This document shows, piece by piece, positions 1 through 58,944 of a DNA stretch of 58,944 nucleotides (within the stretch, counting starts at the first letter, position 1; each line of letters starts with the position of its first letter). The notes beneath the pieces are model-generated. The model worked only from the letters and a program-made list of their open reading frames with translations, made no database searches and was not told the origin of the DNA. The stretch is taken from positions 1 to 58,944 of the forward strand of contig JARRLY010000007.1 in assembly GCA_037386545.1 (NCBI GenBank), written 5' to 3'. The translations under genes and the position numbers were made by a program. This DNA is from Candidatus Bathyarchaeota archaeon. GTDB taxonomy: Archaea > Thermoproteota > Bathyarchaeia > Bathyarchaeales > Bathyarchaeaceae.

Positions 1-525
1 GCTAACAGTTATTGTTGTTGTGTTAGAACTACTTATTCCATGATCGTCAACAACTGTTAACATGACAGTGTATTCATCTGCAGAACTGTAACTATGGGTA
101 GTTATCATGGTGTCGCTAGTTTGTTCGTCTCCAAAATTCCATTTATAGGCAACGATTTCTCCGTCGGGGTCTGTGCTTGGGGATGCATCAAAAGTTATTG
201 TTTCTCCAACTTCAGGGTTGCTAATGTCCATAACGAATTGTGCTTGGGGATTGGCAAGAGTTGGGGTGATAAATAGTACCCAACACAACAAAAATGTGAG
301 AAAGTATCCTCCGATGCCCATGGTGAATATTTTTGTTTGGTTTGTTACTTTGTTCATGAAAAAGTACTTCAACACATAGTATGTGAGAATGTAAATCGCT
401 AAGCTGATGCTTATTCCATTAATCAGGGGGTCACCAACTTTTAGGTTAACCACAAGCGCTGCTACAAGGGCTGCAAGAACAGCAATTCCAACACGGCAAA
501 TGTAAATTACGTTTAAGATTTTCAA
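1..525 (-). CDS. EMC6-like 3-TM membrane domain fused to a C-terminal PKD domain (runs off window edge)
   Basis: Not in ORF track. Manual translation from TTG at 525: MKILNVIYICRVGIAVLAALVAALVV...KIFTMGIGGYFLTFLLCWVLF, then PKD-type motifs FDASPSTDPDGEIVAYKWNFGD and HSYSSADEYTVMLTVVDDHG. Open to base 1. Confidence 0.75.
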   Translation of the reverse strand, partial: MKILNVIYICRVGIAVLAALVAALVVNLKVGDPLINGISISLAIYILTYYVLKYFFMNKVTNQTKIFTMGIGGYFLTFLLCWVLFITPTLANPQAQFVMDISNPEVGETITFDASPSTDPDGEIVAYKWNFGDEQTSDTMITTHSYSSADEYTVMLTVVDDHGISSSNTTTITVS

Positions 526-666
526 GTTGATACCTACTGTGTGGTTTGTTAGTAGCGATGTTGCATTAGTTATCTTGGTTTCCTATATAGTTTTTCACAA
601 TTCCTTTCAAAGTTCTCACTGCCAACAGCTTTACTTTCAAGCAGATATGAAAAAGTTCCAAAGCTT

Positions 667-1833
667 TCATGAGATTTCACTATTCCAATAGTACACCTCA
701 GAGTAACTATCAGAAAAATCAAAACTTGAATCATCATAGATTATGTCCAGTCGAAGACCATACTTTTCAATCAGTTTGTTCATGTTGCTCCAAATCAAAG
801 CTGACTTTTCATCTGGACCCCAAGAAGGCATCCAGATTTTATCTTCAGGATAGCGCATGGCCCAACCATAATCTTTAGGAAGAACAAAAGCGACGTCAGC
901 CTCTGTTTTCTCTAAATCTTCGTGCTCAGGAAAACGCGTTATATTCCAAAAGGCTTCCATAGCTTCGAAATGTTCTTCTTCTAAGATGCCAAAAGTTTCC
1001 TCATAGGGATAATCAAATACAACAACATATTTTGCCCCAGCAGAATAAGAAGCAATCATATCATCAAACATTTCAGGACCAGTCTTGTAGGTTCCTTGGT
1101 GCATATCGTCAGGGTTTTGGCTGTTCCATACTATAATTGTGCCCCAGTCCTTGTTTTGAACTTTAGCTGCCCCCCTGCAAAGGGCTATGTGCTGGGTTCG
1201 GTTGTGACCCCAACCTAATTCAACAAACACGGTGTCAAATCCTGCGAGATAATCAAACCAATACAAGGCATAATCTGATGTGAAAACAGGAAGACCAGTG
1301 TTTTTCACAAACTGCCAACTGTACCCAGAAGATATTCCGTCAACAAACACGTTTGCAGCATCAGTGTAGTCAGAAGCGTTTTCAAAGAGTTCATTTCCGT
1401 TGTCTATAGCACGCCAATGCCCTGAATCTACTTGTTTGCCCCCGGGCTCATCATGCAAATAAACTCCTAAAAATTGGTCGCCCCATCGTTGTTTTGCCGT
1501 AGTTAAATATTCTTGAATCCACGGATATGTTTGGTAAGGAACAAAATCAAAATAAACCATTATGCTCATGTTGGCGTCAACTGCATATTGGCTGATTTCA
1601 TTTAGTGCTTTTTCGTTTAAGGACACGTCCCAGTTACTTATGAGAAAAAAGTTTGTGAAATCTTTTACTTTGTCTATTAGAAGCTTTGCTTGAGTTGTTG
1701 AGTTGCCTCCAAAAGAAACCCCAAAAAAGAGTTCCTCGTCAACTTCAGGTGCATTGGATTCAGTAAGGATTAACGAAAAAACAGCAGCACAAACCAACAA
1801 GATACCAACAAGAACCAGCAACCAATGCTTCAT
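667..1833 (-). CDS. secreted/membrane-anchored hypothetical protein
   Basis: 388 aa ORF with hydrophobic N-terminal anchor and aromatic-rich body containing YLHDEPGG; no firm family. Confidence 0.7.
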   Translation of the reverse strand: MKHWLLVLVGILLVCAAVFSLILTESNAPEVDEELFFGVSFGGNSTTQAKLLIDKVKDFTNFFLISNWDVSLNEKALNEISQYAVDANMSIMVYFDFVPYQTYPWIQEYLTTAKQRWGDQFLGVYLHDEPGGKQVDSGHWRAIDNGNELFENASDYTDAANVFVDGISSGYSWQFVKNTGLPVFTSDYALYWFDYLAGFDTVFVELGWGHNRTQHIALCRGAAKVQNKDWGTIIVWNSQNPDDMHQGTYKTGPEMFDDMIASYSAGAKYVVVFDYPYEETFGILEEEHFEAMEAFWNITRFPEHEDLEKTEADVAFVLPKDYGWAMRYPEDKIWMPSWGPDEKSALIWSNMNKLIEKYGLRLDIIYDDSSFDFSDSYSEVYYWNSEIS

Positions 1834-1967
1834 GAAACATCACAAAAGGAATTACAGTATGATAATAAAATCTTTTACAGACGTCAAGTTATTTTTGGAA
1901 TAAAAACATAGGGCTAAGATTATAAACAGTTTGAACCAAAAAGATTCAAAAACGGGGATTAACTCCA

Positions 1968-2219
1968 ATGGGGGACAAAACCAGTGCACTATATACCTTC
2001 ATTTTGCAAATTATTGCAATAGGTCTTTTAGTTTTCCTGTTTCTTGTGATAATGCTGGTTCTTGTAGGAAAGGCCCCGATAATGATTTTGTTCACACCGT
2101 CGGGATTTCTTCTTGAACTTATTCTTGTAATTTATTTTTGGCTGTTAATATTTCCTTTATCGAGTAAACACAAAAAACCAAAGAAATCTAACAAAAAAGA
2201 AGAAAAAGAACAGGTTTGA
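1968..2219 (+). CDS. small membrane protein
   Basis: Two hydrophobic helices and a basic tail, 83 aa. Confidence 0.5.
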   Translation: MGDKTSALYTFILQIIAIGLLVFLFLVIMLVLVGKAPIMILFTPSGFLLELILVIYFWLLIFPLSSKHKKPKKSNKKEEKEQV

Positions 2220-2316
2220 ACGTAATTGTTTTCAGGTCAATAACATAAAACAGAAAAGGAATAGGGAGAACTTCCTTTAGAAAAAAACATGGTTCTAAGT
2301 TCTTGAGGCAACAACG

Positions 2317-4329
2317 TTGAAGGATGTAATGACAAGCTTTGATGTATTAGCAGTTACTCGCGAAGCAAACCAGAAAATAGAAGGCGCATTTATATCCAAA
2401 ATTTATCAAATAGGAACAAAAACAGTTCTTTTAAAACTTCGAAAACCTGGAAAACCCCGAATACAACTACTAATTGAAGCAGGAAAACGACTACATTTAA
2501 CCGCATATGCTCATGAAACACCTCAAAGACCCTCTGGATTTTGCATGTCCCTTAGAAAATATCTAGACAATGGAGTAATCCAAGCAGTAAACCAACACGA
2601 GTTTGAAAGAATAGTAACCATAGAAATAAACACTCGACAAGGCGTTTTCCAGTTGATTTCAGAACTTTTCGGTAACGGAAACATAATCCTAGTTGACCCC
2701 GAACAAAAAATTCTTCAAGCCATGACCTACAAACGAATGAAAGACAGAAACATCCTGCGAAATGAACCATTTCAATATCCCCCTCCAAGAGGAAAAAACC
2801 CTAAAAGTTTGAACCTTCAAGAATTTAAAAAAATCACAGAATTCGGAGAAAAAGAAATAGTAAGAGCCCTAACCAAAGCAGTAAGCATCAGTGGTGCTTA
2901 CGCTGAAGAGATTCTCCTCAGGTCAAAAATAAACAAAAAAACACAATCCAATGAACTTACAGAAGACCAGCTTGACACAATTTTTAGGGAACTTCAAAAT
3001 CTTTTTTCTGTAATTGAGGCAATAAATTTGGAGCCTTGCATAGTAAGTGACGAAAATGAACATTGGATAGATGTAACTGCGGTGGAACTCAAAAAATATG
3101 AGCAGTTTACTAAACAAAAATTTGAAACATTCAATACTGCACTTGATGAATATTATGCAAAAATTACTGATTTTGAAAATACCAAAGAAGCAACTGGAGA
3201 TGTTGAAAAGGAAGTTGCACGCCAAAAACGGATTCTTGAAAAACAACTTCGAGCATTAGAAGATTTAAAAAAGCCAATAACAAAAAACAAAAAAATTGGT
3301 GATGTGATTTACCAGTATTTTGGAGATTTTCAGTCTCTTATGCAAAAAATTTTGGAACAAAAAAATTATGGAAAAACTTGGGATGAAATCGCCTCAATAT
3401 TGAAAAAAGGAAATAAAGAAAACATTCATCCTGCTACCTTTTTCCAGTCGTTAGATGCTAAAAACCAGATTCTTCAGGTCAGTGTTGAGGATGTTAGTTT
3501 TTCGTTGAATCTTCGTGATTCTGTTCAAGACAACGCAAACCGTTACTATTTAAAATCCAAGAAAGCAGAAAAGAAACTAAAGGGTGCTGAAAAAACTCTT
3601 CAGGAAATTCGTGTAAAAATTGAGAAAACAAAAAAACAAGTTGTTTTGACAAAAAAGGAACAGCAACCTCTTGCCAAACGACGTAAAAAAGAGTGGTACG
3701 AAAAATTCAGGTGGTTCCATTCTTCTGACGGCTTTCTTGTTATCGGAGGCAGAGATGCCACAACAAACGAGTTAATCGTCAAAAAACGAATGGAACCCAA
3801 TGACATTATTTTTCACGCTGAAATCGTTGGTGCTCCTTTTGTTTTGATTAAAACTGAAGGAAAACCAGTTCCCGAACAAACAATCAATGAAGCGTCTCAA
3901 GCTGCAGCATCGTATTCTCGGGCATGGAAGGAACTTCTCAGCGCCATAAACGTTTACTGGATACACCCCGACCAAGTTAGTAAAACTCCACCTTCGGGGC
4001 AGTCTTTACCGAAAGGCTCGTTTATGATTCGAGGAAAAAAGAACTTTGTTCGGGGCGCAAAGTTGCATGTTGCTATTGGAATAAAAATTGAAGATGACAC
4101 AGTTACTCTTGTAGGTGGTCCAGTAGATGCAATTAGAAATCAAGCAACAACATATATGGAACTGATTCCTGGAACTCAAAAAAGCAGTCAAATTGCAAAA
4201 AAGATTCGTCACACTTTGTCCACTAAGGTTTCTGAAGAACTGAAAAGAACAGTTACTGCAATCCCATTAGATGAATTTCAACGGTTTATTCCCTTGGGTC
4301 GAGGAAAAATAATCGGGTCTAAAAGATAA
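2317..4329 (+). CDS. rqcH: NFACT-family ribosome quality-control protein Rqc2/RqcH
   Basis: N-terminal MTSFD, ELFGNGNIILVD, and NFACT-R WYEKFRWF..SDGFLVIGGRDATTNE, FHAE..GAP. Confidence 0.9.
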   Translation: MKDVMTSFDVLAVTREANQKIEGAFISKIYQIGTKTVLLKLRKPGKPRIQLLIEAGKRLHLTAYAHETPQRPSGFCMSLRKYLDNGVIQAVNQHEFERIVTIEINTRQGVFQLISELFGNGNIILVDPEQKILQAMTYKRMKDRNILRNEPFQYPPPRGKNPKSLNLQEFKKITEFGEKEIVRALTKAVSISGAYAEEILLRSKINKKTQSNELTEDQLDTIFRELQNLFSVIEAINLEPCIVSDENEHWIDVTAVELKKYEQFTKQKFETFNTALDEYYAKITDFENTKEATGDVEKEVARQKRILEKQLRALEDLKKPITKNKKIGDVIYQYFGDFQSLMQKILEQKNYGKTWDEIASILKKGNKENIHPATFFQSLDAKNQILQVSVEDVSFSLNLRDSVQDNANRYYLKSKKAEKKLKGAEKTLQEIRVKIEKTKKQVVLTKKEQQPLAKRRKKEWYEKFRWFHSSDGFLVIGGRDATTNELIVKKRMEPNDIIFHAEIVGAPFVLIKTEGKPVPEQTINEASQAAASYSRAWKELLSAINVYWIHPDQVSKTPPSGQSLPKGSFMIRGKKNFVRGAKLHVAIGIKIEDDTVTLVGGPVDAIRNQATTYMELIPGTQKSSQIAKKIRHTLSTKVSEELKRTVTAIPLDEFQRFIPLGRGKIIGSKR

Positions 4330-4375
4330 AAAAAGATTGAATAAAAATGGATTAAAAGTAGTTTAAAAAAAGGAA

Positions 4376-4636
4376 CTACTCTTTGTTGTGTTTTTTGGTG
4401 TAGCAGTCCCAGCAGAGAATTTCACAGTTCTCAATTACTGGTTTACCACCTTTGTCTGGGCTAACGATGAAATCTGCTTCCCAGCCTTTTTCGTCTGGTT
4501 GGCCTCGTTTGTTCCAGTCAACTTGTTTCATACATAATGAATTGTATTTGTGTCCGTGTTCAAGCTTTAAGCATTCACATCTAAAGTCTGCAGCGCCGAA
4601 CGCTTGCTTTACAACTTCTTCGGGGAATTCAACCAT
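4376..4636 (-). CDS. small HNH-like Zn-binding protein
   Basis: RCEC...WEA...GG...ENCEILCWDCY pattern typical of stand-alone HNH-like proteins. Confidence 0.6.
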   Translation of the reverse strand: MVEFPEEVVKQAFGAADFRCECLKLEHGHKYNSLCMKQVDWNKRGQPDEKGWEADFIVSPDKGGKPVIENCEILCWDCYTKKHNKE

Positions 4637-4781
4637 TTTCCTGTTCCTCCAATAAGTTCACAGCACTTATTCAAATTTCCTCATTTAAACCTTATTGTGA
4701 GAACCGAAAAAAATCGATGTAGAGTTGTTTTTGCTCCAATTTGTAGCAGATAACAAAAAGAATTCAACCGAATATTTTCGG

Positions 4782-6314
4782 CTAGAACTCATAAAGACTT
4801 GAGTATTTTTGGTTCAAATAGTTCAAGAACGGCACTACCGTGAGGTCAGTTCCCGTGATTTTTTTGATTAATTCTGGTGCATCGTACAAGTTTCCATAAC
4901 CGTGAACCGTTTGGATCAACCAATTTTTCACGTTTTGGAAGTTGCCTTTAGAAATCTGTTTTTTCCAATCAGGAATTTGTGATTCCATGCACGCTAATAG
5001 TTGTCCACTGTAAATATTTCCTAAAGCATAACTTGGGAAATAACCAAATAACCCGCTTCCCCAGTGGGTGTCTTGCATGACGCCTTCAGAGTCATCTTCT
5101 ATTTTTACTCCAAGAAACTTGTTGTAGCTTTCGTTCCAGATTTGAGGCAACTCATCCACTGAAATTTTTCCAGCAAACAAATCGCGTTCCAAATTAAATC
5201 GAATAATCACGTGAAGTCCATAGGTCACTTCGTCGGCTTCAACTCGAATCTTCGAAGGCTGAACATGATTGATTGTGTGAACAAAATTTTGTAATTTAAC
5301 ATCAGATAGGTTTCCTGCAACTTTTTTGAGGACAGGCAAAAAGTAACTCCAAAATTCCATGGATCGCCCTACAATGTTTTCAACAAAGCGAGATTGAGAC
5401 TCATGAAAACCCATGGAACAGGATTCTCCAACTGGCTGAAGCATCCATTCAGGTTTCAAATTCTGCTCATATAATGCGTGTCCACCTTCGTGCAGTACAG
5501 AAAACACAGAAGTGGCAAACTTGTTTGGGTAATAGTGGGTAGTTATTCGCACATCATCGTAGTAACCTGTTGTGAAAGGATGTTCAGTTTCGTCAATTCT
5601 ACCTCCAGACTTGTCAGAAGTAACATCATAACCAATAAACCCTGCAAGTATCTGTCCAATCTTTTTCTGGGTTTCAACTGGAACATGACGATTAAGAACC
5701 GAAAGGTCAGGCTGTTTTGTGGACGATGTGCATTTTTCCAGAATTGAAACAAGCCCTTTTTGCAATTTATTAAAGACCGAGCTAATGACATCAGAGGTCA
5801 TTTTAGGTTCAAAAATGTCAATTAAAGCGTCGTAAGGGTTTGCGGTTTGTTTGACATCCATCAAAAGGTCTGCAGCTTGTTTTTTTAAATCAAAAAGTTT
5901 TTGCAACTCAGGTTTAAACTTCAAAAAATCCTTAGAGGCTTTGGCTTTTTTCCAAGTGTCGATTGTTATTGCGGTTTGTTTTGAGGTTTCTACCACAAGT
6001 TTTTCGGGCAGTTTTGTGTCTTCATCATAGTTTTTCTTTATGAGGTAAAGGTTTCTTTTCTGAACCATGCTTAAGTTGTCGTAATCTGAATGGTCTATAA
6101 CTTGTTTAAGCAACTGTCCAATTTTGGGGTCGGTGCTCATTTGGTGTGCAATTTTACTAAGCATGGCAAGTTGTTGGCTGCGCATGTTAATTCCTTTGGG
6201 GGGCATTTTTGTTTCCATGTCCCAATGTAGAATTGAAATTGCGGTTCCAAGGGTTTTTGTTTCTTTGGTTTTTTGTATCAATTTTTTGTAACTTGAACGG
6301 ATGGACATAGTCAT
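4782..6314 (-). CDS. carboxypeptidase, M32 family
   Basis: HPF, DVRITT, HEGGHALYEQ, HESQS, IRVEADE, QDTHW and GYFPSYALG motifs. Start taken at ATG 6314. Confidence 0.93.
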   Translation of the reverse strand: MTMSIRSSYKKLIQKTKETKTLGTAISILHWDMETKMPPKGINMRSQQLAMLSKIAHQMSTDPKIGQLLKQVIDHSDYDNLSMVQKRNLYLIKKNYDEDTKLPEKLVVETSKQTAITIDTWKKAKASKDFLKFKPELQKLFDLKKQAADLLMDVKQTANPYDALIDIFEPKMTSDVISSVFNKLQKGLVSILEKCTSSTKQPDLSVLNRHVPVETQKKIGQILAGFIGYDVTSDKSGGRIDETEHPFTTGYYDDVRITTHYYPNKFATSVFSVLHEGGHALYEQNLKPEWMLQPVGESCSMGFHESQSRFVENIVGRSMEFWSYFLPVLKKVAGNLSDVKLQNFVHTINHVQPSKIRVEADEVTYGLHVIIRFNLERDLFAGKISVDELPQIWNESYNKFLGVKIEDDSEGVMQDTHWGSGLFGYFPSYALGNIYSGQLLACMESQIPDWKKQISKGNFQNVKNWLIQTVHGYGNLYDAPELIKKITGTDLTVVPFLNYLNQKYSSLYEF

Positions 6315-6398
6315 TTGAATTGCTCCTGACATCTTATTGGCGTGGAATCAGCTTTTAATATGTGTTCTTTCAGTTACAGATTCAAGAAGGGTTAAACA

Positions 6399-6932
6399 GT
6401 GAAAAAATGGCAAACTATTGACTCAAAACTTCTTTATCAATCAGAGTTTGTTTCTGTTTTTGAAGACAAGGTAGTTTTACCCAATGGAAAAGAAATTGAA
6501 TACAACACAATCAAATTAAGAGATTTTGTGTCTGTTGTGCCTCTCGTTGAAGACAATGTTGTTATGATTGAAATTTTGCGGTATCCCCGTAACTGTTTAA
6601 GCATGGAAATCCCAAGCGGGCACATAGAACCAAACGAAACCCCTAAACAAAGTGCTGTTCGCGAACTATTAGAAGAAACAGGATATACAGCAGGTAAATT
6701 AGCGCCCCTTGGCAAGTTTAATCCCTTGTCTCGAAGCTTGCAAAAAGCTCATTTATTTTTAGCAACAAAATTAACAAAAGGAACCCAAAGACTAGAAGAA
6801 ACAGAACAAATCCAAGTAAAACATGTACCAATTAAAAACATTTCTGAACTTTTGAACACCGAACAAATCACTCACGCCCCCACAATAATCGGGTTACAAA
6901 AGTTGCTATTGATTAACAAAAAACCAAAATGA
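6399..6932 (+). CDS. NUDIX hydrolase (ADP-ribose pyrophosphatase-like)
   Basis: Nudix box GHIEPNETPKQSAVRELLEETG. Confidence 0.88.
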   Translation: MKKWQTIDSKLLYQSEFVSVFEDKVVLPNGKEIEYNTIKLRDFVSVVPLVEDNVVMIEILRYPRNCLSMEIPSGHIEPNETPKQSAVRELLEETGYTAGKLAPLGKFNPLSRSLQKAHLFLATKLTKGTQRLEETEQIQVKHVPIKNISELLNTEQITHAPTIIGLQKLLLINKKPK

Positions 6933-7241
6933 CTTGCTACAGAATTCTTGAAAAAGTAATTTTTTCTAAAATATTGTAGCCTCTAAACTCGCTCAGGATT
7001 ATTTTCGGCGGATGTAGTTACACCTTGGCCAGATGTGCAGGAGTTAATTTTAATCTCTCTCGTTCACGTATCACGTATGCATATGTTTTCATATATCTAG
7101 TGTGCGTGTGTATTCTTTCTTTCACTCTTTCATTCTGTCGTGCATAAGCTGAATATAATAAATTACTTCCAAATTAATTTCCAAAATAGCCCGCAAGACC
7201 TTTATTAATGAAGTTACAATTTTCGAAAGGAGACTCGAGCC

Positions 7242-7985
7242 ATGGATTTCTTTGACCTTATGAGTATTTCACATCGTTATATGGATATACTAAACCCATC
7301 AACAACTGAAAAAATCATCAAACTTGGCAAACTACTTAAATTGAAAAAAGGAAAACGGGTCATCGATTTTGGTTGTGGTAGTGCCGAGTCACTCATTATC
7401 TGGGCTGAAGAATTCGAGATAACGGGTATTGGAATCGATATATCCAAGGATTTCTGTGAAAGGGCCAAGAAAAAGCTGGTTGAGAGAGGTTTATCAGACA
7501 GAATCAAAATCGTTTGCTCCAAAGGAGATGACTACATATTTGAAGAGAGAACTTTCGATGCTGCAACATGTATCGGGGCGACATTTATTTGGGGTGGCTA
7601 CAAGCAAACAATCCAGGCAATGAAAAATGCTATTCATCAAAATGGACGCCTGGGAATCGGTGAAACTCACTGGCTTACCAATCAGGTACATCCAAAATAC
7701 GCCCAAAGACAGACAAGCACCCACACAGAAGCTGAACTGGCTCAAATTACCCGGGATGAAGGCTTTGAACTCGAATACATCATCCGTGCCAGCCCTGACG
7801 ACTGGGAGAGATACTCTTCGGATTGCTGGTATGCACTAATACGCTGGCTTAAAGAAAATCCAAGCCACCCCGACCATGAACAGGTATTCAAGCATTTTCG
7901 CACTTCCCAAGATGACTATTTACAGTTCCAGCGCCAATACATGGGTTGGGCGATGTACTGCCTCACTTCCATAAAAGCTAATTAA
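7242..7985 (+). CDS. class I SAM-dependent methyltransferase
   Basis: VIDFGCGS motif I, GIDIS, FDAATCIGA. Confidence 0.85.
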   Translation: MDFFDLMSISHRYMDILNPSTTEKIIKLGKLLKLKKGKRVIDFGCGSAESLIIWAEEFEITGIGIDISKDFCERAKKKLVERGLSDRIKIVCSKGDDYIFEERTFDAATCIGATFIWGGYKQTIQAMKNAIHQNGRLGIGETHWLTNQVHPKYAQRQTSTHTEAELAQITRDEGFELEYIIRASPDDWERYSSDCWYALIRWLKENPSHPDHEQVFKHFRTSQDDYLQFQRQYMGWAMYCLTSIKAN

Positions 7986-8233
7986 TTACAATAGTCAAGA
8001 TTGTCTATCTGCAGTAAGAAAAATATGGATTCTTTTTCAATAGAAAGGGTATCAGCACGAGAAAATAAAACATGCCCATGTCCATTCAGTGGTGATTTTT
8101 ACCTAAAAAAAGATTAAATGCTAACCCCACACAATCAGTGTAAAACTAACAACAAGCGAACAATTTTCAAAAATTTACTACAAGCTAATAGTATTTTCTA
8201 AGTTACAGCTAACCGTAGCATAATAATAGAAAA

Positions 8234-8257
8234 AATCAGGAAACAATTCTCCTGATT
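8234..8257 (-). terminator. hairpin plus T-tract downstream of iscU
   Basis: AATCAGGA/TCCTGATT inverted repeat at the iscU stop, followed on the minus strand by a T run. Confidence 0.45.
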
Positions 8258-8633
8258 ATTTTTTTGTTTCTTTCTTTGTTTGATAATCTTTTATGGCTTC
8301 ATGCAAAGCATCAGCAGCAAGATTAGAGCAGTGCATCTTGATAGGAGGTAGGCCACCCAGGTTTTTTGCTACTTCTGCTCGGCTGATGTTCATTGCTTCT
8401 TCGATGGTTTTTCCTTTTGCCATTTCAGTTGCCATGCTACTAGTTGCTATGGCTGCTCCACATCCAAAGGTTTTGAATTTGATGTCTTCGATTTTTTCAT
8501 CTTTGACTTTGATGTACATAGTCATCAAGTCGCCACAAGTGGGGTTGCCTACTGTTCCGACTCCGTCGGCGTTTTCAATTTCACCTACGTTTCGGGGGTT
8601 TTTGAAATGATCCATAACTTTTTCGCTATACAT
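8256..8633 (-). CDS. iscU: Fe-S cluster scaffold protein IscU/NifU-N
   Basis: YSEKVMDHFKNPRNVG, GNPTCGD, FGCGAAIA, LPPIKMHCS. Confidence 0.95.
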   Translation of the reverse strand: MYSEKVMDHFKNPRNVGEIENADGVGTVGNPTCGDLMTMYIKVKDEKIEDIKFKTFGCGAAIATSSMATEMAKGKTIEEAMNISRAEVAKNLGGLPPIKMHCSNLAADALHEAIKDYQTKKETKK

Positions 8634-8642
8634 TTTGTTTTT

Positions 8643-9818
8643 TCACCTCAAGATTTCTTTCGGAGTAAGGGGCGAAAGCGCTCGCAATCGCTTAACCACA
8701 TCGGGTATTACTTCTAGCACGTAATCCATTCCTTCTTGTGTGTTTTGTTTACCCAAAGTAAACGCTAACGAACCATGAGCAAGCTCATGAGACAACCCAA
8801 TGGCTCGAAGCACATGGGAAGGTTCTAAGGTTTTTGACGAACACGCCGAACCTGAAGAGGCTTGAATTCCGTACATGTCCAGACTTAAAATGAGTGATTC
8901 ACCTTCTATATAACTGAACCTAAGATTCGCGTTATTAGGCAAACGTTCAGTGCGATGACCGTTCAAAAACGAGTAAGGGATTTCATCCAAAACACCATCA
9001 ATGAGTTTGTCCCGCAAGGCAATCAAACGTTTACTTTCAGTTTCCATTTCAGCTTGAGCGAGCTCTGCTGCTTTTGCCATGCCAACTATTCCAGAAACGT
9101 TTTCGGTGCCAGAACGTAAACCGTTTTCTTGTCCACCACCTTGGTCGATGGGGACAATTCTGGTTCCCTTTTTTATGTATAGGGCTCCAACGCCTTTAGG
9201 TCCGTATAAATCGTTTGAGGAAAGAGTCAATAAATTAATGTTTTCTTCTAATACGTTAATTGGGACTTGACCAGCTGCTGCTACTGCATCTACATGCAAA
9301 ATGATGTTTTTTTCTTTAGCTAAATTTCCAATTTGTTTTATGGGTTGAATGCTTCCAATTTCGCCATTAGCATACATAACAGACAGCATTATCGTTTGGT
9401 CGGTAATTGCAGATTCAAGTTTTTCAAGGTCTACAATTCCTTTGTCGTCTACGGGAACAAAAGTTACTTCAAATCCCTGTTTTTGCAAATACTTGCAGAT
9501 GTTAATCACAGACATGTGCTCAATAGCAGTTGTGATTATGTGATTTCCTTTGGATTTGTTCCGAAAAGCTGCGCCCTTAATTGCGAGGTTGTTTGATTCT
9601 GTTCCCCCAGAAGTAAAAATTATTTCTTGAGCTTTTTCTGCCCCGATTAATTGAGCAACTTTCTCTCGAGAACTTGTTAAGGCTTCTTTGGCAGCATTTC
9701 CGTAAGAGTGCCCTGAGGAAGCGTTACCATAATCTTCTAGAAAATATGGATTCATTGCTTTAAGGACCCTTTTGTCTACGGGCTTTCCTGCGCCATAATC
9801 CATATACATTTTTGGCAA
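8643..9818 (-). CDS. iscS: cysteine desulfurase IscS/NifS
   Basis: FTSGGTESNN, HVDAV, RSGTENV, SSGSAC catalytic Cys. The expected PLP lysine motif reads SSNDLYGPKG. Confidence 0.88.
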   Translation of the reverse strand: MPKMYMDYGAGKPVDKRVLKAMNPYFLEDYGNASSGHSYGNAAKEALTSSREKVAQLIGAEKAQEIIFTSGGTESNNLAIKGAAFRNKSKGNHIITTAIEHMSVINICKYLQKQGFEVTFVPVDDKGIVDLEKLESAITDQTIMLSVMYANGEIGSIQPIKQIGNLAKEKNIILHVDAVAAAGQVPINVLEENINLLTLSSNDLYGPKGVGALYIKKGTRIVPIDQGGGQENGLRSGTENVSGIVGMAKAAELAQAEMETESKRLIALRDKLIDGVLDEIPYSFLNGHRTERLPNNANLRFSYIEGESLILSLDMYGIQASSGSACSSKTLEPSHVLRAIGLSHELAHGSLAFTLGKQNTQEGMDYVLEVIPDVVKRLRALSPLTPKEILR

Positions 9819-9832
9819 TTCACAACAAGCTC

Positions 9833-10075
9833 CTATTTTGTTTTTTGGATTAGAAAATGGAATTCGCCATTTTCTTCGTACATTTTAAGTAATTTATATT
9901 CAAGATGTTTGACTAGACGTGGTATGTCTTCTTCAGATGCAGGATCGTCTGCAACGACTTCTAAGATCTGCCCTTCTTCCAGTTGGTCTAGTGCTTGCCG
10001 GGTTCGAAAAACCGGTTCTGGACAATACAGACCAACACAATCAAGGTTACTGTCAGGTTCAGTTTGATTATCCAA
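9833..10075 (-). CDS. tusA: sulfur carrier TusA/SirA family
   Basis: LDCVGLYCPEP and ADDP motifs. Confidence 0.9.
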   Translation of the reverse strand: MDNQTEPDSNLDCVGLYCPEPVFRTRQALDQLEEGQILEVVADDPASEEDIPRLVKHLEYKLLKMYEENGEFHFLIQKTK

Positions 10076-10137
10076 CCTAAAACCTCCAATAATTCAAAAT
10101 GGTCATGCATAATTAAAATAGGTTTCCCGTATATAAT

Positions 10138-10152
10138 TATAACGCCGTTATA
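10138..10152. promoter_or_regulatory. perfect palindrome upstream of tusA-iscS-iscU (candidate operator)
   Basis: TATAACG-C-CGTTATA between the divergent tusA and tRNA promoters. Confidence 0.4.
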
Positions 10153-10302
10153 GAATTATGTTTCAAAGTTCCTAAGCTCAACATTAATTAAATTTAGACC
10201 AAAAAACACAATCAAATAAGCAAAGCTTAAGAAAGAGTGTAACAAAAGGTAACAAACGAGCTGTGAAGCATCACCTGGCAACGGCTTCTAGCTCGAACAC
10301 AT

Positions 10303-10380
10303 AGCGGGGTGGGGTAGCCAGGTGAACCCGCTGGGCTCATAACCCAGAGATCGGTTGTTCAAATCAACTCCCCGCTACCA
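10303..10380 (+). tRNA. initiator tRNA-Met (CAT)
   Basis: Acceptor stem AGCGGGG/CCCCGCT (A1:U72), anticodon arm CTGGG-CTCATAA-CCCAG with three consecutive G:C pairs, T-loop TTCAAAT, encoded CCA, no intron. Confidence 0.96.
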
Positions 10381-10398
10381 ACTAACATTTTTGCCACT

Positions 10399-10764
10399 TT
10401 ATTGTTTCTTAGAAATATTTTTTGTAGCCACTACACTGACGCCTGAATCAAAAATATTTGGAACAATTTCATCTCCAATTTTCACAGGAGCTTCAACCTC
10501 AACTTTTGCGAGCGATTCCATAACGTCAAAAATTTTGCTTTTAGAAATTGGTTTGTTTGTCCGCACACTCACCAAAGCCAAATGACCGCGCTTTACTTTA
10601 ACTGTGGAAGTTAAGGTTCTTTCAGGGTTAGTGATTTCTTTTTGGGCGTAATCTAATCCGACTTTGCAACGATTTCCTTCAACGTTTTTTATTGTTTTTC
10701 CGTCACATTCCACAGTAAGGTAACAGCCCATAGGACATCCGATGCAAATCATTTCGGTTTTCAT
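10399..10764 (-). CDS. DUF1667 family metal-binding subunit
   Basis: CIGCPMGC...GNRC.VG motif, third gene of the operon. Confidence 0.85.
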   Translation of the reverse strand: MKTEMICIGCPMGCYLTVECDGKTIKNVEGNRCKVGLDYAQKEITNPERTLTSTVKVKRGHLALVSVRTNKPISKSKIFDVMESLAKVEVEAPVKIGDEIVPNIFDSGVSVVATKNISKKQ

Positions 10765-12026
10765 TTTTGTAACACCTCTACGCGTAACCCAGAAATATCC
10801 ATGGTTTCTGTTTTACTTAGTTTGACTTTAATCATCTGAGCAGGATGAACCTTTCTAAACTTTTTATTTTTAACCAACTTTTCACCATCAAAAAAGCCGA
10901 TTGAAGCATCCTCTTTGGGACATAACACCCGAAACAGCAACTCAACTTCCGAATTTTTGGAAATACTGTTGGGCAAAACATAGCACACTCCGTTACCTGC
11001 TTGCACATTGATTCTTTCTACTTGTTTTTGTTTTCTAAGAACGTGTTCAGCTGCACTTTTGCCTGCTTGTTCAGATTCTATGGTTACAAAGTCTACGACG
11101 TCGTGAACGTGTAAAACGTTTCCACATGCAAAAACTCCAGGAACAGTGGTTTCTAGGTTTTCGTTAACGATTGCGCCGCGGGTTAATGGGTTTAGTTGTA
11201 CACCACAAGTTGTTGATAGATCATTTTCTGGAATTAATCCAACAGACAAAAGAAGGGTGTCACACTCGATTGTTTTTTGAGTCCCTTTGATTGGTTTCAG
11301 TTTCTCATCAACTTTTGAGACTGTAACTGATTTTACCCTGTTTAAGCCATTAATTTCAGTAACCGTATGAGACAACATCAAAGGAATCCCATAATCAATC
11401 AGGCACTGCTGAAGATTTCGAGGCAGACCATTAGTATGAGACAAAATCTCAACCACCGCATGAACTTTAGCACCCTCCAAAGTAAGGCGGCGGGCCATAA
11501 TCAAACCGATGTCTCCAGAACCAAGAATAACTACATTTTTGCCCACCATCACATTCTTCAAGTTAATCAGGTTCTGAGCAACACCTGCAGTGTAAACTCC
11601 AGCAGGACGAGTTCCCGGAATACAAATTTGCCCACGGGTACGCTCACGGCAACCCATAGAAAGAATTACAGCTTTTGCGTTAAAACAAATCAAACCCTTA
11701 GGACTAGCAACAAACACCTGTTTTTGAGGAGAAATTTCCAGAACCATACAATTAAGCAAACAAGGAATCTGAAGCTCTTTTGCTTCATCGATGTATCGCT
11801 GAGCATACTCAGGACCAGTTAAGTGCTCTTTGAATATCTCAAGGCCAAAGCCGTCATGAATACACTGAGGGAGAATCCCCCCGAGCCAGTCATTGCGTTC
11901 AACAACAACCAAATCATTAATGCCATTCTTCTTAGCACTAATAGCAGCAGCAAGACCTGCAGGACCGCCACCAATTACAACCAAGTCTACGGCTCTAGAA
12001 TCAATCTTATTCATCTTTTGTGTCAT
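10761..12026 (-). CDS. FAD/NAD(P)-dependent oxidoreductase (HcnB-like subunit)
   Basis: GGGPAG, GGILPQCIHDGFG, MGCRER, GSGDIGLIMARR, ACGNVLHVHD. Confidence 0.88.
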   Translation of the reverse strand: MTQKMNKIDSRAVDLVVIGGGPAGLAAAISAKKNGINDLVVVERNDWLGGILPQCIHDGFGLEIFKEHLTGPEYAQRYIDEAKELQIPCLLNCMVLEISPQKQVFVASPKGLICFNAKAVILSMGCRERTRGQICIPGTRPAGVYTAGVAQNLINLKNVMVGKNVVILGSGDIGLIMARRLTLEGAKVHAVVEILSHTNGLPRNLQQCLIDYGIPLMLSHTVTEINGLNRVKSVTVSKVDEKLKPIKGTQKTIECDTLLLSVGLIPENDLSTTCGVQLNPLTRGAIVNENLETTVPGVFACGNVLHVHDVVDFVTIESEQAGKSAAEHVLRKQKQVERINVQAGNGVCYVLPNSISKNSEVELLFRVLCPKEDASIGFFDGEKLVKNKKFRKVHPAQMIKVKLSKTETMDISGLRVEVLQK

Positions 12027-13491
12027 TCCTTAGATCTTTGGTTTTACCGATAAACATTGTAGAATCCAAACTTTTCAGCTTGATTTCTTTTGCACTTAGT
12101 CCATACTCCTCTTTTAAAAGCTCCACTATTCTGGGCAAACAAAAACCGCCATGGCATCGACCCATTCCAGCTCGGGTTCGATATTTTACGGCAGCTAATG
12201 TTTTGTCGGAAATTGGGTTGTTCAAAGCATCCAAAACTTCACGTTTAGAAACGTGCTCACATCTGCAAACTATTTCACCGTAAGCGGGGTCTTTTTTGAT
12301 TAACTCTGCTTGTTCATCTCGTGAAACTTCACGGAAAGGAATTGTGCGTTTTCGTATTGGGTTAAAATCAGGGTCTGGTTTCAGACCAATTTTTTGTTTA
12401 ATCATCCCGACTACCATTTTTGCGATAGCAGGAGAAGACGTCAACCCAGGAGACTCCATTCCAATCAGGTTAATGAAGTTTTCAAGGTCTTCTTGAATAA
12501 TGAAATCACGAGAAGTTTTCTCTTCGGGGGGAGTAATTTTAGACCGTACTGCAGAAAAGCCATAAATTATTTCGTTAAGCGGAATTGAGGGCATCAAATC
12601 CTTAGCACCTTCAATTAGTTGTTGGGCTTTTTCTTTGGTTGTTCGGGTGTCTTCTCGTGAGTTAATGAATTCGGCGCTAGGTCCAATCAAAATATTTCCC
12701 GAAGGCGACGGTGTAAGATGAACTCCCAAAACTCCTGCCACTTTTGGAGGTACGGGGTATATCATACTGTTGATTAGACCCTTGCATTTTTTGTCAAGAA
12801 TCAGATACTCGCCTCGACACGGATACAACATATAATTATCTAAACCAACCATTGAAGAGATTTTATCAGCATAAAGACCTGCGCTATTTACAATAATGTC
12901 AGTGCAGAAGACTCCTTTGTTAGTTGTTACTTCAAAATGGTTGTTTAACTGGTTAATCCCCAAAACCTCAGTGTTAACATGAACCTTCACACCATTATTC
13001 AAGGCATTTTCAGCCAACGCAATAGCAAAAAGGTAAGGAGGAAAAATTCCGGCCACTGGAGAGTATAAAGCATAAAGACCATCCATTTTAGGTTCTCGTT
13101 TTTTGAGTTCTTCTCCTGAAACTATTGTTAAGCCTTTGACTCCGTTGCCTTCCCCTACTGCTTTTAGGTCTTCAAGGTCTTTGAGTTCTTCTTCGGTTCG
13201 GGCAACTACATGTTTTCCACACAAACTATAGGGAACATCAAGTTGTTTGGCCAACTCTGGAAACATAAGGCGACCTTCAACACACAATTTGGCTTTCAAA
13301 CTGCCTTTCGGGTAGTAAAGACCAGTGTGAAGAACCCCACTGTTACCTTTGCTAACACCACAAGCCACATCGGTCTCCTTCTCTAGGAGCACTGTTTTTA
13401 TTTTGAATTTTGCTAACTCTCTTGCGATTGCACAACCAATAACGCCAGCACCAATTATCAGCACATCACTTTTGTGATTCATAAGAGTCAT
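12007..13491 (-). CDS. GlpA/LhgO-like FAD oxidoreductase with C-terminal BFD-like [2Fe-2S] domain (glycerol-3-phosphate dehydrogenase-like)
   Basis: IIGAGVIG, SKGNSGVLH, SPGLTSSPA, CRCE...RAGMGRCHGGFC. Start taken at ATG 13491. Confidence 0.85.
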   Translation of the reverse strand: MTLMNHKSDVLIIGAGVIGCAIARELAKFKIKTVLLEKETDVACGVSKGNSGVLHTGLYYPKGSLKAKLCVEGRLMFPELAKQLDVPYSLCGKHVVARTEEELKDLEDLKAVGEGNGVKGLTIVSGEELKKREPKMDGLYALYSPVAGIFPPYLFAIALAENALNNGVKVHVNTEVLGINQLNNHFEVTTNKGVFCTDIIVNSAGLYADKISSMVGLDNYMLYPCRGEYLILDKKCKGLINSMIYPVPPKVAGVLGVHLTPSPSGNILIGPSAEFINSREDTRTTKEKAQQLIEGAKDLMPSIPLNEIIYGFSAVRSKITPPEEKTSRDFIIQEDLENFINLIGMESPGLTSSPAIAKMVVGMIKQKIGLKPDPDFNPIRKRTIPFREVSRDEQAELIKKDPAYGEIVCRCEHVSKREVLDALNNPISDKTLAAVKYRTRAGMGRCHGGFCLPRIVELLKEEYGLSAKEIKLKSLDSTMFIGKTKDLRNDTKDE

Positions 13492-13695
13492 CTCTATCCA
13501 ATGTCCAATGACAGAGGGAAAGATTGTGTGCGCTCCAATAAAAACTATTTCAAACAAGTATCAATTTATGATCGTACAACAACTAGAAAACAGCGAGTGA
13601 TCTCTTTCAAGAAATTTTTCATTTCATTGCAGCCATCAAAGGCCTTAATTACTTTTTAGTCAGTAGAAAAGCTTGATAACCTCATTCTAACTGAG

Positions 13696-14214
13696 ATGAA
13701 AACATTGAGTTACGAAGACAAATGGAAAACATTAGCAGATTTACTGATAGAAATCCAAAAAATGGGAGAAAAAATTCCATCAACAGTTATGAATGATTTA
13801 CGATCAGCAAAAACCATAATTCAAGTTCTGAAACGAGACCCAACTCACATGGAAAGCCTCGCTAGAGCCGAAGTTTATATAAAAAATGTTGAAGCATACG
13901 CAATTTCTGTTGTAGAAAAAAATAATCCAGAAATAGTTCAGGATTGGTTAAAAAGAATAAATCAACCCAAAACAAAAGATCGCAAAAAAACAAAGAATCC
14001 TGTACTTCCAAAAACTTCTAAAGATAAAAAGTGGATGCGAATAAAACAGACAGATGAACTTTCGTTGGAAACTGTACAAAACCTTTCAAAAAACTTTGAT
14101 GTGTCAATTAAGGTCGAAGAAAACGGTGATATTCTTGTTTTTGGAGACGAAAAAGATCTGAAGAGCATAGTTAAGAATGTGACAAAACAGTTTGAGAGGA
14201 TCAGAAATGGTTAA
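13696..14214 (+). CDS. DUF2096-like protein
   Basis: W.TL..LL.E....G..IP..V..DLR.AK..I pattern. Confidence 0.6.
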   Translation: MKTLSYEDKWKTLADLLIEIQKMGEKIPSTVMNDLRSAKTIIQVLKRDPTHMESLARAEVYIKNVEAYAISVVEKNNPEIVQDWLKRINQPKTKDRKKTKNPVLPKTSKDKKWMRIKQTDELSLETVQNLSKNFDVSIKVEENGDILVFGDEKDLKSIVKNVTKQFERIRNG

Positions 14215-14355
14215 ACTGGTTGTCTAAACTTTTGTATCAGTTAGTTTAAACATATTCTCTAAACATAGCTTATTTATAGAAGGTATTACAGAGAACCTGT
14301 GAATTAACAGGGTACATCCCGTATATGCTAAAAACCGAGGGCGAACTATAGAAAG

Positions 14356-17300
14356 ATGCCTTACATCAAGAAAATCGAGCTCAAAGGCTTCAAGTCCTTC
14401 GGTCCGAAAACTGCAACTGTTACATTTGACAAAGGTTTCACTGCTATAACGGGACCGAACGGAAGTGGAAAAACAAACATTGCAGACGCAGTTCTGTTTG
14501 GGTTAGGGGAACTCAGCGCTAGAAGAATGCGGGCTGCAAGTCTTTCTAAATTAGTTTATCATGGGTACCCTGACTTGAATATTAAAAAAGCAAAAAGTGC
14601 AAAAGTTGTTATACAGTTTGACAACTCAGACGGCAGATTACCGGTAGATACTCAAACAGTAACAATTTCGCGGGAACTAAACAGGTCAGGTCAAAGCCTT
14701 TATCGCCTCAACGGAAGAAGAATATCACGAACTCACATAATCAACATTTTATCAATGGCTGGAATTAGTCCCACAGGCCATAACGTCGTTTTGCAAGGAA
14801 TCATTGCCCGAATCGCTGAAATTTCTGCAGTAGACCGCAGAAAAATGATAGCTGACTTAGTAGGAATCGCCCAGTATGATGCAGAAAAAGCAGAAGCAGA
14901 AGACAAACTGCGGGCAGCAGAAATTTCCCTCAGAACAGCCATGGGTAGAATAGATGAAGTCCAACAAAGAGTTGACAACCTGGAACGCGAACGGAACGAA
15001 CTGCTTCGTTACATGTTTTTGCAAAAAGAAATCAAACGATTTGAAGCTGTCAAGATTTTTGGAGACATAATGGAAGTTCAAAAGAAAATAAATGAAGTAA
15101 GTTCCAAAATCGAATCAGTTCGAAGTAAGGTAGAAGATTCACGGGAATTACGAGATAAACTTAGATCTCAAAAGTATGATGTTGAGTCCGAATGGAGAAA
15201 ACTTGGCTCAGAAATGATTGAGCAAAGAGGAACTCGACTTCTCGAAGTTCAATACAAAATTGGTGAAGCACGCTCAAGAATAAGCGAATTGTCAACAAAA
15301 ATTGGTGCTGCGACAGCAAGTATTGATGGCCTCAAAAAAGTCATGGAAAGAAACAAAGAAAAACTTGACTCCATGAAAAGCGAAGTAACAGATAACAGAA
15401 GTGAAATTAGAAAACTCAAACGGGAAAGAGAAAAATTCCTGAAAGAAATTGCAGAAAAACAAGCTCAATACGATGAAATTTCAAATGAAGCATCCAAACT
15501 TCGGGAAAGTTTGGGAGAAAACAACAAAAGCATACGAGAAATTGAAGAAAAATTGCAAAATTACACTCAAGAAATCATTAATCGCCGCAGCGACGTTATC
15601 AAAAGCCGAACATCATTGAAGGTTCTTACTAGACAATTAAATGATTTGATAAAACGAAAGGCAACCTTTGAATCCAACCTTGACATGCTCAAAAAATCAT
15701 TTGCAGACCTAAAAGCAGTGAAAAAAGACCAAACAAACCAAACCAAAAATTTTGAAAAAACTTTAGAAAGAAGATTCAAGCAACATGAAGCCACAAAAGT
15801 TGAGATTGCTCAAGCAGAAAAAATTGCTGAATCTGCTCGTGAAGCTGTAGTAGAGTTTGCAGCCCAAAGAAAAATGGCAGAAAAAGTCGCAACTGAAGAA
15901 ACCGCCCTAAGAAATATTGAAGAACTTGCGGATTTAGGGGCAATCAAGGGAGTTTATGGGCGACTAAAAAAACTGATTAGAGTTGAAAAAGGATATAAAC
16001 GTGCAATACAAGCAACTGCAGCAGGATGGATGGATGCGATTGTCGTCCAAAACTATGACGCAGCATTCACATGCGCAGAAACCCTAAAACGCATGAAACT
16101 TGGTCGAATTAAAATAATTCCCCTTGAAGAAATGGAACAGATCAATTCTATTAATACTCCAAGATTCAGAGGGATTGAAGGAACTGCTGCTAATTTTGTT
16201 CAAAGTGCAAAAAGGTACAAGCCAGCAGTAAGGTTTGTTTTTGGAGACACTCTTGTAGCAAATGATCAAAAAATTGCTTTTGCTGCTTCACGGAACGGCA
16301 ACAGAACAGTAACAAAAAAAGGGGACCTGTACGAGCCCCAAGGTGGATTTGAAAGTGGATATTACCGCGCTCCGGTCGATTATTCATCGATTATCCCTAG
16401 CAAGAATGCAGTGAAAAGTCTTGACGAGGCTGTTGCAGCCCTTAAATTACATTTATCAAAACGAGAAAGTGACATTAACAATTTCGAAGAAGAAATTGAA
16501 ACTATCCGCAAAGAAATGACTAGTTTGGCTGAGACCATTGTCACCCTTGATGGAGAAATTGGAAGAGTACGTCAAAATGTCAAAAGCACTCGACATAATG
16601 TCAGACTTATAGAAAAACATCTAGAAAGAATTAAAGAGAAAAGAGAAGAGGAAAAAAGTCAACTAGGAGATTTGCGGTTAGAACGCAACCAGCTTGATAG
16701 AGAAATGAAAAACCTCCATGAAAGATTAAATGAGTTGCGTCAAAAAACTGATACATCCCAAATTCAAGAGATGGAAATTCAACGAAGAAAAATTGGAGAA
16801 GAACTGATTACGTCCCGTCAACAAATGGGTAGCATAGAAACTAAACTGGCAACTCTTGACTCCACGTTTGGTAACGTTCTCAAAGTTGGTGCAGATAACA
16901 TTCGAATCCAGCAACGCAAACTAAAACATCAAATTGTCACAGTTGAGAACGAAGTTGATGCTGCAATTAAAGAAAAAATGGCTCTGGAAAAAGAAGTAGA
17001 TGAATTAGAAAAATCCAAAGAAGAACTCTCTCGAACAGTTCTGAACGCAAAAGAAGAATCTAAAAAATACACAGTTCAATTGGACGATTTGGATAAAAAA
17101 CTACGAGAATTAGATTCAATTTATGAAAGGTCAGATAGACTTTACAATGAATTGCAGTTTAGTCTTCAATCAAATAAAATGAAATTAGAACAATACAATG
17201 TTCGATTGTCTGAACTAGGATATGATGAACCGCTGACAATTTCTCAAAAGCAACTAGAAACTGCAGAAAAATCTCTCAAACAATTACGCTTGGAATTAAG

Positions 17301-17907
17301 TCGACTAGGTGCAGTAAATCAATTATCTCTTGATCATTATGCTGAACAAGCTTCACGATACAAAGAATTGTCTGTGCGTATGAATGAACTCGAAAAAGAG
17401 AAACAGTCAATTCTAGCGTTCATGGAAGAAATCGAAAAGAAAAAACGAAAAGTGTTCATGGAAGCTTTCGAAAAAATTGACAACAGCTTCCGAAAATATT
17501 TTGGAAAACTAACAGGAGGTGGAGAAGCATCTCTTGTGCTTGAAAACCCAGAAGACCCCTTCTCTGGAGGAATGGACATGCAAGTCCAGTTTAGAAACAA
17601 AGCATCTATCCTTGTCAGTGGAGCCAGCAGTGGAGAAAGGTCAGTTTCTGCAGTCGCATTTATTTTTGCCCTTCAAGACTTTATGCCTACGGCGTTTTAT
17701 GTGTTTGACGAAATTGATGCTCACCTTGACGCTTTTCACGTTTCAAGATTAGGCGACCTTTTTGTTGAACTGGCTGATAAGTCCCAGTTCGTAGCGATTA
17801 CTTTAAAACCAGAAATGGTAAGTAAAGCAAAGAAAGTCTGGGGAATTTATGAACGCAGTGGTTACTCTCATGTAGTTTCAGCTAAAATTAAAGAGGTGAC
17901 AGCTTGA
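14356..17907 (+). CDS. smc: chromosome segregation protein SMC
   Basis: GFKSF, Walker A GPNGSGKTN, long coiled coils, hinge GVYG, Walker B FDEIDAHLD. Confidence 0.96.
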   Translation: MPYIKKIELKGFKSFGPKTATVTFDKGFTAITGPNGSGKTNIADAVLFGLGELSARRMRAASLSKLVYHGYPDLNIKKAKSAKVVIQFDNSDGRLPVDTQTVTISRELNRSGQSLYRLNGRRISRTHIINILSMAGISPTGHNVVLQGIIARIAEISAVDRRKMIADLVGIAQYDAEKAEAEDKLRAAEISLRTAMGRIDEVQQRVDNLERERNELLRYMFLQKEIKRFEAVKIFGDIMEVQKKINEVSSKIESVRSKVEDSRELRDKLRSQKYDVESEWRKLGSEMIEQRGTRLLEVQYKIGEARSRISELSTKIGAATASIDGLKKVMERNKEKLDSMKSEVTDNRSEIRKLKREREKFLKEIAEKQAQYDEISNEASKLRESLGENNKSIREIEEKLQNYTQEIINRRSDVIKSRTSLKVLTRQLNDLIKRKATFESNLDMLKKSFADLKAVKKDQTNQTKNFEKTLERRFKQHEATKVEIAQAEKIAESAREAVVEFAAQRKMAEKVATEETALRNIEELADLGAIKGVYGRLKKLIRVEKGYKRAIQATAAGWMDAIVVQNYDAAFTCAETLKRMKLGRIKIIPLEEMEQINSINTPRFRGIEGTAANFVQSAKRYKPAVRFVFGDTLVANDQKIAFAASRNGNRTVTKKGDLYEPQGGFESGYYRAPVDYSSIIPSKNAVKSLDEAVAALKLHLSKRESDINNFEEEIETIRKEMTSLAETIVTLDGEIGRVRQNVKSTRHNVRLIEKHLERIKEKREEEKSQLGDLRLERNQLDREMKNLHERLNELRQKTDTSQIQEMEIQRRKIGEELITSRQQMGSIETKLATLDSTFGNVLKVGADNIRIQQRKLKHQIVTVENEVDAAIKEKMALEKEVDELEKSKEELSRTVLNAKEESKKYTVQLDDLDKKLRELDSIYERSDRLYNELQFSLQSNKMKLEQYNVRLSELGYDEPLTISQKQLETAEKSLKQLRLELSRLGAVNQLSLDHYAEQASRYKELSVRMNELEKEKQSILAFMEEIEKKKRKVFMEAFEKIDNSFRKYFGKLTGGGEASLVLENPEDPFSGGMDMQVQFRNKASILVSGASSGERSVSAVAFIFALQDFMPTAFYVFDEIDAHLDAFHVSRLGDLFVELADKSQFVAITLKPEMVSKAKKVWGIYERSGYSHVVSAKIKEVTA

Positions 17908-18600
17908 ATGGTTCAAAAAATGAAAAAACCCTTCTATTTTCAGCCACCATTGAATATTCTCTTTGAGATTCATAGACTAGAAAAAGTATTACCATGGGAC
18001 GTTAACATTTCTTATCTTCTTAACATGTTTTTGGATGAAATGGAAGAATTCGGAGAGGTAGACTTCAGAGCCTCAGGAATGGCGTTAGACTCATCGAGTA
18101 CCATTTACCTCAAAAAAACCAAACTACTACTGAAACTGGAAGAACCGCCTCAACCCCCAAAAAACATGCCCGAATTTATTCCACCTCCAATGTTCTTACC
18201 CCTACGTTACGAATTATCCTCAACAACCGTAGACAATCTGCTCAACGTGCTAGATGAAGTGTTAAAAGGTGAAAGCGTACGCCCACCAAAACTACCCGAA
18301 CCAATATTGCCTACTCCAGAAATTATGCCGCCCCTAGACATGTATTTACTCCAAATCGAAGACCACATGAAAACATTGTATGAACAACTCTGTCAACTTG
18401 TAGGCACTGGAGAACTGATATCATTGTCTAAGCTCACCATGGGATTGGAAAGGATTGAAGTAGTAAAAACATTCATCATTCTGCTGTTTCTTGCACAACG
18501 AGGAAAAGTAGGCCTGTGGCAAGAAGAAGAAATTGAAGAACTTTACATAACGGTGATAGGAGATCCAGTACTTGACGAAAAACGAACCGAACCTGTCTGA
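17908..18600 (+). CDS. scpA: kleisin ScpA
   Basis: PWDVNI, DFRASG, C-terminal FIILLFLA..GKV.L.QEE; directly after smc. Confidence 0.85.
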   Translation: MVQKMKKPFYFQPPLNILFEIHRLEKVLPWDVNISYLLNMFLDEMEEFGEVDFRASGMALDSSSTIYLKKTKLLLKLEEPPQPPKNMPEFIPPPMFLPLRYELSSTTVDNLLNVLDEVLKGESVRPPKLPEPILPTPEIMPPLDMYLLQIEDHMKTLYEQLCQLVGTGELISLSKLTMGLERIEVVKTFIILLFLAQRGKVGLWQEEEIEELYITVIGDPVLDEKRTEPV

Positions 18601-19171
18601 GGAAGAAAAACAAAAAAACAAACAAGAAAAAATCAAGCATCAACTGGCGTTAATGGAATCGGCACTGTATGTATCGGGCAGACCACTTGAGTTAAAAACA
18701 TTAGCCAGCGTAGTAGGGACTCGTTCAAAGAAAATGATTCGAAAACTCGCCAAAAGACTAGTTGAACAATATTCAAACCGTGAAACAGCCATTGAAATCC
18801 TAGAAGTAGAAGGCGAACGCTTTGTTATGCAACTAAAACCAGACTACACAAAAAAAGTTAGAAAACTAGCTACAAGACCACTTTTATCTGCAGGGCCACT
18901 GAAAACTTTGTCGTATATTGCATTTAGGCAACCAGTATTTCAAACTCAAGTTGTAGACGTTAGAGGACACCATTCATATGGTCACCTCAAACAGCTAGAA
19001 GAAATGGACCTAATAATCCGAGAAGGTACAGGAAAAAAACGGACAATCAAAACAACACAGTTTTTTGCAGACTTTTTCGGGTTAAGTCACGACCTGCGCG
19101 CCATGAAACGACAACTAAAAACAATATTCAAAGATTTAGAAAAGCCAAAACCAGAAGAAAAAAAGCAATAA
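18572..19171 (+). CDS. scpB: ScpB
   Basis: ESALYVSGRPL, LKTLSYIAFRQP, TTQFFADFFG. Confidence 0.92.
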   Translation: MTKNEPNLSEEEKQKNKQEKIKHQLALMESALYVSGRPLELKTLASVVGTRSKKMIRKLAKRLVEQYSNRETAIEILEVEGERFVMQLKPDYTKKVRKLATRPLLSAGPLKTLSYIAFRQPVFQTQVVDVRGHHSYGHLKQLEEMDLIIREGTGKKRTIKTTQFFADFFGLSHDLRAMKRQLKTIFKDLEKPKPEEKKQ

Positions 19172-19245
19172 CAACCTCAGAAATAAAAGATAAGCTTATA
19201 TGTCAAGTTTTGGTAGACTGAACAGACCTATGAGATGATGTAAGC

Positions 19246-19473
19246 TTGTCAGTATGGCATGAGATCAACATAAACACAAAGCTACTGGCGGAAAAACAAA
19301 AAGTAAAGATTGATCGTGTAATCAAAAACCCAGCCAACGTAGACTATGACAGGCGAGGAGTAATCACAAAAGGAACAATGATTGCGACATCATTGGGAAC
19401 AGCAAGAGTAACCTCACGACCAGGACAAGACGGCAAAGTTAACGCTGTTCTAGTAGACAAAAAAGCAGATTAA
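19246..19473 (+). pseudogene. rps8e: 30S ribosomal protein S8e (eS8), internally deleted as assembled
   Basis: C-terminal [16 protein letters not shown]...[18 protein letters not shown] is eS8. N-terminal [11 protein letters not shown] is in another frame and the middle of the protein is absent. Confidence 0.85.
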
Positions 19474-19482
19474 AAAGCCGTT

Positions 19483-19713
19483 CTATCGCAGTGAGATAGA
19501 AAGCTCTTTAGCTACTTTTTTAATAATTTGAGTTTTTGATTCAGTTTTAGGGAGGACAAGAAAACCAGTTTTCCTCCATGGGGAACTGGGATGAGCAGCT
19601 TCAAAATTTACTTCAGGCTGTAAACCTAATCGTTTTGCAGCTCTTTGAAGTTGTTCAATTTTTGGCGAAGAAACAGCCAAATTCTTGGAAACCTTTCGGC
19701 CACCCTTTCTAGT
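19483..19713 (-). pseudogene. srp19: SRP19, N-terminus missing as assembled
   Basis: TRKGGRKVSKNLAVSSP...LGL...HP..PW..TG is SRP19-like. There is no start codon and no IWPxY motif upstream in frame. Confidence 0.8.
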
Positions 19714-19822
19714 TTGTTTTTGAAACTTTTTTGACTTATTAAAGTATATTATATGAATGTTGATGCCTTAATATGTAGAATTTCTTAATTTTTTTGCATA
19801 AGTTTTGTGAGGGGATTAGGGA

Positions 19823-20084
19823 TTGCAAAGAATCGGTGACGTCCTTCACGTAAGTAATTCTAAGAACTTAATTCTTAAAGCCAAAAATATTCCCCGAATT
19901 GGCGATAAAGTGATAAATGAAAAACTCAAGGCAATCGGTAATGTTTTTGATGTCTTTGGTCCTACATCTTCCCCTTATGTCGCTGTAAAACCACACACAC
20001 AAAATCCAGAACAACTAGTAAACCAAATTTTGTATTCAACTCATTCAAAAGGCAAAAGAAAAACAAGAAGGAACAGGAAAAAAA
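19823..20084 (+). CDS. gar1: H/ACA RNP component Gar1/Naf1 (stop apparently lost; ORF reads on to 20209)
   Basis: [20 protein letters not shown], basic tail, conserved position upstream of tfb. Confidence 0.85.
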
Positions 20085-20978
20085 TGCCCCGAGTGCGGAA
20101 GCAACCGCCTCATGAGAGACTACGAATGTGCCGAAATAGTTTGCATGAACTGCGGCGTAGTCGTAGCAGCCAAACTTGCCGACCAAGGACCGGAATGGAG
20201 AGCCTTTGACGACGAACAACGAGCTAAACGTGCTAGAGCAGGCGCCCCAGCTACATTTACAATCCACGACAAAGGCCTTTCAACCATGATCGATTGGCAC
20301 GACAGAGACGTTTATGGGAAAAGAATAGCTCCAGGACAAAAAGCCCAAATTTACAGGTTAAGAAAATGGCAACGACGAATCAGGGTTTCAGACGCAACTG
20401 AAAGGAACCTTGCGTTTGCACTTTCTGAAATTTCAAAAATTGCTAATAATCTTAATCTGCCAAAAAACATTCTTGAAACTGCTTCAGTGATTTACCGCAA
20501 AGCAGTTAAAGAACGCCTTATTCGAGGAAGATCGATTCAGGGTGTAACTGCTGCTGCCATTTATGTTGCTTGCAGGCAATGTGGAGTTGCCAGAACGTTA
20601 GATGAGATTGCTCAAGCATCTACAGTAAATAAGAAAGAGGTTGGACGAAGTTACCGTTTCTTGATAAAAGAACTTGACTATTTCATTCCACCGCTAAAAC
20701 CAAGTCAATATGTAACAAAGTTCTCAAATCAGTTAACCATGCAAGGCAAAGTAGAAGAAATTGCCCACAAAATTTTGGGAACCGCAAAAGAACTCAAACT
20801 CACATCAGGAAGAGGACCCACAGGAATAGCTGCCGCCGCAAGCTATATTGCATCAGTCTTAACTGGAGAAAGAAAAACCCAAAGAGAAATTGCAGAAATC
20901 GCCCAAGTAACAGAAGTAACCATAAGAAACCGTTACAAAGAACTAGTAGAACGATTAGAATTTGTTATTTACCTTTAA
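20085..20978 (+). CDS. tfb: transcription initiation factor TFB (start codon missing as assembled)
   Basis: Zn ribbon CPECGS...CMNCG begins at 20085, in frame with B-reader GPEWRAF, cyclin repeats and [13 protein letters not shown]. Confidence 0.95.
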
Positions 20979-21154
20979 AAGATTCTAAAAATTCTACAGT
21001 TTTCGTTTCTTTTACAGGGATACACATTCACCATAACTCATTTTAAAATAAAAAGAAGTAAAAATCAGAAAAGAATTTTTCAAACAAGTGAAGAAAAAAA
21101 TAAATCTAAAACATTTTAAAGATTAGCATCAAGTATTAGTGAGGAATAACAGAA

Positions 21155-21553
21155 GTGCCGGCATGTCCTAAATGTGGAAATGAAACAAATGACCAAATCA
21201 AAACATGGTCCATGATTGGCATAGGTGAGGATAAAAGAAACGTGAAGTTAGGTTTTTTTGTTTGCTCGCAATGCGAAAAGAGGTTTTTAAGCACGATAAA
21301 AAAAGAAGAAACCAAAAGCAATTTTATTAGCGCAGTGAAAGAGATAAAAGGAGTTGAAAAGGAGTTATCAAATATGCTGGGGGACTTGAAAGAAAAAATC
21401 GAAAACCTAAAAACTGAAAGAACAGAACTTTTAGAGCAAATTGAAGAACTCAAAAGAATGGGTGAAACAAAAGCCACCATTCTAGAAGATGAAATTGCTT
21501 CACTGAAAGAAGAAGTAGAATCGCTAAAAGAATTGTTAGACGAAAACGAGTGA
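21155..21553 (+). CDS. Cren7-like Zn-ribbon domain plus coiled coil
   Basis: CPKC...KTWSM...VKLGFF.C..C.KRF resembles the Cren7 pattern (KVW...VKIGLF...GKYF), followed by heptad repeats. Confidence 0.55.
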   Translation: MPACPKCGNETNDQIKTWSMIGIGEDKRNVKLGFFVCSQCEKRFLSTIKKEETKSNFISAVKEIKGVEKELSNMLGDLKEKIENLKTERTELLEQIEELKRMGETKATILEDEIASLKEEVESLKELLDENE

Positions 21554-21593
21554 AACTTTCAAAAAAGGGTAAAATGCCACGGCAGATCAGCAA

Positions 21594-21860
21594 TTATTCT
21601 GAAGACATATTCTTACGGCGCGAATCAAGTAAGAGGCGTTTTTTAATCAAATCTTTAACCTCTTGGTGAAATTCAGGGTTAGTTTCCAATTTACGAAAAT
21701 CAGCAGCATATGTTTCAAAACCATCAGGAATTTCCAACTTCAGTGCTATGAAGGGTTTTCCCATCGCCATTTCAAATTGGCGTTTGGCTTCTTCATATTC
21801 TGATTCGGTTTTTACCCCGTTTTTTTCTATCCACTTTTTAACCAAATTGGTCACATCCAT
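21594..21860 (-). CDS. hypothetical protein
   Basis: 88 aa ORF overlapping the end of the upstream transporter gene. Confidence 0.65.
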   Translation of the reverse strand: MDVTNLVKKWIEKNGVKTESEYEEAKRQFEMAMGKPFIALKLEIPDGFETYAADFRKLETNPEFHQEVKDLIKKRLLLDSRRKNMSSE

Positions 21861-23122
21861 AAATTGAATCTTAGAACTAAATAAAAGCTTGCAAAACCCA
21901 GCTGAATAAGGGAAGTAATTACACCCACTTTAGTAAATTCTCCAAAACTCAAAGAAATTCCTTCACGTTTGAGGGCTCCCACACCCATCATTGTAACTGC
22001 ACCACTCAAAGGAGTTGTTGCACCTCCTAAATTAGTACCAAGAATAAGAGCAGACCAAATCACAGGAGAATTTAAACCTACAGTGGCACCAATCAAGGGC
22101 GAAAAAGTTAGAGCAATTGCAATATTACTCACAAAAGAGCTAGCAAGACCACTAACCCACAAAGTAGACATTGCAGCACCTAACTGAGTTTGACCAACTG
22201 TTGAAAAAAGTTGTTCAGAAAATTCTGCTAAAAGTTCAGTTTGTTCAAGACCCCCAACTACAAACATGAAACCTCCGATGAAAAATATTGTTTCCCAGTC
22301 TAACTTTTTGAAAATTTCAGCAGGGTCAGAACCACTGACGGCTAAAGCAAGAATAGCACAGCCCAAAGCAACGGCTTCAGCCCCGACACCTAAGTGTTCT
22401 AGAGTTAAAAATAGAACTACCAAAAGCCCTAAAATGAAAATGGAACGATAAAACAGTTTTTTGTCGTCGATACTCTCCCAAGGATTGTATTCAGGCAACT
22501 CTTTTTTCTGACCCAACCGTTTTCGAAACAGCAAATACAGAGCAAAAATGGTTATGCCCCATAAAGCAATTTCACAAATTCCTAAGTACCCAATAAACTC
22601 GGTAAATCCGATTCCAGCGTCAACACCAATAATCATGTTGGACACAGAACCAATTAGAGTACTCGTTCCACCCAGATTTATCATTATAATAGCGGAAATG
22701 AAGTAAGGTACTGGATCATACCGCAAAAGCTTGGTTATGGTTGCTATTGCAGCAGCGATAAGTAACATTGCAGTTGGGTCACTTAGAAACACAGACACAA
22801 GAGCGGCAGTAACACAAACTGAAACAAACAAAAGATTCGGATTACCTCCCGAAATCTTTACTGCATACAAGGCTCCAAAACGAAACAGCCCGCTTCGTTC
22901 AGCAACTTCAACTACAATCATGACACCCATTAGCAAAAAGATTGTTTGCATGTCGATAAATCCTAGGGCTTGGTCATAGCCAAATACTTCATAGGCTAGA
23001 CCGAACCATGCAGCAAGAAGTGCTCCAATCAGTGCAGCAACTGACATAGGAACAACTTTAGTGGCTGAAAGAAGAATGGTCAGCAAATAAACTAGGATGA
23101 AAATTATTTGAATTTCGTCCAA
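21851..23122 (-). CDS. ArsB/NhaD (ion transporter superfamily) permease
   Basis: About 12 TM helices; AERSGLF, NLGGTSTLIG..SN, DWETIFF, GTNLGGATTP. Confidence 0.85.
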   Translation of the reverse strand: MDEIQIIFILVYLLTILLSATKVVPMSVAALIGALLAAWFGLAYEVFGYDQALGFIDMQTIFLLMGVMIVVEVAERSGLFRFGALYAVKISGGNPNLLFVSVCVTAALVSVFLSDPTAMLLIAAAIATITKLLRYDPVPYFISAIIMINLGGTSTLIGSVSNMIIGVDAGIGFTEFIGYLGICEIALWGITIFALYLLFRKRLGQKKELPEYNPWESIDDKKLFYRSIFILGLLVVLFLTLEHLGVGAEAVALGCAILALAVSGSDPAEIFKKLDWETIFFIGGFMFVVGGLEQTELLAEFSEQLFSTVGQTQLGAAMSTLWVSGLASSFVSNIAIALTFSPLIGATVGLNSPVIWSALILGTNLGGATTPLSGAVTMMGVGALKREGISLSFGEFTKVGVITSLIQLGFASFYLVLRFNLWM

Positions 23123-23124
23123 TT

Positions 23125-23670
23125 TTAGTCCCTGTTTTTCCTTCGGTCAGTCATTTTTGCAAGGCTGTCTGCCATAGACTCAGCTTTTCGTTCAACTATA
23201 CGGTATAAAATTCTCCCAATGTCGTAAATTAATATTAGAATTATTGCAAGGGCAACATAAATTGTGGCGGCAGCTACGGGATTTTCAATAGCGGGGTCAA
23301 GGGTGGATATTAAAGGTTGAACAGCAGTAGTAACAAGAATTACAACAATGACATACATCAAATCTCTAACTGCTCGTTTAGGGGAACGTTCTTCTTTAAT
23401 TCCTAAACGTTTGATGAATATGTCAGTTACAACATCACTTAGAACCAAAGCATCAGATAATGCACGTATCAAAAATATTGCAGTAAAAATTAGGGATATC
23501 ACTCCAATTAATGTTCCAGCATTCATACCAAGACCAGGAAGAGTAATTTCTGCCATTGTACCAGGAACAAAAGTGTTTATCAAATAGAAGATAAATGCCA
23601 TTACAAGACTCATCGTCAACCGTGGAAAACGGTTTCGAACTTCTTCACTAATGGGTTTTTTATCAACCAA
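23125..23670 (-). CDS. 4-TM membrane protein
   Basis: Four hydrophobic segments; co-oriented with and 2 nt from the permease. Confidence 0.7.
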   Translation of the reverse strand: MVDKKPISEEVRNRFPRLTMSLVMAFIFYLINTFVPGTMAEITLPGLGMNAGTLIGVISLIFTAIFLIRALSDALVLSDVVTDIFIKRLGIKEERSPKRAVRDLMYVIVVILVTTAVQPLISTLDPAIENPVAAATIYVALAIILILIYDIGRILYRIVERKAESMADSLAKMTDRRKNRD

Positions 23671-24026
23671 TCAAGATACCCCTAGGAACTTGATTATTTT
23701 GAAAAACCACAAATATTAACACTCCGGATTCCAAATACATAAAACTAGAAATTATTCAATTAAAAATTAAAAAGATTCCAAAAAATAGGACAAAACTGCA
23801 GAGCCCATAACAAATTTGTAATAATTATCGAAATTTTGTGTTGAAAAAATTGACGGTTTTAGTTAAAAAATATAGTATAACAAAACTGGTTTTGTATAGT
23901 TCACTGAAATTTTTTGACATTAAAACGGTAGATATTGGATGTTTTTGCTAATTTATTAGTGTTAAAGCTTTTGTGCTAGAAAGCAGTAACAATGTTCTTA
24001 ATATTTAAAATCCAACGTGGTTCACC

Positions 24027-24279
24027 GTGGAACAAAAAGAATTGAAACAAATGGCCATTATCTTGCGACAACTAGGGTTAAGTTATTCAGAAACTGTTGA
24101 AGTAGTACATGAAATGTCTAAAGACGTAAAGAGTGCCCAGAATCTTTGGCGTGGCTGTGTTAGTTGCTGGACTTGCTCAAAAGAAAATTAAAGACTCAGC
24201 ATTATACGTAGAAGATGTTTTCAAAACATGCAAAGACTTAAACAAAGACATAATGAAAATTAGGGACTTTAAATCCTAA
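24027..24279 (+). pseudogene. frameshifted small hypothetical protein
   Basis: GTG start MEQKELKQMAII...AQNLWRG, then protein-like AVLVAGLAQKKIKDSALYVEDVFK...DFKS* continues in another frame after about 24153. Confidence 0.45.
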
Positions 24280-24304
24280 ATTTTTCTTTTTAAAAAGAAA
24301 AAAC

Positions 24305-25513
24305 TCAAGAATCCAGTTTTTTGTCAGGAACTAATTCTTTTAGTTTTTCTTCAGGTGCGCCCAAACAGTATAAAATTCCAGTAAGGTTTTCTTTAGTTAT
24401 AATTCCAGAAGCCACTTTTTGAAGAACTGCCTTAGGATAAAGAGCAATTCCCAATCCAGAATTTTGAAGCATAAACCTATCGTTTGCTCCATCACCCACA
24501 GCAACAACTTGCTCCATTAACAAGTTCTCTTTTTTAGCAATTTCTTGCATTAATTCTGCTTTTCGTTCAGCGTCAATTATTGGCTCAATTACTTCACCGG
24601 TTAATTTTCCATCTTCTATTACAAGTTGATTAGCGTAAACATAATCAATTCCAAGTTTTTCTTGGATTTTTTCAACAAACTGAGTAAATCCTCCAGAAAT
24701 TAAAGCTATCTTGTAACCCAAAGCTTTTAGGGCAATTATCAATTCTTCAGCTCCAGCAGTTACATCCAAGTTTTCAACAATAGAATCGAGAACTTTAACA
24801 GGTAAACCTTTCAACAATCTAACTCGTTCTCGTAGTGCTTGCTTAAAATCAATTTCTCCGTTCATGGCTCGGGAAGTAATTTCACTTACTTTTCCTCCTA
24901 CACCTGCAGCATTTGCCAACTCGTCAATAACTTCTGCATCGATCAAAGTTCCGTCCACATCAAAAACAATCAATCGTTTGGGTTTTCGAAAAACTGTATC
25001 TTTTTGAAATACAACATCTTGCCCAACTAGCTTGCATTCTTTGCTTAATGATTCTTTGAAATTGTGAACTGGAATCTTAAGGTCATTTATGTCAACAAGC
25101 ATTTCCATGGCGTTTAATTCGCCATAGGCAATCATACGAATGCGTTCGATATTGGCGTTGTTTTCTGAAAGAAAACGGGAAACTTTGGCAACTATTCCAG
25201 GTTGGTCTTTTCCCAAGGTGGTTAGTAGCACAAGTTTTTTGCCAGTTTTTCGGGTTCCAGCAGGAAGAGGTTCGATGTTAACATCTAAACCCACATTTTT
25301 ACCCATTGTCATAAGTTTACTTTTGAGTTCTTCAAAAGAAACTGACATACAACGACAATCAACTATCATAAAGATTGCAAACAGTCCTCTCATGCTGAAG
25401 GCTTCTATGTCGACTATGTTTCCTTTGGAGTTAGCAATCAATTCGGTTATTTCTGTTATCAAACCTGGTTTATCGTTTCCAGTTGCAGTAATCATGACAA
25501 AGGGTTTAGACAT
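24305..25513 (-). CDS. serB: phosphoserine phosphatase SerB with two ACT domains
   Basis: Two G.D.PG ACT motifs, FDVDGTL, SGGF, GDGAND. Confidence 0.93.
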   Translation of the reverse strand: MSKPFVMITATGNDKPGLITEITELIANSKGNIVDIEAFSMRGLFAIFMIVDCRCMSVSFEELKSKLMTMGKNVGLDVNIEPLPAGTRKTGKKLVLLTTLGKDQPGIVAKVSRFLSENNANIERIRMIAYGELNAMEMLVDINDLKIPVHNFKESLSKECKLVGQDVVFQKDTVFRKPKRLIVFDVDGTLIDAEVIDELANAAGVGGKVSEITSRAMNGEIDFKQALRERVRLLKGLPVKVLDSIVENLDVTAGAEELIIALKALGYKIALISGGFTQFVEKIQEKLGIDYVYANQLVIEDGKLTGEVIEPIIDAERKAELMQEIAKKENLLMEQVVAVGDGANDRFMLQNSGLGIALYPKAVLQKVASGIITKENLTGILYCLGAPEEKLKELVPDKKLDS

Positions 25514-25799
25514 CTATTGTTCCTCTCAGAAAATGTATATTCTGAATCAGCGAATAGACTCATTATTCAGTTAATAAAAATATAGCTTTTAGCATCATCA
25601 GCAATACTGTACAAATTACCTGAAGGCTCACCAACTTAAACAACAAATATCAGAAAAGAATCAAGTATAATTAACCAAGGTACTACAGTCTTGCTTCTAA
25701 TTAGACATGTTCTGGTAAAAACGTAAAAAATAGCTTCAAATTTAAGCTAATAGTACAAACTGTTAAAAATTAAACAGATGTAGTAGTTACCACAAAATT

Positions 25800-25819
25800 T
25801 CATGAGAAAAAGCTCATGA
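25800..25819. promoter_or_regulatory. inverted repeat (candidate operator)
   Basis: TCATGAG-N6-CTCATGA in the divergent serB / NapH-like intergenic region. Confidence 0.35.
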
Positions 25820-25923
25820 CATTAACTAGTCTACAAATGCACAGCAAAAAAATCTATAGAGTTTCATATGCTCAAATATTATTCAAAACATAATAAAATA
25901 AAGCGCAATAACTGGGTGAAAAA

Positions 25924-26904
25924 ATGTCAACGGAATTAGCGGCAGAATTGTTGAAATTAACGGCGATTGCAGGATTAGCCATCGCAGCAACACTTACCAT
26001 AATGATATGGAAAAAGGGCAGAACATCAAAAGTTACTTACATCAAGTTTGTCATTCAAGTTTTATCGTTAGTTGGAACGTTTTACTTATTTTCATACCCG
26101 ATAAGACCACTATACATAGCATTAGTTATTTTGTTAATGCCCATAATTTTAGGCAGATTCTTTTGTGGATGGCTTTGCCCGTTTGGGCTAGTTATGGACG
26201 TAATTACCGTAATCCGAAAAGCTGCCAAAATACGTTACAGAATAATCCCCGATAGACTCAACAAAATGTTTCACAATCTCAGATATGTGCTCATAATTGG
26301 TTTTCTGATTCTCGCTGTTGTATTCAGCATAATGGAACCTCCATCAACAGGGAACGTTTTAACCATTAGAATGATGCATTTTGCAGGTGCATTTGAACAC
26401 TTGGGAATTTTACTCAGTCCATTGAATCCAATAATTGTGCCGTGGACAGGTCCCCTTGAAATCGGTGGAATATACTTTAGTTACCCATACATACAAGAGG
26501 TAATCAAATACACAGGAGATAACTTTGCCACAGTTAGCGCATTAGCATTTTTGGTTTTAACAGTTGTAGCTTCATTTTTTGTGAGACGATTTTGGTGCAG
26601 ATTCTGCCCAACAGGAGCCTCAATTGCGGTACTAAACAAGATTAAAGGTTTCAAATGGGCTCCAGTGTTTCATCTAGATAAGAACGAAGAAAAATGTACC
26701 AAGTGTGGAATTTGCAAAAGAGTCTGTCCAGTTCAAGTAACTGAAATTTATGAACAAAAGGGAGGAAAAATCATGACATCTATGTGCATGTTATGTGCAA
26801 GATGTGTAGAAATGTGCCCTTACGAGGACTGTTTGAAAATAAAATTTGGCAAAAAAACAATAATCAAATCCCGTAACTGGTTAGAACCATCAGACCTTGA
26901 ATGA
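25924..26904 (+). CDS. NapH/MauN-like membrane polyferredoxin
   Basis: TM helices, GRFFCGWLCP, RFWCRFCP, two CxxCxxCxxxCP motifs. Confidence 0.88.
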   Translation: MSTELAAELLKLTAIAGLAIAATLTIMIWKKGRTSKVTYIKFVIQVLSLVGTFYLFSYPIRPLYIALVILLMPIILGRFFCGWLCPFGLVMDVITVIRKAAKIRYRIIPDRLNKMFHNLRYVLIIGFLILAVVFSIMEPPSTGNVLTIRMMHFAGAFEHLGILLSPLNPIIVPWTGPLEIGGIYFSYPYIQEVIKYTGDNFATVSALAFLVLTVVASFFVRRFWCRFCPTGASIAVLNKIKGFKWAPVFHLDKNEEKCTKCGICKRVCPVQVTEIYEQKGGKIMTSMCMLCARCVEMCPYEDCLKIKFGKKTIIKSRNWLEPSDLE

Positions 26905-27005
26905 AAAATAGTAGGTAGTGTTTACGCAAAAAACAGGCAATTATAGTTTAGGGAATGGAACCAAACTTTTAAGCAATAACACTGAATTAATACTCAAAAT
27001 AAAAT

Positions 27006-29879
27006 ATGCATTTTGCTATTCTGGTTGGTGGAATTGTTTTGGGTTTTAAATTAACTAAAATGAAAACGTTTTTGCTAGCAGACTTGGTCCTTCTGGCTTT
27101 TGTAATTCCAGGTTACTTTTATTTCAGTTCTCAGGTGTCAAATCCTCCGGAGTTTCAGGTAACAAACTTGAGTCTTGATTTTGATTGGATTCAAGTTGGA
27201 GATTCAGCAACAATAACAGCTGATGTGAAAAATGTTGGAGACGTAAGCGGCAATTATTCTGTTGTTTTGATAATTGATGATGTTGCAGTGGAATCAAAAG
27301 ATGTGCAACTCGCTGGGGGAGAAACAAAAATGGTTTTGTTCACCAGAACTGAGCAAATAGAAGGAACATACACGGTAACCATAGATGATTTGACAAAAAC
27401 GCTCAAGGTAACAACAGAAAAACCAACCAAACAAGCATCCCTACAAATAAATGAAATAGTAACTAGTCGACAAGAAGTAGGAATCGGAGAACAAATAACA
27501 GTTTCAGTTACCTCAACTAACATTGGAGACGTTACTGGAGAGTTCTCCCTCGAACTTTATGTAAACAACGCAAAACAAGAAACTAAAAGCATTATGTTAG
27601 CAGGAGGAGAAACCACAACAACATTTTTTGAGTTCTCTAAAAGCAAAGAAGGAGAATATGTTGTAAAAGTTGAAGATACAACTGCTACATTTACTGTTAG
27701 TGCTGATGCACCACCAGCAGAGCCTGCAATGTTTATAGAATCGGATTTAACAATTAATCCTTCATTGGTTACAGATAACGAAATTGTAAAAATTTCTGCT
27801 AAAATAAATAATATTGGAGAAACAACTGGTGATTATACAGTTAATCTGAAAATTGATGGAATACCAGAAGATTCAGTTACTGTTAATTTGCCAGGTCAAT
27901 CATCTAAAATCGTATCATTTGAAGTTACAAAGACAATCTCAGGCACATATACTGTTGAGGTAAACGGTTTGTCAGATTCATTTACTGTCGAAGGTTTAAC
28001 TCCTGCATCTGAAAACACATACATTCACGGATTAACGGTTTCACCCTATGAAGTCTGGGGAGGTGAAACAGTTACTGTCAGAGCTAAAGCAGATAATCTT
28101 GTAAATGAACAAAGCACACTTCATTTGAGAATCAAAATCGAAGGACAAGGCGAAACAATCCAGACATACACATTAGCAGCAGGTGCAACAGATGTACCTA
28201 TTGAGTTTACAGTTACAGCACCAGATGAAGCAGTAGAAGGAGAAACAACAGGTTACAAAGTTGAATTGGTGAATGTTGCAAATCAAACTAACAAATTGAC
28301 TGGATATTTCCAAGTTGCCCCTGATGGATACCATACCATCTCGATTAACAGGTCGGGTGGAGGTAGCACCCCAATGATATTTACCTTTGATGGGGAAACA
28401 CTTGAGTCCCCATATTCTGCACTGTTACCAGTAGGGGATTATGAAATTAGTACAGATGAAATCGTTGAACTTGAACATGGAGTAGTTGAGTTTGACCACT
28501 GGAACGATGGTGTAACAGATGAAAGTAGAACCATTACATTAGACAGGCACCTGTCGGTATTAGCAAACTATATTGTAATCAGTGGATATGCATCTTGTCC
28601 TTCGCTGTATTTCTGGAATGGAAACGATTACACGTACACTACAGAAGTTTCAAACGCAGGTTGGTTAGGATATATTGACTACATCACAGATGATGGCGAC
28701 ATAGTGTTTGGCGGAGGCAACCCATGGGATCATGTGAAACTGGATCAAGCTGAGTTAGCAACAAAAACTGACACAGAAGGAGAATATTTTGACTTAGTTC
28801 TGTTCCAACAATGGAATGAAATATTCTATTTTGACAGCGCATACATGGTGGTTGTTGACCACCCCAACGACACCGAGGTTTACTCCACAATGGTAAATTA
28901 TGTTAACAAAGGCTCTTACAACGAGGTGTACACAATTGACCCTGACAACTTGTTAACACCAGTTTCAGCAGTAACCCAAGATGGAGAAGATGTCCTAGAC
29001 ATAATATCAGAACTTGACAGCATATTCACACCATCAACCAACGGGGTTGACAGCCAATCATGGGACAACATAACATACAACCAATTAACAATAGACTTGG
29101 GCGATTTATCTGACGCAGAAGAAATCAAACTAGTAATCAACGGAATGGTTGACTGGGGGCCAGCACAACCATACTACGACTGGATAGAGCAATTCAAAGA
29201 AGCAGCCGCTCAAGGATTAGTAGAAAATGGCACACAAATTAACCCACCAGCATACATGGAAGTTATGGACCCAGAAGGCAACTGGATACAAGTTTCCCAA
29301 GACAGACAAATGCCAATTCCAGGGGATTATGTTGCCCGAAGTTTTGCTGTAGATTTGAATGGGCTGTTCGCAGAAGACACAACAGAATACAAGATTAGAA
29401 TAACTAACTTCTGGAACGTAACCTTTGATTACATTGGAATCGACATAAGCAAACAAGAAAACATTAAAGTCACAGAAATTATGCCCCTAGCAACCCTTGA
29501 ACCATTAGAATACGCATTAACAACCACAAATGCTTCAGGAAACTTCACAAAATACGGTGATGTAACCGAATTGCTTATCGAAACAGATGACAAATACGTT
29601 ATTGGATTGCAAGCAGACACAATTTACCTAAAGTTCTATACTGCAGAAATTCCAGAACTTGAAGAAGGAATGAACAGAAGCTACTTCTTGTTTGTAGCAT
29701 CATGGTTCAAAGACCACTACGGAAACTGGGGGTACGAATTTGATTTCACAGTAGAACCATTACCCTTCCGAGCCATGAGTGGCTTCCCGTATCCAGACAC
29801 CGAACAATATCCAATGACAAAAGAAGAATATGAACAATACTTCAGCGAATGGAACACTAGAGTAGTAAACGTACCATAA
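27006..29879 (+). CDS. membrane-anchored surface protein with about four CARDB/Ig-like repeats and a large C-terminal domain starting SCP
   Basis: N-terminal TM; repeated I.A.V.N.G...G.Y...L.I units; SCPSLYFWNG opens an acidic C-terminal domain. The true start may be a few codons downstream. Confidence 0.8.
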   Translation: MHFAILVGGIVLGFKLTKMKTFLLADLVLLAFVIPGYFYFSSQVSNPPEFQVTNLSLDFDWIQVGDSATITADVKNVGDVSGNYSVVLIIDDVAVESKDVQLAGGETKMVLFTRTEQIEGTYTVTIDDLTKTLKVTTEKPTKQASLQINEIVTSRQEVGIGEQITVSVTSTNIGDVTGEFSLELYVNNAKQETKSIMLAGGETTTTFFEFSKSKEGEYVVKVEDTTATFTVSADAPPAEPAMFIESDLTINPSLVTDNEIVKISAKINNIGETTGDYTVNLKIDGIPEDSVTVNLPGQSSKIVSFEVTKTISGTYTVEVNGLSDSFTVEGLTPASENTYIHGLTVSPYEVWGGETVTVRAKADNLVNEQSTLHLRIKIEGQGETIQTYTLAAGATDVPIEFTVTAPDEAVEGETTGYKVELVNVANQTNKLTGYFQVAPDGYHTISINRSGGGSTPMIFTFDGETLESPYSALLPVGDYEISTDEIVELEHGVVEFDHWNDGVTDESRTITLDRHLSVLANYIVISGYASCPSLYFWNGNDYTYTTEVSNAGWLGYIDYITDDGDIVFGGGNPWDHVKLDQAELATKTDTEGEYFDLVLFQQWNEIFYFDSAYMVVVDHPNDTEVYSTMVNYVNKGSYNEVYTIDPDNLLTPVSAVTQDGEDVLDIISELDSIFTPSTNGVDSQSWDNITYNQLTIDLGDLSDAEEIKLVINGMVDWGPAQPYYDWIEQFKEAAAQGLVENGTQINPPAYMEVMDPEGNWIQVSQDRQMPIPGDYVARSFAVDLNGLFAEDTTEYKIRITNFWNVTFDYIGIDISKQENIKVTEIMPLATLEPLEYALTTTNASGNFTKYGDVTELLIETDDKYVIGLQADTIYLKFYTAEIPELEEGMNRSYFLFVASWFKDHYGNWGYEFDFTVEPLPFRAMSGFPYPDTEQYPMTKEEYEQYFSEWNTRVVNVP

Positions 29880-29915
29880 CCAACAATAAAAAAATAAAAA
29901 CATAAAAGGGAAAAA

Positions 29916-31040
29916 TTAAGTTCGGTTTGCTGCTTTTTCTAGAGCAGCAACTCCGGGCAACTCATTTCCCATGAGGAACTCTATCAAAGCTCCACCTGCA
30001 GTGCTGATGTAGGAAATCTTGTCTGCAAGACCCAATTTTTCAACAGCAGCAATAGTGTGACCACCACCAATAAGGGTGAAACCTTCACAGTCGGCCACGG
30101 CTTGAAGAACAATCTCAGAGCCCCTCCTAAATTCAGGATTCTCAAAGACACCCACAGGACCGCTAACAACAACTGTTTTTGCCTTCCGGATTATTTCTCC
30201 AAACTTTTTTGCAGTTTCCGTTCCAATATCAAACAGAGGAGTGTCAATTGGAAGGTCACTCACAGCTAATTCCTGACGCTTTTTGTTTACTGCAGTTGCC
30301 ACGTCAACAGGAACAACCACAGCTCTAGGATATTCTGCCATAAGCTTTTGTATTCCAGGAACCAGCCCCATAAGCTCCTTCTTTTCAAGGAATTTTATGT
30401 TGCCTTCACCCAAGTTTACGCCATTTGCTACCAGAAAAATATGAGAGATTACTCCACCAGTTAAGATTTTGTTTGCGATGCCATGGTTTAGCACATAACT
30501 AGATATGTCAAGAGAATCGTCGCCTTTTGCACCACCAATCATGAACACTGATGGTTTTTCGGGGTTGTCCAAAACTTTGCCTAAGGCTTTGAGTTCTTTT
30601 TCCATTATTCTGCCAGCAACACTAGGCAAAACAGGCGTGAAACCAATTATAGTAACTTGAGCGCGGTGAGCAGCAGCAAAAGCGTCGTTAACAAACACGT
30701 CAACCAAAGGAGCTAAAGTCTTCACTATGTCTGTTTTAGCCTGCTCTTCAGGAGTACCTTTTTTTAGTTCAGAAGGAATTCCACGAACATTACCAAGAAC
30801 AAGAACCTCTCCCCTTTTTAACGATTTGATTGCATTTTGGGCTTCTTCGCCCAAAACATCATCTACGTACTTCACAGGCAAATTCAAGGCTTTGCCAAGA
30901 AGTTCTGCATGCTGATTAAGAGAAATGAAATCAGCATCTCCAGGTCTGCCTTGATGGGCTAAAATTACTGTTTTTGCCCCTTTTTCGATTAATTCTTTGA
31001 TTGTTGTGTGTGCATGGGCACGAATTCGTTTGTCGTTAAT
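29916..31040 (-). pseudogene. pgk: phosphoglycerate kinase, N-terminus missing as assembled
   Basis: Reading frame extends upstream to INDKRIRAH...ILAHQGRPG; NDAFAAAHR, IGGAK, STAGGA present. RVDxNxP and a start codon are absent. Confidence 0.9.
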
Positions 31041-31041
31041 G

Positions 31042-32055
31042 TTAGGCAGCCATTTTGCATATTTTTTCGATCATACGAACCATCTTGACGGAATATCCCC
31101 ATTCGTTGTCGTACCAAGCTAGAACTTTAACCAAGTTACCGATAGCCATAGTTAATTCAGCATCAATTATTGCCGAGTTGGGATTGTGTATTAGGTCTGA
31201 TGACACGAGGGGTTCTTCACTGTAGGCTAATACGCCTTTCAGGCGTCCTTCAGATGCTTTCTTGAGAGCAGCATTAATTTCTTCTTTTGTTACTTCTTTT
31301 TTCAATGTTGCTACCAAGTCAACTATAGAAACGTCAGGGGTAGGAACACGAAGAGCCATACCGTTCAGTTTTCCATCAAGAACAGGAAGAGCCAAACCAA
31401 CTGCCTTTGCAGCTCCAGTTGAGGTGGGAATCATATTAAAGGCTGCTGATCTTGCACGTCTGAGGTCTTTGTGTTGCATGTCAAGTAGTCTTTGATCGTT
31501 AGTTACTGCATGAATAGTTGTCATAAGACCTTTTTCGACACCAAAGGTATCATTAAGAACTTTAGCTACAGGAGCCAAACAGTTAGTAGTACATGAAGCT
31601 AAAGACATTATATTATGCTTCGTTGGGTCATACAGGTCATCATTCACTCCATAAACAACAGTTAAGTCAGCACTTTTTGCTGGACTCATTGGGGCAGAAA
31701 CTAGAACCTTTTCTGCTCCAGCTTCTAGGTGTTTTGCGGCTGCGTCTCTTGCTCTGAATCTTCCTGTGGATTCAACAGCAACGTAAACGTCCATTTCTTT
31801 CCAAGGTAATTTTGAGGGGTCGGGTTGGGCTAATATTTTCAGCTCTTTTCCATCAACTATAAGGGATGACCCTTTGACTTCTACGTCGAAGGGAAATTTA
31901 CCGTGAACAGTATCGTGTTTGAGTAGATGCGCCAAAGTTTTGGCATCTGTCAAATCGTTGACTGCTACAAAATTGATGTCAGCATTTGTTTCAAGAGCAG
32001 CTCTGTACAAAAGCCGTCCTATTCTTCCGAAACCGTTTATTGCTGCATTAACCAT
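31042..32055 (-). CDS. gap: glyceraldehyde-3-phosphate dehydrogenase, class I
   Basis: INGFGRIGR, ASCTTNCLAP, PTSTGAAKA, WYDNEWGY. Confidence 0.96.
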   Translation of the reverse strand: MVNAAINGFGRIGRLLYRAALETNADINFVAVNDLTDAKTLAHLLKHDTVHGKFPFDVEVKGSSLIVDGKELKILAQPDPSKLPWKEMDVYVAVESTGRFRARDAAAKHLEAGAEKVLVSAPMSPAKSADLTVVYGVNDDLYDPTKHNIMSLASCTTNCLAPVAKVLNDTFGVEKGLMTTIHAVTNDQRLLDMQHKDLRRARSAAFNMIPTSTGAAKAVGLALPVLDGKLNGMALRVPTPDVSIVDLVATLKKEVTKEEINAALKKASEGRLKGVLAYSEEPLVSSDLIHNPNSAIIDAELTMAIGNLVKVLAWYDNEWGYSVKMVRMIEKICKMAA

Positions 32056-32172
32056 TTTTCATAATCACCTAATTTTAGAGGTGGAAATATAGCAAGTAAC
32101 AAGATATTAAGCTTGTTACATTTTCCTTAATAAGAAGGAAACAAAAAACAATTACAAAAAATAAAAAGAAAA

Positions 32173-32192
32173 TGACACCATAAAAGGTGTCA
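32173..32192 (-). terminator. hairpin plus T-tract after mvhA
   Basis: TGACACC-N6-GGTGTCA followed on the minus strand by T-rich runs. Confidence 0.5.
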
Positions 32193-32204
32193 AATTCAAC
32201 GTGT

Positions 32205-33662
32205 TTAGCGAATTACTTTCTTTACTAGCTTCTTGTCGCTATCAAAGACGTTAACTTCTAAAGGCATTTCACCAATCGCGAAGTGTGTTGCACATGCAAA
32301 GCATGGGTCGTATGCACGGAAAGCCATTTCCACCTTGTTTAATAACCCATCGTTTACTTCGCCGTCCTTGATGATGCCTTGAGCTGCGTTCTTAATTGAC
32401 ATACAGATTCCTGGTGCATTGTGTGTTGTTGCTACTACGAGGTTGATTTTCTTTGCTAGAGCGTTTTCATCCAGTTGGTAGTGGTGAATCAATGTGCCTC
32501 GGGCTGCTTCAACAATTCCGACACCTTCTCCAGGTGTTCCTGGTTTGTTTCGGATGTTTTTGCTGGTTATTTCAGGGTCTTTGATTAATTCTAGACCACG
32601 TTCAGTTGCATACATCAACTCGATTAGTCGTGCCCAGTGGAAAGCCAAAGTTGCATGAACAGGTTTTCCGCCAAGAGTATTGTACATTCGCTCATATTCT
32701 GCTTGTGCAAGAGGTGTTGCCATTCCTTCTGAAGCATTTAATCGTCCAAGTGGACCAACACGATAGATACTTGTTTCAGGACCATCAACGTAACCTTTCC
32801 AGCCAAGTTTTTTCAGGAAAGGCATCTTAACGTATGTCCAAGGTTCTACATGTTCTTCGATAATGTCTAAGTATTCAGAAGGACCAAACTTCACGAATTC
32901 TTTTCCTTGAGTGTCAACAACGCGTACTTTACCATCATAAAAGTTTACTTTGTTGTTTTCGTCAACTGTACCCATGTAATATGTTTTCAGATTATATGGG
33001 TCGCTTGTAATTAGATTAACGTAGTCAGCGTTTTTTAGAACAACATCATCAAAAAGTTTTAAGCTGAACTTGGCGAATTCATTACAGCTCGCTAACATGT
33101 CTTCAATTTCCTGGCGTTCATCTTCATCTAATGCTTTGGCGATGCCTCCAGGCATTGCAGCGCTTACAGGGTGAGTGGGTCTACCTCCAATGATTCCAGT
33201 AATTGTTTGTCCATAAGCACGGTGTTTTATAACTTCACCAGCAACTTCCAGACCAGCCTTTTCGATTACCCCAAGAATGTTGCGTTTAGCAGCTGGAGCG
33301 TCAGGACCAACAACAAAGTCTGGACCACCCAAGAAATAGAAGTGAAGTATGTGATCATAAATTAAGTAACCACAGTATTCCAGTTCTCTTAGTTTTTTGG
33401 CAGTTTCGGTGGGTTCCACATTAAACGCAGCATCTAAGGCTTTTGCTCCTGCCATGTGATGAGCAACAGGACATACTCCACAGATTCGGGTTGTTATTAT
33501 GGGAAGGTCTTCGGCGCGTCTTCCTTCACAGAATTTTTCAAATCCACGTAGTTCTGGGACTTGGAAGTATGCGTTTTCTACATTTCCGTCATCATTAAGA
33601 AATATTGTGATTTTTCCGTGGCCTTCAAGTCTTGTGATTGGGTCGATTACTATTTCTTTCAT
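32205..33662 (-). CDS. mvhA: group 3c [NiFe] hydrogenase large subunit MvhA
   Basis: IDPITRLEGH, RICGVC, RAYDPCFACATH plus a cleavable C-terminal extension. Confidence 0.92.
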   Translation of the reverse strand: MKEIVIDPITRLEGHGKITIFLNDDGNVENAYFQVPELRGFEKFCEGRRAEDLPIITTRICGVCPVAHHMAGAKALDAAFNVEPTETAKKLRELEYCGYLIYDHILHFYFLGGPDFVVGPDAPAAKRNILGVIEKAGLEVAGEVIKHRAYGQTITGIIGGRPTHPVSAAMPGGIAKALDEDERQEIEDMLASCNEFAKFSLKLFDDVVLKNADYVNLITSDPYNLKTYYMGTVDENNKVNFYDGKVRVVDTQGKEFVKFGPSEYLDIIEEHVEPWTYVKMPFLKKLGWKGYVDGPETSIYRVGPLGRLNASEGMATPLAQAEYERMYNTLGGKPVHATLAFHWARLIELMYATERGLELIKDPEITSKNIRNKPGTPGEGVGIVEAARGTLIHHYQLDENALAKKINLVVATTHNAPGICMSIKNAAQGIIKDGEVNDGLLNKVEMAFRAYDPCFACATHFAIGEMPLEVNVFDSDKKLVKKVIR

Positions 33663-34603
33663 TTTCGTACTTTCCTTTTGAGAATTGAGTTAGCTAATGA
33701 ATATTTATAGAAAGTTCCAACCGGGTCAACAACCTGTTTTACTACGTCGGTGTCCTTAACCAGAGATGCCAAAGCACCAATAGCTGCTGCACCTTGATCA
33801 ACCACTCGAGGACCTGGACCACCACAACCAGTACAAGGTATGTTAACGTTTGGACACTGACAACCACATCCTGCACGGGTAGCCATACCCATACAGATTA
33901 CTCCTTGATCCAAGAAACAAGTTACACCGTCGTCTTCTATTTCATAGATGCGCTTGAGTTCAGTTATTTCGCTGTGCTTCTTTTCCCGTGGGCACTCGTC
34001 ACAAACAGATTTGTCGGGTAAAAAGCTTGAACCCTTAGGAGGCAAATCACCCGTAATAAATGCATTAAACATTGCTAATATTGATGGAACAGGAGGAGGA
34101 CAACCTGATATGGTGTAGTCAACATCCACTGTTTGGGGTAAAGTTTTCACAGTGTCATAAATTTCTGGAAGTTCTAGTTCACCCTCTTTAACTTTTATAC
34201 GTGTTTGAGGGGTAATGGAGTCAGGATTCACTGTTGATTCTGTTGTAAGATAGGCTCGCTCAAAGACTCCGTTTTTATCCGAAAGGTTTGCGAGACTTTT
34301 TACGCATCCGTCGTTTGCGCATGAGCCAAAAGCCACAAGAATCTTGGATTTTTGTCTTAGGAGTTTTGCCATCTTTTCGTTTTCTTCGGTTCTGATTGCG
34401 CCATTAATGAAACAAGCATCAATACTTTTGTCTGGCATTGCTTCGACATCTTTGTATTTTGTGTCGATTGCCACAGGCCAGAAAACTATGTCAGCTGCTG
34501 CAATAACGTCTAATATTTTTTCGTTAACGTCTAGAACGGCTACTTCGCAGCCTCCACAGCTAGCAGCCCAGTAAAAAGCGATTTTTAGTTTTTCCTTTGC
34601 CAT
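33659..34603 (-). CDS. mvhG: group 3c hydrogenase small subunit MvhG
   Basis: AASCGGC, FGSC, GCPP, CDEC, CFL.QG..CMG..TRAGC, PCTGC; ATGA overlap with mvhA. Start taken at ATG 34603. Confidence 0.9.
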   Translation of the reverse strand: MAKEKLKIAFYWAASCGGCEVAVLDVNEKILDVIAAADIVFWPVAIDTKYKDVEAMPDKSIDACFINGAIRTEENEKMAKLLRQKSKILVAFGSCANDGCVKSLANLSDKNGVFERAYLTTESTVNPDSITPQTRIKVKEGELELPEIYDTVKTLPQTVDVDYTISGCPPPVPSILAMFNAFITGDLPPKGSSFLPDKSVCDECPREKKHSEITELKRIYEIEDDGVTCFLDQGVICMGMATRAGCGCQCPNVNIPCTGCGGPGPRVVDQGAAAIGALASLVKDTDVVKQVVDPVGTFYKYSLANSILKRKVRK

Positions 34604-34714
34604 TAGGAACCACCGTCTACAAGAAACTCGGATAAAGTGATGCGACAAAATAAAGCTTTCTTTTTAACGAGAAAATTACTGTTAAAAAAACAAACAAAGA
34701 TCAAAAACAGTGGA

Positions 34715-36067
34715 TTAATTGATTTTTCGTAACAATAATTCTGCAGCCAAAATCATAGGTTCCCAAGTTTCTGAGACAGGAGGGGCATAACAGGTTTCTG
34801 CTTTTGCTAGTTCTTGTGCAGTCATTTCTTTTTGAATTGCAAAAGATAAAGCATTAATGCGTTGGGTTACTTCTTCGCCACCAATTATTTGGGCACTGAT
34901 TAATTTCCCAGTCTGCTTTTCTGCCACTAGTTTAATTCGAATAGGCAAAGCTCCTGGAAAATAGTCTGCTCGGGTTTTTGAAGTAATGGTTGCAGAAATC
35001 GATTTAACTCCATACTTTTCGGCCATAAATTCGGGCAGACCAGATCCACCAATTTCATTTTCAAACAGCTTGGTTATCCATGAACCCAGGGTTCCAATAA
35101 ATTCAGATTTTCCACCAGCAGCATTAATTCCGGCAACTTTTCCTTGCCGCACGGCAGTTGTTCCTAGTTGACTTAGAATAGGTTTCCCAGTTACAAGGTT
35201 TACAGACTCTACACAGTCACCAGCAGCATAAATGTCTGGCAGGTTAGTTTGCATTTTGGAGTTTGTTTTGATCGCTTTTGTTTTGCCAAGTTGTATCCCA
35301 GCATTTTCTGCCAATTCAACATTTGGAGTAACCCCGGCGGCAACGACTACAACATCTGCTGGAAGGACCCTTTGTCCAACACGAACTCCATTAACTTTGT
35401 CGGAACCAATGATTTCTTCAACTGGTTCTGCAAGAACGAAAGTTATCCCCTTTTCTTCAAGCATTTTTTGGACACGATCAGCCATATCGTTATCAAGTAG
35501 AAACGGAAGAACACAGGGTAAAAATTCAACAACTGAAACTTTTAAATCTCGTTCACGACAAGCCACTGCGACTTCTAATCCAACAAGTCCACTACCTATA
35601 ATGACGGCCGATTTTGCGGTTTTAAGGGCTTTACTGATTTTTTGTCCATCTTCAATTGTTCGAACAAAATAGACTCCTTTTTTGTCCAGCCCTAAGATTT
35701 TTGGTACACTCGGAGTTGCTCCTGTTGTTACAATCAAACTGTCGTATGACAGGGATTGTTGGTTACTAAGTTTGTCCTTTATGTCTACAGTTTTGGTTTT
35801 TGGGTCAATTTTTGTTACAGTGGTTTCAGTTAGAAGACTTAATTTCATCATTTTGTAGAAGCTTTCGGGGAAAACAATTAAATCATCAAAAGATTCAAGG
35901 TGCCCGCCCAAAACAAAAGGGATGCCACACCGGGAGTAGCCTACTTTTTTCTCTTTGGTTATAAGACTGATTTGAGCGGACCTATCTTTTTTTCTAGCAG
36001 CAGAAGCTGCATCAACGCCTGCCGCATTGGCCCCAATAATTACAATTTTTCGGGGCATCAAGTTCAA
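34715..36067 (-). CDS. CoA-disulfide reductase / NADH oxidase-like flavoprotein
   Basis: GANAAG, YSRCGIP redox Cys, GSGLVGLE, YAAGDC, CYAPP. Confidence 0.85.
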   Translation of the reverse strand: MNLMPRKIVIIGANAAGVDAASAARKKDRSAQISLITKEKKVGYSRCGIPFVLGGHLESFDDLIVFPESFYKMMKLSLLTETTVTKIDPKTKTVDIKDKLSNQQSLSYDSLIVTTGATPSVPKILGLDKKGVYFVRTIEDGQKISKALKTAKSAVIIGSGLVGLEVAVACRERDLKVSVVEFLPCVLPFLLDNDMADRVQKMLEEKGITFVLAEPVEEIIGSDKVNGVRVGQRVLPADVVVVAAGVTPNVELAENAGIQLGKTKAIKTNSKMQTNLPDIYAAGDCVESVNLVTGKPILSQLGTTAVRQGKVAGINAAGGKSEFIGTLGSWITKLFENEIGGSGLPEFMAEKYGVKSISATITSKTRADYFPGALPIRIKLVAEKQTGKLISAQIIGGEEVTQRINALSFAIQKEMTAQELAKAETCYAPPVSETWEPMILAAELLLRKIN

Positions 36068-36143
36068 CTCTGGCTATCAGATAAGAACGGTTTACATATT
36101 AACCTTGTTCTGAATAGTTCGAGTTAAAAATCATAAAAGTTGC

Positions 36144-36329
36144 TTAAGTTTCTTTTATTGCACTGTAAGTACGAGCTTTGGGGTTACAGTCAATTTTTCC
36201 ATCACTGAAGAGTTTTTTCAGAGCATTGTATGTTTTCTTTTCTTTTACTTCAAGTGTTTCTGCAATTTCAACAAGAGTCATTGGCTTTTCTGAAACCAGT
36301 TTGAGTATATCTTTATGGATTTTTGCCAT
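36144..36329 (-). CDS. small winged-helix protein
   Basis: PMTLVEIAETL...YNALKKL..DGKI pattern. Confidence 0.6.
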   Translation of the reverse strand: MAKIHKDILKLVSEKPMTLVEIAETLEVKEKKTYNALKKLFSDGKIDCNPKARTYSAIKET

Positions 36330-36454
36330 TACGAAATCCCAGCTTTTTTGTTATCACAGTAATTGTCAATGCTTAGATAAAAAATCTTTTATCAAAAAAA
36401 TATGCTGTTTTGAAGTGTGGAATACGTCAAATTGTATTAATTTCGTTTGATTCT

Positions 36455-36904
36455 TTATTCCTGTTCAGTTTTTTCGGATTTTACTAGTGAATTGTGCCAT
36501 TCAACTGCTGCATCAAAAGATAACAGTGTTTTTAGGTCTTCTTCTAGGTTTGTTGGTTCTACAGTTATTATCCATCCCTGGTTGTAAGGGTCTTCGTTGA
36601 GTAGTTCGGGTTTGGAGTCCAGTTCTTGGTTGACCGCTTCTATTGTACCGCTTACAGGTGCAATTAAATCTGATACCGCTTTGACTGATTCTAAAATACC
36701 AAAAGGTTCGTCTTTAGTTATGGAGTCGCCAACGCTTGGAAGTTCAACATATATTATGTCGTTGATTTGTTTTTGCGCATAATCGATTAGACCAATTTTT
36801 ACTTTTCCGTCTTCTTCAACCCTTGCCCATAGGTATTCTTTGTGATAATACAGGTTTTCGGGTACTTCATAGTCATTAACCTTCACCATGGTTATTTTCA
36901 CCAA
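36455..36904 (-). CDS. gcvH: glycine cleavage H / lipoyl carrier protein
   Basis: ESVKAVS lipoyl-Lys motif, APVSG, N.DPY..GW. Confidence 0.92.
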   Translation of the reverse strand: MVKITMVKVNDYEVPENLYYHKEYLWARVEEDGKVKIGLIDYAQKQINDIIYVELPSVGDSITKDEPFGILESVKAVSDLIAPVSGTIEAVNQELDSKPELLNEDPYNQGWIITVEPTNLEEDLKTLLSFDAAVEWHNSLVKSEKTEQE

Positions 36905-36972
36905 TTAGCAGATAGGTATGGGCATTTGTTTATCTTAAAAAGCTAACGATTAAAAAGAACAACAAAAAACAG

Positions 36973-37959
36973 CTAAAAAAGGAGTTCATAAATCTGGGAA
37001 CAGCAAACTGATGAAAAAGTCATTTCTAATCCCATGGACTGGGCTAACTCAATTGCTTCTTCAACAGGAAAAGCTATGGCATCCACTCCAGCCTTAATTG
37101 CAAGAATGTCAGTTTGTTTACGGTGTTCACCTTTGGGTCTCATGCAACCCAAAATAACTGGAACATTTGGCATCAACAACCTTGCACAAACAAGAATTCT
37201 TATTACATCTATAGGCTGGGGAGGTTCCACATTTTCCATAGGTGTTCCATGGATAGGCATAAACCCAATTATTATGATCGCAGAAGGAGAATATTTTGAC
37301 ACTAGTTTTAGTGCTTCAAACTCACCTTTGAGTTGACCGTAATGAAGTCCCACAAGTATATGAGGGATAAACGGAATTTGAGAATCATTTAAAGCTTTCA
37401 AGGATTTTTCGTAATCAGAAACAGAGACGTCAAGATTGCAAATTTCCTTAATTGTTTCATCTGAACCGATTACATCAATTAATACAGAGTCAACTCCAGC
37501 ATTCTTCAACTGATTTGCCAATGAAAAATCAACCAGTCCAGTATGAACTGCAAGTCTTAGACCCAATTCATTTTTTATCTTTCCAAAAGATTTAATAAAA
37601 TTGGACAATGGGACGGCCCCTTCTGAGTTACAACCTCCGCTGATTAAGCATCCTTGAGCTCCATTTGCTTTCAGTTTTTTACATTCTTCAAATAGTTCAG
37701 TTTGACTAAGAGCAGCAGTCATAGTGTTTAACACTTTCATACTACAATGCTTGCAGTTCAGGGCGCAAGAGGAACCAGTCACAGATATTGAGGGAAAACT
37801 GTTACGAGAAGAACGAAAAAACTTGTTTGTATAATGAACAAAACTTGGGGCAAAGAAATGGATACTATGGGCTTCATTGGAAAATTCCCCAATTTCAAGT
37901 AATGAAATAAATTGTTCTTTGGATGTTTGCCAGATTTGTTCGGCACCTAGACTTGTCAT
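36973..37959 (-). CDS. lipS1: radical SAM lipoyl synthase subunit LipS1
   Basis: CALNCKHC plus GCMR and C-terminal CC motifs characteristic of archaeal LipS1; adjacent to gcvH. Confidence 0.82.
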   Translation of the reverse strand: MTSLGAEQIWQTSKEQFISLLEIGEFSNEAHSIHFFAPSFVHYTNKFFRSSRNSFPSISVTGSSCALNCKHCSMKVLNTMTAALSQTELFEECKKLKANGAQGCLISGGCNSEGAVPLSNFIKSFGKIKNELGLRLAVHTGLVDFSLANQLKNAGVDSVLIDVIGSDETIKEICNLDVSVSDYEKSLKALNDSQIPFIPHILVGLHYGQLKGEFEALKLVSKYSPSAIIIIGFMPIHGTPMENVEPPQPIDVIRILVCARLLMPNVPVILGCMRPKGEHRKQTDILAIKAGVDAIAFPVEEAIELAQSMGLEMTFSSVCCSQIYELLF

Positions 37960-38088
37960 ACAGGTTTACATTCAGGTTCGTTTTCTAAAAACTTTTTGAG
38001 AGCATTCTCAATACTTCTATACAAATTTCAATTCGGATAATTTAATACAAGATTTCACTTACAGGATTCAAGACATTTGGTGTAAGCA

Positions 38089-39090
38089 ATGAAGGCCACA
38101 GGTTTTCCCGAAAAAATTCGCGTTTCAATTGGTTCTGCTTTTGTTTTGGGGTTGAAAAGTGGTTGGATGGATGTCAAACCAACTACTGCATATTTGCTTT
38201 TGGAAAGAACCTCAAAATGTTTGGCTAATTGTGTTTTTTGTCCTCAAGCCAAACACAGCAATTCAAGAACTGATATGCTTTCTAGGGTTACTTGGCCAGA
38301 ATTTTCAATTGAAGAAATGATGTTTAGCATAGAAGAAACTGCTAAAACAAACAAAATAAGGCGCATTTGTATCCAGTCCCTTAATTATCCACAAGTTTTT
38401 GAGGATGTTTTGAGGCTTGTCAAGGAAATTAGGTTTAAAATGGAGACGCCGATTTCAGTTTCGTGTAAGCCATTAAACAAAGAAAAAATGAATCAACTAC
38501 TCCAAGCAGGAGTAAACCGAATAAGCATTGCCTTGGATGCCGCCACAGAAGAAATCTTCAAAAAAACCAAGGGAACAAGCGTTGATGGACCTTACAAATG
38601 GGAAATGCACCGCAAAGGGTTACAAGAAGCCATTAATGTTTTTGGAAAAGGCTTTGTGACTACTCATCTTATTGTTGGTCTTGGAGAAACAGAGGAAGAG
38701 TTGTGTCAAACAATTCAATGGTGTGTAGAATCAGGAATATACCCGGCATTATTTGCTTTTACACCTGTTGTGGGAACGTCACTTGAAAACAAGCTTGTGC
38801 CGCCATTAAGGGTCTATCGTAGAGTTCAAGTTGCCCAGTGGCTACTTGCAAAGAAAAAAATTCGCATAGAAAATATGAAGTTTGACAATAATGGCAGAAT
38901 CAAAAGTTTTGGGGTTACTAATGAAGATTTGATAAATACAATCGAATCAGGTGTCGCGTTTCAGACTTCAGGGTGTCCGGATTGTAATCGGCCATATTAT
39001 AATGAAAAACCAAGAGGTCCATTCTACAATTATCCTAGGTCATTAACAGCAAAGGAAATTGAAAAAGAAATGAAGTTTCTGGGTTTTTAA
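38089..39090 (+). CDS. lipS2: radical SAM lipoyl synthase subunit LipS2
   Basis: CLANCVFC plus TSGCPDCNRP motif characteristic of LipS2. Confidence 0.85.
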   Translation: MKATGFPEKIRVSIGSAFVLGLKSGWMDVKPTTAYLLLERTSKCLANCVFCPQAKHSNSRTDMLSRVTWPEFSIEEMMFSIEETAKTNKIRRICIQSLNYPQVFEDVLRLVKEIRFKMETPISVSCKPLNKEKMNQLLQAGVNRISIALDAATEEIFKKTKGTSVDGPYKWEMHRKGLQEAINVFGKGFVTTHLIVGLGETEEELCQTIQWCVESGIYPALFAFTPVVGTSLENKLVPPLRVYRRVQVAQWLLAKKKIRIENMKFDNNGRIKSFGVTNEDLINTIESGVAFQTSGCPDCNRPYYNEKPRGPFYNYPRSLTAKEIEKEMKFLGF

Positions 39091-39758
39091 ATCCAGACTT
39101 TTTTGGGTTTTCTCATTAGTAGAACAATTACTGTGATGCTTGCGACGACTGTTGTTGCAACAAAAATATACATCAGATTTCTGGTGGAGCCTAATTCGAC
39201 CTCTAAATCTGATTCAACAGCAGTGTGGTTATACAAGCTATCGTAGTAGGTTGCATTTAGTTGATTGAATTCTGCTCGAAGTTCTTCAAGTTCGACATTT
39301 TGGATGTAAGTTAGGGCAAACCCAGAGGGTGTAACCTTGTAATGGGCATCTGCGAAATCCCATTCAGAGGTGATTATTCCGTAGATCAATCCAGGAGAGA
39401 TGTCATTTGGAATTGATATGTAGTAGTTTGCTTCATAAAAGCTAAGAGACATGTTTTTGATATGAGTGATTTTAGCAAGGGAAGTTTCGTTTTTTGCATC
39501 TTTTATGCCATAGATTAAAACATCCAAATAATCAACGTCGACTTCAGCATCAGCATATTTAGCTTCTGTAGTTATGTTTAGTGTAATGTTGCTTCCAGGA
39601 GAGGATTGAACAGGAGCAACAATGTCGATTAGGAAGCCTCCATAGTCTAGAGAGTAAACGTTTTTTGTCTCTTCAGATTGGGATAGAACTGTGCCAGAAA
39701 AAGTTAAAGTTAAAAGAAAAACACAAAACACCATTGAAAACAATTTTTTGAATTTCAC
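39087..39758 (-). CDS. secreted protein with C-terminal membrane anchor
   Basis: Signal peptide, short coiled coil, TM helix and basic tail. Confidence 0.7.
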   Translation of the reverse strand: MKFKKLFSMVFCVFLLTLTFSGTVLSQSEETKNVYSLDYGGFLIDIVAPVQSSPGSNITLNITTEAKYADAEVDVDYLDVLIYGIKDAKNETSLAKITHIKNMSLSFYEANYYISIPNDISPGLIYGIITSEWDFADAHYKVTPSGFALTYIQNVELEELRAEFNQLNATYYDSLYNHTAVESDLEVELGSTRNLMYIFVATTVVASITVIVLLMRKPKKVWI

Positions 39759-40001
39759 TGTTGTTACCTCTCAAACTCACTGTCCTCATTTTTCAATTAG
39801 AGAAATATTTAACAGTTCCGCTAAAAGGAGAAACATAATAAAACAAAAAGTTAAAAAAATGTAGTTTTACAATATAGAAATTATTGATTTTTCAAAATTT
39901 ATTAAAATACATATCAAAATAGAACAATCTAAAAAATCTTATAATTATTAACGGGATACAAACAGTGAAGTTAGAAGTACTCGAAATTGATTTTTTAAAA
40001 G

Positions 40002-40229
40002 CTATAACGATCTAATTAACCGTTGGTAAATGTAAACAAAATACACTAGCGCAAATGCTGTAAGAAATATTTCAAAACTCAGTATTGTTTGATTTTGTTC
40101 TGTAGCTCTGAAAAATCCTGTTTGAGATATGTCCCAAAAAACTAGCACCTGTAAAAAGATTGCACTGCTTACACAACCTAGACCCAAACTATGGAACAGA
40201 AAGCGTATACTTGAAGGTGCCTTGAACAT
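40002..40229 (-). CDS. small 2-TM membrane protein
   Basis: 75 aa hydrophobic ORF with GGAG upstream. Confidence 0.6.
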   Translation of the reverse strand: MFKAPSSIRFLFHSLGLGCVSSAIFLQVLVFWDISQTGFFRATEQNQTILSFEIFLTAFALVYFVYIYQRLIRSL

Positions 40230-40266
40230 TTTTCTCCAAAAATATTGCTCACCCTGACACTTTATC

Positions 40267-42945
40267 TTACTTATGAAAAACTATAGCCCAATCTTCTAAG
40301 CTCAAAGGTGTGGTTCCTAGCAAGCCTGTGTAAGGAACAGCAATGGATACGATCATCGATAGAGATACTGCAAGCAGTAGAAACTTGTTGGATGTGAAAC
40401 TGAGCCTGAAAGCACTTTTTGTCTCAGATCTACAGTTCCAAACTATTAGTAGTTCTCTTAGTACGGCTTGCATGAAAGCTACAGTCTGTGCATGTCCTAG
40501 ATCATAACCCCAGACAAAGTAGGCTACTGCAAAAAGTCCACCAGTACCAATGGATTGTCCAATGAAAGAGGCTAACATTGAAGCCAATCTTCCGTGAAGT
40601 ATGCCTTGTTTGGGATCTCGTGGTTTTCTACTCATCAAATCTTCCTGTGGAGGATCCATACTTAAAGCGAGGGCGGGTCCACCATCAGTGATTAAGTTTA
40701 ACCACAAAATCATTGCAGGAGTGAGAGGAAGTATAAGCTCTTCTCCACCAATAAATGGACTTAGCAATGCAAACACACCAATGACTAATAATTCGTCAAA
40801 GTTGGAACGCAACAGAAAGAACGAAAATTTACGGATGTTGTCATAGATAGCTCGTCCACCTTCAACAGCAGTAACAATTGTAGCGAAGTTGTCGTCTGCC
40901 AAAACCATGTCAGCAGCTTCTCGTGTAACGTCTGTTCCAGTGATTCCCATGGCAATACCGATGTCTGCTTGTTTGAGTGCAGGTGCGTCGTTGACTCCAT
41001 CTCCAGTCATGGCAACTATGTGGCCTTTGTCTTTGAGCGCTTTGACGATTCGAAGCTTGTGTTCAGGAGAAACACGAGCATAGACAACTGCTTTTTCAAC
41101 TATGTCTTCGAATTCGGTATCACTCATTTTGTCCAGTTCTGCACCTGTGAAAGCAAGGTCGCCTTCGTTCATTATGGTTAGTTCTTTTGCTATGGCAACT
41201 GCTGTGAGTTTATGGTCACCAGTAATCATTACAGTTTTGATACCAGCTTTCTTGCACAATTCGTTTGCACCTTTGGCTTCTTCTCTGGGCGGGTCAATCA
41301 TTCCTGCCAAGCCGATAAATACTAGGTCACTTTCTAGTTCTTCTTCATCGAATTCTTTTGCAGTGGGAGGTAATTCTTTATATGCGATTGCAAGAACACG
41401 AAGGGCTTGGTTTGCCATTTCTTCATTGGTCTTTATGATTTGTTCTTTTTCAGAAACAGACAGATTGGTTACTTTGCCATCTTTGATGATGCTTACTGAG
41501 CGTTCCAGCAACATTTCAACTGCACCCTTGACGTAAGAGACAATCTTTCCATCAGGTGTTTTGTGAACAGTGGTCATTCGTTTTCGTTCAGAGGTAAAAG
41601 GCACTTCTTGTAGACGAGTGTATTTACTGTCTAAATCAGGCTTACTCATTCCTGTTTTGCCTGCTGCAACAATTAATGCTCCTTCAGTTGTATCACCCAG
41701 AACTTTAGTTCCATCGTAAGTTGCGTTGGCACACAAAGTACTAGATTTCAACAACAAACTGAGTTCAGCTTCTTTGTTTGCATCAATTTTTTTACCGTCA
41801 ACCAAGAATTCACCTTTGGATTCATAACCTGCACCAGTAACGGCAAACATTGTATCGTTAGTGTAGATTTTGCGCACAGTCATTTCACCTTTGGTCAAAG
41901 TTCCGGTTTTGTCTGAACAGATTATGTCGGTAGCACCCAAAGTTTCCGCAGATGAAAGCCTTCGGATCAGAGCTTTACGTTTAGCAAGTTCTCTAGCACC
42001 CAAAGCCAAAGATACAGTTACAACTGCAGGCAAACCTTCAGGAACCGCAGATACAGCAAGGGCAATTGCAGTTTCAAAAGCGTTAATTAACTGATCAAGA
42101 ATTTGTTCAAAACTTCCACCTGAACCCATACCAATGATTTCATACAATTCAAGAGCAAAGATTACAGCACTAACAAGAACAATTATGATTCCTAGTTTTT
42201 TTGCAAACTTTGTTAGCTTTTGTTTGAGCGGTGTTTCGGTTTGTTCCACTGCTTGAACCATTTCAGCGACTTTGCCAAATTCGGTTTTCATTCCAGTATT
42301 AGTGATTACGGCTTTTCCTCGCCCATAGGTTAAGTGTGTTGCCATGAAAAGAGAGTTTTTACGATCAGCAACAGCAGTTTTTGGACCAAGAACTATGTCT
42401 TTTTTGCCTACAGCTGTGGATTCTCCAGTGAGAATTGCTTCATCAGTTTTCATATCCACAACTTGAAGGACACGTGCGTCTGCGGGTATTCGATCTCCAG
42501 CATCTAGGAGAACAACATCTCCGGGCACCACTTCCCTTGAGGGAATTAGTGTTTCTTTGCCATCCCTCAAGACACGAGCCTTTGGAGCCGTGAGTTGTTT
42601 CATGGCTTCCATTGCTTTTTCTGAGCGATATTCTTGAACAAATCCAACTATGGCGTTAAGAAATATTATAGCGCCGATAGTTGCAGCGTCCACGAATTCG
42701 CCTGCGTCCCGGGTTATGGCAATTATTAGTGAGACAGCCATCGCAAACAAGAGCATGATTACGAAGATGTCTTTGAATTGTCCCAAGAAAATCTGAAGTG
42801 GACTTACCTTTTTCTTTTCTAAAAGTTCGTTTGGCCCGAACTCTTTTAGGCGTCGTTCAGCTTCTTGGGTTGTCAATCCTTTTTCAGTGACTTTCAGTGA
42901 TTCTAAAAGTTCCTTTTTTTCCATCGAATGGTATTCAGGACTCAT
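40267..42945 (-). CDS. P2-type cation-transporting ATPase (Ca2+-type), C-terminus probably truncated
   Basis: TGES, VPEGLP, DKTGTLT, KGA, TGDGVNDAPA; ends abruptly at EDWAIVFHK. Confidence 0.92.
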   Translation of the reverse strand: MSPEYHSMEKKELLESLKVTEKGLTTQEAERRLKEFGPNELLEKKKVSPLQIFLGQFKDIFVIMLLFAMAVSLIIAITRDAGEFVDAATIGAIIFLNAIVGFVQEYRSEKAMEAMKQLTAPKARVLRDGKETLIPSREVVPGDVVLLDAGDRIPADARVLQVVDMKTDEAILTGESTAVGKKDIVLGPKTAVADRKNSLFMATHLTYGRGKAVITNTGMKTEFGKVAEMVQAVEQTETPLKQKLTKFAKKLGIIIVLVSAVIFALELYEIIGMGSGGSFEQILDQLINAFETAIALAVSAVPEGLPAVVTVSLALGARELAKRKALIRRLSSAETLGATDIICSDKTGTLTKGEMTVRKIYTNDTMFAVTGAGYESKGEFLVDGKKIDANKEAELSLLLKSSTLCANATYDGTKVLGDTTEGALIVAAGKTGMSKPDLDSKYTRLQEVPFTSERKRMTTVHKTPDGKIVSYVKGAVEMLLERSVSIIKDGKVTNLSVSEKEQIIKTNEEMANQALRVLAIAYKELPPTAKEFDEEELESDLVFIGLAGMIDPPREEAKGANELCKKAGIKTVMITGDHKLTAVAIAKELTIMNEGDLAFTGAELDKMSDTEFEDIVEKAVVYARVSPEHKLRIVKALKDKGHIVAMTGDGVNDAPALKQADIGIAMGITGTDVTREAADMVLADDNFATIVTAVEGGRAIYDNIRKFSFFLLRSNFDELLVIGVFALLSPFIGGEELILPLTPAMILWLNLITDGGPALALSMDPPQEDLMSRKPRDPKQGILHGRLASMLASFIGQSIGTGGLFAVAYFVWGYDLGHAQTVAFMQAVLRELLIVWNCRSETKSAFRLSFTSNKFLLLAVSLSMIVSIAVPYTGLLGTTPLSLEDWAIVFHK

Positions 42946-43159
42946 TTCAACCGCCTATTTTTCCAATCTGCAGAGTTTAGATGGAAGAAACGTGTTGTTA
43001 TTAAAAAGCGTTTCTTAGGGTATGTACAAAATTTTCTCACATTTACAGTAAATAATGAAATGTTATTCAGAACTCAACCATGTACAACAGAAAATTAGCA
43101 AACATAGTGATTTTCAATCAATATTGGGGAAAACCTTAAAGCAAACAATCCGGAACCGT

Positions 43160-45181
43160 CTAGTTGCAATTTATCTTTACTTTTATATTAACAGGCAAAA
43201 CGCCGGCTCAGAAAAAATGCAAGAAATTTCCAACGCCATCCAAGAAGGCGCCCGAGCCTTCCTGAAAGTGGAATTCAAATACCTCGGAGCATTCGTTGCA
43301 GTCATGGCAGTAATATTAACCGGGATCCCGTTGGTCGCAGACATTGGATTTAGTTATCTAATGGGAGTAGCATTCATTTTTGGTGCACTATGTTCTGGGA
43401 TTGCAGGTATTTTGGGAATGACAGTTGCCCTAAAAGCAAACGTTAGATCAGCAAACGCCGCAAAAGAAGGACTAAACAAAGCATTTCCAATAGCCTTCCG
43501 TGGAGGAGCCGTCATGGGATTAGCCGTAGTTGGATTAGCCCTCCTCGGACTTAGCGCTGTTTATGCATTAACTAATGACACTGGAATAGTTTTAGGCTTC
43601 AGCTTTGGTGCAAGTGCAATGGCACTTTTCGCCAAAATTGGAGGCGGAATCTACACCAAAACAGCTGACGTTGGCGCAGACCTAGTAGGCAAAGTAGAAC
43701 ACAACATACCTGAAGACGACCCAAGAAACCCTGGAGTAATCGCCGACAATGTTGGCGATAACGTCGGTGACGTCGCAGGTATGGGAGCAGACCTTTTTGA
43801 CTCATACGTAGCAAGCATAGTTGCAGTTATGACACTTGGAGGAGCAAAATCGATGCTTGATTTTGGTTTTAACAACATCTCATTTGAGCATGTGCCTTTG
43901 GTGTTTGCCGGATTTGGAGTTATTGCTTCAATTTTGGGAGTTGCAATAGTTCGTGTGGGCAAAAAAGGAAATCCTGGAAAAGCCCTCAACATAGGAACAT
44001 ACCTAACATGTGTAATGTTTGGTTTGTTAACCCTAGGAGCAACATATTATCTAGACATTAACATGGGTGTATGGGCAGCAGCAGTCATTGGACTAATTGG
44101 TGGAGTAATTATCGGTGTTACAACTGACTTCTTTACTTCAATAGACAAGTTTCCAGTAATCAAAACAGCTGAAGCATCCCAAACAGGTGCTGCAGTCAAC
44201 ATTATTACTGGATTTTCTTACGGATTGCTTAGTATATTCCCAGCACTATTGGGAATCGCATTTGCATCTGTGGGAGCCTATTCGATAACTGAATACTTTA
44301 TGCCCGGTGTTGAAGGAGCAGGTGTTTATGGTATCGGAATGGCAGCAGTCGGTATGCTTTCTATCGTAGGAATGATTGTTGCTGGTGATGCTTTCGGACC
44401 TATATCTGACAACGCAGGAGGAATTGCAGAACAAGCAGGACTTGATGAAGAAGTTCTAGACATTACTGCAAGCCTTGACGCAGCAGGCAACACTTCTAAG
44501 GCTATAACCAAAGGGTTTGCTATTGGTGCAGCGGGACTTACTGTAATTGCTTTACTTGCAGCTTTCCAAGAGATAGCAGCCCAAGCAACAGGTGTAAGCA
44601 TTCAGTTCAACTTGATGGACCCACTGGTCTTGACAGGTGCTCTGGTTGGTCTTGCAATACCCGCAGTATTCTCAGCAATGGTAATGCTAAGTGTAGGCAA
44701 AAACGCTTACATTATGATCGAAGAAATCCGTCGACAATTCAGAGACATCCCAGGATTGCTAGAAGGCAAAGAAGGCGTTAAAGCAGACTATGCATCATGT
44801 GTAGACATCGCCACAAAAGGAGCACTCAAAGAATTGATTGCTCCAAGTGTTTTGTCTATTGCTATCACATTGATAGTAGGTTTCATTGGAGGAATCCAAG
44901 CCCTTGGTGGATACTTAGCAGGAAGCATATTCTCAGGACTTATCTTTGCTCTATTGATGTCTAACGCTGGTGGACTTTGGGACAACGCAAAGAAATACAT
45001 TGAAGCTGGTGCATTTGGCGGCAAAGGCTCTGAACCTCACAAAGCTGCTGTAGTTGGTGACACAGTCGGTGACCCATTCAAAGACACCGCAGGACCTTCG
45101 TTGAACACGTTGATCACTGTCATGTCTTTGGTTGCTTCAGTGTTTGCACCAACAATTGCAATGTTTGCACTGCTAGCATAG
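43160..45181 (+). CDS. hppA: membrane-integral H+-pyrophosphatase (K+-independent signature); start uncertain
   Basis: [51 protein letters not shown]. The ORF-track N-terminus (43055-43159) does not look like PPase. Confidence 0.92.
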
Positions 45182-45186
45182 AAACC

Positions 45187-45990
45187 TCAACAAAACGAGG
45201 ACTTACCGAGGAAATTCCAATCCTCGGTCACAAACTTTTCTTTTTTTAATTTTTCTGCAAGCTTTTTTTCATATTCAGTTAAGGGTTCTTGAACAAATTC
45301 TACGTTCAAGGCTTTTTCAAAGCCCGCAACTAAGGCTTTGTAGGCTTGTTGAACTGAAAAATCTGGGTTTATGTCATGTTTTACACACCCAAGTTTGCGT
45401 TTTGCAACCCCTATTACCGTGTCTAGATTGGTTGACCAAGGCACCTTAAGCAACTTGAACATAGTAGGGTAGTCTATTACAAGCAAAAAGGTGCCATGTT
45501 GCATTAAAACCCCTTTTTTGGTAGTTTGAGCGTTTCCAGAAATCTTTTTTCCAGCTACAGAAAGGTTAGGACACCGCTTCGGGTCAGGAGGATTATAATC
45601 GGCGTTGGCACCTAAGATTTTTACCGCCTCGTTCAGTCCAGTGCAAATTTTTTGGTAAGCCCCTAAAAGGTCCAAGTTTTTGCATCCAAGGTCAACTGTC
45701 TTTGCTGTTATGCTATAGGTAATTTCGCCATTCTTGTCATGATATACAGCCCCACCACCACTGATTCTTCGTACTATGTCTACGTGTTGTTTTTTGCACT
45801 CTTCAATGTTGATTTCATTTTCTATTTTTTGGAAGCGCCCAACTGAAACGGTAGAAGGATTCCACATGTAAAATCGTAAAGTGTTAGAAACCTTGTTTTG
45901 AGTTCTAGCGATAAGGATTGCCTCGTCGACTGCCATGTTTGTGTATGCATCTGCGGTTTCGAGTTTTAAAAGTCTCCAACGGTCAGACAA
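45187..45990 (-). CDS. lipoate/octanoate-protein ligase (LplA/LipM family)
   Basis: NMAVDEA, RRISGGGAVYHD, KKISGNAQ, QHGT. Start taken at TTG 45990. Confidence 0.9.
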   Translation of the reverse strand: MSDRWRLLKLETADAYTNMAVDEAILIARTQNKVSNTLRFYMWNPSTVSVGRFQKIENEINIEECKKQHVDIVRRISGGGAVYHDKNGEITYSITAKTVDLGCKNLDLLGAYQKICTGLNEAVKILGANADYNPPDPKRCPNLSVAGKKISGNAQTTKKGVLMQHGTFLLVIDYPTMFKLLKVPWSTNLDTVIGVAKRKLGCVKHDINPDFSVQQAYKALVAGFEKALNVEFVQEPLTEYEKKLAEKLKKEKFVTEDWNFLGKSSFC

Positions 45991-46260
45991 GTAGACATCC
46001 TCAGAACTAAAAACATGAAAAGAGACTATTAAAGACTGCAAAATCAAGTTTTGTACAGTACATTTTTTTCTGAAATAGGGCGATTTTTGACAATCCACCT
46101 CTATTAATATGTTCAAGGAATATAAGGAACCAATATTGTCTTGCTAGGGAATTTCAGAAAAAATATGGTTTCAACATTCAAGTGTTATTAGATACTAATA
46201 TGTTAGTTAACAGCATAAAAGCAATATTGCAAATAAGAGAAAAGTAGTTTGGGAAATTGA

Positions 46261-46569
46261 ATGCGTATTAATCCTGTTGTTTTGTTGGTTTTGGTTAATG
46301 TTTTGGTAATTGGTTTTGGTGGAGTTCTTGCGTTTTCTGATTTGAACAATCGAACTTATTCTACCATTACTCATTCAACTACACGGGTTGTTTCGGTTGA
46401 ATACGGTGTTCTTAGTTATCGTCCAACTTATCAGTACTACGACAGGGGGCCATCCCAAGTTGTGATTGTGCAGGGTTCGTGGACTTTTGATTTTTTTCAG
46501 TTTGCAATTCTTATTATGGTAATTTTTGACATCAGATGGATCTATGTTAACAAAAAAAGTTTGAATTGA
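46261..46569 (+). CDS. small 2-TM protein
   Basis: N- and C-terminal hydrophobic helices. Confidence 0.55.
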   Translation: MRINPVVLLVLVNVLVIGFGGVLAFSDLNNRTYSTITHSTTRVVSVEYGVLSYRPTYQYYDRGPSQVVIVQGSWTFDFFQFAILIMVIFDIRWIYVNKKSLN

Positions 46570-46659
46570 AAAATCAGCTTTTTTGTTGGTTTTATGACAA
46601 TAGTTAAATGCAGATACCATGTATCTTGTGCTCTATTAGGCTCAAAGGCTTAGTTTGCC

Positions 46660-47343
46660 ATGACTGTTCTAGAACAGATTTCAGACCCGTATCTTGGTTC
46701 ATTGGTTTTTGGCTTACTGTACGGGCTCACTTTTTGTGCGTCGTCTTGTCTGCCGTATATTATTAGTTACATTGCAGGAATTGGGGCAGGATTCAAGCAA
46801 GGAGTAATTGTAACCACAATCTACAATGCGGGACGAATAGTAGCCTACGCCATAATCGGAACCATTGTAGGTTTGCTCAGTGCGGTTGTGAGTGAAGATT
46901 TCTTTAGTTCATACCAACAATACAGTGCAGTTGCCTTCAGTGCAATCACAGTTTTGATTGGAGCAACCATACTAATGAAAAAACAAAACAGCAGCTGCGA
47001 CTGCAAAGAGCAAAAACCTGACAGATTCGGAATCGCAAAACTAACCGACAGATTTGACCTAAGGGCATTTTTCATGGGTTTTAGTCGAGGATTTATTTTG
47101 TGTCCTCCTTTGATTGCCCTCTTGGTTTTTGCCGCGACTTTTGGTCAGATTAACCCCACAGTTATGGCAGTTTTGTTTGGATTAGGAACAGCAATTTCCC
47201 CCCTTTTGATTCTGGGGGGAGCCACAGGTTGGCTACTAAAAAAGGCACCAATGTTCACGAAATGGTTGTCCAAAATTGGGGGAATCGCCCTTGTTCTCAT
47301 GGGACTAAGCGTGTTAATAAGTTCGTTAATCGAATTTACTTGA
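46660..47343 (+). CDS. DsbD/CcdA-like (TauE/SafE, DsbD_2) membrane protein
   Basis: About 6 TM; FCASSCLPY in TM1, YNAGRIVAY, LCPPL, FGLGT. Confidence 0.78.
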   Translation: MTVLEQISDPYLGSLVFGLLYGLTFCASSCLPYIISYIAGIGAGFKQGVIVTTIYNAGRIVAYAIIGTIVGLLSAVVSEDFFSSYQQYSAVAFSAITVLIGATILMKKQNSSCDCKEQKPDRFGIAKLTDRFDLRAFFMGFSRGFILCPPLIALLVFAATFGQINPTVMAVLFGLGTAISPLLILGGATGWLLKKAPMFTKWLSKIGGIALVLMGLSVLISSLIEFT

Positions 47344-47358
47344 AGGAATGAAAAAACC

Positions 47359-48537
47359 GTGCTAGAAATCATAGCTGAATCGTTGCTGGTAATAATTACA
47401 TTAGCTTTGATTATAGCGGGAAGTCTGGCAATTGTAATCTGGGTAAGAAACAACACTAGAAAACTAAGCACACTACGGCTGTTCGTCCAGATTGTTGCAG
47501 TTGTTTTGATTTTTCTGGGATTAATAATTGGACCCTTTGGACAAGAAAAATGGGAATACCTAGGAACAGCACCCAAAGACATCGCCATAGGCAAAGAAAT
47601 CTTTGGAAGACCCTACCCAGACGGGCTAACTGTGCCTACCTTTTCGTGTTACTACGCCTCAGGGAGAACTGCAACTTGTGTAGTCTGGCAACTGCAAAGT
47701 TATCTGTTTCCTGATTTTGGCACCAGCAGCGTTTATGCCACAACCGGAGTGGAACGTTTGGCAATAGCAGCGGGATTGCTCATAGTAATGTCCATAATTT
47801 TTGGGCGATTCCTTTGCGGATGGATATGCCCCTTCGGGTTGTACATGGATTTGCTTACACGATTACGAAAAGCTTTGAAAATCAAGCACTGGACTCTCTC
47901 CGACAGAACCAACGAAGCTTTACGACAGGCCAGATACTTGATTATTGCCGCGTTTTTGATTTTAAGCGTCATTTTAGGCATGCGAGCCATAGCAGGAGTT
48001 GAACTAATCTCAGAAACGGAACTGGGACGTTACCTTGAGATACCCTTCTGCCAAGTTTGTCCAGCAAAACCCTTGTTTGTTCTAGTAGAAGGCGCTTTGG
48101 GATTCATGGATGTAGATTACATGATGTCCCAAACTATTGGGGATTTTGCGTTGACAGGGTGGTATCTTACTTCAATTAACATTATAGTTCTCAGCGTTGT
48201 TACTGGGGGCTCATTTATGATTCGCAGATTGTGGTGCCGAATCTGCCCTTTGGGAGGGCTAATAGCGATCTTTAGCAGATTTGGGCCCTTTAAGAAAATT
48301 TCATTAATCAAACTAACCAAAGTAGAAGAAAAATGCACAAAATGCGGCATATGTAAAAGGGTGTGTCCCCCACAGGTTACAGAAGTCTACGACGAGAAAG
48401 GAGGAGACGTAACTGTTTCATCGTGCATCCTGTGCTTCAGATGCGTAGAGATGTGCCCATACGAGGATTGCCTGAAGGTGGAAGTTGCAGGCAAGCCCAT
48501 ATACAAATCCAAAAACTGGCTAAAAGAAGAAGAATGA
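47359..48537 (+). CDS. NapH/MauN-like membrane polyferredoxin
   Basis: GRFLCGWICP, FCQVCP, WCRICP, two CxxCxxCxxxCP motifs, extra Cys pair SCYY...TCVV in a loop. Confidence 0.88.
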   Translation: MLEIIAESLLVIITLALIIAGSLAIVIWVRNNTRKLSTLRLFVQIVAVVLIFLGLIIGPFGQEKWEYLGTAPKDIAIGKEIFGRPYPDGLTVPTFSCYYASGRTATCVVWQLQSYLFPDFGTSSVYATTGVERLAIAAGLLIVMSIIFGRFLCGWICPFGLYMDLLTRLRKALKIKHWTLSDRTNEALRQARYLIIAAFLILSVILGMRAIAGVELISETELGRYLEIPFCQVCPAKPLFVLVEGALGFMDVDYMMSQTIGDFALTGWYLTSINIIVLSVVTGGSFMIRRLWCRICPLGGLIAIFSRFGPFKKISLIKLTKVEEKCTKCGICKRVCPPQVTEVYDEKGGDVTVSSCILCFRCVEMCPYEDCLKVEVAGKPIYKSKNWLKEEE

Positions 48538-48547
48538 GGAAAACCAA

Positions 48548-49882
48548 ATGGCAAGTGAAATCGAAAAAGGAACAAAATACATCCCAGAGATGAGCAAATC
48601 CGAAATCGATGACTTGAACAAGTCAATGAAAACATCATCCCTGAAAGTAATTGAAGACAACATCGAAAAAATGAAAAAATCATGGAAAAACCGACCAAAA
48701 GCCATGGAATATTTCGATGAAATCTCAAACCTTTTTGGAAAACGCCAAGAAGAAATCAAAAAACAAAAAGCCGCAGGCAAAAAAGTCATCGGATACTCAT
48801 GCATTTTTGCCCCCATAGAAATGATTCTAGCAGCAGACGCCATCCCCGTTCGTGTCGGCTCGGGATGGTATGACAGCGCCAAACTGGGAGACAGAATCAT
48901 GCCAGTAGAAGTCTGCCCAGTTATCCGCTCCACCGTAGGAGCACAAATGGTTAATTTATCACCCTTTTTGGAACTAAGCGATGCAATTGTAATGCCTCTT
49001 ACATGTGACGGCAGAACCAAACTAAGCGAAATGCTCGCAGACCACAAACCGATCTGGCGCATGAACCCCCCACGAGTAAAAGACGACCCCCACACCCTGA
49101 GCATGTGGAAACAAGAAATAATGGTAATCAAAGAAAAAATTGAAAAACTAACTGGAAACAAAATTGACAGAAAAAACCTGAAAGCCGCCATCGAAAAAAT
49201 GCAACAAGCAACCAAAGCATTTCGTAGACTCCAAGACCTACGCAAAGGCAACCCTGTAATCAACGGACGAGACGCCATGCTGGTAAACCAAACCGCCCTA
49301 TGGGACGACATAGAACGCTGGACCCAAAAAGTTAACGAGCTCTGTGATGAGCTAGAAAAACGTCTGGAACAAAAAGAATACTCAACATACCCAGACACAC
49401 CAAGGGTAATGCTAACTGGAACTCCCATGATTTGGCCCGACAGCTGGAAGGTCCCAAACTTGATTGAGGAATCTGACCCTCAAGGAATTGTTGTAGTTGA
49501 CGAACAATGCTCCGGAGATAGAATCCTATACGACCCAGTAGGAGTTGATGAGTGGACCATGAGCGACATGATTGATGCTATCGGCGAGCGGTATTTAATG
49601 GCTTGTACTTGTCCTTGTTTTACTTCTGAACACGGAAACGAAGACCGAATCAACTGGATAATCGATCGAATAAAAGAATACAAAGTCGACGGCGTAATCT
49701 ACTACGTTGTTCGAGGCTGCATACTTTACGCCATGGAATACCAACGGATCAAAAATGTGCTTGATGCAATGAATATACCTGTGTATTACCTTGACACAGA
49801 ATACACCCGCGAAGACGTGGGACAAATGAAAACACGCGTTGAAGCATTTCTGGAAATGCTGGAAGCACGGATGGACATTTAA
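48548..49882 (+). CDS. 2-hydroxyacyl-CoA dehydratase-family single-chain protein, double-cubane (DCCP)-like reductase
   Basis: Six spaced Cys motifs: GYSC, EVCP, LTCDG, EQCSG, CTCPC, GCILY; C-terminal TRVEAFLEML. Confidence 0.8.
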   Translation: MASEIEKGTKYIPEMSKSEIDDLNKSMKTSSLKVIEDNIEKMKKSWKNRPKAMEYFDEISNLFGKRQEEIKKQKAAGKKVIGYSCIFAPIEMILAADAIPVRVGSGWYDSAKLGDRIMPVEVCPVIRSTVGAQMVNLSPFLELSDAIVMPLTCDGRTKLSEMLADHKPIWRMNPPRVKDDPHTLSMWKQEIMVIKEKIEKLTGNKIDRKNLKAAIEKMQQATKAFRRLQDLRKGNPVINGRDAMLVNQTALWDDIERWTQKVNELCDELEKRLEQKEYSTYPDTPRVMLTGTPMIWPDSWKVPNLIEESDPQGIVVVDEQCSGDRILYDPVGVDEWTMSDMIDAIGERYLMACTCPCFTSEHGNEDRINWIIDRIKEYKVDGVIYYVVRGCILYAMEYQRIKNVLDAMNIPVYYLDTEYTREDVGQMKTRVEAFLEMLEARMDI

Positions 49883-49895
49883 GAGGAGAATTAAA

Positions 49896-50693
49896 GTGAT
49901 AGTTTCTGCCGGAGTAGACATGGGCACCCAAAGGGTAAAAGTCGCAATAATAAAAGACAAACAAGTCGTCGGCAAAGCCCAAGAATTTGTAGGATTTGAA
50001 CCCACAAAAGCCGCCGAAAAAGCCCTAGAAGAAGCACTAAAAAGTGCTAATATTTCTCGAGAAGAACTAGAACACATAACCGCCACGGGAGCAGGAGTAG
50101 ACATGGCAACTTTCGCCGACAGCAAAGTCAGCATGATGGGAGCCGACGCAAAAGCTGGAGTATACTTTTTCAAGTCTGCCCGAACAGTGATCGACGTCGG
50201 AGCCGAAGACGCCCGAGCAGTCAAATGTGACGAATACGGAATCATGCAAGACTTCATTGTAAACGCCCGATGTGCAGCCGGTGCCGGAACTTTTATCGAA
50301 GCCATGGCACGAGCTCTGGAAGTTGAGCTGGAAGACATGGGCCCGCTGTCCTTGAAAGCAGAAAGGGCAAGCCCAATAAACGCAAGCTGCGTAATTTTTG
50401 CAGAATCAGACGTAGTTTCCCTTATTCACCGTGAAGAACCCAAAAGCGAAATTGCCCGAGCAATATTTGACGCCATGGCGGAAAGAGTTGCATCCATGGT
50501 AAAACGGTTAGGAGTAAACCCTGACATAGTTCTTGTAGGGGGAGTAGCTAAAGACGAGGGATTTGTGGCTTCTTTGAAACGGCGTCTAGGAATTGAATTA
50601 CTGATTCCTGAAGAACCCATTTATGCAGGGGCAATTGGAGCAGCTTTAGTTGCCGCAAAAAAAGCTAAACGTGCAAGGAGACGAGCACAATGA
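49896..50693 (+). CDS. ASKHA-type ATP-dependent activator, BzdP/BcrD-like
   Basis: GVDMG, ATGAG, IDVGAE, RCAAGAG, SCVIFAES, VGGVA; GTG start after GAGGAG. Confidence 0.85.
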   Translation: MIVSAGVDMGTQRVKVAIIKDKQVVGKAQEFVGFEPTKAAEKALEEALKSANISREELEHITATGAGVDMATFADSKVSMMGADAKAGVYFFKSARTVIDVGAEDARAVKCDEYGIMQDFIVNARCAAGAGTFIEAMARALEVELEDMGPLSLKAERASPINASCVIFAESDVVSLIHREEPKSEIARAIFDAMAERVASMVKRLGVNPDIVLVGGVAKDEGFVASLKRRLGIELLIPEEPIYAGAIGAALVAAKKAKRARRRAQ

Positions 50694-51592
50694 CAAACAA
50701 CAACGAAAAAAAGGAATACTGGCGTTGGCTGGAATACAAAAAAATAAGACCAAACATGGACCCAAAAAAAGCCAACATAATAACCGCCGGAGTAGACGTT
50801 GGTTCTGTTGGCTCTAAAGCAGTAATAATGCTAGACGGAAAAATCTATGCATGGAGCGTAATGCGCACGGGATCAAACAGCTCCGACAGTGCCAAAAAAG
50901 CTCTGGGATGGGCCATGGAAGACACTGGATTAACTCTTGATGATTTTCACTACATCGTGGGAACAGGTTACGGACGAGTAAACGTTCCCATGGCAAACCG
51001 AGCAATCACAGAAATTGCGTGCCACGCCAAAGGCGCCAACTACATCTGGGGACCAACAGTTAGAACCGTTCTGGATGTTGGTGGACAAGACGTTAAAGCA
51101 ATCAAAGTCGACCAAAACGGAAAAGTTGTAAGTTTTCTAATGAACGATAAATGCGCGGCAGGCACAGGACGAGGAATGGAAGTAATAGCTGACCTGCTAA
51201 AAATCCCAATCGAAGATGTGGGTAAAGTCTCGTTAAGCGTAACTGAAGAACCCAAACCAGTCAGCAGCACATGTGTAGTTTTCGCAAAAACTGAGGCAGT
51301 TGGTTTGCTCCGAAAAGGCTGGACCAAAGAAAAAGTTATAGCAGCATACGTCAAAGCCATGGCAATCCGAATGAGCGAGCTTATCGAAAAAGTGGGTTGC
51401 GAAAAAGACTTCGTAATCACGGGTGGACAGTCCAAAAACATTGGAATTGTAGACCGGGTGGAGAAAATTCTAGGCGTAAAAAGGTTGCCGGTTCCAAACC
51501 TTGAAGAAACAGGATTGGATCCTGCTTCTGCTGGTGCAATTGGGGCGGCTTTGTTTGCTAAAGCATTATACGAAAAATCCCAAAAACAATGA
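50690..51592 (+). CDS. ASKHA-type ATP-dependent activator, BzdQ/BcrA-like
   Basis: N-terminal EYWRW extension, GVDVGSV, GTGYGR, EIACHAKG, DVGGQD, MNDKCAAGTG, STCVVFA. Confidence 0.87.
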   Translation: MTNNNEKKEYWRWLEYKKIRPNMDPKKANIITAGVDVGSVGSKAVIMLDGKIYAWSVMRTGSNSSDSAKKALGWAMEDTGLTLDDFHYIVGTGYGRVNVPMANRAITEIACHAKGANYIWGPTVRTVLDVGGQDVKAIKVDQNGKVVSFLMNDKCAAGTGRGMEVIADLLKIPIEDVGKVSLSVTEEPKPVSSTCVVFAKTEAVGLLRKGWTKEKVIAAYVKAMAIRMSELIEKVGCEKDFVITGGQSKNIGIVDRVEKILGVKRLPVPNLEETGLDPASAGAIGAALFAKALYEKSQKQ

Positions 51593-51610
51593 ATCAAAGG
51601 TGAAGGAAAA

Positions 51611-51898
51611 ATAATAACATATTATGGTTACACTGATGGCTCTGGCGAATATTACATAGTTATTGACGCAGACAAATGCAACAGCTGCGGAGAATGCATT
51701 AGTGCATGCCCTCAACAAGCCTTGCAAATGGAAGACATTTTCATAGACCTAGAAGACAAATCAGTCGCTGCAGTCACAAAAGAGCACCGCAAAAAAATCC
51801 GATATACTTGTTCGTCCTGCAAGCCAGAGGAAAACAGCCTGCCTTGTGTTGAAGCATGCAAACAAAAAGCCATTTCGTGCATCTGGAAGCCCAAGTAA
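51611..51898 (+). CDS. BzdM-like ferredoxin with probable ATA start
   Basis: Not in ORF track. Translates (M)ITYYGYTDGSGEYYIVIDADKCNSCGECISACP...IRYTCSSCKP...PCVEACKQKAISCIWKPK; GGTGA SD upstream. Confidence 0.82.
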   Translation: MITYYGYTDGSGEYYIVIDADKCNSCGECISACPQQALQMEDIFIDLEDKSVAAVTKEHRKKIRYTCSSCKPEENSLPCVEACKQKAISCIWKPK

Positions 51899-52040
51899 GT
51901 AAATATTGGATTAATTTTACGCTTATTTCAGCAAATTTATTACAACTTTGAATAAAAATATAATTATCTGTTCTAAAAATATACAAAATTTATATATTAA
52001 AAACAGTTCATTGACAAAATTCTTGATGATTCTTGGTATT

Positions 52041-52312
52041 ATGATGGGAGGCAAAAGTGTCAAGGTAGAAATAATAGCAGAGATTCTTTGCTTGTACATA
52101 ATCCACAAACAAGACTCGAATAATGTATGACTCAAACTTGTCTTTGAGAATGCTTCAACATTACCTTGGTTATATGTAAGAACATGGATTTTTAGAAACC
52201 AAAAGACAAATCAAAGTATTGGACATCAGACAAAGGACAAGAATTCGTCGAAAAATTAAACGAACTCAAAGAACTCATTGAAGAGCCAATTATACCAAAA
52301 AATAAAACCTAA
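52041..52312 (+). pseudogene. degraded archaeal winged-helix regulator
   Basis: Fragments EIIAEIL / KTRIMYDSNLS..MLQHYL..M* / KY.TSDKG.EF lie in different frames with an internal TAA. Confidence 0.6.
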
Positions 52313-52384
52313 GTTTTCACCAACAGTTTTCACAACCAAAATTTTTACCCGACAATAGGGTACAAAGGTTAAGGAGGAACATAA

Positions 52385-53005
52385 TTGAAGGGAAATCGAG
52401 CAAAAATGTTAAGGAACAGGGTTGCCCAAGAAGCCGCGTTGTTGTTGTATACGTGTCAAGAAAAAGAGTACAAGCAAGCAAAACAACAAGCTGCATCAAC
52501 TTTAGGAGTAAGAGTACTGCCCAGTAACGTAGAAGTTGCAGAGGAACTGGACATAATTGCACAAGAAAGAGAAGGCTCAGAAAGAAAACGAAGCCTTCTG
52601 AGAAGGCGAAAACTCGCAAAAGAAATAATGACAGAGTTAGTAGAGTTCAATCCAGTTCTGGTTGGCAGCGTTTGGAGAGGTACTGACCGAAAAACCAGTG
52701 ACATCGACATTTGTGTGTTTTCTGAGAACACTCAACAGGTATTAAAACAACTAGAAAAACAAGGATATTCAATAAGGGGAACTCAGCGCTGTTCAGTAAC
52801 TAAACAGGGATTAAAAATTTCATCATTTCACATCAAAGTTGTTCTTGATTCGAGGGATATCGTGGAAATTGTGGTTCGAAGCCCAGAACAGTTAGAAAAA
52901 ATAGAAAAATGTGAAACATATGGTGACGTGAAAACGGGATTGAATTTGAAACAGTTAAAAAAAGTTTTGGAGACTAATCCCCTTCAAAGGTTTGTTCCTC
53001 AGTGA
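52385..53005 (+). CDS. nucleotidyltransferase-domain protein
   Basis: VAQEAA.LLY...EKEY.QAK, LVGSVWRG....SDIDI. Confidence 0.8.
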   Translation: MKGNRAKMLRNRVAQEAALLLYTCQEKEYKQAKQQAASTLGVRVLPSNVEVAEELDIIAQEREGSERKRSLLRRRKLAKEIMTELVEFNPVLVGSVWRGTDRKTSDIDICVFSENTQQVLKQLEKQGYSIRGTQRCSVTKQGLKISSFHIKVVLDSRDIVEIVVRSPEQLEKIEKCETYGDVKTGLNLKQLKKVLETNPLQRFVPQ

Positions 53006-53070
53006 TCAGATTACTGTTTAAATATTGGTTTAGTACCAAAAAATTGTAGCAGCAAGGAGAAATTCTGAAC

Positions 53071-53415
53071 TTGAAACTGCGAAAAGAAAAATTCGAAAAA
53101 ATGTTTCCAAACCTAGCTGAAGAAATGTCAAATGATAGCTGCAAAACTAAAATCAATTCAGTTCGCTCTGATGTTACTACTGCGGAAAAGGCTGTTTCAA
53201 AAAGGTTTAATGGATACAGTCCAGACGCGATTGATTTTTTGCGTAGATGTGACACAGCTCAACAAGCAGAAGAAATAATCTGCTATCTGGAAAAACGCCA
53301 AGAAATTACTTCTGAATATGCTACGAAACTTCGAAAACAACTCAAAACCAAAGGCGTAAGAAGTTTTGGTGCAAAAAAAGAGTGTGATTACTACCTGCGG
53401 CAAGACGGCTATTAG
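53071..53415 (+). CDS. DUF2095-like protein
   Basis: F.K.FP.LA.E, GY.PD.IDFLRRC.T, GVRSFG.KK..DYY. Confidence 0.75.
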   Translation: MKLRKEKFEKMFPNLAEEMSNDSCKTKINSVRSDVTTAEKAVSKRFNGYSPDAIDFLRRCDTAQQAEEIICYLEKRQEITSEYATKLRKQLKTKGVRSFGAKKECDYYLRQDGY

Positions 53416-53482
53416 AGAGCTGAATACAAAAAAAGACTAAAAAACAATGAATTTTTTTCTTAGAGCAAAAACTTGTTTAGGT

Positions 53483-53758
53483 TCAGCGCTTTAAGTTTAT
53501 TTCAATTGTTGAAACATTTCTTGTTCCTTCGTCGCGTTGTAGTTCTTCGGTTCCGATTTCGATTTTCTCCAATTTAAGGTCTTTCATGAATTTTCGGCGA
53601 ACAATTTCGACAACGTCAATAGCTGTGGTTATTGCACGTCCTCGGGCTTTCAAGGTAGCAGTTTTAGCGTCAGATTCGTTGAAGTGAGTTATCACGGCAA
53701 GAACGTAGCTCATTGCAGGTTTTGTTCCAACATAGATTGTGTTTGGGTCTTTTGTCAC
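53483..53758 (-). CDS. albA: DNA/RNA-binding protein Alba
   Basis: IYVG.KP.MSYVLAV, KARGRAI, NVSTIEI. Confidence 0.95.
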   Translation of the reverse strand: MTKDPNTIYVGTKPAMSYVLAVITHFNESDAKTATLKARGRAITTAIDVVEIVRRKFMKDLKLEKIEIGTEELQRDEGTRNVSTIEINLKR

Positions 53759-53811
53759 ATAGACACCTCCATTTTTTACTTGTTTAGTTTACTAGATCTT
53801 TTGGAATCAGA

Positions 53812-53825
53812 TTCATAATTATGAA
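53812..53825. promoter_or_regulatory. 14-bp perfect palindrome between divergent alba and purH-N
   Basis: TTCATAATTATGAA. Confidence 0.35.
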
Positions 53826-53940
53826 CCTGTTCTATTCTTTGTTAGTGTATTAGCCTTTTTAATTTTTGCATAAAAATTAGTATTGAAAAGTTTTTGTTTC
53901 ATTAAAAATATAAAAAAGGTGCCAATTGGAGTAATCAAAC

Positions 53941-54522
53941 ATGAAATGGGCATTGATTTCTGTTCACGACAAATCTGGAATAGTTGATTTCGCTAAGGAA
54001 CTCAACAAACAAGGATTTTGTGTTATTTCCACAGGGGGAAGTTTAACCACTCTTAAAGAAGGTGGAGTTTCAAAGGTTAAACATGTTTCCGAAATAACTG
54101 GTTTTCCTGAAATACTAGAAGGTAGAATTAAAACAGTGCATCCAAAAATTTTGGGGGGAATTCTCGCACTAAGAAACAACCCAGCTCACATAAGGGAACT
54201 TGAACAATTTCAGATAGAACCGATTGATCTGGTTATTTGTAATTTGTATCCTTTTGAAAAAATAACAAAAGAAGAAGGGGCAACTCTAAAAACAGCTTTA
54301 GAAAACATCGACATTGGGGGTCCGAACATGATTCGTGCGGCTGCAAAAAATTTTGAAAACGTGGTCGTAGTTGTTAAACCAAGCAGGTACATGCAGGTTC
54401 TTGAAGAATACAAAAAGAATGGTGATGTTAGTTTTGAAACTCGAAAAGTTTTGGCTGTTGAAGCTTTCCAACAAACTTCACGATACGATTCAGTAATCAG
54501 GGAATTTTTAGAAAAAACATAA
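53941..54522 (+). CDS. purH: IMP cyclohydrolase (stand-alone N-terminal MGS-like domain of PurH)
   Basis: ALISV.DK.G, STGG, TGFPEILEGR.KT.HP, ENIDIGGP.MIRAAAKN; no transformylase domain. Confidence 0.85.
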   Translation: MKWALISVHDKSGIVDFAKELNKQGFCVISTGGSLTTLKEGGVSKVKHVSEITGFPEILEGRIKTVHPKILGGILALRNNPAHIRELEQFQIEPIDLVICNLYPFEKITKEEGATLKTALENIDIGGPNMIRAAAKNFENVVVVVKPSRYMQVLEEYKKNGDVSFETRKVLAVEAFQQTSRYDSVIREFLEKT

Positions 54523-54579
54523 CCATTTAGCAGGTTTATATCAGTCTATAAAGAAGTAACTTGTTGAGAGGCACAATTA

Positions 54580-55969
54580 ATGAAATTCAGTTGCTACGGC
54601 GGGGTCGGCGACATTGGTGGAAACAAAATCCTAGTTAAAATGGGAAAAGCATCAATTTTTCTTGATTTTGGATTATCTTACAGCGAGGAGGGATTGTTTT
54701 TTGAAGAATTTTTACAACCCCGTTCAGGCTGTAAAATACACGATTTACTAAAACTGGGAATGCTACCAAAAATTAATGGAATCTACCGGCAAGACGCCCT
54801 TTGCCCAAAAGATTTTGAAAACTACAATGTTCGCGCAAAAGATTTTTGGAAAACAAACATTCAAAGTTTTGAAGAAGCACAAACAATTAACCGCAACAAA
54901 AGACCGAAAAATGGCACAACTAAAAACGGGTTATTTTCCGGGTGAACCAAAAGTTGGATATGCAAAACAAGAAATTAACCGAGAGTTTTGCAACCTAGAG
55001 CACAAAGAGCCGCAAACAATCAAAAACGAGTTGACGGTTACAGCATTTGAAGTGGACCATTCAATACCAGGATCTATGTCGTGTTTGCTTGAGTCAAAAG
55101 GCGTTCAGGTCTTGTATACAGGGGATATTCGTTTTCATGGCAAATCAGGCTATAACCTCGGAGACGAACTAAATGGTCTTGTCCCTGATGTTATGTTTTG
55201 TGAAGGCACTCGTATCGACAAAACTGAACCGGACAACGAAAAGCAAGTAGAGTCAGACCTCGCAGAAATTTTTTCTGAATCTGAAGGTTTGGTTATGGTG
55301 GGTTTCACATGGAAAGACATAGACAGATACGAAACTGTAAGGGATGCAGCAATAAAAAGCGGAAAGACCCCAGTTTTTGACCCAAGGTTAGCTTACCTTC
55401 TGGCAAGATTAGGTAGAAGCGTGTATGATGAAGGAGCAACTGTGTTTCTTGAACGGTGTGGTTCTATGCTTTATTCTCCAGGAGATTACAGCAACTACAA
55501 GCACAAAGTTGGGGACATGGCTCTTTCCGAGTGGAGCAACAATCGGGACAACAAAACCGTGGACACAAAACACCTCGAAAAAGGAGTTGACGCCCTTGAA
55601 CTCAACAAAAATCCTTCAAGCTATGTGTTACATATGGACTATTTTAGATTCAAAAACATTTTAGATTTCAATCTTCCCGAGGGCTCCGTATTTGTAAGGG
55701 CACAATGTGAACCTTTCAATCCCAGAATGGAACTTTCTCAAAAAAGGATGATACGGTGGCTCGAACACTTTAACATTAACGCCAAAAATGATTACAAACC
55801 ATATCAAATTCACGCTAGCGGTCATGCTTCAGGTCCAGAAATACAAGATATGATAAACAAAATCAAACCCAAACTGTTGGTTCCTGTTCATACAAAAAAC
55901 CCCAAACGATTCAAGAACCCTGCTGGTGGAATTTACACTCCAGTAAAGGGTGAAGAAAAGACATTTTGA
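54580..55969 (+). pseudogene. beta-CASP metallo-beta-lactamase (RNase J-like), frameshifted and internally deleted as assembled
   Basis: N-part GGVGDIGGNKI..FLDFG; C-part in another frame with VDHS, YTGD.RFHG, EGT, HASGH, PVH. HxHxDH is absent. Confidence 0.8.
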
Positions 55970-55993
55970 TAACGTTTTTTAGACTCGGCAGGG

Positions 55994-56392
55994 TTGTTTA
56001 TTTGGGAGATGAATATTTTGAGTGAAGACTATTCTTTAACTGAATTAAACAGACCAGACTGGAACAACATGACTGTAATGTCAAAAAAACACACACCTAT
56101 AATTGAAGCACCTAGCAAAGTTAAGGTGGATGAACCCTTTACAGTAAAAATCAAGGTTGGAGGAATCGACGGAGTTGAACACCCAAACAGCTTGAGTCAC
56201 TGGATTAACTGGGTGAATCTTTATGCAGGAAAAAGATTAATCTCTAGAACAGAGTTTGGTGCCGAATTATCAGATGGCTACGTCATAACAATTAAGGTAT
56301 TACTAAAAGAGACAACTACTCTACACGCACAAGAGTTTTGCAACTTGCATGGAGTCTGGGAAGGAAAAGCAGTAAAAGTTGACGTTGAATAA
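55994..56392 (+). CDS. sor: 1Fe superoxide reductase (neelaredoxin-type)
   Basis: KKHTP, HP...HWI.W, CNLHGVW. The true start is probably a few codons downstream. Confidence 0.85.
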   Translation: MFIWEMNILSEDYSLTELNRPDWNNMTVMSKKHTPIIEAPSKVKVDEPFTVKIKVGGIDGVEHPNSLSHWINWVNLYAGKRLISRTEFGAELSDGYVITIKVLLKETTTLHAQEFCNLHGVWEGKAVKVDVE

Positions 56393-56721
56393 AATCAACG
56401 CACCCAAAAACATCTGCTAAATCAGAGGTTAACCCCTAAAAGGGTTTCACCTACATTTTTTGCTTATTGATTTATCTGGTGACTATTTGAGTATATTCTA
56501 CAAAAAACACATAAAAAACTAGCTATAGTTGTTTAACATTAAAAATTGACAGATTCTAGCTTAAAATTCAGATTAAATACCCGTAGTATATATATTTAAC
56601 CGTACATTATATAAATACATAGAATTCGCTGAGTGACCGTCGACAAAATTTGGAGATTTGTCGTTTATTCTTAGTGTTCTATTCAAAGCATACGGATTAA
56701 CCAGGGAGGTGTATTGAAAAA

Positions 56722-56894
56722 TTGTCAATGTCTGGGATTCAATTTAAAATGCGAAATAGACTCATTCGAAAATTTGAGCAAGCAGGAGCAACATCCATGG
56801 ACAGCGCAGTAACTTTTGAAGAAGCGAACTTGGATGTTCAAGAACAATATTGGTTAGATTATTTTGCTGGATCTTTTCTTGGATGCATAAAAAA
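56722..56894 (+). pseudogene. hypothetical protein, 3' end apparently lost
   Basis: GGAGGTG SD; protein-like up to FLGCIK, then reads antisense through the convergent gene. Confidence 0.45.
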
Positions 56895-57058
56895 CGAACA
56901 TTTTGAACGCTTACCAATTCCCAACCTTCTGTTCCTAAAGAATTCAATTCATCTTGCACATTTTGTATAACAGCATTCTTTTTTTGTGAATTACGGCTGA
57001 TACCAATTTTAGTTCGTAACGGAAGAACAATATATTCCCACTTACTCAAAACAAACAC
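56889..57058 (-). pseudogene. DUF4177-like protein, 3' end apparently lost
   Basis: KWEY...LN.LG.EGWELVSV motif; the expected short FKR-type end is missing. Confidence 0.6.
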
Positions 57059-57241
57059 ATCTACATCAAAGGCAACATCAGCTTGTTCTTAAAGGTGCCT
57101 AGGGGCAATCAATCAAAACAAAACAAATGCTAAAAGAGAAAATAAAAAAGAAAACAAAAAATAATTTCAAAAGAAACTCTCACTTTTTGGGAAAAACCAC
57201 CAAAAACGTTTGAAAAAATTACTTTTCAGAACTTTTCGCAG

Positions 57242-57448
57242 TTACTTTCCCCGACTTGCCCAAGCATTTTTCATGTTGAACATTATTGGTTCTCTGCGAG
57301 GTCTTTCGCGTGATTTACCTCTTCGTTTGGAGAAACAACTCTTACAATAAACTGGTTTACCTTTTGTAGGTTCAAAAGGAACGGTAGTATCTTTACCACA
57401 TTCAGTGCATTTGACGTCATACATCTTCTTTTCAGACACGATATTCAC
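57242..57448 (-). CDS. CxxC-x17-CxxC zinc-ribbon protein
   Basis: CTECG..TTVPFEP..GKPVYCKSCF. Confidence 0.88.
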   Translation of the reverse strand: MNIVSEKKMYDVKCTECGKDTTVPFEPTKGKPVYCKSCFSKRRGKSRERPRREPIMFNMKNAWASRGK

Positions 57449-57483
57449 CTCGACACTAGCTTAGAAAAGGTTCCAGTTATTTT

Positions 57484-57502
57484 ATGCAGAACAATTCTGC
57501 AT
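57484..57502. promoter_or_regulatory. inverted repeat in the leader of the CxxC-x17-CxxC gene
   Basis: ATGCAGAA-CAA-TTCTGCAT. Confidence 0.35.
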
Positions 57503-57565
57503 TAACGAAACTCTTCAAATATACTAACAAACTCCCCTTTATAAAGAAACGGAAAAATTTACAAA

Positions 57566-58102
57566 CTAAAGACCAGAAACCAGCTCTTTAATTTCAGATT
57601 TTATTTTTTCCAGCTCTTCTGGAGTTGGTTTTCCATGAATATCACCCATTTTGCCCTGAGTGCTAAACTCTTCAGAACCACGAAATTCACTTAGAACACA
57701 CCATTCGCCCAATATTGTGAATCCCAAGTGTTCAAAAAACTGACCAGCATACAACACTGCAGGAGTTGCCTCCCGAACTCCAGTATGAGGACCAGAATAG
57801 GTACAAAAAACTAAAGCATACTTTCCGGCAACGGTTGGTGAACCTCTTTGGATTTTTTCTTGTTTTTTGTATAAATCAAATTTTTTGTGCAAAAAATCTG
57901 CAACAGGCTTGGGAAGATGCCAATGATAAGAAGGAAAACCCACACAAACTAGGTCGTAATCAAAATAGTCAAGTTTTTCTGCTTCAGTAGTTGTCTTTAA
58001 CGAGACATCCAATCCTGCAGATTCTAAAGCATCATTTATTGCAAAAGCAACTTTTTGCGTGTTTCCAGTTTTAGACCAGTATAAAACCAAAGCATTTTTC
58101 AA
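57566..58102 (-). CDS. flavodoxin-family protein
   Basis: YWSKTGNT.KVA FMN loop, VGFPSY. Confidence 0.88.
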   Translation of the reverse strand: MKNALVLYWSKTGNTQKVAFAINDALESAGLDVSLKTTTEAEKLDYFDYDLVCVGFPSYHWHLPKPVADFLHKKFDLYKKQEKIQRGSPTVAGKYALVFCTYSGPHTGVREATPAVLYAGQFFEHLGFTILGEWCVLSEFRGSEEFSTQGKMGDIHGKPTPEELEKIKSEIKELVSGL

Positions 58103-58160
58103 AAAATTAACCCCTTTGATCTATCAAACAAACAAAGAAAAAAGAAAGCTTCATTATAAG

Positions 58161-58400
58161 TTACTGTTTGTCGTCGAGTATCAACATGGTTATGGTTGAA
58201 CGAACGTTTTTTAGATTGCGTATTTTCCAAGTGACTATGTCTTTGAGTTTTTCCATAGTTTCTGCTTGAATTTTTGCAACTAGGTCGTAAACTCCGTAAA
58301 CGGGAAAGATCTCTACAACAGAATCAAGTTTTTCTAAGGTTGCTGCTATGTCTTCCATGTGTTTGGGTTCTGTGTTAATCAGAACATAAGCCATTGCCAT
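58161..58400 (-). CDS. stand-alone Lrp/AsnC ligand-binding (RAM) domain
   Basis: AYVLIN, VYGVYDLV, IR.L..VRST.T. Start taken at ATG 58400. Confidence 0.85.
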   Translation of the reverse strand: MAMAYVLINTEPKHMEDIAATLEKLDSVVEIFPVYGVYDLVAKIQAETMEKLKDIVTWKIRNLKNVRSTITMLILDDKQ

Positions 58401-58507
58401 AACGATTTTCTCCACTTCTAGCACGGAGATTAATCCTAATAATTGTTTCTTTTTAATTGTACTTCGAGTGTTCAGCAATTGATTTTCTGCAAACGAACCT
58501 AATTTAT

Positions 58508-58944
58508 CTATTTTGTATAATCAAAAATCCGTTTTTGGATGCCGCCATCCTTCATACCCATAACAAACTCGATTACATCCTCGGGTTCGTTAAACTTCAA
58601 CTTCGTTAAGCTCGTAAAACCCCAATCCGAACACTTTATGCTAGAAATTGTGGAAGCAGCACTAACAGATTTCGCAAAATCTTCAGTAAGATTATATGTA
58701 GCCAAAAAAGCTCCACACCAAACATCCCCAGCTCCGGTGGTGTCCACTATTTTTTCTGGAGGTAAAACCAAAGCAGGAACCATTTGCATACCAACATCTT
58801 CAGCTTTGATTATTGCACCTAAGGTTCCTAAAGTAACAATTAGTCGCTTAGCTTTCAAGAGTCGAACGGCAGAAGATATAGAGTCAGTTTCAGCTAATGC
58901 TTTTGCTTCCGTGTCATTTAAAATAAAAAAGTCAGCCTTCAAGG
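58508..58944 (-). CDS. PfkB-family carbohydrate kinase (5' end outside window)
   Basis: N..EA, VTLG..GA, VDTTGAGD. Confidence 0.88.
   Translation of the reverse strand, partial: LKADFFILNDTEAKALAETDSISSAVRLLKAKRLIVTLGTLGAIIKAEDVGMQMVPALVLPPEKIVDTTGAGDVWCGAFLATYNLTEDFAKSVSAASTISSIKCSDWGFTSLTKLKFNEPEDVIEFVMGMKDGGIQKRIFDYTK

Follow-up and report, generated by a model that had tools for sequence, protein, structure and literature searches.

Six tightly packed genes of a bathyarchaeal genome raise the question of whether a gene set resembling benzoyl-CoA reductase reduces aromatic rings or serves another purpose, and of which way electrons pass between it and the membrane proteins encoded alongside. 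The window analysed here is a stretch of 58,944 nt from Candidatus Bathyarchaeota archaeon (contig JARRLY010000007.1).

Gene set and its conservation

The six genes are co-oriented on the + strand at 46660-51898, with intergenic gaps of 15, 10, 13, −4 and 18 nt. They encode a CcdA/DsbD_2-like membrane protein of 227 aa (46660..47343; PF13386, E 7e-23; PF02683), a NapH-like membrane polyferredoxin of 392 aa (47359..48537; PF12801 and Fer4), a double-cubane protein (DCCP) of 444 aa, denoted D (48548..49882; PF06050, NF040772), two ASKHA ATPase subunits, P of the BzdP type (265 aa; 49896..50693; PF01869) and Q of the BzdQ type (300 aa; 50690..51592; PF01869, TIGR03192), and a BzdM-type 2[4Fe-4S] ferredoxin, M (95 aa; 51611..51898; Fer4). 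We read GTG 49896, which has an AGGAG site ahead of it, as the start of P and did not adopt the TTG 49839 of the ORF list. Since neither ATG, GTG nor TTG occurs upstream of the first Cys motif of the ferredoxin, its start must be ATA 51611; a weak start codon is frequent for the operon ferredoxin. An ORF at 46261-46569 was rejected as an operon member, because it had matches in just 2/27 and 2/66 loci.

The order D-P-Q-ferredoxin was found again in 24 of 27 named loci (two of the others end at contig ends, and the third, L028, is truncated and lacks the ATPases); among 66 further loci, 64 show it as well and the other two are cut. Such recurrence indicates that the gene set is not a product of chance. 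Contigs of one RNA run of low coverage (7% of words present) cover short pieces of D, P, Q and the ferredoxin; none lies on the membrane genes and none spans two genes. A sigma-70 promoter scan, whose model is unsuited to archaea, stayed at chance level (11 vs 11.6). No Rfam matches were obtained in 11 loci, so that a cobalamin riboswitch is absent from these. Our literature search found no account of the operon, the mLife supplements contained no terms matching it, and passages of PMC10116835 hold nothing on the locus.

A distinct clade of double-cubane proteins

D scores 354 bits against NF040772, marginally over the cut-off of 350, and its best PDB matches are 7yyl/6eno (E ~1e-81, vs 1e-24 for BzdN). 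The structure model (pLDDT 92) matches 6ENO with a TM of 0.88, and includes a long N-terminal helix (17-45); 429 columns align with 6ENO, against 390 with BzdN. Six of its nine Cys occupy DCCP ligand positions in the alignment to 6ENO (C85/123/153/321/355/391); the first five are kept in 148/148 orthologues and C391 in 147, the remaining one having an X. In these respects D resembles the DCCP/DCCP-R system of Carboxydothermus hydrogenoformans (6ENO, 7YYL, 7YZM), likewise a one-chain acceptor with six cluster Cys, an N-terminal extension and an ASKHA activase, at about 35-38% identity. What double-cubane proteins do in nature has yet to be settled (PMC7317905, PMC11971306).

Unlike the C. hydrogenoformans protein (DCCP_Ch) and DCCP classes I and II (Jeoung 2020), D lacks the seventh Cys (Cys94). 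The position is taken by G104, and its column holds G, N, S or D, never C, in 148 orthologues, while most sister sequences retain the Cys. D also differs from class III, in which a six-Cys protein and its reductase make up a single fused chain of ~550 aa, by being a stand-alone 444-aa gene. NapH-linked DCCPs form one clade (47/79 tree rows, support 99), separate from the DCCP_Ch-like, BzdN and BzdO groups; all our trees are quick or FastTree reconstructions. A conserved acidic patch and a predicted membrane polyferredoxin partner further set this clade apart from DCCP_Ch. 2-Hydroxyacyl-CoA dehydratase (HadBC/HadI) shares the fold family and activase type, but D has no alpha subunit, carries six Cys rather than three and falls in a separate clade. 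Two of the Arg near the distal cluster half, R102 and R325, are kept in D; R102 was dropped as a BzdN-like trait, as it also occurs in 12/12 sister sequences. A link to selenium was likewise abandoned: SelD, in which D's genome again differs from that of C. hydrogenoformans, is absent here and adjoins a second, unrelated DCCP type at locus L070 (508 bits against NF040772). The cultured relative B. tardum encodes a DCCP 93% identical to D.

A benzoyl-CoA reductase-type activase with a different acceptor

P and Q are only 31% identical and represent two different ATPases. P keeps cluster Cys 126/165 and has Met in place of the catalytic Glu; Q has cluster Cys 155/195 and reaches 380.3 against a TIGR03192 (bzdQ) cut-off of 380.2. 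In a quick tree each forms one clade (SH-aLRT 99) within archaeal BzdP and BzdQ, respectively. Compared with their counterparts in true bzd operons of related Bathyarchaeia, P shows 47-59%, Q 63-71% and M 51-60% identity. In this they are like the subunits of class I benzoyl-CoA reductase of the Bzd type (BzdNOPQ, M, V; 8S02), whereas the activase of DCCP/DCCP-R is homodimeric and comes without this ferredoxin. The earlier note had proposed just such a hybrid, in which a Bzd-type activase and ferredoxin serve a DCCP-type acceptor, and the NF040772 score and the placement of P and Q bear it out. At related metagenomic loci the activase varies, being single, an independent pair or BzdPQ, and many of these loci have no ferredoxin.

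That P, Q and M are of the Bzd type, that JGI labels relatives BcrC/BadD/HgdB, and that bcr genes have been reported from Bathyarchaeia (PMC6472368; 10.64898/2026.05.21.726758) might suggest that the operon encodes a benzoyl-CoA reductase. This is hardly credible and already largely refuted. D is just 25-28% like BzdN and scores 90 against TIGR03190 (cut-off 453.8; the BzdN of a relative scores 441.6), and the columns of BzdO Trp46 and His131 hold Cys85 and Arg156. BzdV, the NAD(P)H:ferredoxin oxidoreductase-like protein encoded behind M in true bzd operons, is missing from this one. D's own genome (87.7% complete) has a single PF06050 gene and no orthologues of BzdO, BzdV, Dch, Had or Oah, the best matches to dch, had and oah being 31%, 26% and 23%, which supports the view that a partner subunit and ring-cleavage genes are lacking. 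Among 301 genomes of the order, 137 have an operon-type DCCP and 23 a true bzdO, with an overlap of 0; bzdO was found in 0/20 genomes of the genus and 0/137 DCCP genomes, and oah exceeded its cut-off in 1/50 DCCP genomes vs 7/23 bzdO genomes. Moreover, benzoate inhibited B. tardum. Gene content thus indicates that the operon is not a benzoyl-CoA reductase. Because look-alikes occur in 137/301 genomes and bzdO in 23, bcr calls do not count as evidence for aromatic-ring reduction in those lineages, and the JGI labels exemplify the mislabelling that the earlier note foresaw. Some Bathyarchaeia do carry genuine benzoyl-CoA reductase.

Predicted membrane partners

The CcdA-like protein keeps C26, C30, C115 and C148 in 14/14 orthologues; two of these membrane Cys, C30 and C148, lie in PC-type motifs, a CcdA/DsbD trait. 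No thioredoxin-like neighbour of the operon was noted among the loci read. The NapH-like protein has five hydrophobic segments; it carries a CGWxCP and a CxxCP motif and, at its C-terminus, two [4Fe-4S] motifs, and its outer-loop Cys are 97/107/231/234. It resembles NapH, PceC, NosR and CcoG-YccM in its CX3CP-type motifs, its two [4Fe-4S] motifs and the link of such proteins to extracytoplasmic partners (PMC8238504; PMC7558416), but falls below the cut-off of the NapH quinol dehydrogenase HMM (TIGR02163; 85 vs 213 bits) and has no detectable FMN-binding domain. NapH-like and DsbD proteins have been described as conduits to extracytosolic partners (PMC8238504). In contrast to quinol-linked NapH systems, the operon protein is predicted to connect with a double cubane that ATP drives.

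The NapH-like family is present in 137/137 DCCP genomes, and the CcdA-like gene in 118/137 vs 3/164 other genomes, counts that follow a few lineages and are not independent. At metagenomic loci with enough flank, a NapH-like gene lies directly upstream of related DCCPs in 38 of 59. The linkage of membrane genes and reductase genes claimed earlier is thus borne out by co-conservation. As NapH precedes DCCP while the activase varies, the membrane link predates the Bzd activase. NapH is absent upstream in 16/66 operon loci, with the family still represented in the genome, and 8/66 retain neither membrane gene beyond a short ccdA remnant.

Predicted docking and direction of electron flow

Complex models that dock the NapH ferredoxin domain on DCCP gave ipSAE values of 0.78, 0.77 and 0.78, against 0.00 for the best of three controls; at least 96% of contacts are shared between runs, and partner pLDDT is at least 72. 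The ipSAE mark is reached by 116/157 solved vs 2/215 mismatched pairs, a calibration that is roughly valid, our own alignments having been used. No solved NapH-like chain turned up, ferredoxin domains only. The predicted interface joins DCCP residues 329-354 and 366-376 to NapH residues 323-335, 365-367 and 386-389 and lies between ligands C321 and C355. Its DCCP side is clade-specific, P330 being present in 52/53 linked vs 0/15 unlinked DCCPs, and NapH R334 occurs in 51/53 linked copies. The three Cys of BzdO lie at the proximal cluster half (PMC11971306) and align with C123/153/391 of D, so that C321 and C355 belong to the distal half. The DCCP-R contacts on DCCP are N111, Q408 and a C-terminal loop (PMC9351452); the first two map to about E121 and Q426 of D, outside the NapH patch. 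The predicted docking site of the NapH ferredoxin domain is thus a patch specific to this DCCP clade, adjoining the cluster half that faces away from the ATPase.

On this model, electron transfer from DCCP to the membrane is more likely than the reverse. Export is favoured because the patch adjoins the ATPase-distal half, and because neither dithionite nor Ti(III) reduces the double cubane of DCCP_Ch unless ATP is present (PMC7317905, PMC9351452), which would make an ordinary membrane cluster a poor donor. On these grounds the term "membrane-fed", used in the earlier note, is not the best reading.

A surface protein and probable NapH outlets

Elsewhere in the window, on the + strand, lie a second NapH-like paralogue of 326 aa (25924..26904; 43% identical to the operon copy) and, adjoining it, a membrane-anchored surface protein of 957 aa, S (27006..29879; TTG 27039 may be an alternative start). 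The paralogue keeps the docking motif and has no outer-loop Cys, and its type sits directly before DCCP in many relatives. All 12 aligned Bathyarchaeial NapH copies keep the docking motif, six of them from outside the operon, including the one in the window, which suggests one DCCP hub with several outlets.

S combines CARDB repeats (PF07705) with a 430-aa domain of unknown function; the single Cys of S lies in this domain and is invariant, and flavinylation and heme motifs are absent. It occurs in 130/137 DCCP genomes vs 5/164 others and lies directly 5' of the operon in 71/117, a distribution by which we count it as the seventh member of the gene set. S had no matches in NCBIfam and none under E 0.1 in the PDB by sequence. 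With a structure model of middling quality (pLDDT 69.5), Foldseek gave no clear match and the VIA fold search returned jelly rolls (Z 5.8-8.9), the carbohydrate-binding jelly roll being the sole fold likeness; Atlas matches are unnamed bacterial clusters (0.90-0.93). A profile of S found nothing in 80 metagenomic loci (best E 0.13). In most lineages the neighbours of the DCCP module are secreted or anchored proteins, which differ by lineage: TonB receptors and CbiF-like methyltransferases flank the DCCP-NapH module at locus L199, and a DUF4198 protein stands beside it at L197, the two loci on which a link to metals rests. S, the paralogous NapH outlets and the double cubane that BzdN also carries, for electron storage (PMC11971306), did not figure in the earlier note.

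Proposed mechanism and alternatives

We give an even chance to a scheme in which PQ and M pump electrons of very low potential into DCCP and on through the NapH-like protein to membrane and surface partners, with no benzoyl-CoA reduction. Judging from homologues, reduced ferredoxin M would load the [4Fe-4S] cluster between P and Q, and ATP hydrolysis would drive electron transfer to the [8Fe-9S] cluster at its proximal half, an entry shown for DCCP/DCCP-R. From there the electron would pass to the distal half and, across the predicted interface, to the first [4Fe-4S] cluster of the NapH-like protein, and then, as anatomy and linkage suggest, to a Cys or metal site within the membrane or to an outer partner, for which S and the CcdA-like protein are examples. 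Several NapH paralogues that differ in their outer partners likely share one DCCP-PQM hub. The likeliest class of final acceptor, named with low confidence, is a hard-to-reduce metal centre, such as a chelated metal or a corrinoid for uptake.

The reverse flow is rather unlikely, though it fits the same predicted interface; here the distal half would receive an electron of ordinary potential from NapH, PQ would add one of low potential, and DCCP would then reduce a small inert molecule. It would suit the missing BzdV and the many related loci without ferredoxin, where NapH could be the donor; DCCP_Ch reduces acetylene, and the N-terminal extension of D, as modelled, may resemble the one by which class I DCCPs close the CoA channel. 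Since the first electron enters BzdNO above −450 mV and R102 and R325 are kept, the distal half might indeed take an electron from NapH. Yet we see no membrane donor with a potential below about −450 mV, DCCP_Ch resists strong reductants as described above, the Cys next to the opening of the cluster is missing from 148/148 orthologues, and several NapH paralogues with different outer partners around one DCCP fit outlets better than a feed.

A cytoplasmic role as reductive activator of corrinoid proteins, standing in for RACE/AE with the membrane genes as accessories, seems improbable. The corrinoid protein of the B. tardum O-demethylase has no activating enzyme found for it (PMC10477458), and RACo (PF14574) occurs in 5/30 DCCP vs 12/25 other genomes, a comparison of selected genomes whose kin are not independent; but in five genomes RACo and DCCP are present together, no corrinoid gene stands beside the operon in Bathyarchaeial loci inspected gene by gene, and the conserved partner with the predicted interface is NapH. 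We consider it very improbable that NapH/S pairs inform DCCP of a ligand outside the cell while passing few electrons. The resemblance of S to a binding protein (CARDB and jelly roll), a weak NosR match and the often weak ferredoxin start would accord with redox sensing or regulation, but neither an output domain nor a regulator is conserved with the operon, and an ATP-driven activase is an expensive design for a sensor.

Implications

For export through NapH, a few proteins and the cultured relative B. tardum suffice to test partner and direction. The double-cubane family would gain a testable job, and its predicted second redox port is clade-specific and has its residues named. The reading of Bathyarchaeia also changes, as they harbour a conserved look-alike that is frequently mistaken for benzoyl-CoA reductase. 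In its fullest form, which we put forward tentatively and with some doubt, the system would be an ATP-driven transmembrane electron pump, combining a cytoplasmic double-cubane hub and an activase from benzoyl-CoA reductase with interchangeable membrane polyferredoxins that lead to surface proteins, and exporting electrons whose potential lies under the usual biological range. If so, abundant sediment archaea and many uncultured bacteria could reduce recalcitrant extracellular targets, for example humic- or lignin-bound metals and corrinoids.

Operon layout and neighbouring genes

Six genes on the plus strand (46660-51898) encode a CcdA-like and a NapH-like membrane protein, the double-cubane protein (DCCP), ATPases P and Q and ferredoxin M. 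Their positions and shared orientation are as described in the earlier note, with intergenic gaps of 15, 10, 13, −4 and 18 nt in our ORF reading, values that presuppose starts at GTG 49896 for ATPase P and ATA 51611 for the ferredoxin. The closest named relatives of this DCCP all belong to Bathyarchaeia or to one Thermoproteota single-cell genome, Bathyarchaeum tardum being the top match (93%). Comparison of the window (51611-51613) with 77 related loci shows that the ferredoxin frequently starts at near-cognate ATA, ATT, ATC or GTT behind a GGTGA-like site. ATG, GTG or TTG occupies this position in 26 of the 77 loci and none is in frame in 25, whereas the start is canonical in 6/6 true bzd operons. 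With such starts, gene callers are expected to miss or shorten the ferredoxin gene. Members of the window's genus often retain just the first 40-75 codons of the ccdA-like gene before the DCCP gene (loci L080, L083, L089, L091, L012, L015, L019); some genomes with this remnant keep a full copy at another place.

As to other window genes, two overlapping ORFs in different frames at 54580-55969 (121 and 397 aa) resemble, by eye, one metallo-beta-lactamase-fold gene broken by a frameshift. A stand-alone 193-aa ORF (53941-54522) resembles, again by eye, the IMP-cyclohydrolase half of PurH only. Genes at 32205-39090 were taken by eye to encode an MvhAG-like hydrogenase, a flavin disulfide oxidoreductase, glycine-cleavage H protein and two radical SAM proteins like LipS1/LipS2, and the gene at 45187-46116 presumably encodes lipoate ligase.

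The 444-aa chain is a double-cubane protein and not a benzoyl-CoA reductase

The 444-aa chain (48548-49882) passes the NCBIfam double-cubane model NF040772 (354 against a cut-off of 350), but falls below the BzdN model (90 against 454) and also fails those of BcrC and BzdO. Its best solved relatives are DCCPs (E-value = 2e-81), ahead of BzdN (1e-24), and its AlphaFold model (pLDDT 92) superimposes on 6ENO, the DCCP of Carboxydothermus hydrogenoformans (DCCP_Ch), with a TM-score of 0.88 over 429 columns. All 148 orthologues keep five ligand cysteines; the sixth is present in 147, the other sequence having X there. The seventh cysteine that DCCP classes I and II have is absent from all 148. None of the three classes described in the accessible text of Jeoung et al. 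(PMC7317905) matches this combination of six cysteines, a long N-terminus and an unfused chain. A second DCCP type (L069, L070, L072; 39% identical, NF040772 508 bits) retains the seventh cysteine. It adjoins a DsrE-like gene and occurs in many genomes of family f8, with single activase, SelD and sulfur-transporter-like genes also alongside in L069/L070.

At 87.7% completeness, the window's genome contains a single PF06050 gene, and orthologues of BzdO, BzdV, Dch, Had and Oah are absent from it. Among 301 genomes of the order, each at least 80% complete, 138 had DCCP matches, reduced to 137 by dropping G215, a genome with only a 38% second type. bzdO exceeded the cut-off in 23 genomes (any match at 1e-20 in 33). 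None of the 301 contained both, against 10.5 expected if the two were independent, although related genomes are not independent samples; within the window's genus, DCCP is present in 19/20 genomes and bzdO in 0/20. The operon is real and conserved, and is not a benzoyl-CoA reductase; the earlier note had thought it likely that this label would be wrong. The note's preference for a DCCP-type acceptor over BzdN/BzdO likewise held, both by NF040772 and by a tree clade apart from the two.

Genuine operons in the order (e.g. L058, L060-L062, L065-L067) read bzdN-O-P-Q-M-V, with had and oah alongside in some. oah exceeded the cut-off in 1 of 50 DCCP genomes of our own choice versus 7/23 bzdO genomes; since it was found in only these seven, the latter may open the ring by another route. 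The accessible text of the B. tardum paper (PMC10477458) gives three adjacent genes as BcrACD, BcrB as missing and benzoate as inhibitory; by arrangement, these genes are consistent with a putative D-P-Q (DCCP and both ATPases). In the accessible parts of PMC6472368, PMC12694404 and 10.64898/2026.05.21.726758, bcr genes are read as aromatic degradation.

NapH-like partner and Bzd-type activase

Comparison of gene neighbourhoods and sequences indicates that the older partner of DCCP is the NapH-like membrane protein, not the Bzd activase. A metagenome search with an alignment of 12 sister sequences confirmed 124 loci. Among the best 80 of these, 59 had flanks of 700 nt or more; a NapH-like gene lies immediately 5′ of DCCP in 38 of the 59 and at any position within the locus in 44. 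Of the other loci, at least two (L204, L217) carry long NapH fusions. These metagenomic loci span 25 to 72% GC, with source labels including Omnitrophota and Altiarchaeales, and their activase is variable (single, independent pair or BzdPQ). NapH-linked DCCPs form one clade (47/79 rows, FastTree support 99), separate from the DCCP_Ch-like, BzdN and BzdO groups. The fused secreted-type domain of L204 and L217 (~600-700 aa, no Pfam match) also stands alone beside DCCP (L224, L233). A NifB-like radical SAM gene (L170:7039-7896; TIGR01290 252 bits, below cut-off) follows NapH-DCCP-ATPase genes, and its cluster spans three metagenomic loci.

Across the order, the NapH family is found in 137/137 DCCP genomes versus 4/164 others, and the CcdA-like gene in 118/137 versus 3/164. 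The proposed linkage of the membrane genes to the reductase therefore stands at genome level. However, in 66 loci of our own choice from the 137 genomes, NapH is absent upstream in 16, and in eight of the 66 a short ccdA remnant is the most that is left of the two membrane genes, which speaks against a strict operon structure.

The ATPase pair appears to be a borrowed one: P and Q form one clade each inside archaeal BzdP and BzdQ (quick tree, 84 rows), in agreement with the Bzd-type activator proposed earlier. ATPase P retains both cluster cysteines, and its catalytic Glu is replaced by Met, as in some archaeal BzdP. DCCP is combined with BzdPQ(M) beyond the Bathyarchaeial clade too (L205, L193, L181, L196), for example on a contig of 30% GC whose Q shows 69% identity.

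Surface protein S and further NapH copies

S, an anchored protein with CARDB repeats and an unknown domain of 430 aa (27006-29879), is the seventh gene of the set, and NapH copies, such as the second one adjoining S (25924-26904), are further predicted outlets. S occurs in 130/137 DCCP genomes versus 5/164 others of the order. Of 117 genomes with both places listed, 71 have S immediately 5′ of the operon, 11 have it elsewhere on the same contig and 35 on other contigs. The commonest order, S-C-N-D-P-Q-M (C, CcdA-like; N, NapH-like), is exact in 17/66 loci, with S upstream in 36/66. Five S-less genomes lack the adjacent NapH as well. Genomes have one to five NapH copies, mostly adjoining or fused to secreted proteins. 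Other lineages have propeller, C25 peptidase or glycoside-hydrolase-like surface proteins at the same position, and locus L199 has TonB receptors with CbiF-like genes.

Predicted interface and electron direction

The modelled DCCP-NapH complex scored 0.78, 0.77 and 0.78 against 0.00 for the best control, with contact agreement of at least 96% and partner pLDDT of at least 72; the score mark, met by 116/157 solved and 2/215 mismatched pairs, is roughly valid with our alignments. Profile search retrieved no solved NapH-like chain. In the model, the first cluster motif of NapH (323-335) contacts DCCP 329-354, between ligands C321 and C355. C123/153/391 align with the three cysteines of BzdO, which sit at the proximal half of the cluster according to the accessible text of PMC11971306, so C85/321/355 would bind the distal half. 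Residues near the activase contact in the available text of PMC9351452 (N111, Q408 and the C-terminal helix) map outside the NapH-facing patch. Patch conservation is limited to the linked clade (P330 in 52/53 versus 0/15), and the matching basic motif is kept in 12/12 aligned Bathyarchaeial NapH copies. Because the predicted activase and NapH sites lie apart, DCCP probably possesses a second port besides its entry.

Searches of the open literature retrieved no paper that describes a DCCP linked to NapH or a DCCP/Bzd hybrid. DCCPs tied to SelD and the SAO locus in the accessible text of Haft (10.1101/2022.07.06.499078) differ in context from the NapH-linked operon.

The second port has an even chance of being an exit for electrons toward NapH, since the activase is one-way and DCCP_Ch withstands strong chemical reductants (accessible text of PMC7317905, PMC9351452). 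The membrane partner of the "membrane-fed" reductase in the earlier note is thus retained in the model, but its direction is not preferred: entry of electrons from NapH through this port is rather unlikely, and draws what probability it has from BzdNO, which takes up a first electron at potentials above −450 mV. For corrinoids, the Co(II)/Co(I) couple requires very low potentials. With electrons leaving toward NapH as the preferred direction, we read the operon as a DCCP-system variant for which an outlet into the membrane is predicted.
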